Positions 1 to 43,612 of a stretch of 43,612 bases of DNA are shown one piece after another; positions within the stretch are counted from its first letter, which is position 1; each line of letters starts with the position of its first letter. The notes beneath the pieces were generated by a model. That model searched no databases. It worked only from the letters and a program-made list of their open reading frames with translations, and had not been told where the DNA came from. The stretch is taken from NCBI GenBank assembly GCA_015067385.1, contig SVMP01000002.1, positions 1 through 43,612 of the forward strand, in the 5' to 3' direction. The stretch comes from Oscillospiraceae bacterium. Lineage in GTDB: Bacteria; Bacillota; Clostridia; Oscillospirales; UBA644. The position numbers and the translations under genes were made by a program.

Positions 1-280
1 TGTCGGTGTTTTTGCCGAAGAGCTTCCCGGCTCAAATGACCTGAGAAAAGTCTGGGATTCCGTAAAACCGTTTTTCAGAGTTTTGGATGAAGAAGAACTG
101 AAAAAAAGCGGATGCGAAAAACTCGGTGAAAGCGAGCTGATGTTCGGTTGTCACTGTTCAAAACGCAGCGCTCAAAGAATAATTGAAACACTGCCGAAAG
201 AAGAAAGAGCTTCTCTCGGTCCGACAGCAGAAGTTGTATGTAAATTCTGCGGAAGAAAATACGAGGTGGAAAATGAATAA
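1..280 (+). CDS. hslO: 3' end of Hsp33-family redox-regulated chaperone (partial, begins upstream of window)
   Basis: Frame 2 is open from base 2 to TAA at 278-280. The C-terminal CHCS...(28 aa)...CKFCGRKY matches the Hsp33 CXC-Xn-CXXC zinc centre. Confidence 0.7.
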   Translation, partial: VGVFAEELPGSNDLRKVWDSVKPFFRVLDEEELKKSGCEKLGESELMFGCHCSKRSAQRIIETLPKEERASLGPTAEVVCKFCGRKYEVENE

Positions 281-1013
281 CAATCATCTTTTCTGTGAGA
301 TTCTCACAAAACAAACCTACGAAAAGCTCGTAGACTTTACCGTTGCATTTCCCGATGCGGACAAGATCTGCGCACCGGGTCAGTTCATCCATGTTCTTTG
401 CGGCGGCAAAACGTTCCTCAGACGTCCTATCAGCATCTGCGATGTAACAAAAGACACACTCCGTTTCATTTTTGAGATCAGAGGAGAAGGAACAAAAGAG
501 CTTTCCGAAAAAAATGTCGGAGATATTATCGACATGCTTGCACCTCTCGGTCACGGCTTTGAATTAACAAAAGACGATGAAAACATTGTTGCTATCGGCG
601 GCGGAATAGGTTGCTTCCCTCTTCTCAACGCAGTTAAGGCTTGCGGAAGCGCAAAGGCGATCCTCGGTTTCAGAAACAAAGAGGCTGTTTACGACAACTT
701 TATTGAAGATTTCGAAAACGTTTGTCCGGTAACCCTTATGTCCGACGACGGTTCGGCAGGCATCAAAGGCTTTACGACCCAAGGCCTTGAACAAATGATA
801 GCAAGAGGAGAAAAAATTTCAAAGATCATAACATGCGGTCCCATGGTTATGATGGAAAAGATCATCGATATTGCACAGAAAAACAATATCCCCTGCCTCG
901 CTTCTTTCGAAGAGAGAATGGGCTGCGGTATAGGCACTTGTCTTTGCTGCTCAACAAAAGTAAACGGACAAAGACGCTGTATTTGCAAAGAAGGTCCTGT
1001 TCTTAATTTCTGA
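273..1013 (+). CDS. pyrK: PyrK-family FAD/NAD-binding [2Fe-2S] electron-transfer subunit (dihydroorotate dehydrogenase B-type partner-like)
   Basis: ORF 183-1013. The likely start is ATG 273 (MNNNHLF), overlapping the hslO stop. It has RPISICD and GGGIG motifs and a C-terminal CGIGTCLCC...C cluster typical of PyrK. No pyrD is adjacent. Confidence 0.65.
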   Translation: MNNNHLFCEILTKQTYEKLVDFTVAFPDADKICAPGQFIHVLCGGKTFLRRPISICDVTKDTLRFIFEIRGEGTKELSEKNVGDIIDMLAPLGHGFELTKDDENIVAIGGGIGCFPLLNAVKACGSAKAILGFRNKEAVYDNFIEDFENVCPVTLMSDDGSAGIKGFTTQGLEQMIARGEKISKIITCGPMVMMEKIIDIAQKNNIPCLASFEERMGCGIGTCLCCSTKVNGQRRCICKEGPVLNF

Positions 1014-1150
1014 TAAATGCTCGGAGTGTTGAGATAAATCGTCTTAACGCTCCGAAATGATGTTTACAGATATTTTTTTACGGCAAAAAAACCGATAATA
1101 CAGCGTATATTCGAATTTTGTAACTTTTTTTCTAATATTTTAATTGCGTA

Positions 1151-1179
1151 TTGACAATATAGCGTTTTTATGTTATAAT
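1151..1179 (+). promoter_or_regulatory. sigma-A type promoter of the his operon
   Basis: TTGACA at 1151-1156, 17-bp spacer, TGtTATAAT at 1171-1179. It lies 59 nt upstream of the hisZG ATG. Confidence 0.6.
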
Positions 1180-1237
1180 ATACAAACTTTATTAAGATAA
1201 AGCGATAAACAAATAAAATTCAAACGGATTATAGACT

Positions 1238-2881
1238 ATGAAAAATATTGATTTTGGTCGTACAGACGGTCGCCGCGACTATATTTTCGGCGATGCAATG
1301 CTCAGACGAGAGATATGCGAAAAGCTTGTTCGTCTTTTAAGTGAATCGGGATACAAGGAAACCGTAACTCCGACAGCGGAATATTTCGATGTATTTTCCG
1401 CAGACCCCACAAGATCGATGGGAGACAATGTTTACAAATTTACCGATGAAAGAAACAGGCTCATGGCACTCCGCTGTGACTGCACTGTTCCGATAGCGAG
1501 AATTGCCGCGACAAAGCTTACGGACACGCCCCTCCCCTACAGACTTTTCTACTGTCAGAATGTTTTTTCCGCACCCAATGCTGCAAATGCGTTGACAGAA
1601 TCGACTCAATGCGGTGCCGAGCTTATCGGAACAGAGCATAAAAACATGATGGAAGCGGATATTGAGATACTTGAACTTGCGGCAAAAAGTATGCAGACTC
1701 TCTTCGGGCTTGACTTCAGAATTGAAATAGGTCACGGAAAACTGTTTACAACTCTTTCGGAGATGTATAACATCGATTCTGAAACTTCAGAAACGATACG
1801 AAAGCTCATCGAGACGAAAAACTTTGCGTCGATCGAAACGATGAAGATCCCGAAGCCGTTTAAAATGCTTCCCAAAATGTTCGGTACGGCAGACGACGTG
1901 GATCTGGCATCTTTGGACGTTTTTGCGAACGAAACGGGTTCAGATAAAATTCGTGAGATCATTGATTACATAAAAACACTCATTATCAAATTAAAAGAAA
2001 AAGGTTACGGCAAATGTCTTTCCTTTGACCTCGGTCTTGTCGGCAGACTTGACTATTACACCGGAATAATATTCGGCGGATTTGTAAGCGGTCTCGGTCA
2101 TGCCGTACTTTTGGGCGGAAGATACGACAATCTTACCGCTAACTTCGGAAGGGATCTTCCCGCAACAGGATTCGGTATAACTGTTGACGATATTTTCGAT
2201 CTTCTTAAAAACAGAAAAGAAGATGTTCAACCCGAAAAGCCGCTTCGTCCGATCAGAATAGCGCTCACAAAAGGCAGACTTGAAAAGAAGACCATTGAGC
2301 TTTTTGAAAAGAACGGTGTTGACTGTTCATCGCTCATAAACAAAGGACGCAAACTCGTTTTTCCGCTTAACAACGGTCAGTTTGAGGTCATGCTCGTTAA
2401 GAGCCGAGATGTTATAACATATGTTGAACACGGCGTATGCGATCTCGGAATAGTAGGAAGCGATACGATAACGGAATACGGCTCATCGCTTTACGAGCTT
2501 GCGGATCTCGGCTTCGGAAAATGCAGAATGGCATTGGCAGGAAATGCAAAATATAAAAACGACCCCGAAAATTTCTTCGGAGGTTATTCAAAGAAGGTTC
2601 TTGCAACTAAATTTGTAAACGCTGCAAGAAGATACGCCGCAGAGAAAAAAGTGGACGTGGAGATCGTAACTATCGAGGGATCGGTCGAGCTTGCTCCGAT
2701 ACTCGGACTTGCCGACGGTATAGTTGATATTGTTGAAACAGGTGACACTCTCCGTGAAAACGGACTTGAAATAATTGAAGATATTTTCCCTGTATCTGCA
2801 AGAATAGTTGCCAACGTAGCCGCAACGAAACTACGTAAAAAAGAAATAGATGAAATGTTATCCGGCGTATTGAAAGTATAA
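1238..2881 (+). CDS. hisZ-hisG: Fused ATP phosphoribosyltransferase regulatory subunit (HisZ, about aa 1-320) and short-form catalytic subunit (HisG, about aa 338-547)
   Basis: Single uninterrupted 547-aa ORF. The N-terminal half is HisRS-like (RLDYYTGIIF, GGRYD). The C-terminal part starts IRIALTKGRL and contains DIVETGDTLRENGL, typical of HisG. Confidence 0.85.
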   Translation: MKNIDFGRTDGRRDYIFGDAMLRREICEKLVRLLSESGYKETVTPTAEYFDVFSADPTRSMGDNVYKFTDERNRLMALRCDCTVPIARIAATKLTDTPLPYRLFYCQNVFSAPNAANALTESTQCGAELIGTEHKNMMEADIEILELAAKSMQTLFGLDFRIEIGHGKLFTTLSEMYNIDSETSETIRKLIETKNFASIETMKIPKPFKMLPKMFGTADDVDLASLDVFANETGSDKIREIIDYIKTLIIKLKEKGYGKCLSFDLGLVGRLDYYTGIIFGGFVSGLGHAVLLGGRYDNLTANFGRDLPATGFGITVDDIFDLLKNRKEDVQPEKPLRPIRIALTKGRLEKKTIELFEKNGVDCSSLINKGRKLVFPLNNGQFEVMLVKSRDVITYVEHGVCDLGIVGSDTITEYGSSLYELADLGFGKCRMALAGNAKYKNDPENFFGGYSKKVLATKFVNAARRYAAEKKVDVEIVTIEGSVELAPILGLADGIVDIVETGDTLRENGLEIIEDIFPVSARIVANVAATKLRKKEIDEMLSGVLKV

Positions 2882-2904
2882 AAAAGACAGATAGGGTTAT
2901 TAAA

Positions 2905-4182
2905 ATGCTTAAAAGATATTACGAAAACGACCTTTCCGCTTTCTTTTCTCAACTTGATGAAAAAAGAAACGTCACAGAGGCGGACGTTGCAAAAACAGTT
3001 TCCGAAATAATAAACGATGTAAAACTCGGCGGCGATGCGTCCTTAAGAAAATACACCGAGAAATTTGACGGTGTTTCACTTGAAAACTTCGAGGTTTCAA
3101 AGGAAAAGCCGATGGAAGCACTTGAAAGATCAAGAATCAGAGAGCCTCTTATCGCAGCCGCAAACAATATAAAAACATATCACGAACATCAGCTTGCGGA
3201 CGGATTTAAGATCGAATCCGAAAACGGCTGCGCTATCGGCAGAAGAGTATTACCCTTGAAAAGAGTCGGTGTTTATGTTCCCGGAGGAAAGGCGGCATAC
3301 CCGTCCTCTGTCTTAATGAATGCCATCCCCGCAAAAGTTGCAGGTGTTGAAGAAATAATAATGGTAACACCTCCCCCGAAAAATGAAGATGAAAACACGG
3401 ATATTCTTGCGGCGGCTGCTGTTGCAGGTGTTGACAGAATATTTTACTGCGGCGGCGCTCAGGCACTTGCGGCTCTTGCTTACGGTACGGAAAGCGTCCC
3501 CAAAGTAGATAAAATAGTCGGTCCCGGCAATATTTTCGTTGCAACAGCAAAGAAGCTTTTGTTTGGAACAGTTGACATCGACATGATAGCCGGCCCGTCC
3601 GAAATATGTGTTATAGCTGATGAAAACGCTCCCGACAGATTTGTTGCGGCGGACCTTCTTTCACAGGCAGAACACGATGAGCTCGCATCGTCCATTCTTG
3701 TTTGTTTCTCGGAAGAAAAGGCAAAAAGAGTTGAGGCAGAGCTTGAAAAACAGATCGCTGTCCTCCCCCGTTCAGAGATCATTCTTAAATCTCTCGCAAA
3801 CAACGGTGCCGTTCTTATCTGTAAAGATATGGACAGCGCAATTGATGCGGCTAACAAGATCGCATCCGAACATCTCGAACTTTGTGTTGAAGAACCTTTC
3901 AAATATCTCGATAAAGTAAGAAATGCAGGTTCGGTATTCCTCGGATACTTTTCTCCCGAACCTTTGGGGGACTATTATGCAGGTCCTAACCATGTTCTTC
4001 CGACATCGGGAACAGCGAGATTTTTCTCACCTCTTTCCGTTGAAAGTTTCACAAAAACAAGTTCATTTATATATTACACACAGTCTGCGCTTTCCGCGGC
4101 GGCTTCCGATATAACCGCAATCGCAAAAGCAGAAAGACTTATGGCACACGCAAACGCCATTGAAGTAAGGGAAGGTAAATAG
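2905..4182 (+). CDS. hisD: Histidinol dehydrogenase
   Basis: 425-aa ORF with HisD hallmarks (GGAQAIAALAYGT-like GGAQALAALAYGTES, SQAEHD, PNHVLPT). Confidence 0.95.
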   Translation: MLKRYYENDLSAFFSQLDEKRNVTEADVAKTVSEIINDVKLGGDASLRKYTEKFDGVSLENFEVSKEKPMEALERSRIREPLIAAANNIKTYHEHQLADGFKIESENGCAIGRRVLPLKRVGVYVPGGKAAYPSSVLMNAIPAKVAGVEEIIMVTPPPKNEDENTDILAAAAVAGVDRIFYCGGAQALAALAYGTESVPKVDKIVGPGNIFVATAKKLLFGTVDIDMIAGPSEICVIADENAPDRFVAADLLSQAEHDELASSILVCFSEEKAKRVEAELEKQIAVLPRSEIILKSLANNGAVLICKDMDSAIDAANKIASEHLELCVEEPFKYLDKVRNAGSVFLGYFSPEPLGDYYAGPNHVLPTSGTARFFSPLSVESFTKTSSFIYYTQSALSAAASDITAIAKAERLMAHANAIEVREGK

Positions 4183-4184
4183 AA

Positions 4185-5249
4185 ATGGTCTTCGGAAAAA
4201 AATTGAACGGCGCTGAAGAATATATTCCTTTTAAATATGAGCCGGGAATGATACGTCTTGACGCAAACGAAAGCTACGCCGACATGCCCGATGAAATGAA
4301 AAATAAAGTTCTTGCCGAAATAAATGCTCAAGCATTCAACAGGTATCCTGACCCTGCGGCTTCGGCGCTTTGCAAGGCTTTTGCGGATTATTACGGTATT
4401 TTTGCATCTAACGTCGTAGCGGGAAACGGAAGCGATGAACTTATTTCCATAATATTCTCTGCGCTTTTACCGAAGCATTCCAAAGTTCTGATCCTTACCC
4501 CCGATTTTTCCATGTATAAAATATATGCAAATCTCTACGAACAGAGTGTTTGCACGGTTGAAAAAGACAATGACCTTAACATAACGGCTCAGGCAGTCAT
4601 CGAGGCAGCCAAGAAATACAGCGTTGATTTTATTATTTTCTCAAATCCCTGCAATCCAACCGGACAGGGAATGAAAGCAGAAGATATCGAGACGATCGTT
4701 TCTTCCGTAAATTGCGCTGTTTGCGTTGATGAGGCATATATGGAATTTTGGGCAGAAAATGAAACCGTTATGCCGCTGATAAATAAATATGAAAACCTAT
4801 TGATTCTGAAAACATGCTCAAAAGCATTCGGAATGGCAGGTTTCAGACTCGGATTTGTTATTGCAAACGAAAATATTATATCAATGTTCCGAAAAGCGAA
4901 AAGTCCGTATAATGTTAATTCCCTTTCTCAAGCGGCAGGGCTTGCGGCGCTCAAAAACAGAGAATATCTCAAAAACATGACGGCTCAGATAATTTCAAGA
5001 AAAGAAAAGCTTTACAATGCGCTCAAAGAGCTGGAATCGCCCGTATTCCGTGTGTTTGACACAAAAACGAATTTCGTAACCGTTCAAACACCGATGGCAA
5101 AGGAGCTTTATTCGTATCTTGTTAAAAACAATATCATTGTACGTTATTCATCTCCCGATTATCTGCGTATAACAGCAGGCACGCGAGGCGAAAACGATCA
5201 GCTAATAAGTAAATTGGAGGCGGCACTCGGTGAGACAAGAGTTCATTAA
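4185..5249 (+). CDS. hisC: Histidinol-phosphate aminotransferase (class II PLP aminotransferase)
   Basis: 354-aa ORF with NPCNPTG and a CSKAFGMAGFRLG PLP-lysine region. It sits in the his operon, with RBS GGGAAGG upstream. Confidence 0.9.
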   Translation: MVFGKKLNGAEEYIPFKYEPGMIRLDANESYADMPDEMKNKVLAEINAQAFNRYPDPAASALCKAFADYYGIFASNVVAGNGSDELISIIFSALLPKHSKVLILTPDFSMYKIYANLYEQSVCTVEKDNDLNITAQAVIEAAKKYSVDFIIFSNPCNPTGQGMKAEDIETIVSSVNCAVCVDEAYMEFWAENETVMPLINKYENLLILKTCSKAFGMAGFRLGFVIANENIISMFRKAKSPYNVNSLSQAAGLAALKNREYLKNMTAQIISRKEKLYNALKELESPVFRVFDTKTNFVTVQTPMAKELYSYLVKNNIIVRYSSPDYLRITAGTRGENDQLISKLEAALGETRVH

Positions 5250-5811
5250 CAGGCAGACTGCTGAAACACGTATCTCTATCAATCTTTCGCTTGACGGAAC
5301 AGGTTCTTTCGACGGTTCTTCCGGCATCGGTTTTTTTGACCATATGCTTAATTCCTTTGCAATCCATGGCGGTTTCGACATCGTTTTAAGTGCCAAAGGC
5401 GACTTGAATGTTGACTGTCACCACACAGTTGAAGACATCGGGATCGTTCTCGGTAAAGCATTCCACGGTGCGCTCGGCGATAAATGCGGTATAACACGTT
5501 TCGGAAGTTCGGCAATACCGATGGACGAAGCGCTTGCAAGAGCAGTCGTTGATATTTCGGGAAGACCGTATCTTGTTTTCGATGCAAAATTCGAAGAAGA
5601 AAAGGTCGGGGAATTCGACACATGCATGACCGAAGAATTTTTCCGAGCATTTGCATTTAATGCGGGAATGACGCTTCATATGTCGTTACTTTACGGAAAA
5701 AATTCTCATCACTGCATTGAAGCTCTCTTCAAAGCAGCCGCACATGCCCTTAAAAATGCCGTAAAAATTGAAGGCGACACAATTCTGAGTGCGAAGGACG
5801 TTCTTGAATGA
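5230..5811 (+). CDS. hisB: Imidazoleglycerol-phosphate dehydratase (monofunctional, no phosphatase domain)
   Basis: 193-aa ORF with a GTG start after GGAGG. It has TAETRISINLSLDG and HHTVEDIGI motifs. Confidence 0.95.
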   Translation: MRQEFINRQTAETRISINLSLDGTGSFDGSSGIGFFDHMLNSFAIHGGFDIVLSAKGDLNVDCHHTVEDIGIVLGKAFHGALGDKCGITRFGSSAIPMDEALARAVVDISGRPYLVFDAKFEEEKVGEFDTCMTEEFFRAFAFNAGMTLHMSLLYGKNSHHCIEALFKAAAHALKNAVKIEGDTILSAKDVLE

Positions 5812-6443
5812 AATTAGCAATAATAGATTACGGAGCGGGTAATCTCCGTTCTGTTGTAAAGGCTTTTAACTTTATAGGCGAGGATTGCGTTGTAACATCT
5901 GACAGAGAAACGATCCATTCCTGTTCGGGAATAGTATTGCCGGGTGTCGGCGCATTCAGAGAAGCAGTAAATAAGCTTGAAGCAAAAGGTCTTTGCGACA
6001 TATTGAAAAAAGAAGCCGAAAGCGGAAAAGCACTTTTCGGCATTTGCCTCGGAATGCAGCTTCTTTTCGACGAAAGTTACGAATTCGGTCACACCGACGG
6101 ACTCGGCTTTATAAACGGTTCTGTTGAAAAGATCGATACAAACGGAGCAGATCTCAAAATTCCGCACATCGGTTGGAATACGCTGAAATTCAACGAGAAA
6201 TCGAATCTGTTCAGCGGCATAGAAGATAATTCTTACGTTTATTTCGTTCACTCTTTCGCGGCAAAAACAGACAGCAAAAACGTCACGGCTTACACAGACT
6301 ACGGTACGGCAGTTGTTGCGGCGGCAGAAAATAAAAATGTTTGCGGCACACAGTTTCATCCTGAAAAGAGCGGTGAAGTCGGTTTAAAAATATTAAAAAA
6401 TTTCTGTAATACGGTGCGTCATGATAATTTTACCTGCAATTGA
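5808..6443 (+). CDS. hisH: Imidazole glycerol phosphate synthase, glutamine amidotransferase subunit
   Basis: 211-aa ORF with GICLGMQ (catalytic Cys) and FHPEKS motifs. Its start overlaps the hisB stop. Confidence 0.95.
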   Translation: MKLAIIDYGAGNLRSVVKAFNFIGEDCVVTSDRETIHSCSGIVLPGVGAFREAVNKLEAKGLCDILKKEAESGKALFGICLGMQLLFDESYEFGHTDGLGFINGSVEKIDTNGADLKIPHIGWNTLKFNEKSNLFSGIEDNSYVYFVHSFAAKTDSKNVTAYTDYGTAVVAAAENKNVCGTQFHPEKSGEVGLKILKNFCNTVRHDNFTCN

Positions 6444-7137
6444 TGTAAAAGACGGTCAGTGCGTCCGTCTGCTTCGCGGTGAATTCGGAACGGTACACAA
6501 GGTTGCCGAAAGTCCGAAGAAATCCGCAGAAAATTTCATATCCGCAAATGCGGAATTTCTGCATGTTGTTGACCTTGACGGTGCGCTTGAAAAAAAGCCC
6601 GTCAACTTTGAAACAGTAAAGCAGATCATATCTCTCGGCACCCCGATCGAGATCGGCGGCGGAATTCGTTCGGAAAAAGATTTTGAAATGTATGCCGAAT
6701 TAGGTGCCAAGAGAATAATCCTCGGCTCCGTTGCATTAACAAACAAGGCTCTCGTTAAACGCTGTGCAGAAAAATATCCTGAGCTTACGGCTGTCGGAAT
6801 CGATGCAAAGGACGGATTTGTTTCAACAGAGGGTTGGCTCGAAAACGGAACCGTCAGATTTACGGACCTTGCAAAAGAGATGGAATCTATCGGTGTTAAA
6901 TACGTTATTTTTACGGATATTTCACGAGACGGAACGCTCGGCGGACCGAATCTCGATCAACTTTCAGAGCTTAAAAATGCCGTAAAAATGAATATTATTG
7001 CATCGGGCGGTATGAGGGATATAGGAGACGTTAAGGCATGTAAAGAATTGGGCCTTTACGGTGCTATCTGCGGAAAATCACTTTACGCAGGAACTCTTGA
7101 TCTCAGGGAGGCGATAGAATGCTCGCAAAAAGAATAA
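6421..7137 (+). CDS. hisA: ProFAR isomerase
   Basis: 238-aa ORF with [17 protein letters not shown] and GGGIRS motifs. Confidence 0.95.
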
Positions 7138-7922
7138 TTCCGTGCCTCGATATAAAAGACGGCAAGGTCGTTAAAGGAACAAACTTTGTCGGGCTTCGAG
7201 ATGTCGGTGACCCGGTAGAGATAGCAAGAAGATATAACGAACAGGGTGCTGACGAGATCGTTTTTCTCGATATTACGGCTTCACATGAAAACCGCGGAAC
7301 ACTCCTTGACGTTATAGAAAGAACTGCGAGCGAGGTATTTTTACCCGTTACCGTAGGCGGCGGAATCAGAACAACTGACGACATCAGGGAAATACTCCGT
7401 GTCGGCGCAGATAAGATATCGATAAACTCAGCGGCAGTAAAAGATAAAACTTTGATCTCAAAAGCGGCAGACATGTTCGGATCTCAGTGCGTTGTTGTTG
7501 CGATAGACGTTAAACGAATCCCATCAAAAGAAAACTATAACGGAGTTTTTCCAACCGATTTCGGAACATCTCCCGAAGATTTTCATGTCGTTATCCACGG
7601 TGGACGCACAGACACGGGAATTAACGCAATAGAATGGGCAAAAGAAGTGGAAAAGCTCGGTGCAGGCGAAATTCTGCTGACATCGATGGATACAGACGGC
7701 GTAAAAAAAGGATTTGACCTTGAAATAACAAAAATAATTTCAGATGCGGTTTCCATTCCGGTCATAGCGTCGGGCGGATGCGGCTCACTCGAAGATTTTT
7801 ACGATGTTTTTGCTCAAACAGATGCATCGGCAGCGCTTGCGGCTTCTCTGTTCCATTTCGGAGAGCTTTCCGTGCCGCAGGTTAAAAACTATCTAAAAGA
7901 AAAGGGAATACCGGCAAGATGA
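7119..7922 (+). CDS. hisF: Imidazole glycerol phosphate synthase, cyclase subunit
   Basis: 267-aa ORF with [23 protein letters not shown] and ASGG motifs. Confidence 0.95.
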
Positions 7923-8245
7923 ATTGGGAAGATAAAATTTTTGACGGCAGAGATCTTGTTCCCGCAATAATAACGGATTGCGAAAACGGCGAGGTTCTCA
8001 TGCTTGCATATATGAACAGAGAATCTTTTCTCAAAACGCTTGAAACAGGGAAAACATGGTTCTTTTCCCGTTCCAGACAGTCTCTTTGGAACAAAGGAGA
8101 AACAAGCGGTCATTTTCAGTTTGTAAAATCGATCAAATGCGATTGCGATAACGATACAATTCTTATTTCCGTTGAACAAATAGGACCTGCATGCCACACC
8201 GGCTCACGCAGTTGCTTTTTCAACACGATTCTGGAGGAAAAATGA
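7919..8245 (+). CDS. hisI: Phosphoribosyl-AMP cyclohydrolase (separate from hisE)
   Basis: 108-aa ORF with the [17 protein letters not shown] and [10 protein letters not shown]...GPACHTG motif set. Confidence 0.9.
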
Positions 8246-8592
8246 AAGATACATTCAGCGAACTTTACGAAGTTGTAATGTCAAGAAAAGAAGAAAAGCA
8301 GGAAGGTTCTTATACCTGTTATCTTTTTGAAAAAGGACTTGACAAAATATTAAAAAAGGTCGGAGAAGAATGCTCCGAAACAATTATTGCAGCAAAAAAT
8401 GCGGATATGTTCAAAGACGATGCTGATAAAAAAAGCGATCTCATCGGAGAGATCAGCGATCTTTACTATCACATAGCCGTAATGATGGCTCAAGTCGGTA
8501 TCACACCTGAGGATGTTAATGCGGAGCTTGAAAAGAGATCACTCAAAACAGGCAATCTCAAAAAGTTCCATACAACAGACAAGAATACCTGA
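8242..8592 (+). CDS. hisE: Phosphoribosyl-ATP pyrophosphohydrolase
   Basis: The track ORF is 8191-8592. The likely start is ATG 8242 (ATGA overlap with the hisI stop, GGAGGA at 8233-8238). It is MazG-like ([10 protein letters not shown]...EISDLYYH). Confidence 0.85.
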
Positions 8593-8626
8593 TTGTGTCA
8601 AAATTGTAAAATCGGATTTTTAGGTA

Positions 8627-8655
8627 TTGACAACACGATTTTTTTGTGCTATATT
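8627..8655 (+). promoter_or_regulatory. sigma-A type promoter of the aro leader/operon
   Basis: TTGACA at 8627-8632, 17-bp spacer, TGcTATATT at 8647-8655. Confidence 0.6.
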
Positions 8656-8686
8656 AAACGCATAATTATTCATAAGGAGAAACGTA

Positions 8687-8797
8687 ATGAACAGAGCACT
8701 CAGAGCAGCTGAATATTTTTACTATGGTTTTGCATTTTACTTTAGCAAAGCTTTTTTGTGTTTGGCTGAAAAAGGTGTTACGGGTTCTGAGCGTTAA
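8687..8797 (+). CDS. Candidate 36-aa Phe/Tyr-rich leader peptide (MNRALRAAEYFYYGFAFYFSKAFLCLAEKGVTGSER)
   Basis: AAGGAGA at 8674-8680 lies 6 nt before ATG 8687. Codons 10-23 hold 4 Tyr and 5 Phe. TAA is at 8795-8797. It sits between a promoter and a terminator upstream of DAHP synthase. It is too short for the 60-aa ORF track. Confidence 0.6.
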   Translation: MNRALRAAEYFYYGFAFYFSKAFLCLAEKGVTGSER

Positions 8798-8824
8798 GCT
8801 CCAAACTTATTCGTATATTATTTA

Positions 8825-8860
8825 CCTCACAGCTGAACACGCTGTGAGGTTTTCGTATTT
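8825..8860 (+). terminator. Intrinsic terminator (attenuator) in the aro leader
   Basis: CCTCACAGC (8825-8833) pairs with GCTGTGAGG (8841-8849) around a 7-nt loop. TTTTCGTATTT follows, immediately before the aroF RBS AGGAGG at 8861-8866. Confidence 0.7.
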
Positions 8861-8874
8861 AGGAGGAAAAAACA

Positions 8875-9879
8875 ATGATTGTACTTCTCAAACAAAATCC
8901 CGATAAGGCGCAACTTGACAGCCTTATTTCCTGGCTCGAATCCAAAGGCGTAGAGATACATCCCACCGTAGGTGCAACACAAACAATCCTCGGTCTTGTA
9001 GGAGACACATCTCATCTTGATATAGATCTCATTTCCGCTCTGGACATAGTTGAAGCCGTTCGCAGAGTTCAAGAACCGTATAAAAATGCAAACAGAAAGT
9101 TCCATCCGCAAGATACAGTGATCAAGGTCGGCAATACTCAGATAGGCGGCGGCAACCTCACACTTATAGCAGGTCCGTGTTCTGTTGAATCGGAAGAACA
9201 GATATGTGAGATAGCAATGAAGGTTAAGGAAAGCGGGGCCACGATGCTTCGAGGCGGCGCATTCAAGCCCAGAACATCCCCCTACTCTTTCCAGGGCCTC
9301 AGAAATGAAGGTCTTCGTCTTCTTTCGATTGCAAAGAAGCTCACAGGTCTTCCCATTGTAACCGAAATAATGGATATATCTCAGCTTCCTAACTTTGACG
9401 ATGTTGACGTAATTCAGGTTGGTGCGAGAAACATGCAGAATTTCGAGCTTTTAAAAGCCCTCGGAACTGTCAGAAAACCCATTCTTTTAAAGAGAGGTCT
9501 TTCCTCAACATACGAAGAACTTCTCATGAGTGCAGAATACATCATGGCAGGCGGAAACAATGAAGTTATCCTTTGCGAACGAGGAATAAGAACATTTGAA
9601 ACATATACCCGTAACACTCTCGACGTTGCAGCTATTCCCGTTTTAAAACAGCTTTCACATCTCCCCATAATTATCGACCCCAGCCACTCAGCCGGAAAAT
9701 CAGCTCTTGTATCTCCCCTCTCATGCGCAGCTGTTGCGGCAGGAGCAGACGGTCTTATAATTGAAGTCCACAACGACCCCGCACACGCGCTTTGCGACGG
9801 TCCTCAATCGATCCGCCCTGAAGCATTCGATTCTCTTGTAAAAAAACTCAATGTTATATCAGACACTATAAAAGAATAA
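8875..9879 (+). CDS. aroF: 3-deoxy-7-phosphoheptulonate (DAHP) synthase, type I-beta with an N-terminal ferredoxin/ACT-like regulatory domain
   Basis: 334-aa ORF. About 70 N-terminal residues (MIVLLKQNPDKAQLDSLISWLESKG...) precede a KDO8PS-like core (GPCSVES, LRGGAFKPRTSPYSFQG, DPSH). Confidence 0.9.
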   Translation: MIVLLKQNPDKAQLDSLISWLESKGVEIHPTVGATQTILGLVGDTSHLDIDLISALDIVEAVRRVQEPYKNANRKFHPQDTVIKVGNTQIGGGNLTLIAGPCSVESEEQICEIAMKVKESGATMLRGGAFKPRTSPYSFQGLRNEGLRLLSIAKKLTGLPIVTEIMDISQLPNFDDVDVIQVGARNMQNFELLKALGTVRKPILLKRGLSSTYEELLMSAEYIMAGGNNEVILCERGIRTFETYTRNTLDVAAIPVLKQLSHLPIIIDPSHSAGKSALVSPLSCAAVAAGADGLIIEVHNDPAHALCDGPQSIRPEAFDSLVKKLNVISDTIKE

Positions 9880-9903
9880 AAACAGAAAGTCAGGATAATT
9901 AAG

Positions 9904-10737
9904 ATGATTATCGGCATCGTAGGTCTCGGACTTATAGGCGGTTCGATGGCTAAAAGCATAAAAGCGAGAACAGACGATATGGTTCTTGGTATAGACCTTA
10001 ACGAAGAAACAATGAGCCTTGCAAAAATGTCCGGCTCTATAGACGGTGTTTTAACCGATGACAAACTCTCGTCTTGCGATATAATAATGATAGCCGTTGC
10101 CCCCGTTGCACTTATAAAATGGGTCGAAGAAAAGGCGAAGCTTCTTAAAGGAACACTTCTTATCGATCTTTGCGGTGTAAAAAGACATCTCGGAAACAAA
10201 ATATCGGAAAAAGCTGCTGAAAACGGTTTTTCGTATATAGGCGGACATCCGATGGCAGGTAAAGAAGTCAGCGGCTTTAAAAATTCAAATGCGACTTTAT
10301 TCAACGGAGCTTCAATGATAATTATTACGGATGAACATTCCAATATAATAACTCTTGATATGCTCAAAACATATTTTCTCAAGATCGGATTTGAAAAGAT
10401 CACTTTCTCTACTCCGGAAGAGCATGATATGATAATTGCGTACACATCACAGCTTGCGCATATAACATCAAGCGCATATATAAAATCTCCGACAGCTCAA
10501 AAGCATATGGGCTTTTCGGCAGGAAGCTACAAAGATATGACACGTGTTGCAAAGCTTGATGAAAATCTTTGGACAGAGCTTTTGTTGGACAACTCGGATT
10601 ATCTTATTGACGAGTTAAAAACTCTCATTGGAAATCTTTCCGATTATCTTAACGCACTTGAGACAAACGATGCCGAAACCCTCAAAGAGCTTTTGAAGAA
10701 AGGCCGCGAGCTCAAGCTTACCGCCGGAGGCGAATAA
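9904..10737 (+). CDS. tyrA: Prephenate dehydrogenase
   Basis: 277-aa ORF with an IVGLGLIGGS Rossmann motif and GGHPMAG. Confidence 0.9.
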   Translation: MIIGIVGLGLIGGSMAKSIKARTDDMVLGIDLNEETMSLAKMSGSIDGVLTDDKLSSCDIIMIAVAPVALIKWVEEKAKLLKGTLLIDLCGVKRHLGNKISEKAAENGFSYIGGHPMAGKEVSGFKNSNATLFNGASMIIITDEHSNIITLDMLKTYFLKIGFEKITFSTPEEHDMIIAYTSQLAHITSSAYIKSPTAQKHMGFSAGSYKDMTRVAKLDENLWTELLLDNSDYLIDELKTLIGNLSDYLNALETNDAETLKELLKKGRELKLTAGGE

Positions 10738-11801
10738 TGGCAATGCAGACGGTAAAAGTCAATGTCGGAAAAGGTTATGATGTTATAATCGAAAACGGCA
10801 TCCTCTCCGATTGCGGAAAGATAGTTAAAAAGGTTACGGGAAAGGGACGAGCTGCGATAATTACCGACTCAAATGTTTCCCGATTATATCTGCAAACTGT
10901 TTTAACATCTCTCAAAAAGGAGAATATAGAGAGCGAGAGCTTTGTTTTCGATGCAGGTGAGCAGTCAAAAAACATTTCCACATTATCCGATATCCTCGAA
11001 TTTCTTGCAGAAAAACAGTTTGTACGTTCTGATACGGTAATAGCGCTCGGCGGCGGTGTAACGGGAGATATGGCAGGCTTTGCGGCGGCTATATATCTCC
11101 GCGGAATTAAATTCATTCAGATACCGACAACGCTCCTTGCTGCAGTTGATTCTTCCGTAGGCGGAAAGACAGCGATCGACCTTAGTGCAGGAAAAAACCT
11201 TGCGGGAGCGTTTAAACAGCCTGAAGCAGTAATTTGCGACCCCGAAGTTTTCTCAACACTTCCCGAAAAGGAATTCGCAAACGGAATGGCGGAAACGATA
11301 AAGTACGGCGTTCTTTTCAGCGACGAGCTGTTTTACTCATTCAACGACAAAACAACGCCGAGCAGTCTCTGCGAGATGATAAAAAAATGTGTTTCTTTCA
11401 AAGCGAGAACCGTTGAAAATGATGAATTCGACAACGGCGAAAGAAAGCTTTTAAATCTCGGACACACGATCGGTCATGCGATAGAAAAATGCAGTAATTT
11501 TACCGTAAGTCACGGTTATGCCGTAGCGGCAGGAATGGCTATGATAGCAAGAGCAAGCGAAAGCCTGGGAACCGCTGAAAAAGGAACAGCTGAAAATATT
11601 GAAAAGATGTTAATAAAACATTCTCTTCCAACAGATTTCGACTACACGGCAGAAGAGCTTACAAATGCGGCGCTTTCGGACAAAAAACGCAGCGGAGATA
11701 AAATAACGCTTGTTTTACCGACCAATATAGGCAAATGTATACTCAAAGACGAGCCGATACAAATGCTTGGAAAATATATAGAACTCGGCAAGGGAAAATA
11801 A
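10737..11801 (+). CDS. aroB: 3-dehydroquinate synthase
   Basis: 354-aa ORF with GGGVTGDMAGFAAA, DSSVGGKT and LNLGHTIGHA motifs. Confidence 0.95.
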   Translation: MAMQTVKVNVGKGYDVIIENGILSDCGKIVKKVTGKGRAAIITDSNVSRLYLQTVLTSLKKENIESESFVFDAGEQSKNISTLSDILEFLAEKQFVRSDTVIALGGGVTGDMAGFAAAIYLRGIKFIQIPTTLLAAVDSSVGGKTAIDLSAGKNLAGAFKQPEAVICDPEVFSTLPEKEFANGMAETIKYGVLFSDELFYSFNDKTTPSSLCEMIKKCVSFKARTVENDEFDNGERKLLNLGHTIGHAIEKCSNFTVSHGYAVAAGMAMIARASESLGTAEKGTAENIEKMLIKHSLPTDFDYTAEELTNAALSDKKRSGDKITLVLPTNIGKCILKDEPIQMLGKYIELGKGK

Positions 11802-13061
11802 ATGGATATTATAATTAAACCGTCCTCACTCAGCGGCAAAACAGAAGCCATAGGCTCAAAGTCAGACATACACAGACTGCTGATCTGCGCGGCAGTTGCA
11901 AACGAAAAGACAGAAATAGACGGCATCTTTTTTTCCAATGATGTTTTTGCAACATTATCATGCATCAACGCACTCGGAGCAAAAACCGTAATCAATCAAA
12001 ACAGCTGCACTGTTTATCCGATAGAAAAAAGTACCGAGTGTCCGATAATTGATTGCGGAGAAAGCGGTTCAACATTGAGATTTCTTTTGCCGGTCGCATG
12101 TGCGGTAACAGAAAAAGCTGAGTTTGTCGGGAAAGGACGTCTTCCGGAAAGACCGATCGGCGAGCTTATAACGGCGATGTGTTCGGGCGGCGTTAAATTC
12201 AGCGAAGAAAAGCTTCCGTTAAAAACCGAAGGGAAACTTCGTGCAGGGAAATATTATATACCCGGCAATATCAGTTCTCAATATATATCGGGGCTTCTGA
12301 TGGCATTAAGCACGGTTGAAGGCGAAAGCGAGATCATTTTAACATCAAAAACAGAGTCTGTCGGATACATTAACATGACACTGTCTACCCTTTCGATTTT
12401 CGGAGCAGACATAAAGGAAGAAGAAGGACGTTATATTGTAAAAGGAAAAAAAAGACTTATTTCACCGAAGAAAATACGTGTTGACGGAGACTGGTCAAAT
12501 GCAGCTTTCTTTTTAGCCGCAGGTGCCATAGGCGATAAAATAGAAATAGACGGATTAAATATAAACAGCCTTCAGGGTGACAAAGAAATAATCGAGATAC
12601 TTCAACGCTTCGGAGCAGACATTAAAGAAGAAAACGGAACAATAACTGTATCTAAAGGGAAGCTTTGCGGATGCAGGATAGATCTTTCAGACATTCCCGA
12701 CATGCTTCCTGCGCTTGCAGTTGTAGCAGCTTTTGCGGAAGGCGATACGGTATTTACTGGAGCTGCAAGATTACGTTTAAAAGAAAGCGACCGACTTGCA
12801 ACCGTACATAAAATGATAACCGACCTTGGAGGAAAGGCAACAGAATTCGAGGACGGATTGACCGTTCACGGAACAAACAGAGGTCTTACAGGCGGCAAGA
12901 CAGACGGTGCAAACGACCACAGAATAGTTATGGCTGCGGCTATAGCAGCGGCTTTCTGCAAAGAAGAAACGGTTATTACAGGTTGTCAGGCAGTTAACAA
13001 ATCGTACCCGACATTTTTTGATGATATGAAAAAACTCGGAGGGAAAGCAGATGTCATCTAA
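11802..13061 (+). CDS. aroA: 3-phosphoshikimate 1-carboxyvinyltransferase (EPSP synthase)
   Basis: 419-aa ORF with GSKSDIHR, GESGSTLRFL, LRLKESDR and NDHRIVMA motifs. Confidence 0.95.
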   Translation: MDIIIKPSSLSGKTEAIGSKSDIHRLLICAAVANEKTEIDGIFFSNDVFATLSCINALGAKTVINQNSCTVYPIEKSTECPIIDCGESGSTLRFLLPVACAVTEKAEFVGKGRLPERPIGELITAMCSGGVKFSEEKLPLKTEGKLRAGKYYIPGNISSQYISGLLMALSTVEGESEIILTSKTESVGYINMTLSTLSIFGADIKEEEGRYIVKGKKRLISPKKIRVDGDWSNAAFFLAAGAIGDKIEIDGLNINSLQGDKEIIEILQRFGADIKEENGTITVSKGKLCGCRIDLSDIPDMLPALAVVAAFAEGDTVFTGAARLRLKESDRLATVHKMITDLGGKATEFEDGLTVHGTNRGLTGGKTDGANDHRIVMAAAIAAAFCKEETVITGCQAVNKSYPTFFDDMKKLGGKADVI

Positions 13062-14139
13062 ATACGGAAAAACACTGGAAATATCGGTTTTCGGGCAGTC
13101 TCACGGAAAGGCTATCGGTGTTAACATAGACGGACTTCCATCGGGCGAAGAGATCGATATTGAAAAACTTTATGAATTTATGGGCAGGAGAGCTCCCGGA
13201 AAAAGTGACTTTGCGACAAAACGCTCCGAGGCTGATCTCCCTGTTTTCCTATCGGGGATAGAAAACGGTAAAACCTGCGGCTTTCCGATATGTGCGATAA
13301 TTGAAAATAAAGATACACGTTCAACAGACTACGCAGGACTTTCAAAAACGCCTCGTCCGTCTCACGCCGATTACACTGCATTGTTAAGATACGGAGAAAG
13401 CGTTGACCTCAGAGGCGGAGGTCATTTTTCTGGAAGATTGACAGCCCCCCTCTGCATAGCAGGCGGTATCGCAAAGCAGATCCTTGAAAGACGAGGCATA
13501 TATATCGGTGCACAGATATTATCCGTCGGAAAAGAAAATGGCGAAAAATTTCCGTTATACCCTTCAAAAGAACTATTTGACGAGACAGCAAAAAAAGAAT
13601 TGCCGACCGTAAACGATGAATGCGGTAAAAAAATGGCTGAAGTTATACGTCTTGCAGCAAAGGACGCTGATTCCGTGGGCGCAAAAATTGAATGTGCAAT
13701 AATCGGATTGCCTGCAGGAATAGGCTCCCCGATGTTTGACGGTATAGAAAACCGCATCGCTCAGGCAATTTTCGGTATTCCGGCAGTGAAAGGAATAGAA
13801 TTCGGTGCGGGATTCGAATCCGCAGAAATGTTGGGTTCCGAAAACAACGATCCGTTCACCGTAAAAGATGGCGTTATCGTTACGGAAACAAACAATTGCG
13901 GAGGCATTCTCGGCGGTATTTCAAACGGAATGCCGATAGTATTTACAACTGCATTTAAACCCACGCCGTCAATAGGAAAAGAACAGCGTACCGTTGATGT
14001 TAAAACAATGGAAAACACAACTGTTACCGTAAAAGGCAGACACGACCCCTGCATTGCAGTAAGAGCCGTACCTGTTGTTGAAGCGGTTGCGGCAACAGCG
14101 ATTCTCGATATGCTTTTGGAAGAGAGCGAGGTAATATAA
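13051..14139 (+). CDS. aroC: Chorismate synthase
   Basis: 362-aa ORF with FGQSHG, RPSHADY, GGGHFSGR and GRHDPC motifs. Confidence 0.95.
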   Translation: MSSKYGKTLEISVFGQSHGKAIGVNIDGLPSGEEIDIEKLYEFMGRRAPGKSDFATKRSEADLPVFLSGIENGKTCGFPICAIIENKDTRSTDYAGLSKTPRPSHADYTALLRYGESVDLRGGGHFSGRLTAPLCIAGGIAKQILERRGIYIGAQILSVGKENGEKFPLYPSKELFDETAKKELPTVNDECGKKMAEVIRLAAKDADSVGAKIECAIIGLPAGIGSPMFDGIENRIAQAIFGIPAVKGIEFGAGFESAEMLGSENNDPFTVKDGVIVTETNNCGGILGGISNGMPIVFTTAFKPTPSIGKEQRTVDVKTMENTTVTVKGRHDPCIAVRAVPVVEAVAATAILDMLLEESEVI

Positions 14140-15279
14140 ATGGATCTTTCCGAGATCAGAAAAAGAATAGATGAAATAGACGGTAAGCTCCTGCCCCTTT
14201 TTCTTGAAAGAATGAATCTTTCCGCAGAAGTTGCGGCATATAAAAAAGCTCACAATCTGCCTGTTTTAAACAAGGGCAGAGAACGTGAGATTCTGGATCG
14301 TGTGATGAAAGAAAGCGGCGATATGGAGCAGTTTTCGCATCGCCTTTATACGACCATTTTTGAACTCAGCAGGGCATATCAGGAAACATTGAACACAGAA
14401 AGCTCCGAATTGAGTAAAAATATCGAAGAAGCATTAAAAAACAGCCCCGATATGTTCCCCCAAAGTGCAACGGTCGCTTGTCAAGGCGTTGAAGGCGCAT
14501 ATTCACAGATGGCGGCGGACAAGATCTTTCCTCGCGGAAATCTGATGTTTTTCAAGACTTTTGAGGCGGTTTTCGATGCTGTCGAAAGCGGGCTTTGCCG
14601 TTTCGGTGTCGTTCCGATAGAAAACAGTTCAAACGGTTCCGTGAGAGCAACGTACGATCTGTTAAGAACAAAAAATGTAAAGATCGTTAAAAGCGAACGT
14701 CTATGCATTCGCCACGAACTTTTAGCAAAGCCAGGAACAAAACTTGAAGACATAAAAGAGATCAGGTCTCACGAACAGGCGCTCGGTCAATGCAGTGAAT
14801 TTTTAAAGACATTGGGGGCCGATGTTAAAATAACGGCTGTCGCAAACACAGCGATGGCGGCGCAATCCGTTGCAAATAACGATGACAACACGGTTGCGGC
14901 GATCGCATCGCATTCGGGTTGCGAGATCTACGGACTTGTACCTATAAAACAAAACATTCAGAACAGCGACAATAATTACACCAGATTTATCTGCATTTCA
15001 AAGAATACCGAAATTTATCCCGGAGCTAATCGCATAAGTCTTGTTTTAGAATGTGAACATCGCCCGGGAACGCTTTATCAGATACTCGCAAAGCTTGCAG
15101 CGCTTGAGATCGATATACTGAAGCTCGAAAGTTGTCCGATAGTCGGTCACGATTTTGAGTTTATGTTCTTTTTTGAAATCTCGGCAAACGTAAAAGATCC
15201 GAAAACGATCTCAATGCTGGAAAGCCTTAAACGAGACTGCAGAAAACTTATTTTCCTCGGAAACTATTCGGAGAATTAA
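14140..15279 (+). CDS. pheA: Bifunctional chorismate mutase / prephenate dehydratase with a C-terminal ACT domain
   Basis: 379-aa ORF. It has an N-terminal AroQ-type CM helix (IRKRIDEIDGKLLPLFLERM), a PDT core (ACQGVEGAYS...PIENSSNGSV) and an ACT region (ISLVLECEHRPGTLY). Confidence 0.9.
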   Translation: MDLSEIRKRIDEIDGKLLPLFLERMNLSAEVAAYKKAHNLPVLNKGREREILDRVMKESGDMEQFSHRLYTTIFELSRAYQETLNTESSELSKNIEEALKNSPDMFPQSATVACQGVEGAYSQMAADKIFPRGNLMFFKTFEAVFDAVESGLCRFGVVPIENSSNGSVRATYDLLRTKNVKIVKSERLCIRHELLAKPGTKLEDIKEIRSHEQALGQCSEFLKTLGADVKITAVANTAMAAQSVANNDDNTVAAIASHSGCEIYGLVPIKQNIQNSDNNYTRFICISKNTEIYPGANRISLVLECEHRPGTLYQILAKLAALEIDILKLESCPIVGHDFEFMFFFEISANVKDPKTISMLESLKRDCRKLIFLGNYSEN

Positions 15280-16521
15280 ATGGAACAGAAAATATTTGGT
15301 CTTTTAGGACGAAAACTCGGTCATAGTTATTCCGTCCCTATTCACAAGAAGCTCGGAAACGATAAATACAAGCTTTACGAGCTTGAACCCGAACAGCTCG
15401 GCGAATTTATCCGCAGAGAAGATATTGGCGGTTTAAACGTAACGATACCGTATAAAGTTGACGCAATGAAATTCTGCGATGAGATCTCCCCCGAAGCGAT
15501 GGCGATAGGCTCTGTAAACACGATAGTTAACCGCAACGGTAAAGTTTACGGTTATAACACCGATAAATTCGGTTTTTGCCATATGTTAAAACAGGGCGGT
15601 ATCGATGTAAAAGACAAAAAAGTTCTCGTTCTGGGAAGCGGCGGTGCGAGCAAGACAGCGTGCTTCTGCGTAAAAGAACTGGGAGCGAAGAGCCTTTTTG
15701 TTATATCGAGAAGCGGTGAGGACAATTACAACAACCTCGAAAAGCATTACGATGCGGAGATCATAATCAACACGACTCCCGTCGGAATGTATCCTAACAA
15801 CGGTGAGGCGGCTATAGATCTTCGTAATTTCAAAAAGTGTGTCGGCGTTGCGGATATGATATACAATCCTCTGCGTACAAAATTTTTAATGGATGCACAG
15901 GATCTTGGTATTGCGAACATAGGCGGTCTTTCGATGCTCGTGGCTCAGGCAAAAATGGCTGACGAATATTTCTTTGACAGAAAGACTGACGATTCGATAA
16001 TCGGTAAAATAACAGACGAGCTTGCAAAAGACAGCGAAAATATCGTCCTTATCGGAATGCCGGGAAGCGGTAAAACGACTGTCGGCAAAGAGCTTGCGAA
16101 ATTAACGGGAAGAGAGATACTTGAAGCCGACGAAATGATCGTCAAAGCGGCAGGAAGATCCATACCCGAAATATTTGCGGACGGCGGCGAACCTGCGTTC
16201 AGAAAGATCGAAAGCGAGATACTCGAACAGTGCGGCAAGCAGGCAGGTAAAATTATCGTTACGGGCGGCGGTGCTGTTACTGTTGAGAAAAATTACGCTT
16301 ATTTAAAGCAAAACGGCAGGATCTATGAAATAATGAGAGATATCTCTCTTCTTGAAACGGACGGCAGACCGTTATCTAAAGGCAAGGATCTTTCGGAAAT
16401 GTACAAAAAAAGACGTCCAATGTACGATGCATTCAGAGATACTTTCGTTGAAAACAGCACGACCGCAGCAGAAACAGCGGAAAATATTCGGAGGGATTTT
16501 TATGAAAATTCTCGTGATTAA
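15280..16521 (+). CDS. aroE-aroK: Fused shikimate dehydrogenase (aa 1-~245) and shikimate kinase (aa ~253-413)
   Basis: Single 413-aa ORF. The AroE part has LNVTIPYK, NTD and GSGGASK. The kinase part has Walker A GMPGSGKTTVGK and GGGAV. Confidence 0.85.
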   Translation: MEQKIFGLLGRKLGHSYSVPIHKKLGNDKYKLYELEPEQLGEFIRREDIGGLNVTIPYKVDAMKFCDEISPEAMAIGSVNTIVNRNGKVYGYNTDKFGFCHMLKQGGIDVKDKKVLVLGSGGASKTACFCVKELGAKSLFVISRSGEDNYNNLEKHYDAEIIINTTPVGMYPNNGEAAIDLRNFKKCVGVADMIYNPLRTKFLMDAQDLGIANIGGLSMLVAQAKMADEYFFDRKTDDSIIGKITDELAKDSENIVLIGMPGSGKTTVGKELAKLTGREILEADEMIVKAAGRSIPEIFADGGEPAFRKIESEILEQCGKQAGKIIVTGGGAVTVEKNYAYLKQNGRIYEIMRDISLLETDGRPLSKGKDLSEMYKKRRPMYDAFRDTFVENSTTAAETAENIRRDFYENSRD

Positions 16522-16927
16522 CGGCCCGAACATCAATATGCTCGGGATACGCGAACCCGAAATTTACGGTTCAAAGACGTATTCAGACCTCGTTGAACTT
16601 ATAAAAAAAGAAGCCGACAGTCTCGGTGTTGAAGTTAAATTTTTTCAGTCGAACCATGAGGGTGCGATAGTTGACGAGATCCAGCAGGCATACGGCAAAT
16701 TTGACGGCATCGTTATCAATCCTGCTGCGTACACACACACGAGCGTTGCACTTTTGGACGCAGTAAAAGCGGTCGGAATACCGACGGTCGAAGTTCATAT
16801 CTCCGATCCCGACACACGCGATGAATTCAGAAAGATATCGTATATCAGACAGGCGTGCGTGGCGACCGTCAAAGGAAAAGGCTTTGACGGGTATATTGAG
16901 GCGATGAAAATATTGGTAAACAAATAA
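16502..16927 (+). CDS. aroQ: Type II 3-dehydroquinate dehydratase
   Basis: The track ORF is 16352-16927. The likely start is ATG 16502 (MKILVINGPNINMLGIREPEIYG) after GGAGGG. It contains the HISD motif. Confidence 0.9.
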   Translation: MKILVINGPNINMLGIREPEIYGSKTYSDLVELIKKEADSLGVEVKFFQSNHEGAIVDEIQQAYGKFDGIVINPAAYTHTSVALLDAVKAVGIPTVEVHISDPDTRDEFRKISYIRQACVATVKGKGFDGYIEAMKILVNK

Positions 16928-16937
16928 TAACAGAAAT

Positions 16938-16970
16938 GGACCGTAAGAACTACGGTTCATTTTGTTATTT
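16938..16970 (+). terminator. Intrinsic terminator of the aro operon
   Basis: GGACCGTA (16938-16945) pairs with TACGGTTC (16951-16958). ATTTTGTTATTT follows. Confidence 0.7.
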
Positions 16971-16976
16971 AATATC

Positions 16977-17005
16977 TTGACAGAATAAAGCATATGTGTT
17001 AAAAT
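16977..17005 (+). promoter_or_regulatory. sigma-A type promoter of the FAD oxidoreductase gene
   Basis: TTGACA at 16977-16982, 17-bp spacer, TGtTAAAAT at 16997-17005. Confidence 0.55.
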
Positions 17006-17036
17006 TAAAACAAAAATAAAAATTAAGGAGATTGTT

Positions 17037-18821
17037 ATGCTTAAAAGAAAACATATAGATTGCGATCTTTGCGTAGTCGGCGGCGGTATGTCGGGAATGA
17101 TGGCGGCGATCGCAGCGGCAAGAGAAGGCGTTAAAGTTGTTTTAATGCACGAAAGACCTGTTTTGGGCGGCAATGCATCGTCCGAAATAAGAATGTGGAT
17201 ATGCGGAGCGGCTGACAGAGACAACAAAGAAACCGGTATATTGGAAGAAATTGCATTGGAAAATCTCTACCGTAATCCCACAAAAAGCTTTGCGATATGG
17301 GACACGGTACTCTATGATTTTGTCAAACGTGAAGAAAACATTACTCTGCTTTTGAATTGCACCTGCATGGATGCAGATACGGAAGAGGGCGAATTCAAAT
17401 ACGGCAGAACGAGAAAAATTAAGTCCGTCACGGGCTATCAGATGACTACTCAATGTTTTTACGAAGTCAGCGCAAAATATTTCTGCGACAGTTCGGGCGA
17501 CAGTATTTTAGCGCCTCTCTGTAAAGCGGAATTCCGTATCGGCCGTGAAGCGAAATCAGAGTTTAACGAAGATACCTCGATCGTTGAGGCTGACAAGATG
17601 ACGATGGGTATGTCCTGTCTTATTCAAGGCAGAGAGACAACGAAGGATATAAAATTTATTCCGCCCGAATATGTTGCGGGTATTCCCGATGAAGTTTTCG
17701 AAAACAGAACGCCGAGCATATACAACGAGTCTGAAAATTACTGGTATCTTGAGCTTGGCGGCGACAGAAATACGATCGAAGACACAGAAGAGATCCGTGA
17801 TGAGCTTGTTGTACTGGCAACAAGAATGTGGGATTTCATCAAAAACTCGGGAAAGATCGATGCAGATAAATGGGATCTTGATTTTCTCGGATTTTTACCC
17901 GGCAAACGTGAATCAAGAAGAATGTGCGGCGAATACATGATAACACAGAGGGATATCGGAGACAATGTTGTTTTCGATGACGAGATCGCATACGGCGGCT
18001 GGCCGATAGACGACCATTTCCCCGGTGGTTTTTATAACAAAGGCAGTGTAAATACATCACGTTGGACATGTTCACCGTATTCTATCCCCTATCGTGCGCT
18101 TTACTCGAAAAATATTGAGAACCTTTTCTTTGCAGGCAGAAATATCAGCATGACACATATGGCAATGAGCAGTATGCGAGTTATGGCAACATGTTCACTT
18201 CTCGGCGAAGCTGTCGGCAAGGCTGCGGCTGTTGCAACGAAAAACGGCTATACACCGCATGATGTTTATCTCAACGATAAAGATCTGCTCCAGACATTAC
18301 TTATGAATGAAGACTGCTTCCTGCCTTCAAAAACAAGAAAGATTTCGGAACTTTGCAAAAATTCAAAGTTAAATATTGAAAGCGAAGCGATAAGAAACGG
18401 TCAGGACAGAGCGCACCGCATATACGAAACAAACGAGCAGAATTTTGCTTATTTCGCAAATAAAAATGAGCAGGTAATTTACAGCTTCGAGCCTTCACAG
18501 ATAGACTCCGTTCATGTCGTTTTTGACAGCGATATCAACCGTGACACCCTGCCCGGCGGTCATTGCGAGCGAATCCATTCAACACGTGCAAATCATCTGC
18601 TGGATAGTCCGCAGATGTGTATGCCGAAAACGCTTTGCAAAGAATTCAAACTCATCGGTGAGCTTAACGGCGAACAGTTTGAGATAGCTCATGTTAAAAA
18701 CAACAGAAAAAGAGCATATCATTTTAATATCGGTAAAAAATTCGATAAACTTACGCTCATTCCCATTGATATTTGGTCTGACGCCGAAAAGATAGCTGTA
18801 GTTTCTTTCGACTTTAACTAA
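17037..18821 (+). CDS. FAD-dependent oxidoreductase of unknown substrate
   Basis: 594-aa ORF with RBS AAGGAG. It has an N-terminal dinucleotide-binding motif VVGGGMSGMMAAIAAAREG...LGGN. It is monocistronic, with its own promoter and terminator. Confidence 0.7.
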   Translation: MLKRKHIDCDLCVVGGGMSGMMAAIAAAREGVKVVLMHERPVLGGNASSEIRMWICGAADRDNKETGILEEIALENLYRNPTKSFAIWDTVLYDFVKREENITLLLNCTCMDADTEEGEFKYGRTRKIKSVTGYQMTTQCFYEVSAKYFCDSSGDSILAPLCKAEFRIGREAKSEFNEDTSIVEADKMTMGMSCLIQGRETTKDIKFIPPEYVAGIPDEVFENRTPSIYNESENYWYLELGGDRNTIEDTEEIRDELVVLATRMWDFIKNSGKIDADKWDLDFLGFLPGKRESRRMCGEYMITQRDIGDNVVFDDEIAYGGWPIDDHFPGGFYNKGSVNTSRWTCSPYSIPYRALYSKNIENLFFAGRNISMTHMAMSSMRVMATCSLLGEAVGKAAAVATKNGYTPHDVYLNDKDLLQTLLMNEDCFLPSKTRKISELCKNSKLNIESEAIRNGQDRAHRIYETNEQNFAYFANKNEQVIYSFEPSQIDSVHVVFDSDINRDTLPGGHCERIHSTRANHLLDSPQMCMPKTLCKEFKLIGELNGEQFEIAHVKNNRKRAYHFNIGKKFDKLTLIPIDIWSDAEKIAVVSFDFN

Positions 18822-18844
18822 ACACAAAAACTCCTCAGATTTTA

Positions 18845-19058
18845 GCGTGATACTCTTAACGGAGTATCACGCAACTCTATTCGCCTACGGCGAGTGATAT
18901 TGCGGCAACGGTTACGTTGCAAATGCAGTGATATTTGGCTTTCAGCCAAGTTTTATTTGCTTCGCAAGTTGTTTGCGAATAGAATATCACGAAACCGATA
19001 GGTTTCATATCACTTTTGCAAAGCGAAAATATCACGCTGACTTTAGTCAGCATATCAC
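18845..19058. repeat. Heptamer-punctuated hairpin array, copy 1
   Basis: GTGATAC/GTGATAT at 18847, 18894 and 18928. GTATCAC/ATATCAC at 18864, 18984, 19007, 19029 and 19052. Between them lie 8 different short hairpins: 18845-18872, 18881-18893, 18905-18920, 18935-18949, 18961-18979, 18991-19006, 19014-19028 and 19036-19051. Confidence 0.8.
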
Positions 19059-19074
19059 TTAGCAGACAAAAGAA

Positions 19075-19117
19075 AGAGAAGACTCGTTTACATACGAATC
19101 TTCTCTTTTCTGTTATT
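19075..19117 (+). terminator. Intrinsic terminator closing the FAD-oxidoreductase / array-1 transcript
   Basis: AGAGAAGACTCGT (19075-19087) pairs with ACGAATCTTCTCT (19094-19106) at 12 of 13 bp. TTTCTGTTATT follows. Confidence 0.7.
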
Positions 19118-19245
19118 AGTAGGTTTGGGCTACTGCCCAAGTGCGTTTGTACATATAAATGCGATACAGGTTCTTAACAAGAAATGAAAGTACGTTCAAA
19201 TTCTACGTTAAGGAACTCACCGTTTTTGTCTGAGGAGTTGTCTTT

Positions 19246-19776
19246 TTATTCTTTTACGGTAACAAGTTCGTCGAAAGCTTTGCGTTTTTTCTCACGGAGC
19301 TTGTCGTTTTCGTTTGCGTAACCGAGAGAAATAACAAGTCTTACAGGCTCGTCAATACCGCAAAGTTTGCGTATCTTTTGATCGTCGAACCAGCCGAGGA
19401 TGCAAGTTGAAAGACCTTGGGCTGTGGCTTCGGCGGTAAGATAAGCGGTTGTGATACCGATATCGATCGAACGGTAGTCGTTGCCCTTTATTTTCGCTCC
19501 GAAAGCGGCTGATTTAACATAAGATTTTTCCGAAACAACTATCATCACGGGAGCATTCTCGGTAAATTTATTCATACCCATGCCCGTTGTTGCAAGCGCC
19601 ACCTGCTTTGCGATATCGTTTTTGCAAACAGTAAAATGATACGGCTGACCGTTACAAGCGGACGGAGCAAGAATTGCGGAACGAAGGATAGCGTCGATTT
19701 TTTCCTGTTCAACAGGACGATCGGGATCGTAATTTCTGCAGGACTGACGATTGAGAGCAATTTCTGTAAAATTCAT
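19246..19776 (-). CDS. Nitroreductase-family protein
   Basis: The track ORF is 19246-19794. The likely start is ATG 19776 (MNFTEIALNRQSCRNY), typical of the nitroreductase N-terminus. Confidence 0.8.
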   Translation of the reverse strand: MNFTEIALNRQSCRNYDPDRPVEQEKIDAILRSAILAPSACNGQPYHFTVCKNDIAKQVALATTGMGMNKFTENAPVMIVVSEKSYVKSAAFGAKIKGNDYRSIDIGITTAYLTAEATAQGLSTCILGWFDDQKIRKLCGIDEPVRLVISLGYANENDKLREKKRKAFDELVTVKE

Positions 19777-19790
19777 AAATAACATCCTTG

Positions 19791-21164
19791 TCAATTGTTT
19801 TCGGGAACAGAGCCGAATTCTCTGACGTGCTTACGGTAAACAAATACGAAAGCCACGAACTGAAGAATAAGCGTAAATGTCCAGGATACAACGTATGAAA
19901 AATAGAGGCATTCGGGAGTATGGAACTGTTCCATACGGAAGATGGTGTAGATCCACGTAATACGGACGCCGCAGACACCGAGGATAGAAATAACCATCGG
20001 GATAAGAGACGAACCCATACCGCGAAGCGCACCCGTAGAAACTTCCATAAGACCGCAGAGGAAGTAAGGCAAGCTTACATAAGCAAGACGGACAAGGCCG
20101 TATTTGATCGCTTCGGGAGAGTCGGTTATATAAATAGAAAGGAGCTGTTCTCCGAAGAAATACGCGAGAAAACCTGTTACTGCGCCAACGACGGTAACGG
20201 AAACCGCACACATCCAAACGATCTTCGAAACACGTTTATACTGTCTTGCACCTGAGTTCTGACCGACAAAATTGACGGTTGTCTGATAAAAAGCATTAAG
20301 ACAAACATAAACAAAGCCTTCAATATTACCGGCTGCGGCATTACCCGACATAAAGATGTCGCCGAAAGAGTTGATAGAAGACTGAATGATTACGTTGGAA
20401 ATAGAGAAAAGCGAACCTTGAATACCTGCGGGAAGACCTATCTGAATGATAAGAAGAAGCTGACGTTTATAAAAACGTATTTTGGAAAGGACGAGCTTGC
20501 TTGCATCCGTTCTGCGCATAAGAGCGATAACAACAAGAACTGCCGAAACACCCTGCGAGATCGTTGTCGCAAGAGCAACGCCTGCAACGTTCATGTTAAA
20601 AACGGTAACAAAAAAGACGTTTAAAACAACATTTACAACACCTGCTATAGACAGGAAGAGCAGCGGGCTTTTTGTATCGCCGACAGCACGAAGGATGGAC
20701 GAACAGAAGTTGTAAATCATTGAGAACGTAATACCGCCGAAATATATCTTCATATAGACAGAGGAAAGCGCAAGAACATTTTCCGGGGTATCCATCATGC
20801 GAAGGAACTCTTCAGAGAAAAGAACGCCAACGAAAGTGAGAACGATACCGCCGACTATAGCAGTCGGAATAGCTGTGTGAACGGTTCTGTGAACCATAAC
20901 ATCGTCTTTGCTTCCGTAAGCTCTCGCAACGGCAACGCCTGCACCTACAGACAAACCTATAAAAAGATTGACTATGAGATTTGTTATCGAGCCTGTTGCT
21001 CCGACAGCGGCGACTGAAACGCTTCCGCAGAATCTGCCGACAATAACAAGGTCAGCCGCATTAAAAAGAAGCTGAAGAATACTCGTAAGAATTATCGGGA
21101 TCGTATATGTAACGATATTTAAAAACAGCGGTCCCTGAAGAATTGAATTGTTTGATCTTGCCAT
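19791..21164 (-). CDS. MATE-family efflux transporter
   Basis: 457-aa polytopic membrane ORF. Its N-terminus (PLFLNIVTYTIPIILTSILQLLFNAADLVIVGRF) is typical of the MATE/NorM family. Confidence 0.9.
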   Translation of the reverse strand: MARSNNSILQGPLFLNIVTYTIPIILTSILQLLFNAADLVIVGRFCGSVSVAAVGATGSITNLIVNLFIGLSVGAGVAVARAYGSKDDVMVHRTVHTAIPTAIVGGIVLTFVGVLFSEEFLRMMDTPENVLALSSVYMKIYFGGITFSMIYNFCSSILRAVGDTKSPLLFLSIAGVVNVVLNVFFVTVFNMNVAGVALATTISQGVSAVLVVIALMRRTDASKLVLSKIRFYKRQLLLIIQIGLPAGIQGSLFSISNVIIQSSINSFGDIFMSGNAAAGNIEGFVYVCLNAFYQTTVNFVGQNSGARQYKRVSKIVWMCAVSVTVVGAVTGFLAYFFGEQLLSIYITDSPEAIKYGLVRLAYVSLPYFLCGLMEVSTGALRGMGSSLIPMVISILGVCGVRITWIYTIFRMEQFHTPECLYFSYVVSWTFTLILQFVAFVFVYRKHVREFGSVPENN

Positions 21165-21198
21165 TTTAACATACCCTCAATAAAAAATATATAAGAAT

Positions 21199-21226
21199 AT
21201 TATACCATAACTTTATGTCTTTTCAA
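21199..21226 (-). promoter_or_regulatory. sigma-A type promoter of the MATE/nitroreductase unit
   Basis: On the minus strand: TTGAAA (21226-21221), 16-bp spacer, TGgTATAAT (21207-21199). Confidence 0.5.
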
Positions 21227-21277
21227 GACATATTTAATACTTTGGTCTTGATTCCGACAGTATGACGTAATCACCCA

Positions 21278-21778
21278 TCATTCCCCTTTTTTTCTGCCGG
21301 ATTCAATAAGCTCCCGTTCAAACTCTTCGGGATGTTTGAGATAGTAATTCTGATGCTCTTCTTCTGCGGGATAAAAACTTTTAAACGGCTCGACGCTGAT
21401 GTAAACATCCTTGCCGTATGTTTTTTCAAGTTCCGCAATCTTTTTTTCCGCAATTTCTTTCTGTTTGCCGTCAGTATAATAAATAGCCAATGTATATGAA
21501 TGACCTCTGTCGATAAACTGACCGCCGTCGTCGAAAGGATCAACGCTTTCAATAAAAATATCGAGAAGATTGGAAAAATCAACTGTTTTATTAACGTAAT
21601 CTATTCGTATCGTTTCACGGTGACCTGTTTTTTGTTTTTTAACATCATCATAATCGGGTGAGACCTCATCGCCGCCGGAATAACCGCTCACAACATCCAG
21701 AACACCTTCTGTTTCTTTAAAAACAGGTGTTATACACCAAAAACAACCGCCTGCAAAATAAGCAGAATCATATTCCAT
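21278..21778 (-). CDS. msrA: Peptide-methionine (S)-S-oxide reductase
   Basis: 166-aa ORF with the AYFAGGCFWC active-site motif. Confidence 0.9.
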   Translation of the reverse strand: MEYDSAYFAGGCFWCITPVFKETEGVLDVVSGYSGGDEVSPDYDDVKKQKTGHRETIRIDYVNKTVDFSNLLDIFIESVDPFDDGGQFIDRGHSYTLAIYYTDGKQKEIAEKKIAELEKTYGKDVYISVEPFKSFYPAEEEHQNYYLKHPEEFERELIESGRKKGE

Positions 21779-21897
21779 TTTAATATACCATACCTTTCGT
21801 TTACGAAAGTTTTCTTTATTGGAGAATTGGATTCGGTTTTGCTTAGCAAAATCTGTGTGAAAAAATTTTTCACGCTATCATCTTCCTTTTCAGAATA

Positions 21898-21926
21898 AAT
21901 ATATCATAAAAAGATGCAATTTGCAA
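21898..21926 (-). promoter_or_regulatory. sigma-A type promoter of msrA
   Basis: On the minus strand: TTGCAA (21926-21921), 17-bp spacer, TGaTATATT (21906-21898). Confidence 0.5.
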
Positions 21927-22004
21927 CTGTTATTTACACTCTTCCGAACATCATTTTTGAAGTTATTGTTAACTGTGTTTTTTGTGTTGATTTTTGACGA
22001 AAAA

Positions 22005-22032
22005 CTTTACACCTAACTTGACAGATGTAAAG
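22005..22032. promoter_or_regulatory. Candidate NiaR operator overlapping the -35 of the nad promoter
   Basis: Inverted repeat CTTTACACCT (22005-22014) / AGATGTAAAG (22023-22032), matching at 9 of 10 positions with an 8-bp spacer. niaR is the last gene of the operon. Confidence 0.4.
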
Positions 22033-22046
22033 TGCAGTGCTATAAT
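22018..22046 (+). promoter_or_regulatory. sigma-A type promoter of nadABC-niaR
   Basis: TTGACA at 22018-22023, 17-bp spacer, TGcTATAAT at 22038-22046. Confidence 0.6.
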
Positions 22047-22183
22047 AAAACCCAAAGAAGCAGGGCATCGTAAAATTTAGCACTTAGTTTTTGCGGCTTT
22101 CCGTGTTCAAACAGTTGCAATTATATTATTTTACATATGCCCGATAAAACAGATTTTAATTCCGGCAAAAAAGGAAGGCTTTC

Positions 22184-23107
22184 TTGAATCGAAAGCGATG
22201 GAATATTATGGAAAATCTCATAAAAAAATTAAAAGAAGAGAAAAATGCCGTTATCCTCGCACATTACTATGCACCTGACGAAGTTCAGAAGATAGCGGAC
22301 TATATAGGAGACTCTTTCTATCTTGCTAAGATAGCAAAAAACAGTAATGCAGATATTATACTTTTCTGCGGCGTTTCGTTTATGGGAGAGAGTGCAAAGA
22401 TATTAAACCCCGATAAAAAAGTACTCATGCCCGATCCATCGGCAGACTGTGCGATGGCGCACATGGTACGAGACGGAATAATAGAAGAAATGAGAGAGAA
22501 ATACGACGATCTTGCCGTTGTTTGTTACATCAACTCAACTGCCGAACTCAAAAGCAAAAGCGATGTATGCGTAACATCGTCAAATGCAGTAAAGATTGTA
22601 AAAAATTTACCGAATAAAAATATTTTCTTTATTCCCGACAAAAATCTCGGCAGTTTTGTTGCACAACAAGTCCCCGAAAAAAATATCATAATAAACGACG
22701 GCTGCTGTCCGATCCATGCAAAGATCGAAAAAAAGCATATTGAAGCTGAAAAGGAAAAGCATCCGAATGCAAAGGTTCTCTCTCATCCCGAATGCGAAAA
22801 AGAGATCCTTGATATCTCGGATTATATCGGAAGCACCGCAGATATTATCGATCACGCTAAAAAAAGCGACTGTGATGAATTTATCATTTGTACGGAGGAC
22901 GGCGTAAATTACAAGCTTACGTCCGATAATCCGAACAAACGGTTCTATTTCCCGAACCCACGTCCCTGTTGTAAGGATATGAAACTTAACACTTTGGAAG
23001 AGATCGCGTCTGTTCTCGAAAAAGAAGATAAAATTATTGAAATAAATGAGGATCTGCGTATAAAAGCGCTCATTCCGTTAGAAAAAATGTTGGAGCTTGC
23101 AAAATAA
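22184..23107 (+). CDS. nadA: Quinolinate synthase
   Basis: The ORF starts at TTG 22184 (GGAAGG 5 nt upstream). An alternative in-frame ATG at 22208 gives MENLIKKLKEEKNAVILAHYY, the usual NadA N-terminus. Confidence 0.9.
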   Translation: MNRKRWNIMENLIKKLKEEKNAVILAHYYAPDEVQKIADYIGDSFYLAKIAKNSNADIILFCGVSFMGESAKILNPDKKVLMPDPSADCAMAHMVRDGIIEEMREKYDDLAVVCYINSTAELKSKSDVCVTSSNAVKIVKNLPNKNIFFIPDKNLGSFVAQQVPEKNIIINDGCCPIHAKIEKKHIEAEKEKHPNAKVLSHPECEKEILDISDYIGSTADIIDHAKKSDCDEFIICTEDGVNYKLTSDNPNKRFYFPNPRPCCKDMKLNTLEEIASVLEKEDKIIEINEDLRIKALIPLEKMLELAK

Positions 23108-24383
23108 TATGAAATGCGATATTATAATTGTCGGTTGCGGAGTTGCAGGTCTTTACTGTGCTCTTAATTTACCCGAAGATAAAAATATTGTTATTGTTAC
23201 AAAAAACGTTGCCCCGAAAAGCGACTCGTTTCTCGCTCAAGGCGGTATTTGTGTGTTAAGAGACGAAGATGACTTTTCCTCTTTCTTTGAGGACACAATG
23301 AAGGCAGGGCATTACGAAAACAACCCCGATTCAGTTGAAATAATGATCAGATCATCTCAGGAAGTGATCGGAGACCTTGTTTCTTTCGGTGTCCAGTTTG
23401 AAAAAGACGGTGATGCTTTCACATACACCAGAGAGGGTGCGCATTCAAGACCGCGTATTTTGTTCCATGAAGATGAAACAGGTAAAGAGATCACATCAAA
23501 CTTACTCGAAACGGCTCGAAACCGAAAGAACATAACCTTAATAGAAAATTTCACAATGGTTGACCTTATATGTAATGAAGATATTTGCAAAGGTATCATC
23601 GGACATGATGCGGACGGCAGATTCATTGCTATAAATGCAGACTATACCGTGCTTGCGACAGGCGGTATCGGCGGACTTTTCAAACACTCTACCAATTACC
23701 GTCATCTTACTGGAGACGCAATAGCGCTTGCGCTCAAATACGGAATAAAGCTTCAAAACATCGACTATATTCAGATACACCCCACAACTCTGTACACAAA
23801 AAAACACGGCAGAGAATTTCTTATTTCCGAATCGGTACGCGGTGAAGGCGCAATTCTTTTAAATTCAAAAGGCGAACGTTTCGTAAACGAGCTTCTGCCG
23901 AGAGATGTTGTTGCAAACGCAATTTTCGATGAAATGAAAAAAGAGGGTTCGGAGCACGTTTGGCTTTCCCTTGCGCCTATTCCCGAAGAAGAAATAAGAA
24001 CACATTTCCCGAATATTTATCAACACTGCCTTGAAGAAGGCTATGATGTAACAAAAGAGCCGATACCTGTTGTCCCCTCTCAGCATTATTTTATGGGCGG
24101 TATAGACGTTGATAAAAACAGTAAAACATCAATGGACCGTCTTTTTGCAGTCGGAGAAACCGCTTGTAACGGAGTTCACGGCAAGAACAGACTTGCAAGC
24201 AACTCTCTGCTTGAAAGCCTTGTTTTCGCAAAACGTGCGGCGCAAAATATCTCCGCAACGTACACACCGTTAACGAACAATCCGGAGTTTACCGTTGACG
24301 CATCACAATACGAAGGATACCAGGAAAAATACAAAGAATCAGTTTTAAATGCTATTGAAAAGGAAAGAAAAAGCCATGAATAA
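23097..24383 (+). CDS. nadB: L-aspartate oxidase
   Basis: 428-aa ORF with DIIIVGCGVAGL FAD-binding, HPT and GRLFAVGE-like (DRLFAVGETACNGVHGKNRLASNSLLE) motifs. Confidence 0.9.
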   Translation: MQNNMKCDIIIVGCGVAGLYCALNLPEDKNIVIVTKNVAPKSDSFLAQGGICVLRDEDDFSSFFEDTMKAGHYENNPDSVEIMIRSSQEVIGDLVSFGVQFEKDGDAFTYTREGAHSRPRILFHEDETGKEITSNLLETARNRKNITLIENFTMVDLICNEDICKGIIGHDADGRFIAINADYTVLATGGIGGLFKHSTNYRHLTGDAIALALKYGIKLQNIDYIQIHPTTLYTKKHGREFLISESVRGEGAILLNSKGERFVNELLPRDVVANAIFDEMKKEGSEHVWLSLAPIPEEEIRTHFPNIYQHCLEEGYDVTKEPIPVVPSQHYFMGGIDVDKNSKTSMDRLFAVGETACNGVHGKNRLASNSLLESLVFAKRAAQNISATYTPLTNNPEFTVDASQYEGYQEKYKESVLNAIEKERKSHE

Positions 24384-25227
24384 TATTACTATGAAAATGA
24401 CAGCCGATGAACTTATCCTCAGCGCTCTCAAAGAAGACATAACAAGCGAAGATATAACCACAAACTCTGTAATGCCTCACTATCAGAAAGGACAGGTCGA
24501 TCTTATCTGTAAAGAGGATGGCGTTATTGCCGGTCTTGACGTTTTTAAGAGAGTTTTTGAACTTCTCGATGAAAATACAGAAGTAACATTCTACTGCAAA
24601 GACGGCGATGAGGTCAAAAAAGGCGAAAAACTCGGTATTATTGTCGGTGATATCAGAGTTCTTCTTTCAGGCGAACGTACTGCGCTCAACTTCTTACAAA
24701 GAATGAGCGGTATTGCAACATATACCCGTTCGATAGCAAATCTTTTAAAAGGAACAAAAACAAAGCTTCTTGACACAAGAAAAACCACCCCCAACATGCG
24801 AATCTTTGAAAAATACGCAGTTAAGGTCGGCGGCGGCAATAACCACAGATATAACCTCAGTGACGGTATTCTTCTCAAAGATAATCATATAGGCGCTGCA
24901 GGCGGCGTAAAAGAAGCTGTTAAAATGGCGAAAGAATACGCTCCGTTTGTACGAAAAATAGAGATCGAAGTTGAAAATCTCGATATGCTCAAAGAAGCTC
25001 TCGAAGCGGGCGCAGATATAATAATGCTCGATAATATGTCTGTTGAAGACATGAAAAAAGCTGTTGAAATGACTGCAGGCAAGGCTGAGACAGAATGCAG
25101 CGGTAATGTTACAAAAGAGAACATTGCCCGTCTTACCGATATCGGCGTTGACTACATTTCAAGCGGCGCTCTTACTCATTCTTCCCCCATTCTTGACCTT
25201 TCGCTCAAGAACCTCCATGCAATATAA
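24376..25227 (+). CDS. nadC: Nicotinate-nucleotide diphosphorylase (carboxylating)
   Basis: The track ORF is 24349-25227. The likely start is ATG 24376. It has RTALNFLQRMSGIAT, TRKTTP and MLDNM motifs. Confidence 0.9.
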   Translation: MNNITMKMTADELILSALKEDITSEDITTNSVMPHYQKGQVDLICKEDGVIAGLDVFKRVFELLDENTEVTFYCKDGDEVKKGEKLGIIVGDIRVLLSGERTALNFLQRMSGIATYTRSIANLLKGTKTKLLDTRKTTPNMRIFEKYAVKVGGGNNHRYNLSDGILLKDNHIGAAGGVKEAVKMAKEYAPFVRKIEIEVENLDMLKEALEAGADIIMLDNMSVEDMKKAVEMTAGKAETECSGNVTKENIARLTDIGVDYISSGALTHSSPILDLSLKNLHAI

Positions 25228-25239
25228 AGGAGTTAAGAT

Positions 25240-25752
25240 ATGAAAGCCAATGAGAGAAGAAAAGCAATCGTAAACCTTCTCTTGACAGAAAAAAAACCCA
25301 TCCCGGGCGGCGTTATATCCGAAAAATTCAGCGTTTCAAGACAAATAATAGTTCAGGATATTTCTGTTTTAAAAGCATCGGGATACGATATTCTTTCAAC
25401 ACATCTCGGTTATGTTATTCAAACAACCCCTCTTTCCGAAAGAGTTTTTAAGCTTCATCATACAACCGAACAAACAGAAGATGAGCTTTCTTTGATCGTT
25501 GAAAACGGGGGAACGGTTGTTGACGTATTTGTTTGGCACAAAGCATACGGAAAGATAGAAGCTCCGCTGAACATTTTTTCGCCGCTCCATGTCAAACAGT
25601 TTATCGAAGCCGTAAGAAGCGGAAAATCAACGGAATTGATGAATATAACAGGCGGATACCATTACCACACTGTAAGAGCCGATTCAGAAGAGATCCTTGA
25701 TAAAATAGAAAATGCTTTGAACGAACGCGGTTATATAGCCCCGAGAATATAA
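25240..25752 (+). CDS. niaR: NiaR/YrxA-type niacin-responsive transcriptional repressor (HTH + 3H domain)
   Basis: 170-aa ORF. It has an N-terminal HTH (ISEKFSVSRQIIVQDISVLKASG) and a C-terminal His-containing 3H region (GGYHYHTV). It lies in the nad operon. Confidence 0.85.
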   Translation: MKANERRKAIVNLLLTEKKPIPGGVISEKFSVSRQIIVQDISVLKASGYDILSTHLGYVIQTTPLSERVFKLHHTTEQTEDELSLIVENGGTVVDVFVWHKAYGKIEAPLNIFSPLHVKQFIEAVRSGKSTELMNITGGYHYHTVRADSEEILDKIENALNERGYIAPRI

Positions 25753-25756
25753 AATA

Positions 25757-25786
25757 AAAGCCCGATTTTTTTTCGGGCTTTTTGTT
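25757..25786 (+). terminator. Intrinsic terminator of the nad operon
   Basis: AAAGCCCGA (25757-25765) pairs with TCGGGCTTT (25773-25781), with a T-rich loop and tail. Confidence 0.75.
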
Positions 25787-25856
25787 AAATCAATATTATA
25801 CTTTCCACCCAAAATTATAACATCAATAAAAATCCTACAATAAAGGAGCATTAAAA

Positions 25857-27839
25857 ATGAACAACAAATATAAGCCGCCTTTTGTCGGCGTCGCGTATTA
25901 TCCGGAAGACTGGGATGAAAGCTGTTTAGAGTACGACATTTCGATGATGAAGAAGGCGGGTTTTAATGTTGCCCGTGTTGCGGAATTTGCATGGACAAAA
26001 ATGGAGAAGACCGAAGGAGTTTTCACGTTCGATTGGCTTCACAGAGTTGTCGATGCGTTGGGTGAAGCAGGCATTGCGACAATACTCTGCACCCCGAGCG
26101 CTACTCCGCCGAGATGGCTTTCCGTTAAACACCCCGATGTTTTTGCCGAAAGCGAGAACGGAGCCGTTCAGAACCACGGCGGAAGAAGACATTGCTGTTC
26201 GAATAATCCGAATTACATAAAATATTCGCTTCGTATCGCGGAAGAAATGGCAAAAGAATTTGCCGACGATGAGAACGTTATCGGCTGGCAGATCGACAAT
26301 GAAATATACACATGGGGCACCGGCTGTTTCTGCGAGACCTGTCAGAAAAAATTTATCGATCGTCTGAAAAACAAATTCGGCGATATTGAAGAGCTCAACG
26401 CACGTTGGGATCTCGGTGCATGGAGCCAGGAATACAACAGTTTTGACGATATTCAGGCACCGAGAAACGCAGGAATCAATCCTCACCACAGAACGGAATG
26501 GGCAACTTTCCAGCAGGAATCGAATATTGAGTTCGTTACCTTGCAGGCGGAAGTTCTCAAAAAATACGTTAAAGTTCCTGTCGGAACTGATATGATGCCT
26601 TTCGGCGGACTAAGCTATCCCGATATGAACAGAAAGCTAGACGTCGTTCAGTTCAACCACTATAACACAGAAGAAAACCTCTGGGAGATCTGCTTCTGGT
26701 TTGACTTTATCCGTACAATAATCGACCGTCCGTTCTGGAACACGGAAACCTCGACCTGCTGGAACGGCGGAACTTCTATCGATCAGACGATCAAGAAAGA
26801 CGGTTTCTGCTACGTTAACTCTTGGCTCCCGTTGGCGCTCGGCGGTGAGGCGAACTTATACTGGCTCTGGCGCACGCATTGGGGCGGACATGAACTGATG
26901 CACGGTTCCGTTCTTGCGACAGACGGACGACCGATGCATATTTTCGACGAAGTGAAGAAAGTATCTGAAAGCTTCAACAAAGCCGCTGATTTTATCAATA
27001 ACACAAAAGTCGAAACAAATGTTGCGATGCATTACACAGCGCTTTCGCATAATATACGTCTGTATCAGAACGTTGTAAACGGCCCTGTTTACGTTAACAT
27101 TCTTAAAGAAAACTTCTACCGTGCACTTTCCGACAGTTCGATCAGACCCGATGTTATAGAATCGGAAACAGATCTCGATAAATATAAAGTTCTTTTCACT
27201 AACCTCTGCATGTCTCTCGAAGACCGCGGAATGGCTGAAAAGATCAGAAAATGGGTCGAAAACGGCGGTATATGGATCGTCGGCCCGATGACGGATATAC
27301 GCAATGCCGATGCCGCAAAATACCCGACAAAACCGTACGGTATGCTCGAAGAAATGCTCGGAATTTATCAGGATTTCGAAATTCCGGACAGACAAAACGA
27401 AATCAAATGCGAACTTTCCGACGGCAGAGTTTTTGAGGGTACGGACTGGCTCGAGCTTTTTACGCCGGACGAAGACACGCTTGCAACCGTCAAATCAGCG
27501 CCTCATTCCGCACTTATCGGCAAAGGCGTTTACACGAAAAAGAAAGTCGGAAAAGGCACCGTCTATTTCCTCGGAACGATCCCGACTTACAATACCGTTA
27601 AAAATATCATAATCCCCGAAGTCATGGCGCTTGCAGGCATTGAGACCGCAGAAAGCAACGATCTTATTATTGCCGACAGAAAAGGCGATGGCATTGAGGG
27701 TAAGATCATCATTGACGTTTCGGGCAAAGGCGGAAGCTACACCCTGCCCTACCCCGCATTCGATATTCTTTCCGAAAAAGAGCTTGACGGAAAGATCGAG
27801 ATCAAACCGTACGACGTTCTCGTTCTCAAAAAGATATAA
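25857..27839 (+). CDS. Glycoside hydrolase family 42 beta-galactosidase
   Basis: 660-aa ORF with YYPEDWDE, WQIDNE (acid/base) and a Cys cluster (HCCSNNP...CFCETC) typical of GH42. RBS AAGGAG. Confidence 0.85.
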   Translation: MNNKYKPPFVGVAYYPEDWDESCLEYDISMMKKAGFNVARVAEFAWTKMEKTEGVFTFDWLHRVVDALGEAGIATILCTPSATPPRWLSVKHPDVFAESENGAVQNHGGRRHCCSNNPNYIKYSLRIAEEMAKEFADDENVIGWQIDNEIYTWGTGCFCETCQKKFIDRLKNKFGDIEELNARWDLGAWSQEYNSFDDIQAPRNAGINPHHRTEWATFQQESNIEFVTLQAEVLKKYVKVPVGTDMMPFGGLSYPDMNRKLDVVQFNHYNTEENLWEICFWFDFIRTIIDRPFWNTETSTCWNGGTSIDQTIKKDGFCYVNSWLPLALGGEANLYWLWRTHWGGHELMHGSVLATDGRPMHIFDEVKKVSESFNKAADFINNTKVETNVAMHYTALSHNIRLYQNVVNGPVYVNILKENFYRALSDSSIRPDVIESETDLDKYKVLFTNLCMSLEDRGMAEKIRKWVENGGIWIVGPMTDIRNADAAKYPTKPYGMLEEMLGIYQDFEIPDRQNEIKCELSDGRVFEGTDWLELFTPDEDTLATVKSAPHSALIGKGVYTKKKVGKGTVYFLGTIPTYNTVKNIIIPEVMALAGIETAESNDLIIADRKGDGIEGKIIIDVSGKGGSYTLPYPAFDILSEKELDGKIEIKPYDVLVLKKI

Positions 27840-27843
27840 AATC

Positions 27844-27876
27844 AAAAGATGGAGAAAAATCTCCATCTTTTTTTTA
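27844..27876. terminator. Bidirectional terminator shared by convergent genes
   Basis: AAAAGATGGAGA (27844-27855) pairs with TCTCCATCTTTT (27860-27871), with A/T runs on both sides. Confidence 0.7.
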
Positions 27877-28995
27877 TTATTCTTCAATAAACACTTTTTT
27901 GATCGCTTCGAGATAGCCGTAACCGTAAACATTATCGGGTTCAAGGTAGCTCGTTTCAGTCCATTCGTTCCAGCTGTTTATCGTTATGAGCGAAACACCG
28001 TTATCGTCGGCATATTTTTTTGCCGAACGGAGAGCTTTTTCAAAATTTTCGGGCGTATTGTTTTTGACGATTCCGCCTCTGAAGCCGAGGAATCTCGGGT
28101 TATTGTCCCAACCGACCGAAACGTGCGGAAAGTACGGTATATGGTATTTATTTTTTATAACATTCCATTCTTTTTCGACATCGGGGAGAATTTCAAGATA
28201 ATCTCGGTCGATATTCGTAAAATGAACGAACTGATAATGCGTAAGCGACGAAAAGCCCATGCTTTCGACGATCTCGGCATCAGTTTTCATGATATTTCCG
28301 TCAACGCCTGTTACGTTTGCGGAATTTTGGTTCCAGCAGACAAACTGAAAATGAACGCCTGCAAGCCCTGCGGCTTTCGCCTCTTGTTCAAGCCATTTCA
28401 TAGATTTCACAGCGCCGTCAATACCGCCGAGACCGACGACGAAATTGCGGAAATCGTAAATACTGACAACGGGTTTGCCGTCGATCTTATAATAATTTTC
28501 TTTTGTGAAATATTTTTCTATCCAACGTTTGCCGATGATCTCGAACTGTTCGGGCGAAACGGCACCTTTCCATATCGTCTGATTGTTGAACTTATCGGAG
28601 TTGCGGATATCCCAAAGATAGTTAGCATCGTGGTTTGCCCACATGATATAAAATTTCATCTTATCGCAGTTCGGAGCTTTCAAAAAGCCGTCATTAAGGC
28701 AATTTTCGAGGAACGGCGCATTATCGTACCAATACCAATCATAGATAAAAACGTTTACGCCGTGCGCTGTCGCCGCCTCAATTTGCGCAGACATAACGTA
28801 CGGATCGGCTTCGTTGACATAACCCCAAAGCGGTTTTCTGTTCCAGAAATAGCCGTTCTGCTTCGGTGCGGAGTTTTTGACGGTCTGCCATTCGCCTATG
28901 CCTTCGGGCCAGAATAATCTCGTTCTCGGCTCGTCCCCGGTATATGCAGGCCAGATATATGCGGCAATATCGTTTTTTTTCATTTGTATCGGCAC
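27877..28995 (-). CDS. GH99-like / WbsX-like glycan-processing protein
   Basis: 372-aa ORF with RBS AAGGAG. The N-terminal pattern (AAYIWPAY...GIGEWQTV...GYVNEADPYVMSAQIEAATAHGVNVFIYDWYWY) resembles the WbsX/GH99-like family. The assignment comes from remembered family patterns only. Confidence 0.55.
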   Translation of the reverse strand: MPIQMKKNDIAAYIWPAYTGDEPRTRLFWPEGIGEWQTVKNSAPKQNGYFWNRKPLWGYVNEADPYVMSAQIEAATAHGVNVFIYDWYWYDNAPFLENCLNDGFLKAPNCDKMKFYIMWANHDANYLWDIRNSDKFNNQTIWKGAVSPEQFEIIGKRWIEKYFTKENYYKIDGKPVVSIYDFRNFVVGLGGIDGAVKSMKWLEQEAKAAGLAGVHFQFVCWNQNSANVTGVDGNIMKTDAEIVESMGFSSLTHYQFVHFTNIDRDYLEILPDVEKEWNVIKNKYHIPYFPHVSVGWDNNPRFLGFRGGIVKNNTPENFEKALRSAKKYADDNGVSLITINSWNEWTETSYLEPDNVYGYGYLEAIKKVFIEE

Positions 28996-29010
28996 TCCTT
29001 TTAAAATTAT

Positions 29011-29331
29011 TTATCCCCCGATGCTTGTCTGACGGAAATACGCATCGACAGCGCTGTCACCGTCAAAAACAACGAAAAAAGTATCGTGGATATAGCTCGG
29101 GTCAAAAATATTATCATCGTAATTAACATAATACGCTCCGAGGGCTTCGCCCTCATCAGAGATAAATTCACGGTCGAATTCGCCGTATTTCTCTTCGATC
29201 TCGGCGCGCGTCTTGCCGACGATCCATTCACTGTCGTAAAGCTCGGAGATGTTGGTTTCAGCATAATGTTTTTCGCAGGCGCAAAGAGAGAGGTATAATG
29301 TTAAAACAAAAATAATGACAGGGCTTTTCAT
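29011..29331 (-). CDS. Small putative lipoprotein, unknown function
   Basis: 106-aa ORF with RBS AAGGTGG. The signal peptide ends in LSLCAC (lipobox-like). Confidence 0.6.
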   Translation of the reverse strand: MKSPVIIFVLTLYLSLCACEKHYAETNISELYDSEWIVGKTRAEIEEKYGEFDREFISDEGEALGAYYVNYDDNIFDPSYIHDTFFVVFDGDSAVDAYFRQTSIGG

Positions 29332-29344
29332 GATACCACCTTAT

Positions 29345-29375
29345 TTACAAAAAGACCGAGCATAAACTCGGTCTT
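29345..29375 (-). terminator. Intrinsic terminator after the 194-aa ORF
   Basis: On the minus strand, AAGACCGAG / CTCGGTCTT stem (29352-29375) followed by TTTTTGT. Confidence 0.6.
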
Positions 29376-29389
29376 AAAATATTTTATGG

Positions 29390-29974
29390 TTATTCTTTAT
29401 AGATTCGATCTACAACCTGAGAAATTTTCTCGGCAATTTCAGGTAGCTTATCAAGCTGCGAAATATCACCGGAATCAGATGAAGTAAAATCCTTAACTAT
29501 ACAATCAAAGATATGTCCGACTCTTTCTTCTTTTCGAAATTTATCGCCGCGGTAATCTTCATACATTTTGCGATAAAACTCAAGCATTATCCTCATAGTC
29601 TCTTCTCTCATCGCAAAAACACTACAGATAGGTTCAATCTGAGAAGAAATATCTTTACGGTTTTCCTCGTCATCACCACGAATAATACAAAAAGCATCGC
29701 CAAGACGAAAAAGAGAAGTATGGTGATTTTCGGTAAGCTGATTCTGAAGCATCACAATTTGGTCGAAAATTTCTTTTGCTGTAAGGTTATTGTTATTTAT
29801 ATTGTTTTCCATTTGATTATCCTCCAAAAATATATCCGGAGGGCACGCAAGGCATATTTTATTTTCGTCAATGAAGCGTGCCCTGCCGTTTTTAACAAGA
29901 CCTTTCGCCCTTTTCGGGTAGGTCGCTCCATATTCATTTCCTTGCTCATCAACAACAATAACGTTTTTTATCAT
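29390..29974 (-). CDS. Hypothetical protein with an RRXRR/PLMP-like N-terminal segment
   Basis: 194-aa ORF with RBS GGGGGAG. The N-terminus VIVVDEQGNEYGATYPKRAKGLVKNGRARFI resembles the RRXRR motif domain seen at the N-terminus of some HNH/IscB-type proteins. The remainder is helical and unassignable. Confidence 0.55.
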   Translation of the reverse strand: MIKNVIVVDEQGNEYGATYPKRAKGLVKNGRARFIDENKICLACPPDIFLEDNQMENNINNNNLTAKEIFDQIVMLQNQLTENHHTSLFRLGDAFCIIRGDDEENRKDISSQIEPICSVFAMREETMRIMLEFYRKMYEDYRGDKFRKEERVGHIFDCIVKDFTSSDSGDISQLDKLPEIAEKISQVVDRIYKE

Positions 29975-30061
29975 GGGTGTCTCCCCCTTTGTTTTGATTT
30001 GCGATATGTGAATTTCCGTTTTTTGTTATGGGTGTCATCCCCATTTCACATCTATAAAAAT

Positions 30062-30090
30062 ATTATACAATATAAATCAACGTTTGTCAA
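30062..30090 (-). promoter_or_regulatory. sigma-A type promoter of the 194-aa ORF
   Basis: On the minus strand: TTGACA (30090-30085), 17-bp spacer, TATAAT (30067-30062). Confidence 0.55.
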
Positions 30091-30098
30091 GCGTTTTT

Positions 30099-30947
30099 TT
30101 ATTCTTCGATCATGCGTTTTAACTGTTTTGCGGATTCGACGGTAAGCTTTTCGTAAGCCGAAATGACTTCGGGAGACATCTTTTTCGGGTCAGGGTTATT
30201 ACACTCCAAAGACAGAACGCCGTCAAAACCGACTTCTGCGAGAGCTTTCGTAAACGCAGACCAATCGATAGTACCGAGAAAAGGTATAAAGTGTCCGTCT
30301 GCGGAATATTTGTTGTCATGCACATGCAAAACTTTAAGATACGGCGCTGAAAGACGCACATTTTCGGCGATATCATCGTTCAGACAATTACAATGACCGG
30401 TATCAAGGCAGATGCCTGCAAACGGAGAATTTACCTTTTTAACAGCTTCTGCGATATATTTCATCTTTGAAATACGTTGTGCGCCGAACGGCATATTTTC
30501 AAGGCATACGGTAACATCATATTTTTCACATTCGATCAAAAGCTCTCGAATGAGCTCGACCGTCAGATTCTCGGCATAATCGGGATCGGTATCACGTCCC
30601 CAGCCGAACGGCATCTGCGGATGAATTACAAGATTTTTGCAGCCCAGAAGATAGCAGGCATAGACCGCGCGGTGCATACAGTCCCAGCCGATCGCCCTGC
30701 TCTCCTCGGTTTTATCATCGGTAGGCCATGGACCATGTACCTGCGAAATGATAAGACCGTTTTTTTCAGCCGCCTCACGAACTTCCTTGCAATGAGCCTT
30801 CATTGCTTCGACATTTTTATAATAATCAAGATTTATATTTTCAAGACTGTGATCGACAGCTTCATATCCGAGAGAACGTAAATGAGAAAAACGTTCATCC
30901 CATGTTGAAAAATAATTTGCCGCATTACTGCAAATACCGATTTTCAT
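30099..30947 (-). CDS. Sugar phosphate isomerase/epimerase (xylose isomerase-like TIM barrel)
   Basis: 282-aa ORF. The pattern of conserved H/D/E residues (VIHP, LENM, LDTGH, HVHDN) is typical of the AP-endonuclease-2/TIM-barrel family. Confidence 0.7.
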   Translation of the reverse strand: MKIGICSNAANYFSTWDERFSHLRSLGYEAVDHSLENINLDYYKNVEAMKAHCKEVREAAEKNGLIISQVHGPWPTDDKTEESRAIGWDCMHRAVYACYLLGCKNLVIHPQMPFGWGRDTDPDYAENLTVELIRELLIECEKYDVTVCLENMPFGAQRISKMKYIAEAVKKVNSPFAGICLDTGHCNCLNDDIAENVRLSAPYLKVLHVHDNKYSADGHFIPFLGTIDWSAFTKALAEVGFDGVLSLECNNPDPKKMSPEVISAYEKLTVESAKQLKRMIEE

Positions 30948-30967
30948 AATATTCGACTTATCTCCTA

Positions 30968-31801
30968 TTACTCGCCTATTTCGTAGCGGTTTACATTGCC
31001 GAGAAGTCCCTGAGTTGAGACGTACTGCGTAAGACCGGGAGCGATCTCGCTGTTGTTTGCAAAATGAAGATGACCGGCAAAGACTGCGATGATCTTATCC
31101 GCATTTTGTTTGAGTATTTCAATAAATTCGAGCGTTTCGGCAGAGGCAAAATCGTGATTAAGTCTGAAATATTCGCCGCAATTAATAAGCTTTTCTTTAT
31201 TACCCTCGGTCATGACGGGAATATGCATCGCAATTATCATAGGCTTAGACTGCGATAAAATTTCTTTGAGACGGTCGATCTGATATGATGTTATCCGACG
31301 TTCGGAATCATCGAAGCCGACGAGCAACATATCGCCGAGGTCGAGTATCTGAACAGGGTCTTTGATAGAAGAATAGATATATCCATCGGGGATATCTTCG
31401 GCTTTATCGTGATTGCCGCAGACTGCAAGGAACGGAACTTTCGCATTTTTAAGGTCGGCATCGATCTTTCGCATATTGGCACCGTTTATATAATCGCAGA
31501 TATCGCCTGTCATAACGAGAGCATCGCCGCTTTCGGCAAGAGAAACAAGATTGGAAAAATGTTCACCCGTACTTAACTGAAGGTCATCGGCGTAGCTTTC
31601 ATCATTGTTTTTAGCAAACATAATACGCCCTTTTTCCCAAGAACCTGTTGACACTTTTGCTTTCAAGGTTTCTTCTTCATCGGAAAGATCATCATATTCA
31701 GTCAAATGAACATCGCTGAAATGATAGATTATTTTCTTTTTAATTCCGTTTACGGGAATGGTGTAGTTATGGATAAGCATACCGTTATTGTTTTCCGTCA
31801 T
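30968..31801 (-). CDS. Calcineurin-like metallophosphoesterase
   Basis: 277-aa ORF with the ordered motifs HFSDVH, GDICD, GNHD, MHIP and GHLH. Confidence 0.8.
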   Translation of the reverse strand: MTENNNGMLIHNYTIPVNGIKKKIIYHFSDVHLTEYDDLSDEEETLKAKVSTGSWEKGRIMFAKNNDESYADDLQLSTGEHFSNLVSLAESGDALVMTGDICDYINGANMRKIDADLKNAKVPFLAVCGNHDKAEDIPDGYIYSSIKDPVQILDLGDMLLVGFDDSERRITSYQIDRLKEILSQSKPMIIAMHIPVMTEGNKEKLINCGEYFRLNHDFASAETLEFIEILKQNADKIIAVFAGHLHFANNSEIAPGLTQYVSTQGLLGNVNRYEIGE

Positions 31802-31826
31802 TAATAGTCACCTTCAAAAATATTGT

Positions 31827-32417
31827 TTATAATAGATTATATTTATTGAGTATTTGTGCTTCTTCCCAATATCGAGGAAATTTTTTGCGAATAAATTCCA
31901 AGCTGGGATGATCCGAATCATCCAGTAAATTATGATGTTTAATAAAACGTGTGATATGACCGCGAATTATATCTTTTCGCCATTGAGGTAAATCTTCATA
32001 GCGTTCATAAACAAATTTCCCATTTTCAGAATAGGATAAAATATGTTCATAAACGTCTTCTATATACTCAAACGAAGTAATCGGAACAACTTTATTCGAA
32101 GTCGCACAAGTATTAATATGAGTTTCCGAATTCAGGGAACAATCCCCATCACATTCATATATATAACCGTCGACACCCTTATAAAGATACTCAAGAGCAT
32201 TGGGGAACATTTCCTGAAAAACAATAGTTCCGTCAGAGCGAATATCTATCATTGGCATTTTTATTTTTCCGAGACGTTTTACATCCCAAATGTAATGTAA
32301 AGCCAATTGTCTGCTGGTGGTAAGATAAACAAGAGGATCCTTTATATACGCATTGACTGCATAATCAGGACATAATTCTGTTAATCCTTTGACCGTCGAA
32401 CCATGATAGAATTTCAT
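31827..32417 (-). CDS. Hypothetical protein, possibly ADP-ribosyltransferase-fold (DUF3990-like)
   Basis: The track ORF is 31827-32483. The likely start is ATG 32417 after GGGAGG. The N-terminal MKFYHGS ... VYLTTS ... GYIYE spacing recalls the H-Y-E ART fold. The fold call is weak. Confidence 0.6.
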   Translation of the reverse strand: MKFYHGSTVKGLTELCPDYAVNAYIKDPLVYLTTSRQLALHYIWDVKRLGKIKMPMIDIRSDGTIVFQEMFPNALEYLYKGVDGYIYECDGDCSLNSETHINTCATSNKVVPITSFEYIEDVYEHILSYSENGKFVYERYEDLPQWRKDIIRGHITRFIKHHNLLDDSDHPSLEFIRKKFPRYWEEAQILNKYNLL

Positions 32418-32454
32418 ATTTGTACCTCCCGAGGATAGAATTTTGGTTAATATA

Positions 32455-32483
32455 AATATATCACACCAAAACACAAAAAACAA
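32455..32483 (-). promoter_or_regulatory. Candidate promoter of the 31827-32417 gene
   Basis: On the minus strand: TTGTTT (32483-32478), 17-bp spacer, TGaTATATT (32463-32455). Confidence 0.45.
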
Positions 32484-32486
32484 GAC

Positions 32487-32515
32487 TTGTAATTTGTATT
32501 TATTTATGGTATAAT
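32487..32515 (+). promoter_or_regulatory. Orphan sigma-A type promoter facing an untranslated region
   Basis: TTGTAA at 32487-32492, 17-bp spacer, TGgTATAAT at 32507-32515. Confidence 0.5.
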
Positions 32516-32521
32516 ATTAAT

Positions 32522-32613
32522 GTACCAAAACTCTTGTAGGAGTAATCTCATAACACAAATTCTATAATAGTGTCTTTATTTTCCGGAAGCCGAAAAGGTT
32601 TTCGGATTTTTTT
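32522..32613 (+). ncRNA. Candidate small RNA of about 90 nt (promoter to terminator, no credible ORF)
   Basis: Bounded by the 32487-32515 promoter and a hairpin (TCCGGAA 32582-32588 / TTTCGGA 32600-32606) followed by seven T residues (32607-32613). Confidence 0.3.
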
Positions 32614-32651
32614 AATTATAACACATAATTTTCTGTTTGGCAAGTAAAAAA

Positions 32652-32680
32652 ATCAAGTCTTACGACTTGATTTGATTTTG
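32652..32680. terminator. Second hairpin terminator, bidirectional in appearance
   Basis: ATCAAGTC (32652-32659) pairs with GACTTGAT (32664-32671). It is preceded by A7 and followed by TTGATTTT. Confidence 0.45.
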
Positions 32681-32780
32681 TATATATGCTAAAAAATTTT
32701 TCATCAATTTTACATAAAACCTTGCGAAGCGGTTTTGTGAAAGGGTTATAAAAAGATATTTTTACTGTTTTTGCGTATGA

Positions 32781-32974
32781 ATTCGAATTTTCGAATAGTT
32801 TTTAGTGATATTCTGTCTTTGACAGAGTGATATTTTCTCTTCGAGAAAGTGATATTGAAACCTTACGGTTTCAGTAATATTATATTCGCCTTAAAACTCG
32901 CGAAGCGAATATCACTTGAACTTTAGTTCAAATATAACTGCGTAGCAATAACACTCGCCGCATGCGAATATAAC
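32781..32974. repeat. Heptamer-punctuated hairpin array, copy 2
   Basis: GTGATAT at 32805, 32827 and 32849, and GTAATAT at 32874. ATATCAC at 32909, ATATAAC at 32932, ATAACAC at 32948 and ATATAAC at 32968. Perfect hairpins lie between them at 32781-32796, 32812-32826, 32834-32848, 32856-32873, 32882-32912, 32916-32931, 32939-32947 and 32955-32967. Confidence 0.8.
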
Positions 32975-32976
32975 TG

Positions 32977-33007
32977 AAAAACCGACTTGTCGAAACAAGT
33001 CGGTTTT
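32977..33007. terminator. Bidirectional intrinsic terminator (tRNA operon on the minus strand, array 2 on the plus strand)
   Basis: AAAACCGACTTGT (32978-32990) pairs with ACAAGTCGGTTTT (32995-33007) around loop CGAA. Confidence 0.8.
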
Positions 33008-33008
33008 C

Positions 33009-33093
33009 TGGTGGGGGAAGGTGGATTCGGACCACCGAAGTCACTGACAACAGATTTACAGTCTGCCCCCTTTGGCCGCTCGGGAATTCCCCC
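33009..33093 (-). tRNA. tRNA-Tyr (anticodon GTA), class II with long variable arm, CCA encoded
   Basis: The reverse complement reads GGGGGAATTCCCGAGCGGCCAAAGGGGGCAGACTGTAAATCTGT...GGTCCGAATCCACCTTCCCCCACCA. The anticodon loop is CTGTAAA. Confidence 0.9.
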
Positions 33094-33126
33094 ATACTAT
33101 TTAGTTGTTTCAGCCGTTAAGACTGG

Positions 33127-33201
33127 TGGAGCTGGTGAACGGAGTCGAACCATCAACCTGCTGATTACAAATCAGCTGCTCTGCCATTGAGCCACACCAG
33201 C
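33127..33201 (-). tRNA. tRNA-Thr (anticodon TGT), CCA encoded
   Basis: The reverse complement reads GCTGGTGTGGCTCAATGGCAGAGCAGCTGATTTGTAATCAGCAGGTTGATGGTTCGACTCCGTTCACCAGCTCCA. It has a 7-bp acceptor stem and anticodon loop TTTGTAA. Confidence 0.9.
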
Positions 33202-33236
33202 GTATTGGTTTTTGCCTCGGCGTTTAACGCTTGATT

Positions 33237-33265
33237 ATTATATCACACAAACTCCGATTTGTCAA
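33237..33265 (-). promoter_or_regulatory. sigma-A type promoter of the tRNA-Thr/tRNA-Tyr unit
   Basis: On the minus strand: TTGACA (33265-33260), 17-bp spacer, TGaTATAAT (33245-33237). Confidence 0.6.
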
Positions 33266-33447
33266 TAGGTTTTATTGTAAACTTTACGTGAAGTTGAAAC
33301 AAATATGTGTCAAATCCACCCTTTTTCTGCATATTTTTCTTTTTAGCGGTTATAAAATTATTTTTTCTCAATTCTGGAACTTTTTGAAAAATTTTCAGTC
33401 TAATGAAGCATAACCCCTTAAAACTGTTATTCAGGAGGAAACAAGAC

Positions 33448-35838
33448 ATGAAAATAAGCAAAAAGATTCTTTCCGCAGCATTGGCGACTTCGATGATAGC
33501 GTCTATGAGCGCCGCAAACACATCTGCGGAAATCGAAGATATTGAAATTGAAGAAGAAGTAGCTATCGAGACGCCCGCATACGGAAATTATATTTCTGTT
33601 TCATCCTCAACAGAGAAAAACGGTCAGACAGCTTTAAACGATAAGCTTGCCGAAGTTACTCTTACGGTCAGAAATACTCTTCAGATCGGCGATGAATACA
33701 CATATTTCAACGGTGATTTTTCTGAAAATGTAACGAACCGCATATGGTATCTTGATTGGAACAATGACGATAAATCCATAAGCGTTCAGGCAGCCGAAGA
33801 CGGTACTGTTATGCGTTACAGAAAAAATTACTATAATTCACGAAACACATATCAGTCTTACAACAATTTCTATAATCCGAAATTTCAGACGACATCGATC
33901 GAAGCAGCTAAAAATGCTGCAGAAGCGTTTCTTTACAGAGTGTTAAAAGGAAATGAGGGTTATGTTTTTACAGACACAGGATCGGGAACCCTCTCTCCGA
34001 TGAGTGTCAATGATTACTATTTCAGAGTTGTTCTTACGGTAAACGGTCTTGAAACTCCGTTTTACATGAATATAACCGTAAATGCAAAGACACTTGAAGT
34101 TGTAAACTTCAACCGAAACGACAATAATGATTCATACTTCGGTGACTATCCGAGTCCTTCATCCAACTATGAAGAAAAGAACGCTTTCGCAAGTCTTTCA
34201 AAGAAATTCGACAACACCCTTAAATATTATATTGTATACGACAAAGACGACACCGAGCGTAAAAACCCGAAAGCAGAGCTTCAGTATAAATTCTACTCTA
34301 CAGGAGACTGGTTCTTTGACGCAAAAACAGGTGAGACCGTCAACAGAAACGATCTTTTTGACGATGCATTCAACAATTCCGTTTTAAAAGGCGAATTCGG
34401 CGCGACCACAGACAGTGTTGAAATGGAAGAAGCTGCCCCCGAAAGCGCAAACGGAGGCTACAAGCTTACAGAAGTTGAGCTTGAAAGCATTGAAAAGATG
34501 AAGGATATTATCAAGGGTGAAGACATCGCCAAGATGATCAGCGAAAAATATCCCGAATTCGGTCTTGACGGCTTTGAGCTTATATCGACATCCTACTCAA
34601 GAAACGTTGAAACAGACGAAGTTAAAGCAAATCTTTCGTTCAGCAAGATCGTAACCAAAGGCGAGCAGATCGGCATGAGCGAGAAAGAATTCAAAGAAAG
34701 AAAAGAAAGCAAGAACATTTATTATATAAGAAAGAATATAACCGCAGACGGCAAAACGGGCGAACTTATAAACTACAATACAAGCTACCCCTACGTCAAC
34801 GAGGAGTATTCAAACAACAAGACTTATAAAACCGATTCTCTCAAAGTTGCCGAAAGTTTCTTAACAAAACATTTTGCTGAAGAATTCGGTGCGTCAGCTC
34901 TCACAAACACATATTCCAACAACATAGGAACACATACCACATACACCTTTACCAACACAGTCAACGGCTATACGCTTGATCAGAACTGGCTGTCCGTAAG
35001 AGTTAACAACATCACCGGAGACATCGACACATACAGCAAAGCATGGGTATACGGTGTTGAATTCGAAAGCCCCGAAGGAATAATCTCGGCGGAAGAAGCT
35101 CTTAAGATCTACACAACGATATACAACGCTAAGTTGCAGTATATCACTGTTCCCGTTGCAATCGACGTACAGAAGCCCGAATTTGCGCCCTACGTAAACG
35201 CAGGATGGAATTATGTTCATTCATTCAAAACAGCATACAAGCTTAATGAAAACGCCTACGCATACGGTGTTAAAGCAAAAGACGGAACACTTCTCAAGCC
35301 CGAAGAGTTTGTAAATGAAGGCATCGTATTTACCGATATAGAAAACTGTGAAAGCAAAGATAAGATCGAAGCCCTCGCAGAATACGGTATTACATTCGGC
35401 GGAACGGAATTCGAGCCAAAAACGCTCCTCAACCAGAAAGATATGCTCATATATCTTCTTAACTCCGTAGGCAACAGGTTCTCTGTTCTCTCATACGAAA
35501 ATGCAGAAGAAAGTGACCTTGACTACCTTTACGATCAGGCTGTTTACTATGGATTTATAACATCCGATGAAAGAGATCCCGAAAAGCTCATCAGAAAAGA
35601 AGACCTTGCAAAAGCGATGATCCTCCCCTCTGAATACAATGCAGCAACAACACTCAGCGGACTTATCAAGGCTGATTACGCAGACGGATCCGAAATTTCC
35701 GAAGGATATCTGCCGTATATCGTAATCGCTGAAACTCTCGGTCTTATAGAAACAGACAGCGAAAACAAAATTGACCCCAACGGTCTTATGACACGCGAAG
35801 ATCTTGCGAAAGCGGTCTATGCGTTCATGGACAGATAA
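33448..35838 (+). CDS. Large secreted cell-wall-associated protein with C-terminal SLH repeats
   Basis: The track ORF is 33403-35838. The likely start is ATG 33448 after AGGAGG (signal peptide MKISKKILSAALATSMIASMSAANTSA). The C-terminus has three SLH-like repeats (FTDIENCESKDKIEALAEYGI..., ...LIRKEDLAKAM..., ...LMTREDLAKAVYAF). Confidence 0.8.
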   Translation: MKISKKILSAALATSMIASMSAANTSAEIEDIEIEEEVAIETPAYGNYISVSSSTEKNGQTALNDKLAEVTLTVRNTLQIGDEYTYFNGDFSENVTNRIWYLDWNNDDKSISVQAAEDGTVMRYRKNYYNSRNTYQSYNNFYNPKFQTTSIEAAKNAAEAFLYRVLKGNEGYVFTDTGSGTLSPMSVNDYYFRVVLTVNGLETPFYMNITVNAKTLEVVNFNRNDNNDSYFGDYPSPSSNYEEKNAFASLSKKFDNTLKYYIVYDKDDTERKNPKAELQYKFYSTGDWFFDAKTGETVNRNDLFDDAFNNSVLKGEFGATTDSVEMEEAAPESANGGYKLTEVELESIEKMKDIIKGEDIAKMISEKYPEFGLDGFELISTSYSRNVETDEVKANLSFSKIVTKGEQIGMSEKEFKERKESKNIYYIRKNITADGKTGELINYNTSYPYVNEEYSNNKTYKTDSLKVAESFLTKHFAEEFGASALTNTYSNNIGTHTTYTFTNTVNGYTLDQNWLSVRVNNITGDIDTYSKAWVYGVEFESPEGIISAEEALKIYTTIYNAKLQYITVPVAIDVQKPEFAPYVNAGWNYVHSFKTAYKLNENAYAYGVKAKDGTLLKPEEFVNEGIVFTDIENCESKDKIEALAEYGITFGGTEFEPKTLLNQKDMLIYLLNSVGNRFSVLSYENAEESDLDYLYDQAVYYGFITSDERDPEKLIRKEDLAKAMILPSEYNAATTLSGLIKADYADGSEISEGYLPYIVIAETLGLIETDSENKIDPNGLMTREDLAKAVYAFMDR

Positions 35839-35906
35839 TTAAGCTTAATTCACTGACATATTTAGTGTTTTTCCTTTCATTTTGGAAATCCGACCCAAAT
35901 GCATTT

Positions 35907-35940
35907 GTCCGGCTTCAATGAAGCCGGACACTTTCTATTT
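35907..35940. terminator. Hairpin terminator between convergent genes
   Basis: GTCCGGCTTC (35907-35916) pairs with GAAGCCGGAC (35920-35929). ACTTTCTATTT follows. Confidence 0.65.
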
Positions 35941-37740
35941 ATCAAGTTTTTCAGTTCCCGAAAATTCAGGTTCAACAACCGATCTCAGCTTATACAGCAA
36001 ATAATCAGTATCAGCATGAGAAAAGATCATATCGATAATTTTATTTGAACGTATATCCCCTACTGTAGTTTCTATCCCTTCAAGAATAAAGTCAATACCG
36101 GGGGTTTCTTTAAATTTGAAGAAAAGTCGGTTGTCATCGATAAATATTTTTATTTTACGGACATTCGCCGTTTCCGTAAAAGCAATATCTATCTTCATTA
36201 CCGGACGATCATCTTCATCGGACGTAAAGCATACTTTAGAAGCGATCTCGTACGTTTCACCGTACATCTCAAAAGTAGAATACTTATAGACTCCGACCCC
36301 CGCTTCTATGATATGAGAGCAACTACCCTCAAAAAAAGTAAGACTGAGACATTTATCAGAAAAACCGAATTTCAAATCGGTAAGACCTTCAGAGAAATTA
36401 TTCTGAACAGCTTGAAGCATCAACGGGAAAACGCTTACGGATGAAGTATAATCCGGGAGAAAAGTAAATGTTTTTCCGTCAAGAGCTTGCCATTCGTAAG
36501 GAATCAAAGGAATATTATTTTCTTTCGAAAAACCGCTGAATAAAGAAAAGAGTTTTCCTATCCCTTTCTTTACGGAAGGCTGTTCGATTGATGAAAATGA
36601 TTTTTCTGTATTTCTTAGCTTTTTCAATGCGTTAATATCGCCTGCAAGAGAATCATTCGGAATAAAATCGCAACCGAAGCGTCTGTTTACGATCTCAAAA
36701 AAAACATTTTGCTGAAACATTGAACTGTTTCCCGCAAAGCAAGCAACGATAAGATCCTTTTCGGGAAAACATACGATATTCTGACCGAGCATTCCGTTAA
36801 ACAAAAACGAATTTTCGGCTTTTGTACCTTGTCTTCCGACCCACATCTGAAAACCGTAATCGTAATCCCCTATTGCTTCGGGAGTTAAGATCTGGGCAGA
36901 AGTCATTTGACAAACAATATTTTCGGAGAGCAGTCGCACTCCGTTCCAAACGCCTTTATGGATAATCAGATAACCGATTTTCGCAAGATCTTCAAGATGC
37001 ATGTAAAGTCCCCAGCCACCCTTACAGTTGCCATCGGGAGCTTTTTCCCAAAGCCAGTCGGTAATGCCGAGAGGTTCAAAAAGACGTTTTTTCAAAAACA
37101 CCTCAAGATTTTCGCCTGTGACCTGTCTGACCAATGCCGAAAGCATAAAGGTGTTCATGCTGTTATAGTTAAACTCATCGCCCGACGGACGGAAACCCGA
37201 TTCAAGAAAAGATTTTATCCATTCGGTATCCGTAACGACCCCGAGTTCATTGTAAACGACTCCCGAAGACATTGTTAAAAGCCTTCGGACAGTTGTTTTT
37301 ATCGGTCGAAGAATGTTAAGCGGAGAAGAAAATTCATCAAAATACTTGCCGATGCTGTCATCGAGCGAAATCAAGCCGTCATCAATAAGCATACAGACGG
37401 CAATACCGGTAATGCTTTTACATAAAGAATGGGTAACATGCATTTTATCGAGAGAATACGGAGCATAAGAGCATTCGCTGATAACATTACCGTTTTTTAT
37501 TATCAGTACGCAATGCGGAAAAACATTTCCGTTATCGTTTAATTCATTGATAAAATCACAAATATACGAAGAGCTTATCCCCTGTTTTTCCGGAGAACTT
37601 CTGGGGAAAGGCAGATCAACAAAAGACTGACGAAGAGCCTTTTTCTGCGGTTCGGTCTTCACGATACTCACGTTTTTTGTTTTACGGTCAAACAAATTGC
37701 CCAAAAGTTTTACGGTTCTGCCTTGAATTACAACGTCCAT
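35935..37740 (-). CDS. Beta-lactamase-family (S12) serine hydrolase with an extra C-terminal domain
   Basis: The track ORF is 35935-37833. The likely start is ATG 37740 after AAGGAG. It has an SxxK motif (SLCKSITG) and a YxN motif (FNYNSMN). Confidence 0.8.
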   Translation of the reverse strand: MDVVIQGRTVKLLGNLFDRKTKNVSIVKTEPQKKALRQSFVDLPFPRSSPEKQGISSSYICDFINELNDNGNVFPHCVLIIKNGNVISECSYAPYSLDKMHVTHSLCKSITGIAVCMLIDDGLISLDDSIGKYFDEFSSPLNILRPIKTTVRRLLTMSSGVVYNELGVVTDTEWIKSFLESGFRPSGDEFNYNSMNTFMLSALVRQVTGENLEVFLKKRLFEPLGITDWLWEKAPDGNCKGGWGLYMHLEDLAKIGYLIIHKGVWNGVRLLSENIVCQMTSAQILTPEAIGDYDYGFQMWVGRQGTKAENSFLFNGMLGQNIVCFPEKDLIVACFAGNSSMFQQNVFFEIVNRRFGCDFIPNDSLAGDINALKKLRNTEKSFSSIEQPSVKKGIGKLFSLFSGFSKENNIPLIPYEWQALDGKTFTFLPDYTSSVSVFPLMLQAVQNNFSEGLTDLKFGFSDKCLSLTFFEGSCSHIIEAGVGVYKYSTFEMYGETYEIASKVCFTSDEDDRPVMKIDIAFTETANVRKIKIFIDDNRLFFKFKETPGIDFILEGIETTVGDIRSNKIIDMIFSHADTDYLLYKLRSVVEPEFSGTEKLDK

Positions 37741-37816
37741 TCTTTTCTCCTTTCTTTGATCTGTATATTCATGATAACATAATTGCGAAAAAAAATCAAG
37801 TATTTCCTGTCGCATC

Positions 37817-37845
37817 TTGAAAAACTGCCGCATTTGTGGTAAAAT
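37817..37845 (+). promoter_or_regulatory. sigma-A type promoter of the membrane protein gene
   Basis: TTGAAA at 37817-37822, 17-bp spacer, TGgTAAAAT at 37837-37845. Confidence 0.55.
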
Positions 37846-37863
37846 ATATCCAAGATCAAATCA

Positions 37864-38655
37864 ATGGAGTTTCTTATGGTTTCAACTTTAACGATAATCG
37901 GGCTGTGTTTTACGGTCCTATGCTCACTTTTTCTTCCGATAGGCGCATGGATATTCCTTGTTAAAAAAGCAAAAAACATGAGTCGATATATCCTGCTTGG
38001 AATGTTCGGATTTTTCATAGCGCAAATTATTTTAAGAACGCCGATACTGATGATCCTCGGTTCTGAACAGTGGTTTGCGGATTTTGCAAATACCTATCCG
38101 ATTTTTTATGCACTGTTTCTCTCTTTGTTGACCGCTTTGTTCGAAACAGCAAGCAGATATATAATTTACAAATATGCGATAAAAGAAGATATTGTTTTTT
38201 CAACAGCTCTCGGCACGGGCTTCGGTCACGGCGCATGTGAAACGCTTGCATATGTGGGAATAACAAGTGTTGTAAATTTAAGTGTTGCAATAATGATAAA
38301 CACAAACAATCTCGCAAAATCGGAAAGCTATGAAGCAATGAAGGAAACACTTGTTTCGGTATCAGCATCGAACTATTTTGCGGCAGGTGCGGAACGTTTG
38401 ATCGTAATGCTTATACATATCGGTCTTTCCGTTATCCTTGCTTATTTCATACAGAAAAACATGTCTCTTACGGGCTTCGGAGTATGCATGACCGTTCACT
38501 GTATTTACGATTTCACTGTAAAACTCATCTCGCAGTTAAATGTTTCGGTCTGGATAACGATCATTGCAATGGCAATATTTGCGGTAATGATAACTGCTTT
38601 TACTGTATATGTAAAAAAACAGGAAAAAGAGCCGCTGCTACAGATAAAAAAATAA
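37864..38655 (+). CDS. Polytopic membrane protein, YhfC-like putative intramembrane protease
   Basis: 263-aa ORF with about 7 TM segments. The conserved-looking FETASRY and GTGFGHGACE motifs resemble the YhfC family. The alternative start ATG 37876 has a better SD (GGAG). Confidence 0.55.
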   Translation: MEFLMVSTLTIIGLCFTVLCSLFLPIGAWIFLVKKAKNMSRYILLGMFGFFIAQIILRTPILMILGSEQWFADFANTYPIFYALFLSLLTALFETASRYIIYKYAIKEDIVFSTALGTGFGHGACETLAYVGITSVVNLSVAIMINTNNLAKSESYEAMKETLVSVSASNYFAAGAERLIVMLIHIGLSVILAYFIQKNMSLTGFGVCMTVHCIYDFTVKLISQLNVSVWITIIAMAIFAVMITAFTVYVKKQEKEPLLQIKK

Positions 38656-38718
38656 ACATAAAATGTCCCCCGACATCATAGACTTTAACAGAATCTGTGA
38701 TTTCGGGGGACATGATTT

Positions 38719-38986
38719 ATGGAAAATGATCTTACATATCTTAAAGACCGAGTGATAATGTTCGGAAATTTCATTGCGGAAAACGGTGCAACCGTAAGAC
38801 AGACCGCGCAAAAATTCGGATACTCAAAATCAACGGTGCAAAGATGTTTCTGAACGTCTTCGTGATTTTTCGCCGTCGCTTTACGAAGAGGCAAGCGCCG
38901 TTTTAGCAAAGAACAAAGCGGAACGCCATTTACGAGGCGGAATGGCAACGAAAAGGAAATACGAGAAAATAACGGAAGAAAATTAG
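38719..38986 (+). pseudogene. spoIIID: spoIIID homologue interrupted by a frameshift at about 38838-38840
   Basis: Frame A (38719-38853) reads MENDLTYLKDRVIMFGNFIAENGATVRQTAQKFGYSKSTVQRCF*. The +1 frame from 38840 reads KDVSERLRDFSPSLYEEASAVLAKNKAERHLRGGMATKRKYEKITEEN*. Together they align along the full length of SpoIIID (..GVSKSTVHKDLTERL...RHLRGGEATK.KY). Confidence 0.75.
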
Positions 38987-40317
38987 TCCTTATCTCTCGT
39001 TTTCTGACGTACTATAATATGGATGGGTGTACCGGTCAAACCGAACGTTTCACGCATCTGATTTTCGATATAGCGCTGATAAGAGAAGTGGAAAAGCTCG
39101 GCATCGTTAACAAAAATAACGAATGTCGGGGGTTTGATGGAAACCTGCGTCATATAAAGGAGTTTCAAACGCTTACCTTTATCTGTCGGAGGCTGAACTT
39201 TTGTCGTTGCTTCAACAAGAACGTCGTTGAGAACGCCTGTCGTGATACGGCGGCTATGCTGTTCGTAAACAAAATTGATCATTTTGAATACGTTTTCAAC
39301 ACGGGAACCTGTCTTTGCAGAAATAAAAACAATGGGAGCATACGACATAAATTTCAAGTCCTCTGCGACGCTCTTTTTCATTTTATCCATTGTTTTATCG
39401 TCTTTTTCAACTGCATCCCATTTATTTACGACAACAACCGATGCCTTACCTTTTTCGTGAGCGATACCTGCAATCTTAGTATCCTGTTCGGTAACGCCTT
39501 CGTTTGCATCGATCATTATAAGAACAACATCTGCGCGGTCAACAGCCATATAAGAACGTAAAACGCTGTATTTTTCGATCTCATCATCGACTTTGCTCTT
39601 TTTGCGAAGGCCTGCGGTATCAATAAACGTAAATTTACCGAATTCGTTTTCAACCTCTGCATCAACAGCATCACGGGTTGTACCGGGAATATCGGAAACG
39701 ATCGTACGTTCAGAACCGAAAACACGGTTAACAAATGAGCTTTTGCCGACATTCGGTTTACCGATAACGGCTACGCACACAGAGTTTTCATCCTTTGGTT
39801 CAACGGGATGATCTTTAAGTCGGCTGACAACCTCATCAAGAAGGTCACCCGTTCCGAGACCGTGAACGGCTGAAACAGGAAACGGATCGCCGAGACCGAG
39901 ATTGTAAAATTCATAAAGTTCAGGCGGAGGAGTACCGGGACGGTCAACCTTGTTAACGCACAAAATGACATCCTTTTTTGCTTTAAGGAGCATATCCGCA
40001 ACTTCACTGTCCGCCGCAGTCATGCCCGTCGTTATATCTGTAACAAGGACAACCACATCGGCAGTTTCAATAGCTATCATCGCCTGAGCTCTCATCTGAG
40101 AGAGAATAATATCATCGGAACGAGGCTCGATACCGCCTGTATCGACAAGGGTAAACGGCACACCGTTCCACTCTGCGTCACGGAAAAGTCTGTCACGGGT
40201 AACGCCCGGAGTATCTTCAACGATAGCAGGTCTTCCGCCGACTATTTTATTAAAAAGAGTGCTTTTGCCGACATTCGGTCTGCCGACGACAGCAACATAT
40301 GGATTTGCCATAATCAA
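38983..40317 (-). CDS. der: Ribosome-associated GTPase Der/EngA (tandem GTPase domains + KH-like domain)
   Basis: 444-aa ORF with two G1 motifs (GRPNVGKST, GKPNVGKSS). Confidence 0.95.
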   Translation of the reverse strand: MIMANPYVAVVGRPNVGKSTLFNKIVGGRPAIVEDTPGVTRDRLFRDAEWNGVPFTLVDTGGIEPRSDDIILSQMRAQAMIAIETADVVVLVTDITTGMTAADSEVADMLLKAKKDVILCVNKVDRPGTPPPELYEFYNLGLGDPFPVSAVHGLGTGDLLDEVVSRLKDHPVEPKDENSVCVAVIGKPNVGKSSFVNRVFGSERTIVSDIPGTTRDAVDAEVENEFGKFTFIDTAGLRKKSKVDDEIEKYSVLRSYMAVDRADVVLIMIDANEGVTEQDTKIAGIAHEKGKASVVVVNKWDAVEKDDKTMDKMKKSVAEDLKFMSYAPIVFISAKTGSRVENVFKMINFVYEQHSRRITTGVLNDVLVEATTKVQPPTDKGKRLKLLYMTQVSIKPPTFVIFVNDAELFHFSYQRYIENQMRETFGLTGTPIHIIVRQKTRDKD

Positions 40318-40336
40318 TCACCATAACTTTCGTGAT

Positions 40337-41479
40337 CTATGATCTTAAAATAGAATCCGCCAATTTGAGTTTTTCGCGGATCTCGAGTTTCTGCGGACAT
40401 TTCTTTTCGCAAGCGCCGCAGTTAATACAGGAAGAGACAAGACCATCCTTCTGTTCTTCCGTAAGTTTATCACAATATTTTTTATACATTGCTTTCGCAT
40501 GGTCTTTAAGACCGTATACATTATATAATGTATAAAGATAGAAAATATGAGGAATATCAATATTTTTTACGCAAGGCATACAGTATTTGCAACCTGTACA
40601 GTAAAGATCAGAGAATTTTTTGAGATCCTCAAGGCTTTCTTTGATCTGAGCATTTTCAGCCTCTGTAAAAGGAATATCAGAAGACATAACCTTTACGTTA
40701 TTCTCAACCTCTTCGATAGATCTCATACCTGAAAGAGCGCATGAGATATTCGGATTACCGAGAACGAAACGAAGGGCAAGCTCGTATGTTGCCTTAGCGG
40801 AAACAGAACCGATCTTATCCGCAAGCTCTGTGGGGGCTGCAAGTCTGCCGCCGCCTACCGGGCCCATAGCAATAACGCCGCGACCTGTTGAAGCCATATA
40901 TTCAATGCCTTTTTCATTTGAACGGTCAAGGATATTATACTGAATAAGAAGGGTTTCGAGCATCGGGGCTCTTTCGATCATATACGGAAAATCATCGGGG
41001 TTTCCGTGGAATGAGAATGAAATATGTTTTATAAGTCCCTCTTCCTTTGCTTTTACAGCTTCGGAAAGGAGATCCAGCTTAATCATTTTTTCATCGAAAG
41101 TATCCTTGTTAATGCTCCAGAAATGATAGCAATCAATATAGTCGGTATCAAGTTTTTTGAGGGACTGTTCAAGAAAGCTGCGGTAGTCGGAAGTTTTCTC
41201 AACTCTGCCGACAGGAATCTTTGTAGAAAGATAAACCTTATCTCTGAACGGCTTAACAGCTTTTCCGAGAGTCACTTCACTGTTACCGTCACAGTAATAA
41301 AAAGCGGTATCGAAATAATTTACACCAAGCTCGTACGCACGGCGGAGCATCGGGATAGTTTTCTCCTCATCGATAGTCTGAGTACCCTCAATATAAGGAA
41401 AACGCATACAACCGAATCCAAGAGTAGAAATTTCCATTCCTGTGGAGCCCAATTTTCTGTACTGCATAAGTTCCTCCAA
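40337..41479 (-). CDS. Aldo/keto reductase with a C-terminal 4Fe-4S ferredoxin-type domain
   Basis: 380-aa ORF. It has an AKR N-terminus (YRKLGSTGMEISTLGFGCMRF) and C-terminal CTGCKYCMPC ... CINCGACEKKC motifs. Confidence 0.8.
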   Translation of the reverse strand: MEELMQYRKLGSTGMEISTLGFGCMRFPYIEGTQTIDEEKTIPMLRRAYELGVNYFDTAFYYCDGNSEVTLGKAVKPFRDKVYLSTKIPVGRVEKTSDYRSFLEQSLKKLDTDYIDCYHFWSINKDTFDEKMIKLDLLSEAVKAKEEGLIKHISFSFHGNPDDFPYMIERAPMLETLLIQYNILDRSNEKGIEYMASTGRGVIAMGPVGGGRLAAPTELADKIGSVSAKATYELALRFVLGNPNISCALSGMRSIEEVENNVKVMSSDIPFTEAENAQIKESLEDLKKFSDLYCTGCKYCMPCVKNIDIPHIFYLYTLYNVYGLKDHAKAMYKKYCDKLTEEQKDGLVSSCINCGACEKKCPQKLEIREKLKLADSILRS

Positions 41480-41498
41480 ATAAAATTAAACAATAAAA

Positions 41499-42365
41499 TT
41501 ATAACCAAAGATCCGAAACAAACGGGACAAGCGCCGTCAAAGCCGAATAGCCTATCCAGCTGCAAAGGTTTGCAACAACGGCATAAACGATCTTTCGAGC
41601 CTTACTTTTATCCTTGAATGTCAAACAGTACGCAACCGCTTCAACAGAGATTATTATCAGTTCAACGATCGGAAGTACCGCAAAATTGATAAAGAAAACA
41701 CCGGCTGACGGATAATACACGGCATAGATAACGGTAAGAAAGACTTGTGTTGCAAAATTGGCAGCAATAAACGGAATAATATTTTTCTTGACGGAAAAAC
41801 CGAAAAGAATAAGGATCAAAAGCTCAATTATGAGTGTCGGGATAAATGTAGAGAAAAACTGTAATATATGTTTTACTATCGTATTTCCCGTACTTTCAAG
41901 AGAAAATGTCTGAAAGTCAAGAATATATTCAGCTTGATATTCTGTTTTTTCTACCGATTCGGAAACGTGGACTTCACCGGACTTTGTAACGGCAATTACC
42001 TTTACAGTATCGGGAATGCCGTAATACGAGAAAACATGAACCGTTTTGCCGTCAACCTGTTTTCCGGTTATCTGACCGAATATCGGGATTGCGGAACCGT
42101 ACGATAAAGCGGCACGAAGGCCGTTTTCATTGTACTCCCGCAGAACCGTAAGCATCTGCGGATCATATGAATCAATTTCCTCTTGTGTCATTTGGTTATT
42201 AGGCTCTTCCTGCTCAATGAGAAGGTCAAGATAATAAAGTTCATCGGGAACGTTTTCAACATATATCGTAATAGACGGTTTGGGACCCATATCTGCAGAC
42301 ATGGGAAGCGCCGAAAGAAAAACGATAATCAATGTTAAAACAAAAAGAGTAAATTTTTTCATCAT
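41499..42365 (-). CDS. Hypothetical secreted/membrane protein (signal peptide + C-terminal TM bundle)
   Basis: 288-aa ORF. It has an N-terminal signal sequence MMKKFTLFVLTLIIVFLSALPMSA and 3-4 hydrophobic helices in the last 110 aa. Confidence 0.6.
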   Translation of the reverse strand: MMKKFTLFVLTLIIVFLSALPMSADMGPKPSITIYVENVPDELYYLDLLIEQEEPNNQMTQEEIDSYDPQMLTVLREYNENGLRAALSYGSAIPIFGQITGKQVDGKTVHVFSYYGIPDTVKVIAVTKSGEVHVSESVEKTEYQAEYILDFQTFSLESTGNTIVKHILQFFSTFIPTLIIELLILILFGFSVKKNIIPFIAANFATQVFLTVIYAVYYPSAGVFFINFAVLPIVELIIISVEAVAYCLTFKDKSKARKIVYAVVANLCSWIGYSALTALVPFVSDLWL

Positions 42366-42428
42366 AATAATCCTCGGCTTTCGATGGTCGAAAGCTCCCT
42401 TTCTTTTACGGCTCTGCAGGAAAAATAA

Positions 42429-43612
42429 TTACTGAAGATCTGAAAGAACTTTGAGGGTATTTTCGAGAAGACCTACGTAAGACGCACGTTTTGCCTTTTC
42501 TTCATCGACAACTTTCGCAGGAGCTTTAGATACGAAGCCTTCGTTTGAAAGTTTTTTATCGATGCGTGCAATTTCACCTTCGAGACGTTCTTTTTCTTTC
42601 AGGAGACGTGCTTTTTCTTTTTCAACGTCAACAAGCTCGCCCATGGGAATATATGCTTTAGCATCGGAGCTTAACGCAGTTGCGGTCTTTTCGAGAGATA
42701 CATTTTCGTTGATCTTTATCTCGGAAGCGCCTGCGAGACGTTTTAAGAATTCAGCACCGCGAGCATATTCTTCGGGATTTTCTGTTTCAATATAGAGGCT
42801 TGTCTTTTTGGATGCGGGAACATTCATATCAAGACGAAGCTGACGGATATTTTTAATAAGAGCTTTAACGTTTTCCATAGCAGCGGCATCTGCGGGGAAG
42901 GAGAGCTTTTCGTCATATTCAGGATACGGAGCGATAACGAGAGCTTCACCTTCGTGGGGAAGGGTCTGCCAGATCTCTTCTGTTATGAAAGGCATAAAGG
43001 GATGGAGAAGAGCAAGAGTGCCGTTGAGAACATAACAAATAACATTCTGTGCGGATTTCTTTGTTTCTTCGTTTGTATTTGTTTCAAAGAGACGGGGTTT
43101 AACGAGTTCGATATACCAGTCGCAAAGATCGTCCCAAACGAAATCGTAAAGTTTCTGAGCGGCAACGCCGAGCTCATATTTATCGAGATTTTCACGGACT
43201 TCTTTTACGCAGTTATTGAATTCGGTAAGGATCCATTTATCTTCAAGTTCGAGCTTTTCGGGGATCTCGGCATGATCGAGATCGATATATGTGAGTGCGA
43301 AACGAGCCGCATTCCAGATCTTGTTTGCGAAGTTTCTGGAGGATTTAACGACTTCATAGTAGAAACGCATATCATTACCCGGAGAGTTACCGGTAACGAG
43401 GGTATAACGGAGAGCATCGGCACCGTATTCGTTGATAACTTCGATCGGATCAATACCGTTACCGAGAGATTTGGACATCTTTCTGCCCTGAGAGTCTCTG
43501 ATAAGGCCGTGGAAAAGAACGTGTTCAAACGGAGCTTTACCGGTATGTTCAAGACCGGAGAATATCATTCTGGAAACCCAGAAGAAGATGATATCGTAGC
43601 CTGTAACGAGAA
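42429..43612 (-). CDS. valS: Valine--tRNA ligase, C-terminal part (partial, continues past the window end)
   Basis: The reading frame is open to base 43612. It has a KMSKSLGN class I motif, an anticodon-binding domain and a C-terminal coiled coil (KEKARLLKEKERLEGEIARIDKKL). Confidence 0.95.
   Translation of the reverse strand, partial: LVTGYDIIFFWVSRMIFSGLEHTGKAPFEHVLFHGLIRDSQGRKMSKSLGNGIDPIEVINEYGADALRYTLVTGNSPGNDMRFYYEVVKSSRNFANKIWNAARFALTYIDLDHAEIPEKLELEDKWILTEFNNCVKEVRENLDKYELGVAAQKLYDFVWDDLCDWYIELVKPRLFETNTNEETKKSAQNVICYVLNGTLALLHPFMPFITEEIWQTLPHEGEALVIAPYPEYDEKLSFPADAAAMENVKALIKNIRQLRLDMNVPASKKTSLYIETENPEEYARGAEFLKRLAGASEIKINENVSLEKTATALSSDAKAYIPMGELVDVEKEKARLLKEKERLEGEIARIDKKLSNEGFVSKAPAKVVDEEKAKRASYVGLLENTLKVLSDLQ

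Follow-up and report, generated by a model that had tools for sequence, protein, structure and literature searches.

In Proteobacteria, attenuators such as Escherichia coli pheL-pheA (Rfam Phe_leader) and those of the trpL/hisL type share with the locus described here a translated leader rich in cognate codons, mutually exclusive 1:2, 2:3 and 3:4 helices and an intrinsic terminator. pheL responds to Phe only and has pheA as its sole target, whereas the present leader has mixed Phe and Tyr codons and precedes the common pathway together with both of its branches. In Actinobacteria, the aroR leader of Corynebacterium glutamicum, with the residues Phe-Tyr-Phe, controls aroF by attenuation (Neshat et al. 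2014, via PMC11802643). As summarised in the latter source, this attenuation is relieved by ribosome stalling, is experimentally supported and responds to Phe, not Tyr. On the features given there, aroR resembles our locus in placing Phe and Tyr codons in a leader ORF directly upstream of a DAHP synthase gene, but differs in lineage, in the shortness of Phe-Tyr-Phe relative to nine F/Y in 14 codons, and in its operon, which here comprises the full shikimate pathway with tyrA and pheA; the resemblance is functional.

Another leader at aroF is the uORFC-13-1 motif (Brewer et al. 2021, PMC8632094). This uORF, a published prediction based on only 24 representatives from Acholeplasma and unassigned environmental DNA, carries “at least one” Phe codon and occurs solely in front of aroF. 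The motif is absent from Rfam 15. Going by its text description, it shares with our locus a promoter, RBS, Phe-coding U-run, extra base-paired element, adjacent terminator and the association with aroF, whereas a long run of mixed F/Y codons and a predicted 1:2/2:3/3:4 switch set the Oscillospiraceae leader apart. Classical attenuation of amino-acid operons also occurs in low-GC Gram-positives, where T-boxes usually serve, with His leader peptides in the B. cereus group, Peptostreptococcaceae and Erysipelotrichales (PMC9413887, PMC2965389) and a Leu-rich leader peptide in the S. aureus ilv-leu attenuator (PMC5794164). These are like our locus in mechanism but serve other amino acids, operons and lineages, and none belongs to aromatic biosynthesis or to Oscillospiraceae. 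A preliminary description of the DNA studied here held that Firmicutes usually rely on T-boxes, TRAP or protein regulators for such genes; leader peptides are indeed rare in this phylum, but the His, S. aureus Leu and predicted Acholeplasma aroF examples show that they are known.

Here we analyse the leader of an aro operon in a 43.6-kb stretch of DNA from an Oscillospiraceae bacterium (43,612 nucleotides, hereafter the window). Judged from its sequence, it is very probably a ribosome-mediated (leader-peptide) transcription attenuator through which the charging of tRNA-Phe and tRNA-Tyr governs how far the shikimate/Phe/Tyr operon is expressed.

Results

The leader ORF, its terminator and the aro operon

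All features lie on the forward strand. A sigma-70-type promoter with an extended -10 spans 8627–8655 (TTGACA at 8627–8632, TG at 8647–8648, TATATT at 8650–8655, spacer of 17 nt) and, with 11 of 12 positions matching, is the top forward-strand promoter match in the 15 kb scanned. Similar TTGACA..TGnTAnAAT promoters occupy the equal relative position in four relatives, and among strain variants the -35 and -10 are invariant and the spacer is variable. Transcription would start at about 8661–8663. A Shine-Dalgarno (SD) motif, AAGGAG (8674–8679), lies 7 nt 5' of the ATG (8687) of a 36-codon ORF (8687–8797, stop codon at 8795) encoding MNRALRAAEYFYYGFAFYFSKAFLCLAEKGVTGSER. Codons 10–23 (8714–8755) read Y F Y Y G F A F Y F S K A F, hence 4 Tyr and 5 Phe (9 F/Y in 14 codons) and no Trp, and we propose this run as the ribosome stalling zone. 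Among short ORFs on both strands of the whole window, this one has the highest F/Y density. The near-consensus promoter, the well-placed SD with its ORF and the composition of the codon run had all been noted in the preliminary description, whose coordinates and translation agree with ours; every feature it listed is in place or displaced by at most 1–2 nt.

The leader ORF is followed by an intrinsic terminator, the putative attenuator (8824–8860), with a 10-bp stem (8824–8833/8841–8850), a 7-nt loop (8834–8840) and a tail at 8851–8860 (TTTCGTATTT as DNA, UUUCGUAUUU as RNA). It is the first-ranked terminator-like site in the 15-kb scan, with a helix energy of -17.3 kcal/mol. The GC-rich hairpin and T-tract reported earlier before the DAHP synthase RBS are thus present, but the stem has 10 bp rather than 9 and stands 26 nt, not 28, downstream of the leader stop. 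The U-tract is interrupted (UUUUCGUAUUU), which counts against the attenuator model.

The putatively regulated operon (8861–16963) consists of aroF-tyrA-aroB-aroA-aroC-pheA-aroEK-aroQ. It opens with the SD (AGGAGG, 8861–8866) and ATG (8875) of aroF (8875–9879), which encodes DAHP synthase, and continues with prephenate dehydrogenase, aroB, aroA, aroC, the chorismate mutase-prephenate dehydratase (pheA), aroE-aroK and aroQ (end 16927), followed by a terminator (16933–16963). As noted before, tyrA and pheA are present and trp genes are absent, and the gene content makes exactly chorismate, Phe and Tyr. Translational attenuation by SD sequestration was rejected, the aroF SD lying outside every helix.

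Conservation of the leader in related Clostridia

The comparison set consisted of 80 aroF loci from Oscillospiraceae and other Clostridia (DAHPS identity 63–86%). An ATG-initiated uORF with an F/Y run, followed by a terminator and then aroF, was found at 58 of these loci, so that the conserved F/Y-rich uORF that the preliminary description proposed to look for before DAHP synthase orthologues does exist. Approximately a quarter of the loci have no recognisable leader; in part these are truncated loci, or loci where aroF sits within an operon. ORFs with at least 7 F/Y in 14 codons occurred in 48 of 75 upstream windows, compared with 7 of 3696 background windows. Across 59 leaders, Phe accounts for 17.7% and Tyr for 12.6% of residues (F+Y 30%), and Trp for 0.4%. 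Besides Oscillibacter and further Oscillospiraceae, the carriers include Acutalibacteraceae and certain loci annotated as Lachnospiraceae or Christensenellaceae; metagenome copies number in the hundreds. In the cultured strain Oscillibacter valericigenes Sjm18-20 (AP012044), the leader ORF lies at about 3,570,149–3,570,247. Among strain variants, changes in the uORF are synonymous only, the change in region 3 (see below) preserves its pair, and the spacers carry many changes.

In the window, the leader stands close behind a his operon, whose hisE ends at 8592. Downstream of the hisE stop, the first forward-strand terminator-like site in the scan is the 8824–8860 hairpin. Read-through from his would therefore be halted there, and the hairpin might mainly terminate the his operon with the F/Y ORF beside it by coincidence. 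We regard this as highly improbable. No his genes, hisE and hisF included, were detected by tblastn (with positive control) upstream of aroF at any of the 80 loci, 58 of which have the uORF and terminator; a strong promoter separates hisE from the leader; and the antiterminator covariation described below would have no role in a plain terminator. Indeed, the upstream neighbours of aroF fall into 47 clusters among 54, hence the leader element travels with aroF.

The leader ORF has been predicted by gene finders in many assemblies (on at least 23 contigs in an exact cluster look-up, annotated just as “hypothetical protein”), and its peptide is aromatic and hydrophobic, resembling some small membrane proteins. 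It might therefore encode a functional small hydrophobic protein, with the hairpin merely as its terminator or insulator. However, the peptides range from 14 to 47 aa and are variable in sequence, and what is conserved is the F/Y enrichment and the RNA-pairing segments, not the C-terminal part. Furthermore, the window's peptide matched no Pfam or NCBIfam model, the ORF always sits between promoter and terminator directly 5' of aroF, and a constitutive terminator would silence an essential biosynthetic operon, which lacks its own promoter past that point. A protein-coding role of this kind thus seems most unlikely.

Alternative base pairing in the leader RNA

Four regions of the leader RNA can form mutually exclusive helices. 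Region 1 (8706–8716, CAGCUGAAUAU, codons A-A-E-Y) is a sequence mimic of region 3 and forms the 5' strand of a putative anti-antiterminator with 8758–8768. Region 2 (8758–8777) comprises GUGUUUGGCUG (8758–8768) and AGGUG (8773–8777) and can pair with region 1 or region 3. Region 3 (8823–8840) comprises UACCU (8823–8827) and CAGCUGAACAC (8830–8840), that is the terminator 5' arm and loop, with region 2 or region 4 as its partner.

The predicted antiterminator (2:3) consists of 11 bp (8758–8768/8830–8840) plus 5 bp (8773–8777/8823–8827) and reaches into the terminator loop. It is the fold obtained when segments of the leader are ribosome-occupied, a check suggested in the preliminary description, which could not resolve this structure. 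The ribosome-occupied state was modelled by folding solely the RNA 3' of the ribosome; masking the footprint as “unpaired” was dropped because helices then closed around the ribosome, which is physically meaningless. For a transcript ending at 8840 with a ribosome on the F/Y codons, the minimum free energy (MFE) structure is the 11+5 bp antiterminator. The weak 4+4 pairing proposed previously (8765–8776 with 8824–8833) exists in the sequence but is a sub-part of this larger helix. A second earlier candidate, the hairpin GTTTGG/CCAAAC (8760–8765/8801–8806), is likewise present, but falls outside both the MFE and the antiterminated fold. With a place in no predicted state it was left out of the switch, and it may be a local feature. 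By eye, no CCAAAC-like partner was seen in relatives; in one strain the 3' strand is CCGAGT, with which wobble pairs are still possible.

The region 1:region 2 helix (8706–8716/8758–8768) appears in the unconstrained MFE structure and encloses the F/Y run together with an inner hairpin, P1 (8726–8752), in which GGUUUUGC (8726–8733) pairs with GCAAAGCU (8745–8752) within the run. The 1:2 helix and P1 together amount to -18.6 kcal/mol. In full-length RNA the antiterminated and terminated states are near isoenergetic (-27.6 vs -28.4 kcal/mol), as expected of a kinetic switch.

Covariation supports the terminator, the antiterminator and P1. Over 26 relatives, the terminator stem was paired in 95.8% of alignment cells, with 49 double-change (compensatory) cells. 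The 11-bp helix of the antiterminator was paired in 82.4% of cells, compared with 21–51% in slid controls, with 28 double-change cells against 4–9 in the controls, and the strain variant C8840U in region 3 retains its pair as G-U. In an alignment-free test, cognate region 2/terminator duplexes averaged -16.1 kcal/mol vs -13.3 kcal/mol for non-cognate ones (0/5000 permutations). Sequestration of the terminator 5' arm in a shuffle test over 58 loci was modest (76% vs 57%, mean z -1.9). P1, also predicted independently by RNAalifold, was paired in 88.9% of cells, with compensatory changes at 4 of its 8 pairs. For the outer 1:2 helix the comparison lends moderate support, with 64.5% of cells paired in 26 relatives and few compensatory changes; slid controls for the combined 1:2 and P1 structure gave 31–48%. 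Metagenomes were also scanned for the P1 pattern by itself: aroF lay downstream, at a median distance of 134 nt, in 103 of the 114 matches with enough downstream DNA, and there were 10 chance matches.

Database searches and the possibility of direct RNA sensing

Rfam searches of the window at the gathering threshold gave no leader, T-box or riboswitch family at the leader. Relaxing the search to E≤10 over 8550–8950 again returned no leader family, Phe_leader included, no T-box and no riboswitch, hence the likeness to Proteobacteria attenuators does not extend to sequence or structure matches. A T-box reading was ruled out by the absence of any match to RF00230 in the window; the search was sensitive, as the same model detects a T-box in one of the relatives.

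Several observations would also suit direct sensing of Phe/Tyr or of a regulator by a structured RNA, riboswitch-like or bound by a protein in the manner of TRAP or PyrR. In that case the ORF would be a by-product of conserved U/A-rich sequence. The complete leader has a folding energy far lower than shuffled sequences (z = -3.7), P1 and its surroundings (UACUUUAGCUUUACC...GGUAAGGCUU) are more conserved at the nucleotide level than codon degeneracy needs, and UUU makes up 79% of Phe codons in the leaders vs 41% in aroF genes, which could be a constraint at the RNA level. Against this, 55 of 59 leaders have an SD-like motif and an ATG ahead of this same frame, which is always F/Y-rich, even in short-type leaders such as MTKNVFTAAYFYFYFIK that are not alignable. 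Close leader variants swap Y and F, no Rfam family matches, no repeated protein-binding motif such as TRAP-site (G/U)AG repeats was seen by eye, and the 1:2, P1 and 2:3 pairings account for the conserved nucleotides. We therefore consider direct sensing by the RNA unlikely and favour control through translation of the leader peptide.

Discussion

Proposed attenuation mechanism

The preliminary reading of this locus as a pheL/trpL-type attenuator agrees with all that can be checked in silico (uORF, F/Y codons, terminator, 2:3 and 1:2 pairing): an ORF with SD and ATG lies between promoter and first gene, carries codons for the end products and is followed by a terminator before aroF, while the 2:3 helix is mutually exclusive with the terminator and the 1:2 helix encloses the regulatory codons. 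The parts themselves, their conservation, the covariation of 2:3, 3:4 and P1 and the tie to aroF can be read from the sequences. The dynamic steps are inferred: stalling of the ribosome, competition of the helices in time, pausing of the polymerase and a real response to Phe/Tyr would operate as follows.

Transcription would begin at about 8662, with the leader ORF translated while RNA polymerase proceeds. With ample Phe and Tyr, the ribosome would pass codons 10–23 and region 2 and reach the stop at 8795, where it would occupy part of the 61-nt loop to be closed by the 2:3 helix. Region 2 would be re-captured by region 1 (1:2 and P1) or kept apart from region 3, and region 3 would pair with region 4 to form the 10-bp terminator with its U-tract, stopping transcription at about 8855–8860, before aroF. 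If charged tRNA-Phe or tRNA-Tyr is scarce, the ribosome would stall within 8714–8745, where it would cover region 1 and/or melt P1 and occupy the stretch between regions 1 and 2; from this geometry the 1:2 helix would be disrupted. Region 2 (8758–8768, 8773–8777) would stay free and pair with region 3 (8830–8840, 8823–8827) once the latter has left the polymerase and before region 4 is made. No terminator would then form, and the polymerase would read into aroF-tyrA-aroB-aroA-aroC-pheA-aroEK-aroQ.

Two details of this layout depart from the proteobacterial scheme. Unlike in pheL, trpL and hisL, it is the loop and inner hairpin separating regions 1 and 2 that contain the regulatory codons. In E. 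coli trpL the terminating ribosome masks region 2, whereas here the leader stop codon is 27 nt past region 2, and a terminating ribosome would not mask it. Termination under plenty would thus have to rest on re-formation of the 1:2 helix or on steric separation of regions 2 and 3. P1, nearly invariant and set within the regulatory codons, could contribute additional control, for instance through programmed pausing of the ribosome or the polymerase. In Bacillus subtilis, RNA polymerase moves ahead of the translating ribosome (“runaway”, uncoupled transcription); if this also holds in Clostridia, it would weaken such control.

Significance

Leader-peptide attenuation is classical, yet descriptions of it from this bacterial group seem to be lacking. 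We put at about even the chance that the locus represents a hitherto unreported leader RNA and peptide family which is very common across gut Clostridia, arose independently of proteobacterial pheL and senses Phe and Tyr jointly for the entire shikimate/Phe/Tyr pathway. The locus would add an aromatic case to the short list of classical Firmicutes amino-acid leader peptides and bears on coupling in Clostridia: should the leader be functional, transcription and translation in these Firmicutes, unlike in B. subtilis, must be coupled tightly enough to permit classical attenuation. A mixed Phe/Tyr run before a common-pathway operon would be a natural two-input sensor, useful to set beside the single-input pheL and beside aroR. 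Hundreds of “hypothetical protein” micro-ORFs could be re-annotated as aro leader peptides, and the aligned set provides a clean seed from which a new RNA family could be defined. For the Oscillospiraceae, abundant and poorly studied gut anaerobes in which no aro regulator is annotated, the leader offers a concrete, testable proposal for how aromatic amino-acid synthesis may be regulated.

Leader anatomy and genomic context

The region between 8627 and 8874 (+ strand) opens with a promoter, matched by sequence (TTGACA 8627–8632, a 17-nt spacer and TG-n-TATATT 8647–8655), which ranks first among + strand promoter matches in a 15-kb scan. A Shine–Dalgarno (SD) sequence, AAGGAG (8674–8679), lies 7 nt ahead of the ATG (8687) of a leader ORF (8687–8797) with the product MNRALRAAEYFYYGFAFYFSKAFLCLAEKGVTGSER. 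Codons 10–23 of this ORF include four Tyr and five Phe, the highest F/Y density among short ORFs on both strands of the 43.6-kb window. The terminator that follows, the top terminator-like site in the same 15-kb scan, has a 10-bp stem (8824–8833/8841–8850), a 7-nt loop and the tail UUUCGUAUUU, and is followed by the SD (AGGAGG, 8861–8866) and ATG (8875) of the DAHP synthase gene, aroF. The preliminary description of a promoter, SD, F/Y-rich ORF and terminator ahead of aroF is confirmed as a whole, its hairpin and T-tract included, with the stem measuring 10 rather than 9 bp.

Genes 3′ of the leader encode DAHP synthase, prephenate dehydrogenase, aroB, aroA, aroC, chorismate mutase-prephenate dehydratase, aroE-aroK and aroQ, after which a terminator (16933–16963, +) closes the operon. 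As previously noted, trp genes are absent, both from the operon and from the 20 other window proteins scanned. Elsewhere in the window, a nadA-nadB-nadC cluster (22184–25752) is followed by an HTH_11 and 3H-domain protein (NiaR-like regulator), and two adjoining tRNA genes (33012–33201, − strand) are the sole Rfam matches.

A complete his operon (hisZG, D, C, B, H, A, F, I, E; 1238–8592, +) lies directly upstream. As 8592–8627 holds no + strand terminator-like site, the aro attenuator (8824–8860) is the first terminator met by his read-through, and the hairpin could be read as a plain his-operon terminator. However, his genes were found upstream of aroF in none of 80 related loci, in a search with a positive control, which makes this reading very improbable; his–aro adjacency was restricted to same-species contigs (L081–L085; 0/80 related genomes). 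The his operon itself begins with a 547-aa ORF (1238–2881) combining a HisRS-like (HisZ-type, PF13393) domain with HisG (PF01634), an apparent HisZ-HisG fusion. Within 1100–1237, ahead of this operon, a good promoter (TTGACA..TATAAT, around 1152–1180) was detected with no leader ORF of at least 20 aa, T-box or other Rfam match; a HisR-type repressor may be the regulator.

Conservation and distribution of the leader

Related aroF loci (n = 80, DAHP synthases 63–86% identical to that of the window) were mainly from Oscillospiraceae/Oscillibacter and other Clostridia, including the complete genome of Oscillibacter valericigenes. The conservation suggested as a check in the preliminary description was found in 58 of them, where an ATG ORF of 14–47 codons with a Phe/Tyr codon run precedes a strong terminator and then aroF (for example MKRNLFAAEYFYFNFAYFFGKAFSRLADNRF, MSTFTFAAEYRYFSFTYYFGKAYFGLAENECV and MTKNVFTAAYFYFYFIK). 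Counting the window, 55 of 59 leaders have an SD-like motif ahead of the start, and their residues are 17.7% F, 12.6% Y and 0.4% W. ATG ORFs with at least seven F/Y per 14 residues occurred in 48 of 75 upstream 300-nt windows, compared with 7 of 3696 other windows from the same loci.

Close variants of the window peptide exchange Y for F. In a diverged same-species strain (L082, 1411–1696, compared with window 8597–8880) the only two uORF changes are synonymous (Y12 TAC>TAT, A16 GCA>GCG), and substitutions are numerous in the promoter spacer, 5′ UTR, stop-to-terminator spacer and post-terminator region. A functional micro-protein is very improbable, given the variable length of the ORF and the lack of conservation beyond RNA-pairing segments. 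Phe codons in the 59 leaders are 79% UUU (239 UUU, 62 UUC), versus 41% in the adjoining aroF genes (217 UUU, 308 UUC), which may stem from constraints on RNA pairing or from selection for slower decoding. This bias, and the strong nucleotide conservation of a hairpin within the F/Y run (P1), would also be accounted for by an RNA that senses directly or is bound by protein. Such an RNA is unlikely, though somewhat less so than the micro-protein, as it leaves unexplained the conserved SD, ATG and frame, and the F/Y enrichment of leaders that cannot be aligned.

Upstream neighbours of the relatives are varied (47 clusters among 54) as well as his-free. A metagenome scan using a pattern taken from P1 alone returned 120 places, of which 103 had aroF downstream (median distance 134 nt), 10 were evident chance matches and six were truncated; these yielded 49 distinct leader peptides, many in human-gut assemblies. 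On this sequence evidence, the leader goes with aroF and not with the upstream gene.

Two MAGs labelled Victivallaceae/Victivallales (Lentisphaerota; L024 210–368 and L037 3759–3948) carry a Clostridia-like aroF (~70% identity) together with an F/Y leader ORF and terminator, and a similar aroF lacking the leader is present at loci assigned to Treponema, Spirochaetales, Bacteroidaceae or Alloprevotella. This pattern suggests horizontal transfer or mis-binning. Rfam scans of 16 leaderless loci detected no T-box immediately ahead of aroF; in leaderless locus L063 a T-box lies ~1.3 kb downstream of aroF (6259–6503) and presumably controls another gene.

Architecture of the predicted RNA switch

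Unconstrained folding gives a long hairpin across the ORF and terminator (z = −3.7), and the architecture was resolved by reading related leaders. Four pairing segments and P1 were located on the + strand: region 1 (8706–8716, CAGCUGAAUAU, codons A-A-E-Y), P1 (8726–8733/8745–8752, GGUUUUGC/GCAAAGCU), region 2 (8758–8768, GUGUUUGGCUG), region 3 (8830–8840, CAGCUGAACAC), comprising the final four nt of the terminator 5′ arm and the entire loop, and region 4 (8841–8850, GCUGUGAGGU), the terminator 3′ arm. Regions 1 and 3 are near-identical and each pairs with region 2 over 11 bp, forming the anti-antiterminator (1:2) or antiterminator (2:3). A further 5 bp (8773–8777 with 8823–8827) would sequester the remainder of the terminator 5′ arm; the weak 4+4 pairing proposed earlier survives as a fragment of what is a 16-bp antiterminator. 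In L082 the region 3 change C8840>T retains a G-U pair with G8758.

Helix energies were −17.3 (terminator), −12.2 (2:3 core) and −18.6 kcal/mol (1:2 with P1). When only RNA 3′ of a stalled ribosome (A site 8714–8744) was folded, to a transcript end at 8840, the MFE structure was the antiterminator. The complete leader is near isoenergetic between antiterminated (−27.6) and terminated (−28.4 kcal/mol) states, hence the order of synthesis would decide the outcome. The unconstrained MFE also pairs the leader SD (GGAG 8676–8679) and the next bases (8676–8685) with 8790–8802, namely CUCC (8799–8802) and the GCGUU flanking the leader stop codon; on transcripts that have terminated, this modelled pairing may limit re-initiation.

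Comparative evidence for helix pairing

Pairing was counted across 26 long-type leaders aligned with MAFFT without supervision. The terminator (3:4) was paired in 95.8% of cells (slid controls 37–47%) with 49 double-change cells, and the antiterminator in 82.4% (21–51%) with 28 double-change cells versus 4–9 in slid controls. P1 was paired in 88.9% of cells, with compensatory changes at four of eight pairs, and outer 1:2 in 64.5%, with few double-change cells (slid controls for the two combined, 31–48%). RNAalifold independently returned P1 and the terminator.

An alignment-free test used 47 distinct region 2/terminator combinations, metagenome copies included. Each leader's own region 2 paired better with its terminator than did those of other leaders (means −16.1 vs −13.3 kcal/mol), a value reached in 0 of 5000 permutations. 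Pair swaps are visible directly, as GUG/CAC (window), GAG/CUC (L012), CGG/CCG (L004), GGCC/GGCC (L006) and UUUCACCG/CGGUGAAA (L018). The same 1:2, P1, 2:3 and 3:4 layout is present in short-type leaders, in which the F/Y run is followed directly by the stop codon. A cruder shuffle test on 58 loci was only modestly positive (5′ arm sequestered in 76% vs 57%, mean z −1.9). Elements, conservation and covariation of the switch are, at sequence level, shown by these comparisons.

Proposed mechanism and relation to known leaders

The best explanation is very probably classical transcription attenuation mediated by the ribosome, with Phe and Tyr as its two inputs; the conserved uORF and covarying helices support the pheL/trpL-type reading first put forward, and ribosome stalling, polymerase pausing, the kinetics and the physiological response to Phe/Tyr are inferred. 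When charged tRNAs are plentiful, the ribosome would pass beyond the F/Y run, and either region 1 would re-capture region 2 or a stop-codon ribosome between regions 2 and 3 would separate them; region 2 being unavailable to region 3, the terminator would form. If charged tRNA-Phe or tRNA-Tyr were scarce, a ribosome stalled at 8714–8745 would block the 1:2/P1 hairpin, 2:3 would form first and polymerase would enter the aro operon. Were the ribosome to stall at the final Phe codon (8753), it would mask region 2 and termination would be favoured. As the aroF SD lies outside every helix, regulation at the level of aroF translation is unlikely.

In its logic the switch follows E. coli pheL/trpL, but searching this region against Rfam, even at E ≤ 10, revealed neither a leader model nor a T-box or riboswitch. 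The peptide matched no Pfam or NCBIfam model, and in public databases these ORFs carry only the label “hypothetical protein”. In Corynebacterium glutamicum, aroR is an experimentally established Phe/Tyr leader that precedes the DAHP synthase gene (PMC11802643). Also predicted is uORFC-13-1, a Phe uORF and terminator upstream of aroF in Acholeplasma and unassigned environmental DNA (PMC8632094). Amino-acid leader peptides are rare but reported in Firmicutes, including His leaders (PMC9413887, PMC2965389) and a Leu leader in S. aureus (PMC5794164), and ribosome-mediated attenuation of resistance genes is functional in B. subtilis (PMC4191407). Full-text searches of openly accessible literature turned up no aromatic leader peptide described for Clostridia/Oscillospiraceae, which does not prove absence.

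Judged from sequence, the leader seems to represent a family that is widespread among gut Clostridia and unannotated, pheL- and aroR-like in its working. The mechanism itself will not surprise specialists; the points of note are the lineage in which it occurs, how broadly it is distributed, the pairing of Phe and Tyr as inputs and what it implies for the coupling of transcription to translation in Firmicutes.

Follow-up and report, generated by a model that had tools for sequence, protein, structure and literature searches.

The array originally predicted at 18845–19117 lies in the window (the whole stretch of 43,612 nucleotides that was analysed) between the convergent genes of a FAD-oxidoreductase and a nitroreductase. 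Our analysis confirmed the description of eight short hairpins punctuated by GTGATAT on the left and ATATCAC on the right. The heptamer spacing is 22–23 bp. Besides the six strict heptamers (Table 1) there are two with one mismatch (6/7), GTGATAc at 18847 and Gtatcac at 18864, which form the stem of the first hairpin. The stretches between the heptamers are perfect inverted repeats of 5–11 bp with loops of 3–6 nt. Among the predicted stems, GCGTGATACTC, TCGCC, GCAACG, TTGGCT, GAAACC and GCTGAC were confirmed as perfect, and TTTTGC/GCGAAA includes one G-T pair on the + strand, as originally described; TTCGCAA turned out to be an alternative pairing, and the unit of the family at this place is TTGC-TTC-GCAA (18957–18967).

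GTGATAT was found 17 times in the whole window against an expectation of 4.64 ± 2.11, and 0 of 100 shuffles reached 17, in agreement with the claim that the cluster is not due to chance. Six of the 17 are in array 1 and four in a second array (32805–32915). Whichever strand is folded, and with parameters for RNA as for DNA, the 280-nt region of array 1 has a z-score of −10.3 to −11.3.

Layout of the two arrays

Array 1 is composed of an end hairpin, a B side with four short hairpins, a centre and an A side with three longer hairpins, and a terminator-like hairpin lies beside it. The predicted flip of polarity in the middle of the array and the end hairpin with a T run were both supported. The end hairpin H0 is typical of what we call the 'TCT' subfamily, and its stem holds the heptamer-like GTGATAC; hairpins of this type also close other TCT-type copies, e.g. 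L017, L060, L064, L106 and L116. An extra hairpin, GCAACG, is nested in the loop of hairpin B2, which in the family is TGC...GCA, and such nested hairpins are also present in L010, L052, L087, L106 and L114.

The hairpin at 19073–19117 had been predicted to be a strong terminator on the + strand. A hairpin with a T run is indeed there, but it is bidirectional, and a C·A mismatch weakens its stem on the + strand, so that the − strand has the better one. It probably also terminates the nitroreductase gene. This hairpin is kept together with TCT-type copies of other species, and flanks L017, L044, L106, L114 and L118. Since array 1 is co-directional with the upstream FAD-oxidoreductase gene, a location in the 3′ UTR of that gene is possible. 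Four other metagenome contigs cover array 1 and agree with it at every base, and the locus of the window is met again in metagenome assemblies of JGI, ENA and Logan.

The second copy (32805–33008) has the same layout, with + heptamers on the left and − heptamers on the right. Read on the − strand, the order there is tRNA-Thr, tRNA-Tyr, terminator, B side, centre and A side. We use 'forward' for the orientation in which array 2 is on the + strand and array 1 on the − strand.

Table 1. Positions of the two arrays, their parts and adjoining features in the window
Feature	Position	Strand	Description
Array 1 end hairpin (H0)	18845–18872		GCGTGATACTC-ttaacg-GAGTATCACGC; 11 nt, 100% complementary
Array 1 B side	18876–18967	+	TCTATTCGCC end motif, then four short hairpins (B1–B4); from Rfam Gut-1 match and 65-copy alignment
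Array 1 B hairpins	B1 18881–18893; B2 18901–18927; B3 18935–18949; B4 18957–18967	+	
Array 1 nested hairpin	18905–18920		GCAACG, in loop of B2
Array 1 B-side separators	18894, 18928; 18950	+	GTGATAT; degenerate GTTTTAT
Array 1 centre	18968–18990		GTTGTT-TGCGAATAGA-ATATCAC; TGCGAATAGA is the centre motif, 18974–18983
Array 1 long-range inverted repeat	18975–18983 and 18876–18884		GCGAATAGA, complementary to TCTATTCGC
Array 1 A side	18984–19058	−	Three longer hairpins, four strict heptamers; Rfam Gut-1 match on −
Array 1 A-side heptamers	18984, 19007, 19029, 19052	−	GTGATAT
Array 1 A hairpins	A3 18991–19006; A2 19014–19028; A1 19036–19051	−	GAAACC; TTTTGC/GCGAAA; GCTGAC
Terminator-like hairpin beside array 1	19073–19117		AGAGAAGA...TCTTCTCT; T runs on both strands; 15 pairs on −
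Nitroreductase gene	19246–19794	−	
Array 2 A side	32805–32880	+	GTGATAT at 32805, 32827, 32849; GTAATAT at 32874; Rfam Gut-1 match
Array 2 A hairpins	A1 32812–32826; A2 32834–32848; A3 32856–32873	+	A3 TGAAACC
Promoter-like site in array 2	32855–32883		TTGAAA-17 nt-TATTAT
Array 2 centre and B side	32881–32976	−	Centre TATATTCGCC at 32881–32890; Rfam Gut-1 match
Array 2 B hairpins	B4 32898–32908; B3 32916–32931; B2 32939–32947; B1 32955–32967	−	
Array 2 B-side heptamers	32909; 32932; 32948; 32968		ATATCAC; ATATAAC; ATAACAC; ATATAAC
Array 2 long-range pairing	32964–32972 with 32881–32889		GCGAATATA at 32964–32972
Array 2 end hairpin	32977–33008		13 nt, perfect; bidirectional terminator of the convergent tRNA operon
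tRNA-Thr/tRNA-Tyr operon	33009–33201	−	Convergent with array 2
Gut-1 match, array 1 A side	18979–19060	−	46.9 bits, E 2.9e-6
Gut-1 match, array 2 A side	32803–32885	+	45.6 bits
Gut-1 match, array 2 B side	32904–32976	−	34.3 bits
Gut-1 match, array 1 B side	18872–18961	+	34.1 bits

Membership in the Gut-1 family and extent of the element

All four half-arrays match the Gut-1 RNA (RF01706) over its full length, model positions 1–77 of 77, with E-values of 2.9e-6 to 5e-3 for the whole window. The original prediction had recognised no named repeat or RNA family, and a scan of the window at the Rfam gathering thresholds returned the two tRNAs only. The cut-off for Gut-1 is 50 bits, and the half-arrays, which were seen with E-value reporting, fall 3–16 bits short of it; the default scan missed both arrays because their scores are just under this value (E = 3e-6 for the best). 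Sister copies score above it: L034 with 63.0, L017 with 60.3, L014 with 59.2 and 52.0 on opposite strands, and L021 with 59.2. The window copies align end to end with such copies. Arrays 1 and 2 are thus members of an orphan family that is already catalogued.

The first description of Gut-1 (Weinberg et al. 2010, Genome Biol 11:R31; PMC2864571) rested on 43 representatives, all from human gut metagenomes, and considered it a likely non-coding RNA without proposing a function. It is classed as 'Gene; sRNA' and 'RNA? Y' (Rfam; PMC2864571). Like it, the window arrays have three covarying hairpins in tandem, with GUGA(A/U)AU on both sides of each, and they share its origin from gut metagenomes. 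Their heptamer is GUGAUAU, whereas the Gut-1 consensus has GUGAAAU, but the seed alignment itself includes members of the GUGAUAU type. The Rfam model spans one half only, whereas the element found here joins two arrays, convergent and on opposite strands, through a centre, and has a long-range repeat and end hairpins as well. The flanks of seed sequences, e.g. BAAZ01000095.1 and BAAZ01025322.1, show downstream ATATCAC hairpins, that is, the same double array, and in one case a tRNA and a terminator just upstream. This double architecture is absent from what the 2010 paper says of Gut-1 in its text (PMC2864571), and our search of the literature on the heptamers, on 'Gut-1' and on the four-helix-bundle family treated below found nothing beyond that paper. 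New here are how far the element extends, its symmetry, the taxa that carry it, its genomic preferences and a candidate protein partner.

A search of one genome per species for three heptamers 14–18 nt apart gave at least 120 matches in the genome collection, and most of those listed are hairpin-type arrays in gut metagenome-assembled genomes (MAGs) of Clostridia/Oscillospirales. The carriers among the matches listed are MAGs from the guts of ruminants and humans, assigned to Oscillospiraceae, Acutalibacteraceae, Ruminococcus and 'Clostridia bacterium'. Further copies came from the matches listed in a metagenome scan for the centre motif. With array 2, the other copies called for by the original prediction were therefore found in the window itself and in many genomes. 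About 190 copies, most of them from metagenomes and gut MAGs of Oscillospirales, have a common architecture of about 200–330 nt, and 65 complete copies align end to end. In the viral collection only 3 of the 120 matches listed were of the hairpin type, and a phage origin was rejected on this ground.

The order is the same throughout: an A side of three long hairpins with strict heptamers, the centre, a B side of four short hairpins, whose heptamers are degenerate and point the other way, and an end hairpin. Read forward, the element starts with ...TTTTA and GTGATAT-A1-GTGATAT-A2-GTGATAT-A3-GTGATAT, passes through the centre, TNTATTCGCC-nnnnAAAC, and ends with B4-ATATCAC-B3-ATATCAC-B2-ATATAAC-B1(TCGCC..GGCGA)-ATANAACTG and the end hairpin. 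In nearly every copy a strong hairpin, often with a T run, directly follows ...AACTG. The A-side heptamers are strict in 62–65 of the 65 copies, and those of the B side degenerate to ATA-N-N-AC. The reverse complement of the centre reads TANAAT in all three subtypes. Tandem copies occur as well (L255, L318).

The hairpins are specific to their position and semi-conserved across species (A3 TGAAACC/GGTTTCA, A2 TTTNGC, B2 TGC-GAA-GCA, B1 TCGCC/GGCGA). The idea of variable palindromic spacers, the inverse of a CRISPR array, does not agree with this, nor with the identity of array 1 in the four other contigs and a context without cas-like or acquisition features. CRISPR arrays have identical repeats of 23–50 nt, unique strain-variable non-palindromic spacers and cas genes; here the constant part is 7 nt, the palindromes are conserved across species, and no cas gene was found among the ORFs scanned against Pfam. 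The original prediction was accurate as a description and only partly right as an interpretation.

Pairing, polarity and genomic setting

Compensatory changes on both sides were found in 23 of 23 variable stem pairs of A1–A3 and B4–B2 in the 65-copy alignment (363 cells), as expected of the structured element with compensated stems that had been proposed. Paired cells amount to 94.6%, against 67% in shuffles and 29–47% in slid controls, and the covariation score is 0.664 against 0.166 in shuffles; 0 of 500 shuffles reached the observed values. RNAalifold recovers the same hairpins. In addition, TNTATTCGC in the centre and GCGAATANA at the outer end of the B side are complementary, and the variable base of this long-range repeat is matched in 60 of 62 copies (A-T in 28, T-A in 18, C-G in 14). 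Its three states define subfamilies that also differ in the end hairpin; array 1 is 'TCT' and array 2 'TAT'. The nearly invariant local hairpin B1 shares GGCGA with the long-range repeat, so there are two alternative pairings. The hairpins are selected to pair as single strands, and the polarity of the units is fixed and flips at the centre.

A 'ladder' in which the left GUGAUAU pairs with the right AUAUCAC appears in the minimum-free-energy folds of array 1. We rejected it as a conserved feature because the B-side heptamers vary at positions 4–5 without compensation on the invariant A side. An inversion of the B side between 10-bp inverted repeats was also rejected, as about 190 copies showed no flipped state.

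The loops on the strand that reads hairpin-ATATCAC are C-GNA-G or GNRA in both halves. On the forward strand the B-side loops are GAA (81), GTA (35), GTAA (12) and GCA (11), and those of the A side are their complements. As this loop polarity flips at the centre, neither strand presents every unit in the same sense. Read in the GTGATAT sense, each hairpin can be extended by U·G/A-U/U·G pairs between the invariant heptamer ends (UAU...GUG), and several units in this sense, as well as both end hairpins, pass a simple scan for a hairpin with a T run.

The stems are about 98% Watson-Crick; transition mismatches make up about 1.7% of 1,673 stem pairs, and G·U about 1% of variable stem pairs. The G-T pair of TTTTGC/GCGAAA, legal as G-U only in + strand RNA according to the original prediction, is present but is uninformative on the strand. 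Wobbles at first favoured the ATATCAC strand by 19 to 5; after duplicates were removed and 120 metagenome loci added, the count on 113 unique copies was 18 to 11, which is not significant. The folding z-scores, between about −10 and −11, differ neither between the strands nor between RNA and DNA. Triloops of the C-GNA-G type are known to stabilise DNA mini-hairpins such as d(GCGAAGC). The near absence of G·U and these DNA-stabilising triloops keep a role of single-stranded DNA in play. Another idea, that the heptamer is an extended −10 element (TGnTAT...), was rejected: in the alignment, read by eye, the centre and some A-side units fit it, but neither A3 nor any B-side unit does.

The element is intergenic: an ORF of at least 110 aa overlaps only 3 of 72 copies. 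With the B end of the core set at 135 nt from the centre, the gene at this end is convergent in 39 cases against 19, mostly within about 25 nt; no orientation bias was found for the gene at the A end. The flanks of the 72 copies are almost never homologous between copies, and tblastn with the flanking proteins of the window revealed no orthologous flank among 120 loci. TCT-type copies of different species are closely similar by eye, outer hairpins included. The element is therefore dispersed and not inherited at one locus, because flanks are non-homologous although such copies look alike. Within 120 nt downstream of a co-directional tRNA gene lie 24 of 111 evaluable copies (22%), representing 11 tRNA identities; they come after the tRNA and its terminator, a setting shared by array 2. 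The copy L034 follows 23S-5S-tRNA. Copies thus favour the ends of transcription units, above all those of stable-RNA (tRNA/rRNA) operons.

Candidate partner and possible role

To survey the neighbours, 628 ORFs within 4 kb of 143 element copies (137 loci, each of at most 15 kb) were clustered. The largest cluster, and the sole recurrent neighbour gene, encodes a protein of 116–119 aa that matches PF05635 (E 2.9e-28), the '23S rRNA-intervening sequence protein' of Pfam, and TIGR02436 (E 6e-32), the 'four helix bundle protein' of NCBIfam. Its nearest solved structure is 2RLD, an uncharacterised protein, and PADLOC gave no match for it. The gene follows 12 of 109 strictly defined copies in one fixed layout. 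It is always beyond the A side and on the strand of the tRNA; its −35 box begins 0–6 nt past the last heptamer, and a −10 box, a ribosome-binding site and ATG follow. Conversely, a heptamer cluster precedes 17 of 19 such genes in the fetched loci, and the full order of tRNA, terminator, element, promoter and gene was seen in 5 of 5 homologues picked solely by protein similarity and size of contig. L070 has a divergent array subtype ahead of a homologue with 54% identity. The PF05635-type family is very large (7,784 of 8,000 candidates scored at E ≤ 1e-10, in more than 7,700 clusters at 90% identity), and most of the homologue matches listed are on contigs of only about 1 kb.

No four-helix-bundle gene adjoins 89% of the copies, both window arrays included. 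Neither a PF05635 gene nor a remnant of one was found in the window, and for this reason we regard both of its arrays as 'solo' copies. The Gut-1 double array might be the nucleic-acid partner of TIGR02436/PF05635 (Avd-like) proteins, which would be candidates for binding the heptamer hairpins. The gene-linked copies after tRNA genes would then be 'autonomous', the solo copies non-autonomous, and both part of a joint regulatory or mobile system homing to the 3′ ends of stable-RNA operons. We propose this tentatively and consider it unlikely as a whole. If the link is functional, it would provide the first role both for Gut-1 and for stand-alone Avd-like four-helix-bundle proteins; in any case Gut-1 gains a candidate partner from a very large protein family of unknown function.

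Several known systems resemble the element in part. REP/BIME and REPIN elements with their RAYT transposases belong to Enterobacteria and Pseudomonas. As in REP/BIME, the units are dispersed, extragenic and palindromic, have a short conserved flank, occur in mixed orientations within one mosaic and are found at 3′ ends of genes; but they differ by position, every hairpin within one element is distinct, and conservation is by position across genomes. In contrast to the RAYT systems, no Y1/HUH transposase family is near the elements in the 137 loci of at most 15 kb, where the recurrent neighbour is the four-helix-bundle gene. Intrinsic bidirectional terminators share the site after stop codons and tRNA genes, and several units and the end hairpins pass a terminator scan. 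However, the stems of the units are short (6–7 bp), the trailing AUAUU is a poor tract, and the conserved heptamer, the fixed period and the centre motif have no counterpart in terminators.

The 23S rRNA intervening sequences with a PF05635 ORF and the Avd proteins of diversity-generating retroelements are similar to related copies in that a small PF05635/TIGR02436 gene is beside hairpin-rich DNA on a stable-RNA operon. Here, unlike in the intervening sequences, the gene follows tRNA operons and is not inside the 23S rRNA, and the window copies lack it; unlike in the retroelements, no reverse transcriptase or template repeat was seen in the loci inspected. Plasmid iterons (direct repeats of 17–22 bp by a replication initiator) fit the period of 22–23 bp, but only 7 nt are constant, the units invert and the neighbours are housekeeping genes. 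Type III toxin-antitoxin systems (ToxI-like) have identical repeats, a terminator and an endoribonuclease toxin, whereas the units here are non-identical and the downstream genes are unrelated or PF05635.

On balance we think it somewhat more likely than not that the arrays are Gut-1 elements and, taken together with this, that they act in cis through hairpins of a single strand. Arrays 1 and 2 are on this reading solo copies of an intergenic element with many hairpins, conserved and dispersed among uncultured Oscillospirales of the gut, and this element is a composite of two Gut-1-type arrays of GTGATAT and hairpin that face each other. The two are joined by the centre TNTATTCGCC, whose complement lies at the outer end of the B side, and the whole is closed by the long end hairpin, often also the terminator of the neighbouring gene. 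We infer that the element acts at the boundaries of transcription units, after terminators, especially those of tRNA/rRNA operons, and between convergent genes. A polymerase entering from either side would meet the GUGAUAU-hairpin sense first, in which the units may be weak terminator-like hairpins, extended by the heptamer pairs U·G/A-U/U·G and then AUAUU. Because this sense would be met first from both sides, a two-way buffer or an array protecting RNA ends appears the most likely role; the two-way transcription buffer by itself is possible but doubtful. More speculatively, the heptamer may be a handle for a protein, for which the PF05635/TIGR02436 protein would be the best candidate, as its gene and promoter adjoin the A side in a subset of copies. 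Against the cis-acting reading, the GNA/GNRA loops on the ATATCAC strand indicate the strand opposite to the terminator-like sense, and the scarcity of G·U is unusual for a constraint on RNA only and fits palindromes at the DNA level. Moreover, a tRNA-linked element is preceded by a good terminator, and read-through into the element may be slight.

The original Rfam/Weinberg reading, one or more free-standing sRNA genes for a trans-acting structured RNA, is unlikely in our view. The RNA might start at an internal promoter (A3 arm, last heptamer and centre) and end at the end hairpin, or two RNAs might diverge from the centre, in which case all GNA/GNRA loops would be sense-oriented. The Rfam class, the strong covariation, the promoter-like site of array 2, the TANAAT on the reverse complement of the centre and the strong hairpin after ...AACTG are consistent with this. 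But array 1 has no promoter-like site, the −35 box is weak or absent in many copies and none was found for the leftward promoter, and a right-arm RNA starting past the −10 box would lose the 5′ half of the covarying long-range stem. The halves match the same model on opposite strands, which leaves no single transcript with all units in one sense; the copies are dispersed at unrelated loci and can be tandem, and G·U pairs are nearly absent. The last point, with stems almost entirely Watson-Crick and few transition mismatches, suits instead a REP/BIME-like element that acts or spreads as single-stranded DNA, whose heptamer an enzyme would recognise or cleave and whose solo copies would be non-autonomous relatives of the gene-linked copy.

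This DNA-level explanation is also favoured by similar copies with their flanking hairpins at non-orthologous loci of different species, by the C-GNA-G triloops (TGCGAAGCA is the most conserved B2 hairpin), by the nested extra hairpins, by the preference for the neighbourhood of tRNA genes, a classic target of mobile DNA, and by the PF05635 genes that 23S rRNA intervening sequences also carry, as the Pfam name says. It is nevertheless quite unlikely: genes for a transposase, HUH enzyme or integrase are not recurrent in the surroundings of about 140 copies, neither target-site duplications nor empty sites turned up, the unit hairpins are not copies of one REP, only 3 of the 120 phage-collection matches listed are of the hairpin type, a four-helix bundle is not a known recombinase fold, and no inverted B side was seen. 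An operator- or iteron-like array, in which a protein reads GTGATAT in duplex DNA every two helical turns, regulates the four-helix-bundle promoter and has decoy or organising sites elsewhere, would explain the heptamer spacing, the almost invariant A-side heptamers and the last heptamer adjoining the −35 box. A reader of duplex DNA would need neither compensated palindromic spacers nor polar loops, and 89% of the copies are away from that promoter, which makes this very improbable. A memory array of inverse-CRISPR type, or palindromes clustered by chance, for which the short constant punctuation and the differing palindromes within one array might speak, can practically be dismissed: the hairpins are homologous position by position across species, array 1 is identical in every metagenome contig covering it, and the enrichment and folding statistics exclude chance.

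Gut-1, an orphan since 2010 ('human gut metagenome, no cultivated organism'), can now be assigned to Oscillospirales that live in the guts of humans and ruminants. Its biological unit is a double array with strand symmetry and not a 77-nt RNA; the element is dispersed and prefers the ends of tRNA/rRNA operons. For the window alone, the striking pattern is accounted for by a known element. The cumulative GC skew of the window peaks at 18–28 kb, but the idea of a replication terminus or fork trap was set aside, each array containing both orientations.

Array 2 and the tRNA operon

The window holds a second complete copy of the Gut-1 element (array 2), which belongs to the 'TAT' subtype. This copy is directly preceded by the terminator of a tRNA-Thr/tRNA-Tyr operon, and such a position after a tRNA operon terminator is the favourite site of the element family. 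At related loci, the A side of the element is adjoined by the promoter of a small PF05635/TIGR02436 four-helix-bundle (Avd-like) gene. The order of tRNA operon, terminator, element, promoter and gene was found in five of five homologues chosen by protein similarity. This gene, often next in related copies, is absent at array 2 in the window.

Array 2 also contains a promoter-like sequence, TTGAAA-17 nt-TATTAT, to which the arm of the A3 hairpin, the final heptamer and the centre motif all contribute. Read as its reverse complement, the centre motif gives TANAAT in each of the three subfamilies.

Coordinates of the elements and neighbouring features
Feature	Locus	Position	Strand
Aromatic amino-acid biosynthesis cluster, upstream of FAD-oxidoreductase	window	11802-16927	
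Array 1 unit hairpin with extra hairpin in its loop	window	18901-18927	
Second complete element copy, 'TAT' subtype	window	32805-33008	
Promoter-like sequence	window	32855-32883	+
tRNA-Thr/tRNA-Tyr operon	window	33009-33201	-
Region with hairpin inserted in a loop	L106	3828-4114	
Region with four-helix-bundle gene and promoter next to the A side (examples)	L367	9800-10354	
	L368	9800-10357	
	L371	9840-10357	
	L374	860-1413	
	L012		
	L073		
Tandem element pair	L255	4329-4658	
	L318	6906-7235	

Variation in array structure

Extra hairpins were found inserted in unit hairpin loops of array 1 and of the related loci L010, L052, L087, L106 and L114. Two inserts that resemble each other, each roughly 38 nt long (TTTTGGAAATAT-CTCGCC..GGCGAG-..CAAAA), lie at different positions, in hairpin B3 of L052 and in A2 of L106, which suggests that loops are insertion hot spots. 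The Logan contig L005, from run SRR7031497, breaks off within array 1, inside its first hairpin (the equivalent of window position 18869). This is consistent with breakage of the assembly by the element, or, if the run is RNA, the contig end is possibly that of a transcript.

There is also a second, one-directional class of arrays (L027, L032, L039, L092, L093, L099, L100, L105, L110, L113, L115 and L120), in which four to six GTGATAT-hairpin units are followed by GTTGnGG and then by a larger hairpin. The Gut-1 scores of L099 and L092 were 69.4 and 63.0 bits, respectively, and a start codon lies just downstream of some of these arrays (L039, L099 and L115). Two element copies in tandem, 313 nt apart, were seen on each of two metagenome contigs from one sample (L255 and L318).

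Genomic surroundings

Across the window (1-43612), the cumulative GC skew climbs up to about 18-28 kb and declines afterwards, and the long genes change from mainly the + to mainly the - strand at about 29 kb. Either a replication terminus or some other switch in skew may therefore lie within the window. The aromatic amino-acid cluster, comprising genes for chorismate synthase, chorismate mutase/prephenate dehydratase, a fused shikimate dehydrogenase-kinase and type II dehydroquinase, represents ordinary housekeeping surroundings.

Follow-up and report, generated by a model that had tools for sequence, protein, structure and literature searches.

Gut-1 (Rfam RF01706) is a small RNA candidate, supported by covariation, from gut and rumen Clostridia sequences; its published description gives its occurrence as human-gut sequences and nothing further (Weinberg et al. 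2010, Genome Biol 11:R31, PMC2864571). The flanks of the published seed alignment already hold two-armed sequences of the GUGAUAU type (PMC2864571). A literature search for Gut-1, RF01706 or the heptamer found nothing beyond this discovery paper. The RF01706 covariance model is 77 nt long, covers one arm only and carries a curated gathering score of 50 bits.

Repeated short motifs lying between or on hairpins are also found in the protein-titrating small RNAs CsrB/RsmZ (GGA) and CrcZ (A-rich motifs). REP/BIME elements are enterobacterial extragenic palindromic mosaics, associated with a RAYT transposase, that join palindromes of conserved sequence by variable linkers. Integron attC sites, which act as a folded single strand, form a single long imperfect hairpin in which inverse-core and core heptamers pair, and they flank gene cassettes near an integrase. 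Operators of the Omega/RHH type (WATCACW) consist of contiguous heptads without spacers, at least two and usually 7-10 in number.

The window (the whole stretch of 43,612 nt that was analysed, from an Oscillospiraceae bacterium) holds two arrays that are very probably paralogous copies of a Gut-1-family structured element, copy 1 on the minus strand and copy 2 on the plus strand (Table 1). The best Gut-1 match in each array falls in arm 1 and lies just under the gathering score, with 46.9 bits for copy 1 (18979-19060, minus strand) and 45.6 bits for copy 2 (32803-32885, plus strand); the second arms match on the other strand with 34.1 bits (18872-18961, plus) and 34.3 bits (32904-32976, minus), and E values for the four arms range from 1.7e-8 to 3e-5. 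The model aligns to arm 1 over positions 1-77 of 77, and only Gut-1 and tRNA were detected in the Rfam search at E < 0.05. Alignable homologues of copy 1 (L007, L043, L103; other Clostridia genomes) score 60.3, 56.5, 52.1 and 51.5 bits, above the Gut-1 cut-off. Like Gut-1, the window copies have three short variable hairpins with a conserved GUGAWAU-type heptamer around and between them, CUUCG-type loops and covariation; in arm 1 of both copies the three consecutive hairpins and four heptamers follow a 22-23-nt period, and the heptamer is GUGAUAU where the model consensus reads GUGAAAU. The fuller unit, about 170-270 nt long, extends beyond published Gut-1 by an inverted arm 2, a 10-bp long-range helix, an alternative hairpin 7, a terminator and subfamily-specific flanks. 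Because the model matches the two arms on opposite strands, one of the two Gut-1 assignments cannot be the RNA sense strand if the unit is a single transcript.

Table 1. Coordinates and modules of the two Gut-1-family copies in the window (H, heptamer; hp, hairpin).
Feature	Position	Strand	Modules	Pairing or basis
Copy 1 (array 1 of the sequence-only reading), whole unit	18845..19108	-	5' terminator-like hairpin, arm 1, long-range helix enclosing arm 2, 3' hairpin	Module-by-module match to family architecture; Rfam Gut-1 matches
Copy 1 5' module	19059..19108	-	Hairpin AAAGAGAAGATTCGT/ACGAGTCTTCTCTTT, then T-run and TAA; stops just before first heptamer	
Copy 1 arm 1	18984..19058	-	H1-hp1-H2-hp2-H3-hp3-H4, GTGATAT x4; hairpins GCTGAC/TAAA, TTTCGC/TTT (one C·A mismatch), GAAACC/TATC	Contains 19029-19058
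Copy 1 long-range helix, 5' strand	18974..18983	-	TCTATTCGCA	Pairs with 18876-18885 (GGCGAATAGA)
Copy 1 arm 2, inverted polarity	18886..18973	-	Linker AACAAC, hp4 TTGC-GAA-GCAA, ATAAAAC, hp5 TTGGC-TGAA-AGCCAA, ATATCAC, hp6 (TGC...GCA, inserted inner hairpin GCAACG-TAAC-CGTTGC), ATATCAC, TCGCC-GTA of hp7	Second Rfam Gut-1 match, plus strand
Copy 1 long-range helix, 3' strand	18876..18885	-	GGCGAATAGA	
Copy 1 3' hairpin	18845..18872	-	GCGTGATACTCC-GTTAA-GAGTATCACGC	11-nt perfect inverted repeat
Copy 2, weak promoter-like site (candidate)	32771..32799	+	TTGCGT, 17 nt, AATAGT; A/T-rich AAAAAGATATTTTT before	Read by eye
Copy 2 (array 2), first heptamer to terminator end	32805..33009	+		
Copy 2 arm 1	32805..32880	+	GTGATAT x3 and GTAATAT; hairpins TCTGTC/TTT, TTTCTC/TTC, TGAAACC/TTAC	
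Copy 2 long-range helix, 5' strand	32881..32890	+	TATATTCGCC	Pairs with 32963-32972 (TGCGAATATA)
Copy 2 arm 2	32891..32962	+	Linker TTAAAAC, hp4 TCGC-GAA-GCGA, ATATCAC, hp5 TTGAAC-TTTA-GTTCAA (second hairpin of the sequence-only reading), ATATAAC, hp6 TGC-GTA-GCA, ATAACAC, TCGCC-GCA of hp7	
Copy 2 helix 3' strand and last heptamer	32963..32976	+	TGCGAATATA-ACTG	
Bidirectional intrinsic terminator hairpin	32977..33009	.	AAAACCGACTTGT-CGAA-ACAAGTCGGTTTT	

Counted over the window, the motif ATATCAC/GTGATAT reaches 17 occurrences where 4.6 are expected (0/100 shuffles); the two arrays account for 10 of them. All 14 spacers between heptamers are end-anchored hairpins, 11 of them paired to the maximum possible (composition-shuffle p = 2e-4 to 0.03 each), and the arrays fold with z-scores of -11.1 and -6.3, within a range of -6 to -12 over the folds run. 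The sequence-only reading had set one hairpin of each array side by side, ATATCAC-GCTGAC-TTTA-GTCAGC-ATATCAC at 19029-19058 and ATATCAC-TTGAAC-TTTA-GTTCAA-ATATAAC at 32909-32938, and had taken four differing stem pairs as covariation. Both sequences are present as given. Once more copies were aligned, 19036-19051 proved to be hairpin 1 in arm 1 of copy 1 (sense-strand loop TAAA) and 32916-31 hairpin 5 in arm 2 of copy 2, with array 1 on the opposite strand to array 2, so the two are not positional homologues; moreover, every difference between two perfect 6-bp hairpins is necessarily a "compensated" pair, and the comparison therefore carries no covariation information. The GAAACC/GGTTTC and TCGCC/GGCGA stems said to recur in both arrays are real, and with array 1 reverse-complemented they are true homologues (hairpin 3 and hairpin 7, respectively). 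They recur because they occupy the same positions read on opposite strands, and the shuffling of modules between copies that had been suggested is contradicted by stem repertoires that are position-specific, with almost no stem words common to different positions. Between homologous positions of the two copies, compensated changes are found at two pairs of hairpin 1 (GCTGAC/GTCAGC in copy 1, TCTGTC/GACAGA in copy 2), in hairpin 2 (G-C to T-A), in hairpin 4 (T-A to C-G), at two pairs of hairpin 5 and in the long-range helix (C-G to A-T).

About 160 related copies have one common architecture. Arm 1 consists of four GTGATAT heptamers with three hairpins between them; a 10-bp long-range helix, TNTATTCGCC/GGCGAATAN'A, in which N and N' covary as A-T, C-G and T-A, then encloses an inverted arm 2 of 3-4 hairpins separated by ATAnnAC, and a terminator-type hairpin ends the unit. 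In an unbiased sample the heptamer reads GTGATAT at 143 of 174 positions. Covariation was assessed on a 50-sequence alignment of relatives (34 pairs, 500 shuffles, with slid partners as a control). Paired cells made up 96.9% against 76.8% in shuffles, double (compensatory) changes were found at 21/34 pairs, and the score over the whole structure was 0.463 against 0.108 in shuffles (0/500), with slid partners at or below 0.077. Properly aligned positions thus covary strongly, which upholds the broader proposal of a structured nucleic acid selected for pairing over sequence. Pairing kept while sequence drifts is not new in itself, being already the basis of the Gut-1 family as catalogued in 2010. 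In hairpins 1-3 all 15 pairs vary, 14 of them with double changes, and each arm-1 hairpin position has 13-15 different stems, whose strands pair at 92-95% in cis vs 42-49% in trans.

The long-range helix spans about 85 nt, and its covariation over this distance requires a long single strand. At one of its positions the alignment holds 27 A-T, 11 C-G and 11 T-A pairs and 1 mismatch. The position-2 C-G pair of copy 1 covaries across the family, and the first 5 nt of the 3' strand in copy 1 can alternatively close hairpin 7 with TCGCC at 18889-18893. The copy 2 helix, with 9 bp and one terminal mismatch, forms in the MFE fold and shows covariation across the family; in L013 the helix is kept with a short loop and without arm 2. 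A "ladder" in which GUGAUAU heptamers of arm 1 pair with AUAUCAC heptamers of arm 2, as used by the single-sequence MFE of copy 1, was not supported, since nested heptamer pairs showed no gain in complementarity over permuted ones (p = 0.08, 0.23, 0.73 and 0.96; 89 elements, in which most heptamers are invariant). Loop polarity is inverted between the arms, with C-TN(N)C-G in arm 1 (86:0) and C-GN(N)A-G in arm 2 (66:2), so that a single transcript would present the motif and its complement in different arms. Loops of arm 2 (GAA, GTA and GCA closed by C-G, e.g., GCGAAGC) resemble unusually stable DNA mini-hairpins; both the inverted arm polarity and these loops count against an RNA reading. Among 1744 stem pairs there are 10 G·U and 17 A·C, counts that are uninformative as an indicator of the transcribed strand. 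The near-absence of G·U is atypical for RNA stems and also counts against an RNA reading.

The unit is independent of neighbouring genes: sites are non-syntenic, and all-against-all clustering of 478 flanking ORFs identified no recurrent neighbouring protein family. The neighbours in the window are housekeeping genes and tRNAs, and these genes were not found beside relatives. The typical site is intergenic, at the 3' end of a gene, and often lies between terminators. The 3' neighbour (in the H1-to-H8 direction) is convergent in 40 cases vs 11, mostly less than 50 nt away, and convergent tRNA genes adjoin 15 of 67 copies (10 anticodons, at 33-43 nt). The terminator of copy 2 is common to the array and to the convergent tRNA-Tyr/tRNA-Thr genes (33009-33201, minus strand), a geometry found in relatives beside 10 different tRNA species. 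A terminator-like hairpin follows the last heptamer in 80 of 121 two-arm copies; in 95/121 the 3' hairpin qualifies as a terminator on the incoming strand, and in 72/121 it does so on both. Directly ahead of the first heptamer, a terminator on the same strand is present in about 20% of copies. With these flanking terminators many arrays look shielded from incoming transcription. With about one extra copy every 72 kb, a genome should contain tens of copies, a density more typical of extragenic repeats than of sRNA genes. Terminator shielding and this copy number likewise count against an RNA reading.

Several features bear on direction. Single-arm relatives read GTGATAT and then same-sense intrinsic terminators (e.g., L032, L108, L020, L010), and some lie upstream of genes, not at gene ends (e.g., L026). 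Read on the minus strand, the 5' module of copy 1 resembles a terminator and has a conserved T·G wobble, which only that strand allows; the module is kept with the array in L007, L043, L047, L080, L093 and L103, in non-syntenic contexts; the 3' hairpin is subfamily-specific (kept in L007, L043, L047, L093 and L051). T·G wobbles in the hairpins that flank the array in the copy 1 subfamily are possible only on the proposed sense strand, as are those at the outermost pair of the long helix in seven sequences. The promoter-like flank of copy 2 is kept in L009, L030, L071 and L116, which sit in other contexts. Its promoter-like site at 32771..32799, a putative one read from the sequence, was not detected by a consensus promoter scan, and no positional enrichment of a promoter at fixed distance from the first heptamer was found across the family. 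The lack of a fixed-distance promoter counts against an RNA reading as well.

The comparisons above demonstrate the architecture, the covarying base pairing and the multi-copy, non-syntenic distribution, and make the family identity very probable. For the nature of the unit we favour, with modest confidence, a non-coding RNA transcribed from the first GTGATAT to the terminator-type hairpin, on account of the Rfam matches, the covariation, the long-range helix, the same-sense terminators, the strand-limited wobbles, the conserved copy 2 flank, the heptamer conservation and the independence from genes. Such a small RNA would carry three 6-7-bp hairpins as sequence-free structural spacers between four GUGAUAU heptamers, and its 10-bp long-range helix (UNUAUUCGCC/GGCGAAUAN'A) would close a multiloop holding 3-4 more hairpins, separated in the RNA by the complementary heptamer AUAnnAC; the 3' strand of this helix could alternatively close a local hairpin UCGCC/GGCGA. 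The molecule might then serve as a multivalent platform on which one short conserved motif, repeated many times, is offered to a partner that recognises its sequence, possibly an RNA-binding protein or a nucleic acid complementary to it. A mechanism like that of a decoy or sponge RNA is the most likely mode of action that we can propose, and the proposal is a tentative one. The analogy with CsrB/RsmZ/CrcZ is one of mechanism, namely many short motifs spaced by sequence-free hairpins in a small RNA that ends in a terminator, with several paralogues per genome. It differs here in that the motif is GUGAUAU, its complement lies in the same molecule, the copy number is far higher, there is no sequence relationship and the RNA is putative.

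Other readings place the function elsewhere. The unit could act as DNA, as a multi-copy intergenic repeat that is spread or maintained, with the heptamers (two inverted sets, 22-24-bp period) as protein-binding sites like those of iterons, transposon-end-like arrays or BIME-like mosaics, and with the hairpins forming in transiently single-stranded DNA, e.g., the lagging-strand template. We consider this unlikely. The strict Watson-Crick stems, with no G·U excess on either strand, would suit it, but 6-7-bp stems are too short for stable cruciforms in duplex DNA, and a binder of double-stranded DNA leaves the variable palindromic spacers unexplained. The design is two-fold strand-symmetric, heptamer orientation and loop polarity flipping together between arms that share their variant spectrum as complements (e.g., GTTATAT/ATATAAC, GTGGTAT/ATACCAC, GTGTTAT/ATAACAC), and the C-GNA-G loops resemble stable DNA mini-hairpins; the "covariation" of the 10-mer inverted repeat could also mean two sites of one protein and not pairing. 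The tens of copies per genome, non-syntenic, intergenic and terminator-bracketed at gene 3' ends, are as expected of a repeat, yet no transposase, RAYT or other protein recurs nearby and in flank alignments neither target-site duplications nor, apart from the heptamers, conserved terminal repeats were seen. Copies from the same genome differ in nearly every stem while remaining perfectly paired, unlike decaying mobile repeats, and the single-arm relatives with same-sense terminators fit an RNA gene.

A cis-acting device at transcript ends, a quasi-palindromic insulator working in both directions between transcription units, seems less probable still. Read-through RNA of either strand would show a GUGAUAU-sense array first and its complement next, and the unit could serve as a fail-safe terminator, govern processing or stability, or quench convergent read-through. 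The excess of close convergent neighbours, the abutting convergent tRNA genes and the 3' hairpins that terminate the incoming strand or both strands all agree with this, and pairing selected on both strands would explain the missing G·U in an architecture that looks alike from either side. That symmetry is imperfect, however, as the long-range helix encloses one arm only; arrays beyond strong intrinsic terminators should receive little read-through RNA, some single-arm relatives are upstream of genes, and termination or stability alone leaves the heptamer conservation unexplained. Chance, that is, two unrelated clusters of small palindromes without shared origin, has in its favour only that the hairpin pair first compared is non-homologous. 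It is refuted by the heptamer excess, the hairpins in every spacer, the fold z-scores, Rfam E values around 1e-8 and more than 150 homologues with the same architecture, and is virtually impossible.

A further, doubtful proposition is that Gut-1, instead of being a simple three-hairpin sRNA, represents a single arm of a cassette with quasi-two-fold symmetry and a length of about 200-270 nt, which would make it a new class of structured intergenic repeat. The cassette may comprise a sense array, an inverted array nested in the covarying long-range helix, and flanking terminator modules. It appears to number tens per genome among Oscillospirales-type Clostridia, with a preference for sites next to the 3' ends of genes, including those of many different tRNAs. 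In this cassette reading, the strict Watson-Crick stems, the strand-mirrored polarity and the GNA-type loops would mean that the unit works either in the form of single-stranded DNA or upon transcripts from both strands; it would be a repeat, possibly a self-propagating one, and not a trans-acting RNA. Gut-1 is widespread in gut and rumen Clostridia and functionally uncharacterised, so that a fuller anatomy matters modestly, giving handles for experiments and a better family model. What is added are the inverted arms, the covarying long-range helix with its competing local hairpin, the adjacency to tRNAs and terminators, the density of roughly one copy per 70 kb, and the near-absent G·U. If the DNA-level or the bidirectional reading were true, what is curated as an "RNA family" would instead be structured genomic repeats of a new kind.

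Resemblances to DNA elements were considered separately. Like REP/BIME, the units are multi-copy and intergenic, lie mostly at gene 3' ends near or as terminators, and contain small palindromes in alternating orientation with conserved linkers. In contrast to REP/BIME, the linkers (the heptamers) are conserved here and the palindromes vary with compensation; membership was rejected, as stems differ nearly throughout between copies in the window and among relatives and the flanking ORFs include no RAYT-like or recurrent protein. An array of MITE or transposon ends was rejected as well: copies are diverged but compensated, homology ends at subfamily-specific modules, no duplications were seen, and the inverted outermost heptamers (AGTGATATT ... 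AATATAACT) are the only TIR-like trait. Integron attC sites are similar in keeping structure over sequence and in having inverted 7-nt core motifs, and ATATAAC/GTTATAT fit RYYYAAC/GTTRRRY at 6/7 positions; the dominant heptamer, however, carries G in place of T at position 3. Each hairpin lies between directly repeated heptamers, no cassettes are present, the neighbours are housekeeping and tRNA genes and no integrase recurs, which sets the units apart from attC. TATCACT fits the consensus of Omega/RHH operators, but here hairpins separate the heptamers, which recur every 22-24 bp, and no match was found in the plasmid collection; that absence also speaks against a plasmid origin. CRISPR and type III antitoxin arrays were dismissed on account of the short repeats (only 7 nt) and the lack of cas or toxin genes in the vicinity. 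A phage origin was likewise rejected, only 1 of 120 viral pattern matches being Gut-1-like (L231); one unannotated phage record matched at 76.7% identity. Upstream of copy 1 lies a conserved domain, GCATTTGT...ACAAATGC, that accompanies only about 17% of elements, on either side of them; it is a separate module rather than an obligatory 5' domain.

The window contains the heptamer ATATCAC/GTGATAT 17 times, where 4.6 instances would be expected and 0 of 100 shuffles give as many, and ten of the 17 lie in two arrays on a Clostridia chromosome with housekeeping genes. In both arrays GTGATAT stands on the left and ATATCAC on the right with a period of 22-23 bp, and every spacer between heptamers holds a short palindrome. 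Each of the 14 spacers tested singly is an end-anchored hairpin, 11 of them at the maximum pairing for their length, with per-spacer probabilities of 2e-4 to 0.03 in composition-preserving shuffles. Either strand of either array folds with z-scores of -6.3 to -11.8 relative to shuffles, and a chance origin of the arrays is excluded. At its curated threshold Rfam reports only tRNAs in the window, the cut-off for RF01706 (Gut-1 RNA) being 50 bits; with E-value reporting, RF01706 matches each array twice over the full model (E 1.7e-8 to 3e-5). Close relatives of copy 1 in other genomes (L007, L043 and L103) score 60.3, 56.5, 52.1 and 51.5 bits, with matches to both arms on opposite strands as in the window; because these exceed the cut-off, it is very probable that both window elements are members of the Gut-1 family that narrowly missed it. 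The Gut-1 model comprises three hairpins with GUGAAAU between them, whereas the window elements have GUGAUAU. Weinberg et al. 2010 (PMC2864571) introduced Gut-1 as a candidate sRNA with covariation support, from human-gut metagenomes only and with no function proposed, and no later literature on it was found. The window elements are sub-threshold additions to a family catalogued since 2010, so the observation is a rediscovery; what goes beyond the published description is the anatomy with two arms, a long-range helix that covaries, the adjacency to tRNAs and terminators, the copy density and the scarcity of wobble pairs.

Features of the two Gut-1-like elements and their surroundings (H, heptamer; hp, hairpin; both numbered along the element)
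Feature	Position	Strand	Remarks
Array 1 (copy 1), H1->H8	19108 down to 18845	-	between convergent FAD-oxidoreductase and nitroreductase genes
FAD-oxidoreductase gene	17037-18821	+	
Nitroreductase gene	19246-19794	-	
Gut-1 match, array 1	18979-19060	-	46.9 bits
Gut-1 match, array 1	18872-18961	+	34.1 bits
Nested hairpin, copy 1	18901-18927	-	GCAACG-TAAC-CGTTGC inside hp6
Stretch with own hairpins	19109-19245	-	GTTCCTTAAC...GTTAAGAAC; GCATTTAT-ATGT-ACAAACGC; TTGGGC-AGTA-GCCCAA; then ACC..AATAACAG
Array 2 (copy 2), H1->H8	32805-33009	+	between hypothetical gene and tRNA genes
Hypothetical gene	31827-32483	-	
tRNA-Tyr/tRNA-Thr	33009-33201	-	
Gut-1 match, array 2	32803-32885	+	45.6 bits
Gut-1 match, array 2	32904-32976	-	34.3 bits
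Promoter-like site, arm 1 of copy 2	32855-32883	+	TTGAAA, 17 nt, TATTAT
Promoter-like site, left of copy 2	32487-32515	+	TTGTAA-17-TATAAT with TG; strong
Terminator-like hairpin, left of copy 2	32582-32606	+	
Terminator-like hairpin, left of copy 2	32650-32673	both	
Promoter-like site	32643-32615	-	TTGCCA-17-TATAAT
tRNA-adjoining element	32977-33201		elsewhere L006, L008, L019, L022, L025, L030, L031, L035, L036, L044, L067, L081, L097, L107

When one genome per species was scanned with the pattern, 120 loci (L numbers) came up, chiefly from Clostridia, Acutalibacteraceae and Oscillospiraceae whose genomes were assembled from gut and rumen samples. The architecture was drawn from ~60 complete genomic relatives and a further 91 metagenomic ones, retrieved by a scan that took the element's other end as its anchor; they share a common plan. 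Written H1->H8, arm 1 (H1 hp1 H2 hp2 H3 hp3 H4, with exactly four heptamers in 101 of 140 copies) is followed by the 5' strand of a long helix, TNTATTCGCC, a short linker ending in AAC, and arm 2 (hp4 H5 hp5 H6 hp6 H7, then TCGCC and a loop), in which hp6 is usually TGC-GAA-GCA. The 3' strand of the long helix, GGCGAATAN'A, overlaps the last and most degenerate heptamer (ATATAAC, ATAAAAC or ATAGAGT), and a hairpin, usually of terminator type, ends the element. Arm-2 heptamers follow ATAnnAC, most commonly ATATCAC, and GTGATAT-type heptamers precede ATATCAC-type ones in a constant order that is never reversed. The GGCGA of the long-helix 3' strand can instead close hp7 by pairing with the TCGCC next to it, and both options are conserved. 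In L013 the long helix is kept with a short loop and arm 2 is absent, which looks as though arm 2 had been inserted into a fourth hairpin's loop; arm 1 is missing from 21 of the 91 metagenomic copies, which consist of arm 2 and the terminator alone. Hairpins were also seen nested within the hp6 loop of copy 1 and, as a GGGGTCCCC...-type hairpin, within the hp7 loop of L060, L080 and L093, so some loops tolerate nested insertions, as the long helix does arm 2.

The diversity of the family far exceeds the 77-nt Rfam model. Single-arm GTGATAT arrays of 4-6 hairpins occur in other Clostridia (L020, L026, L027, L032, L052-L054, L063, L069, L076, L079, L083 and L108), with 3' tails that vary (palindromes of GTTGTGGAATATT type or direct terminators, for example); the array of L026 lies directly 5' of a Shine-Dalgarno site and start codon, L053 holds two arrays in tandem, and L027 has a two-arm 6+4 form without the TATTCGCC helix. 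Plasmid and phage collections were essentially devoid of the elements. The heptamer-spacing pattern matched many giant-virus and other viral contigs (L121-L240), where the matches are unrelated 21- or 24-nt tandem repeats, probably coding, and only L231 is genuinely Gut-1-like. Copies 1 and 2 belong to different subfamilies, each with nearer kin in other species (L007, L043 and L093 for copy 1; L009, L030, L071 and L116 for copy 2) than in its own genome. It follows that the subfamilies are old and have been maintained.

Pairing in these elements is under selection. RNAalifold applied to 50 relatives (alignment A1) independently gives hp1-3, hp4, hp5 and the long-range helix, with compensatory changes in 20 of 40 pairs. 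For a 34-pair structure in 50 relatives, 96.9% of cells are paired versus 76.8% in shuffles, with double changes at 21 pairs (278 cells); the covariation score is 0.463 versus 0.108 in shuffles (0/500), and at most 0.077 with partners slid by 1-3 columns. Each arm-1 hairpin position holds 13-15 distinct stems, pairing at 92-95% within an element versus 42-49% between elements, and the long-range helix is invariant save at position 2 (A-T in 27 sequences, C-G in 11, T-A in 11, with one mismatch). Homologous parts of copies 1 and 2 show compensated differences in hp1, hp2, hp4, hp5 and the long helix. Alignment covariation thus bears out the sequence-only reading in its view of a structured nucleic acid selected for pairing over sequence. 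The four compensated pairs it saw between 19029-19058 and 32909-32938, stretches whose letters it gave correctly, are another matter: the hairpin at 19036-19051 is the antisense reading of hp1 in copy 1, that at 32916-32931 is hp5 of copy 2, the two are not positional homologues, and equal-length perfect hairpins always differ by "compensated" pairs, so the comparison proves nothing. The two look alike because arm-2 modules have a polarity opposite to arm 1, an arm-1 module resembling an arm-2 module when reverse-complemented. With copy 1 reverse-complemented, the recurrences of GAAACC (hp3) and TCGCC (hp7) prove to be truly homologous. Each position has its own stems (TCTGTG, TCTTTG, GCTGAC, TCCGAC and others in hp1, mostly TGAAAC in hp3, mostly TCGGCG in hp5), and across the family almost no stem words are common to different hairpin positions; the proposed shuffling of modules between copies therefore fails.

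The unit is independent of neighbouring genes: no recurrent protein family was found among 478 flanking ORFs, nor were the window's neighbour genes found beside relatives. In the H1->H8 direction there are 40 convergent 3' neighbours against 11 co-oriented ones, mostly within 50 nt, and the 5' neighbour shows no orientation bias. In 15 of 67 copies, copy 2 included, a convergent tRNA gene has its 3' end 33-43 nt away, with only a bidirectional terminator between, and ten anticodons adjoin elements (Tyr-gta, Thr-ggt, Thr-cgt, Gln-ttg, Gln-ctg, Asn-gtt, Cys-gca, Arg-tct, Arg-ccg and Leu-taa). L008, L035 and L107, from different species, have near-identical arrays that share their terminator hairpin and stand beside different tRNAs, a sequence pattern that hints at targeted insertion or duplication. 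Two independent samples give ~72 kb per additional copy around an ascertained copy (the window has 2 in 43.6 kb), and by extrapolation there are tens of copies per genome.

The evidence on RNA versus DNA, and on strand, is mixed, and we lean towards a Gut-1-family RNA transcribed H1->H8. A helix that closes a loop of 85 nt can form only in a long single strand, and single-arm relatives (4-6 hairpins in GTGATAT sense) are followed by same-sense terminators (L032, L108, L020 and L010), in agreement with the Rfam orientation of arm 1. A terminator-like hairpin lies 3' of H8 in 80 of 121 copies, and T·G wobbles occur on the H1->H8 strand only, in copy-1-subfamily flanking hairpins and the outermost long-helix pair. 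The copy-2 subfamily has a conserved but weak A/T-rich promoter-like flank, TTGCGT-17-(T/A)ATAxx, which a consensus promoter scanner did not flag. Each copy would then be a transcribed non-coding RNA in which hairpins serve as interchangeable structural spacers and heptamers are the functional motif on display; such an RNA could work as a decoy or sponge, a platform for multivalent binding on which motifs might be masked or exposed through the nested inverted arm and the competition between helix and hairpin. This decoy mechanism is put forward tentatively, as a doubtful one.

Against RNA, and in keeping with a structured extragenic repeat acting at the DNA level, G·U accounts for 10 of 1744 stem pairs, below A·C (17) and similar to other mismatches (14). 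Loop polarity (C-TN(N)C-G in arm 1, 86:0; C-GN(N)A-G in arm 2, 66:2; the closing pair almost always C-G) flips jointly with heptamer orientation between arms, so that one transcript would carry the motif and its complement; heptamer variants recur in both arms as complements with no covariation within elements, and no promoter stands at a fixed distance across the family. A DNA-level repeat of this kind seems unlikely. Terminators also speak on the other side: one on the same strand directly precedes H1 in ~1/5 of copies, including copy 1 (19073-19108), and in 95 of 121 the 3' hairpin serves as terminator for transcription arriving on the opposite strand. A bidirectional cis-acting device at transcript ends is less probable still.

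Several flanking features were noted. The ~140-nt stretch from the nitroreductase stop codon to the copy-1 terminator-like hairpin is kept in non-syntenic contexts in L007, L043, L047 and L103 and Rfam gives no match to it at E below 0.05; GCATTTGT/ACAAATGC hairpins related to it are found in the vicinity of only ~17% of arrays and on either side of them, which makes the stretch look separate, like a structured module or small RNA of its own. The promoter-like site in arm 1 of copy 2 (10/12 matches), made of the conserved GAAACC hairpin with heptamers 3 and 4 around it, could drive an arm-2-only transcript, and might explain both the arm-2-only copies and the standing of hp3 as the most sequence-conserved hairpin. 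Left of copy 2, the promoter-like and terminator-like sites within 32487-32680 together suggest a possible unannotated small transcription unit of ~90 nt. In one subfamily (L008, L022, L035, L098, with two copies, and L025), ~50 nt 5' of the first heptamer are conserved and carry on the opposite strand a strong promoter-like TTGCAC, 17 nt, TGcTATACT, then GGCGGTGA, with the ATG of different, unrelated divergent genes 4-6 nt beyond, as if, judging by these motifs, any adjoining gene drew its promoter and ribosome-binding site from the cassette.

Follow-up and report, generated by a model that had tools for sequence, protein, structure and literature searches.

A mirror-image double copy of the Gut-1 motif beside a tRNA operon terminator in an Oscillospiraceae genome

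Background

Clusters of short hairpins in alternating orientation are typical of REP/BIME elements, which lie in extragenic 3' regions between convergent enterobacterial genes. REP/BIME may act in either orientation, for example in the stabilization of mRNA 3' ends or in protein binding. Within a genome, REP stems keep their sequence, and they are linked to RAYT transposases. In titrating RNAs of the CsrB/RsmZ type, many hairpins present a repeated motif (GGA, in the loops) and an intrinsic terminator lies at the end. The omega/ParB arrays of pSM19035, built on the heptad WATCACW, contain heptads in direct and inverted orientation, overlap with promoters and depend on four or more repeats, and omega requires contiguous heptads with no gap between them (PMC9499535).

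The Gut-1 motif (Rfam RF01706) was described from gut bacteria in 2010 by Weinberg et al. (Genome Biol 11:R31; PMC2864571), who rated it as certainly RNA on the basis of covariation. The published account places it in the human gut only and in no sequenced organism (PMC2864571). Among the papers searched, no other one names Gut-1. Gut-1 has been an orphan motif since 2010, previously from gut metagenomes only.

The DNA analyzed here, referred to as the window, is a 43,612-nt stretch of an Oscillospiraceae bacterium (contig SVMP01000002.1, assembly GCA_015067385.1) that carries two arrays of short hairpins separated by heptamers. For array 2, which adjoins a tRNA-Thr/Tyr operon, an initial annotation of the letters alone had proposed a branched RNA or ssDNA fold, protein-binding arrays on dsDNA or a MITE-like element. 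We report that array 2 represents the Gut-1 motif in a 'double' form, in which two mirror-image halves have a shared terminator alongside.

Methods

Matches to RF01706 were compared with its gathering cut-off of 50 bits, which is an operational Rfam threshold and corresponds to no biological feature. The consensus heptamer RUGAnAU was taken from the published Gut-1 alignment. A pattern scan of 185,579 species genomes yielded at least 120 loci, and the alignment set consisted of 67 full-length 'double' elements among the matches listed. Transfer RNA genes were located using ARAGORN and Rfam, and promoters and intrinsic terminators using promoter and terminator scans. Folds were obtained as minimum-free-energy structures and with RNAalifold. 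The majority coding strand was used as a proxy for the direction of replication.

Results

Array 2 opens with a left ('F') half (32805..32880, plus strand), delimited by its sequence, its Rfam match and covariation on the 67 elements. The forward heptamers GTGATAT (32805, 32827 and 32849) and GTAATAT (32874) alternate here with the hairpins hp1 (32812-32826), hp2 (32834-32848) and hp3 (32856-32873). Next comes the 5' strand of a long-range helix, P_L (TATATTCGC, 32881..32889), whose partner in the minimum-free-energy fold and in RNAalifold is GCGAATATA at 32964-32972, made up of the 3' arm of a local hairpin plus ATATA. The alignments place an A-rich joiner, CTTAAAAC, and the conserved central hairpin hpC (TCGC-GAA-GCGA, 32898-32908) between 32890 and 32908. 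The right ('R') half (32909..32974) is delimited by its sequence, its Rfam match on the minus strand and covariation; its linkers ATATCAC (32909), ATATAAC (32932), ATAACAC (32948) and ATATAAC (32968) accompany hpD (32916-31), hpE (TGC-GTA-GCA, 32939-47) and a local TCGC..GCGA hairpin (32955-67). Heptad spacing varies between 22 and 26 bp, with hairpin-forming spacers of 15-18 nt between the heptads. The heptamer positions given in the initial annotation, including the 22-bp phase of 32805, 32827 and 32849, agreed with the sequence throughout, and every interval held the perfect hairpin ascribed to it (TCTGTC/GACAGA, TTTCTC/GAGAAA, TGAAACC/GGTTTCA, TTGAAC/GTTCAA, TGC/GCA and TCGC/GCGA). Its 'central longer hairpin' at 32882-32912 had to be abandoned: that pairing is specific to the window, the family keeps 32898-32908, and TATATTCGC pairs with GCGAATATA instead.

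The heptamers and hairpins of array 2 are far beyond chance. The window contains 17 copies of GTGATAT where 4.6 are expected, a count that none of 100 shuffles reached, and a pattern of three heptamers with gaps of 13-20 nt occurs three times against 0.00 expected.

Array 2 is flanked by bidirectional terminators at 32650-32673 and 32977-33008. The latter has a 14-pair stem and is shared with the convergent tRNA operon, as had been proposed for the terminator adjoining the array. It abuts tRNA-Tyr (33009-33093, minus strand), upstream of which lie tRNA-Thr (33127-33201, minus) and the operon promoter (33265-33237, minus). The hairpins inside array 2 are not intrinsic terminators, being followed by GUGAUAU or AUAUCAC and not by a U-tract; the terminator scan flagged 32809-32829 and 32853-32876 weakly and found a full terminator only at 32977-33008. 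The promoter scan found no promoter upstream of heptamer 1, and the one good promoter-like site is internal (TTGAAA-17-TATTAT, 32855..32883, plus strand, 10 of 12 matches), with its -35 box within hp3 and its -10 box formed by heptamer 4 plus P_L.

The left half (32803-32885, plus strand) matches RF01706 at 45.6 bits (E 2.8e-8) and the right half (32904-32976, minus strand) at 34.3 bits (E 2.1e-5), both over model positions 1-77. The corresponding scores for array 1 are 46.9 bits (minus strand) and 34.1 bits (plus strand). With best scores of 45.6 and 46.9 bits, both arrays miss the 50-bit cut-off and are overlooked by a default Rfam scan; the window copies fall short because the right-half heptamers are degenerate. 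Orthologous and paralogous copies elsewhere exceed 50 bits (63.9 at locus L016, 63.0 at L033, 60.3 at L014 and 56.5 at L065), and locus L011 does so on opposite strands (59.2 and 52.0). Array 2 also has the defining layout of RF01706, at least three tandem hairpins split by RUGAnAU. Read as RNA, its left half contains GUGAUAU three times and GUAAUAU once with three hairpins, and its right half, read on the other strand, contains GUUAUAU, GUGUUAU, GUUAUAU and GUGAUAU with hairpins. Two rows of the RF01706 seed (BAAZ01025322.1 and BAAZ01000095.1) run from a tRNA end through a terminator, CAGUUAUAUUCGCC-loop-GGCGA, GUGAUAU hairpins and GGCGAAUAUA to AUAUCAC hairpins; they are the reverse complement of the 67-element consensus and represent the same element. 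We are all but certain that array 2 belongs to the Gut-1 family and that its single-strand fold is real. It is real, yet an already catalogued element.

The heptamers and hairpins are retained in relatives, as the 67 full-length elements among the matches listed are all built alike. They begin with four GTGATAT heptamers and three variable hairpins, continue with a covarying long-range helix (P_L, 9-10 bp) that encloses small hairpins with GNA or GNRA loops and ATATCAC-like linkers, and end in a long hairpin or terminator. The full double element measures about 175 nt. Arrays range from 3 to 20 units among the loci listed, and whole units are tandemly duplicated in some genomes. Within the element, hp3 exceeds hp1 and hp2 in both length and sequence conservation, and hpE is an invariant TGC-GNA-GCA that contains GCGAAGC or GCGTAGC.

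Pairing in these 67 elements is strongly supported by covariation, with a score of 0.412 against 0.098 in shuffles (none of 500 as high) and at most 0.058 in slid controls; 97.6% of cells are paired and two-sided changes occur in 26 of 44 pairs. One pair of P_L (alignment columns 114/282) appears as A-U in 27 sequences, U-A in 19 and C-G in 15 and is unpaired in 3, and the hpC pairs show two-sided change in 23-24 sequences. Folding of array 2 on both strands, as had been suggested, gave a z-score of about -7 for either strand. The branched single-strand fold put forward at the outset is thereby borne out by covariation, in a different form: a long-range helix surrounds the right half, and there is no ladder of heptamer stems.

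Such a ladder, in which GUGAUAU:AUAUCAC helices would build a series of four-way junctions, has next to no probability in our assessment. The forward heptamers are formal complements of the reverse ones, and in array 1 RNAfold joins some of them. Pairing of heptamer with heptamer nevertheless lacks covariation (score 0.024, shuffles 0.021), the number of sequences in which its central positions are broken ranges with the heptamer pair from 9 to 56 of about 65, and the ladder is topologically incompatible with the covarying P_L helix. We rejected it, and the low pairing score upholds the initial preference for the heptamer as a sequence motif. Where the left-half heptamers could form a U.G or A-U closing pair, substitution by C-G or U-A hardly ever occurs. 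Kissing between left-half U-rich loops and right-half GNA loops likewise showed no covariation across 12 hairpin pairs (best p 0.02, uncorrected).

A sequence motif repeated in both orientations could also serve as a set of operator- or centromere-like sites on dsDNA, resembling the WATCACW arrays of pSM19035. TATCACT in A-TATCAC-T matches WATCACW exactly, and the four forward and four reverse copies of array 2 overlap a promoter-like site. The match is a 12-bit resemblance found post hoc, however, and the heptads here lie 22-26 bp apart where omega tolerates no gap; the right-half heptamers are degenerate at core positions, and no ribbon-helix-helix or ParA gene was found among the neighbours scanned. 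Protein arrays on dsDNA alone, one of the original suggestions, also leave unexplained the spacers in which pairing, and not sequence, is conserved. We consider sites of this kind very improbable.

Array 1 (18845..19108, minus strand) was delimited by family model R1, Rfam matches and sequence. In minus-strand order it consists of a terminator (19108-19073), four GTGATAT heptamers (19058-18984), the P_L 5' strand (18983-18975), a right half that reaches 18876 and an extra hairpin (18873-18845). A convergent FAD-oxidoreductase gene has its stop codon (18821) 24 nt from the end of the array. R1 scores 157.6 bits on the minus strand of array 1 against 30.2 on the plus strand, and 184.5 bits on the plus strand of array 2 against 46.2 on the minus strand; judged by this homology, arrays 1 and 2 lie in opposite orientations. 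The two arrays had been described as alike in layout and orientation, and of this the layout stands, coarsely and on the plus strand, and the orientation does not. A canonical terminator following the extra hairpin of array-1-type copies was considered and rejected, as the T-run lies about 12 nt past the stem. Past the convergent gene, array 1 and its relatives have a single strong intrinsic terminator, and it lies beyond the element, so that the element is very likely transcribed there.

Arrays 1 and 2 differ in every stem, and the heptamers are their only common sequence. This bears directly on the earlier suggestion of a MITE-like mobile element or remnant. The mirror symmetry of two multi-site halves, the presence of several copies per genome, some of them beside tRNA genes, and the tandem duplication of whole units would all suit such an element. 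Against it, copies within the genome differ in their stems by compensatory changes, and copies at the same locus are conserved across species, at the array 2 locus in L011, L016 and L046 and at the array 1 locus in L014, L065 and L073. Array 2 has no flanking direct repeat (AGTTTTTA on the left, TGAAAAAC on the right), and no transposase was found among the neighbours scanned. No presence/absence polymorphism was seen: the array 1 region is identical in four metagenome contigs (L241-L244), which encode an identical FAD-oxidoreductase protein. Among 120 pattern matches in viral contigs, two were real members and the remainder were coding tandem repeats, and a plasmid search gave no element match. 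A phage or plasmid origin was discarded on these counts, and a mobile element in general appears extremely improbable.

Most of the loci listed belong to Oscillospirales genomes from gut and rumen, and the motif was placed in chromosomes of Acutalibacteraceae, Oscillospiraceae and Ruminococcus from these habitats. The element adjoins a terminator that serves a convergent gene or a tRNA. Of 50 elements, 45 have a terminator on at least one side, and these terminators are mostly bidirectional. In 29 cases an ORF was called next to the right half, and in 23 of them it was a convergent gene with its 3' end towards the element. The arrangement ACTGAAAAA-stem-TTTTTT-tRNA 3' end was found in 13 of 67 elements, 28-34 nt from seven tRNA species. 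The shared terminators have a T-run on their tRNA side, which is expected if transcripts also arrive from the side of the element. The neighbours of the largest arrays (L118 and L086) included no common partner gene; they encode an unrelated set of a response-regulator-like protein, a sigma factor, an SDR, a nuclease, an esterase and a WYL protein.

Stem pairing is Watson-Crick almost throughout. In 339 hairpins there are 2020 Watson-Crick pairs against 10 G.T and 20 A.C, and in 35 full-length elements 8 G.U against 11 A.C, counts too similar to indicate a strand. Such a near-absence of wobble would be unusual for an RNA made from one strand and counts against the RNA reading. In the 339 hairpins, the G.T and A.C counts together with the other mismatches (3 purine-purine against 26 pyrimidine-pyrimidine) favour the ATATCAC-sense strand, which changes from one half to the other. 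The right half has its GNA and GNRA loops on the plus strand and the left half has them on the minus strand, and G.A and G.U mismatches on the ATATCAC-sense strand, mostly in left-half hairpins, point in the same direction as the loops. As this asymmetry of loops and mismatches flips between the halves, no single transcript is 'sense' throughout, and the published Gut-1 orientation (GUGAAAU sense) is opposite to the strand preferred by loop composition.

These features fit a function in ssDNA or on both strands, in which the hairpins would form in DNA (for example on the lagging-strand template, in the strand displaced during transcription or as small cruciforms) and a DNA-binding or hairpin-binding protein would read the heptamers. 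The pairs lack the wobble preference of a single RNA strand, the 'sense' strand changes between the halves, and array 2 is shielded by terminators on both sides. Most loops are C-GNA-G triloops, hpE holds GCGAAGC or GCGTAGC, and d(GCGNAGC) sequences form exceptionally stable DNA mini-hairpins. The nearest-neighbour energy of hpE is, however, -0.6 kcal/mol under RNA and DNA models alike, and cruciform extrusion requires longer stems than the 3-7 bp present here. Unit orientation showed no bias relative to neighbouring genes or terminators, which would suit ssDNA, and none relative to the majority coding strand (11 vs 15 double elements, 3 vs 7 single units, a comparison of low power), which would not. 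The very likely transcription of the array 1 element and the rating of Gut-1 as certainly RNA (PMC2864571) also speak against ssDNA. A function in ssDNA or on both strands is in our view unlikely, and array 2 seems somewhat likelier to act as RNA than as DNA.

The right half might instead be a stand-alone small RNA of about 120 nt, made from the internal promoter-like site, that starts near 32890 and ends at the terminator at 32977-33008, with four GNA/GNRA-capped hairpins and AUAUCAC linkers; the left half would then be promoter-upstream DNA or an RNA of the opposite direction. Promoter-like geometry is present in most of 60 elements, with TTG opening the -35 box in about 38, a spacer of 16-18 nt and a TG-extended -10 box in 56. 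The greater length and conservation of hp3 would agree with a promoter there, as would the plus-strand 'sense' of the purine loops in the right half, its constant position before a long hairpin or terminator, and the insulation of array 2 from outside transcription by terminators on either side. But the 5' strand of P_L (32881-32889) lies within or upstream of the -10 box and would be outside that RNA, the -10 boxes are weak (TATTNT), Gut-1 members of the GTGAAAT type lack a -10-like heptamer, and on the other strand the left half has a matching promoter in only 2 of 62 elements. We regard a stand-alone small RNA as decidedly unlikely.

Discussion

We propose that array 2 acts as RNA at the boundary between transcription units. 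The RNA would be made towards the adjacent terminator, or by read-through out of the neighbouring unit. Its hairpins would keep the invariant heptamers single-stranded and evenly spaced, and the spaced heptamers would form a multivalent landing site for a putative sequence-specific factor. The run of hairpins may double as an insulator or stable 3'-end module. As the halves mirror each other, a transcript from either side would bear the same kind of array. This mechanism of boundary and factor platform, predicted from sequence, is tentative, and we hold it to be somewhat less than an even prospect. The explanation as a whole, with Gut-1 in double form, an RNA boundary module and a predicted factor platform, has in our estimate about an even chance of being correct.

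A more far-reaching interpretation, which we consider unlikely, would make Gut-1 a new kind of dyad-symmetric boundary element, specific to Oscillospirales, whose halves are optimized on opposite strands and which serves as a bidirectional insulator. It would act on transcripts or ssDNA arriving from both directions at the points where convergent genes and tRNA or rRNA operons end, and a putative heptamer-reading factor would deal with terminator read-through there. The marks of a functional strand (GNA and GNRA loops in both halves, G.A and G.U mismatches chiefly in the left one) lie on the ATATCAC-sense strand, opposite to the Rfam annotation.

Several aspects of Gut-1 are new here. The motif is assigned to Oscillospirales chromosomes, and its common form, at about 175 nt, is more than twice the length of the Rfam model and includes the covarying P_L helix and a mirror-image half. 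Copies are found where convergent genes and tRNA or rRNA operons end, and there is now concrete doubt over which strand of Gut-1 is functional. The Rfam threshold overlooks degenerate copies, both arrays of the window among them.

In comparison with other known systems, array 2 does not match MITEs, which are defined by near-identical copies, terminal inverted repeats with a target-site duplication and presence/absence between relatives. It shares with omega/ParB arrays (PMC9499535) 7-bp repeats containing ATCAC, direct and inverted copies, promoter overlap and occurrence in Firmicutes; it matches the heptad consensus, but does not contain four or more contiguous WATCACW heptads without a gap, and its heptads have hairpin-forming spacers of 15-18 nt between them, are chromosomal and are kept at the same loci across species. 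The array 2 family conserves linkers only and varies its stems by compensatory change, unlike REP/BIME with their conserved, RAYT-linked palindromic unit; here stem sequences differ between copies. As in RNAs of the CsrB/RsmZ type, a short motif is repeated among many hairpins with an intrinsic terminator at the end, but the motif of array 2 is the linker between hairpins and occurs in both orientations. The closest system is Gut-1 itself, with which array 2 shares tandem short covarying hairpins with RUGAnAU between them, a tRNA 3' end followed by a nearby terminator and an origin in gut Clostridia; like some of the Gut-1 seed rows, its family carries CAGUUAUAUUCGCC..GGCGA GUGAUAU. The published Gut-1 model differs from array 2 in being a single 77-nt half on the strand opposite to the best-scoring strand of the full element, and its published description does not include P_L, the inverted second half, an extra hairpin on the 3' side or a placement in Oscillospirales.

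Results

The window encodes his and aro operons and an SLH protein, which, with a G + C content of 42%, indicates a Firmicutes chromosome. A single 547-aa ORF at 1238-2881 (+), with a HisZ-like domain (PF13393, histidyl-tRNA-synthetase family) and a HisG ATP phosphoribosyltransferase domain (PF01634), looks like a HisZ-HisG fusion. Positions 32400-33400 were read and motifs were located by script, which confirmed every coordinate that the initial annotation had given for array 2, the heptamer-hairpin element beside tRNA-Tyr and tRNA-Thr. GTGATAT occurs at 32805, 32827 and 32849, GTAATAT at 32874, and the reverse heptamers ATATCAC, ATATAAC, ATAACAC and ATATAAC at 32909, 32932, 32948 and 32968, respectively, with a different perfect hairpin in each interval. 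Bidirectional terminators enclose the array at 32650-32673 and at 32977-33008, the latter having 14 pairs and adjoining the two tRNA genes (minus strand). This arrangement is far from chance: GTGATAT is present 17 times in the window (4.6 expected), and sets of three heptamers separated by 13-20 nt number three versus 0.00 in shuffles, all within array 2 and array 1, the second copy (18845-19108). Folding of either strand likewise departs from chance (z-scores -7 to -11).

A species-representative genome collection was scanned with GTGATAT-N13-20-GTGATAT-N13-20-GTGATAT, yielding at least 120 loci. Among the matches listed, hairpin spacers were found in approximately 100, nearly all from gut or rumen Oscillospirales MAGs (Acutalibacteraceae, Oscillospiraceae, Ruminococcus and records named just 'Clostridia' or 'Eubacteriales'); the few matches in other phyla proved to be ordinary tandem repeats. 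A covariance model built from 35 listed loci that matched a full-length regular expression recovered 67 full-length elements among the matches listed, scoring 107-199 bits on one strand, termed canonical, and just 25-61 bits on the other. The canonical order begins with a left ('F') half of four GTGATAT copies 22-26 nt apart and three hairpins of variable sequence, followed by T-N-TATTCGCC and the A-rich joiner AAAACT. The right ('R') half consists of hpC, ATATCAC, hpD, ATATCAC, hpE (TGC-GNA-GCA) and ATAT(C/A)AC, and leads into TCGCC-loop-GGCGAATA-N'-AACTG and a long hairpin. The latter comes in two kinds: a bidirectional terminator with a convergent tRNA 3' end behind it, and a covarying 11-13 bp hairpin after which, ~12 nt on, come a T-run and a convergent gene's stop codon. 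The canonical strand is plus for array 2 (184.5 bits) and minus for array 1 (157.6 bits), so the two copies are mutually inverted by homology. The initial annotation had assigned them the same layout and orientation; a plus-strand succession of GTGATAT-type half, ATATCAC-type half and terminator does hold for both, but the shared orientation does not.

Heptamer-hairpin units number 3 to 20 per array across the family, among the matches listed. Other forms were seen at loci L118 (2490-2952), L086 (1942-2190), L040 (3573-3808) and L078 (7348-7550). Family forms include a 20-unit array (super-period 68 nt) flanked by a regulator gene and a sigma-factor gene, a whole single unit duplicated in tandem, and a second convergent two-unit kind that lacks the long-range helix and closes each unit in 'hairpin + GTT'. 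MAG contigs often stop within or at the edge of family elements (e.g. L002, L006, L016, L028, L043, L079, L080, L083, L110 and L111), which suggests that the repeated heptamers or hairpins break short-read assemblies.

The consensus structure of the 67-element alignment, drawn from the matches listed, comprises the left-half hairpins hp1-3, a long-range helix (P_L), hpC, hpD and hpE. It is 97.6% paired, with changes on both sides in 26 of 44 consensus pairs. Its covariation score of 0.412 compares with 0.098 in shuffles, none of 500 of which reached it, and with at most 0.058 in a slid-partner control. P_L (window 32881-32889 and 32964-32972) is formed by T-N-TATTCGC and GCGAATA-N'-A. At N/N', 27 sequences have A-U, 19 have U-A and 15 have C-G, and just 3 lack a pair; because these states are distributed over several flanking-hairpin subtypes, several independent double changes are likely. 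A weakly supported local hairpin, TCGCC/GGCGA, would use the same GGCGA as P_L and competes with it. The mirror symmetry raises another option, pairing of forward with reverse heptamers, which the initial annotation rightly argued against. This option fails: the covariation is 0.024 versus 0.021, such helices would cross P_L and, depending on the heptamer pair, they are open at central positions in 9 to 56 of ~65 sequences. The annotation's observation was correct and its structural reasoning largely sound.

A default Rfam scan of the window matched the two tRNAs only. When matches were reported by E-value, RF01706 (Gut-1 RNA) aligned over its entire model to each half of each array, at 45.6 bits (plus) and 34.3 bits (minus) for array 2 and 46.9 bits (minus) and 34.1 bits (plus) for array 1. 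The gathering score is 50 bits, which copies in other genomes exceed, one locus doing so on both strands. The window element is a sub-threshold member of the catalogued Gut-1 family, and we regard this identity, together with the fold of array 2, as nearly certain.

Where an ORF was called on the right-half side (29 cases), it was convergent, with its 3' end towards the element, in 23. In 13 of the 67 elements, among the matches listed, a convergent tRNA end lies 28-34 nt away; seven tRNA species are represented among tRNA-adjoining elements, and one case is an rRNA operon end. Terminators, mostly bidirectional, stand beside 45 of 50 elements. At array-1-type loci (window minus strand 18845-18834, L059, L084, L012 and others), a conserved T-run abuts the stop codons of unrelated convergent genes of 122-663 aa; lying ~12 nt past the extra 11-13 bp hairpin, it is not part of a canonical terminator.

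The earlier suggestion of a MITE-like element is not upheld, and a MITE is much less likely than the main readings discussed below. Arrays 1 and 2 have their linkers alone in common, and their stems differ through compensatory changes. Copies are retained at the same locus in other species: L011 keeps the tRNA-Thr/tRNA-Tyr arrangement with the element, L016 and L046 have the upstream flank of array 2, and L014, L065 and L073 have array 1 flanks. Four more metagenome contigs with an identical flanking gene carry array 1 identical throughout. No direct repeat flanks the element, a plasmid search gave no match to it, and only 2 of 120 viral pattern matches were true members. The element is old, vertically inherited and selected, and recent mobility is rejected.

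Stems are nearly pure Watson-Crick: 339 heptamer-flanked hairpins from family loci among the matches listed contain 2020 Watson-Crick pairs and, in the GTGATAT sense, 10 G.T, 20 A.C, 26 pyrimidine-pyrimidine and 3 purine-purine oppositions. Loops in this sense begin with T in 79% of hairpins (TTC, TTT, TGC, TTAC, TTGC); on the opposite strand they read GAA, AAA, GCA, GTAA and GCAA, i.e. GNA triloops and GNRA tetraloops. Along one strand of a double element, left-half loops are T-rich (46-50% T) and right-half loops A/G-rich (GAA, GTA, GTAA). A functional strand is usually recognizable by purine loops, G.U pairs and tandem G.A mismatches. Here the left half has its purine loops on the minus strand and the right half on the plus strand; the G.U and G.A mismatches, derived largely from hairpins of the left half, are in agreement. 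The marks differ by half, yet P_L requires one strand across both halves. Unit orientation showed no bias relative to neighboring genes (the two genes flanking a single unit: both co-oriented with it in 6 cases, both opposite in 6, divergent in 7, convergent in 2), directional terminators or the majority coding strand (11 versus 15, and 3 versus 7). Function as single-stranded DNA, or on both strands, is a main rival to an RNA, favored by stems confined almost entirely to Watson-Crick pairs, by C-GNA-G mini-hairpin loops, by the change of strand between halves and by the missing orientation bias. We lean modestly towards RNA rather than DNA.

A sigma-70-like promoter match (TTGAAA, 17 nt, TATTAT) lies inside array 2 on the canonical strand at 32855-32883 (+). 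The equivalent position is promoter-like in ~46 of 62 family members, and a TG extension is present in 56 of 60, among the matches listed. The last T of heptamer 3 and the 5' arm of hp3 make up the -35 box (TTGAAA or TTGAAG); heptamer 4 and the start of P_L make up the -10 box (TATTAT, TATTTT or TATTCT). Such a site could drive an RNA of ~120 nt holding the right half only, without the 5' strand of P_L; this stand-alone small RNA is the other main rival. Were the promoter match and the covarying P_L part of a single RNA, they would conflict. Outside the arrays, single GTGATAT copies at 33237-33265 (-) and 32458-32464 (-) lie within extended -10 boxes (TGTGATATAAT), so the heptamer coincides with the organism's extended -10 sequence; one belongs to a perfect tRNA promoter (TTGACA-17-TATAAT) and the other to the promoter region of the gene starting at 32423. 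A minus-strand promoter at 32643-32615 would give that gene a ~185 nt 5' UTR. A candidate small RNA or leader is predicted at 32487-32613 (+) from a strong promoter (TTGTAA-17-TATAAT with TG) and a terminator ~90 nt on (32582-32606); it matched no Rfam family (best, RsaOG, 20.9 bits, E 0.75).

Discussion

The element family combines a conserved single-strand fold, invariant unpaired heptamers, a variable unit number and a position at transcription-unit ends. We tentatively propose, at rather less than even confidence, a boundary RNA that serves as a multivalent heptamer platform. The element would be transcribed towards its adjoining terminator or through read-through from the neighboring unit, and its hairpins would present the heptamers at regular intervals, as a multivalent target of a putative sequence-specific factor. 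The hairpin run may double as a very stable 3'-end or insulator module, and because the halves mirror each other, transcripts would bear an equivalent array whichever side they came from. Much less likely, the heptamers are protein sites on double-stranded DNA; they match WATCACW, the omega/ParB heptad, but heptads of that type have to adjoin one another (PMC9499535).

In the description by Weinberg et al., Gut-1 had 43 representatives and neither an organism nor a function was assigned (PMC2864571); our literature search found no later mention of it. Rows of their Stockholm alignment are the same element, with a tRNA 3' end and terminator ahead of CAGUUAUAUUCGCC (PMC2864571). In its annotated orientation, the RF01706 consensus has UUGC, UUC and UUC loops and pyrimidine-pyrimidine internal mismatches; its opposite strand has GCAA, GAA and GAA loops with tandem G.A. 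The strand chosen in Rfam may need to be re-examined. The motif was already catalogued, and the window copies are further members; what is added is the architecture of the complete double element, its long-range helix, a taxonomic assignment, the link to convergent-gene and tRNA ends, and the strand paradox, the sole route to a surprising result. The published model covers the right half only, read on the opposite strand, whereas the window elements have two halves.
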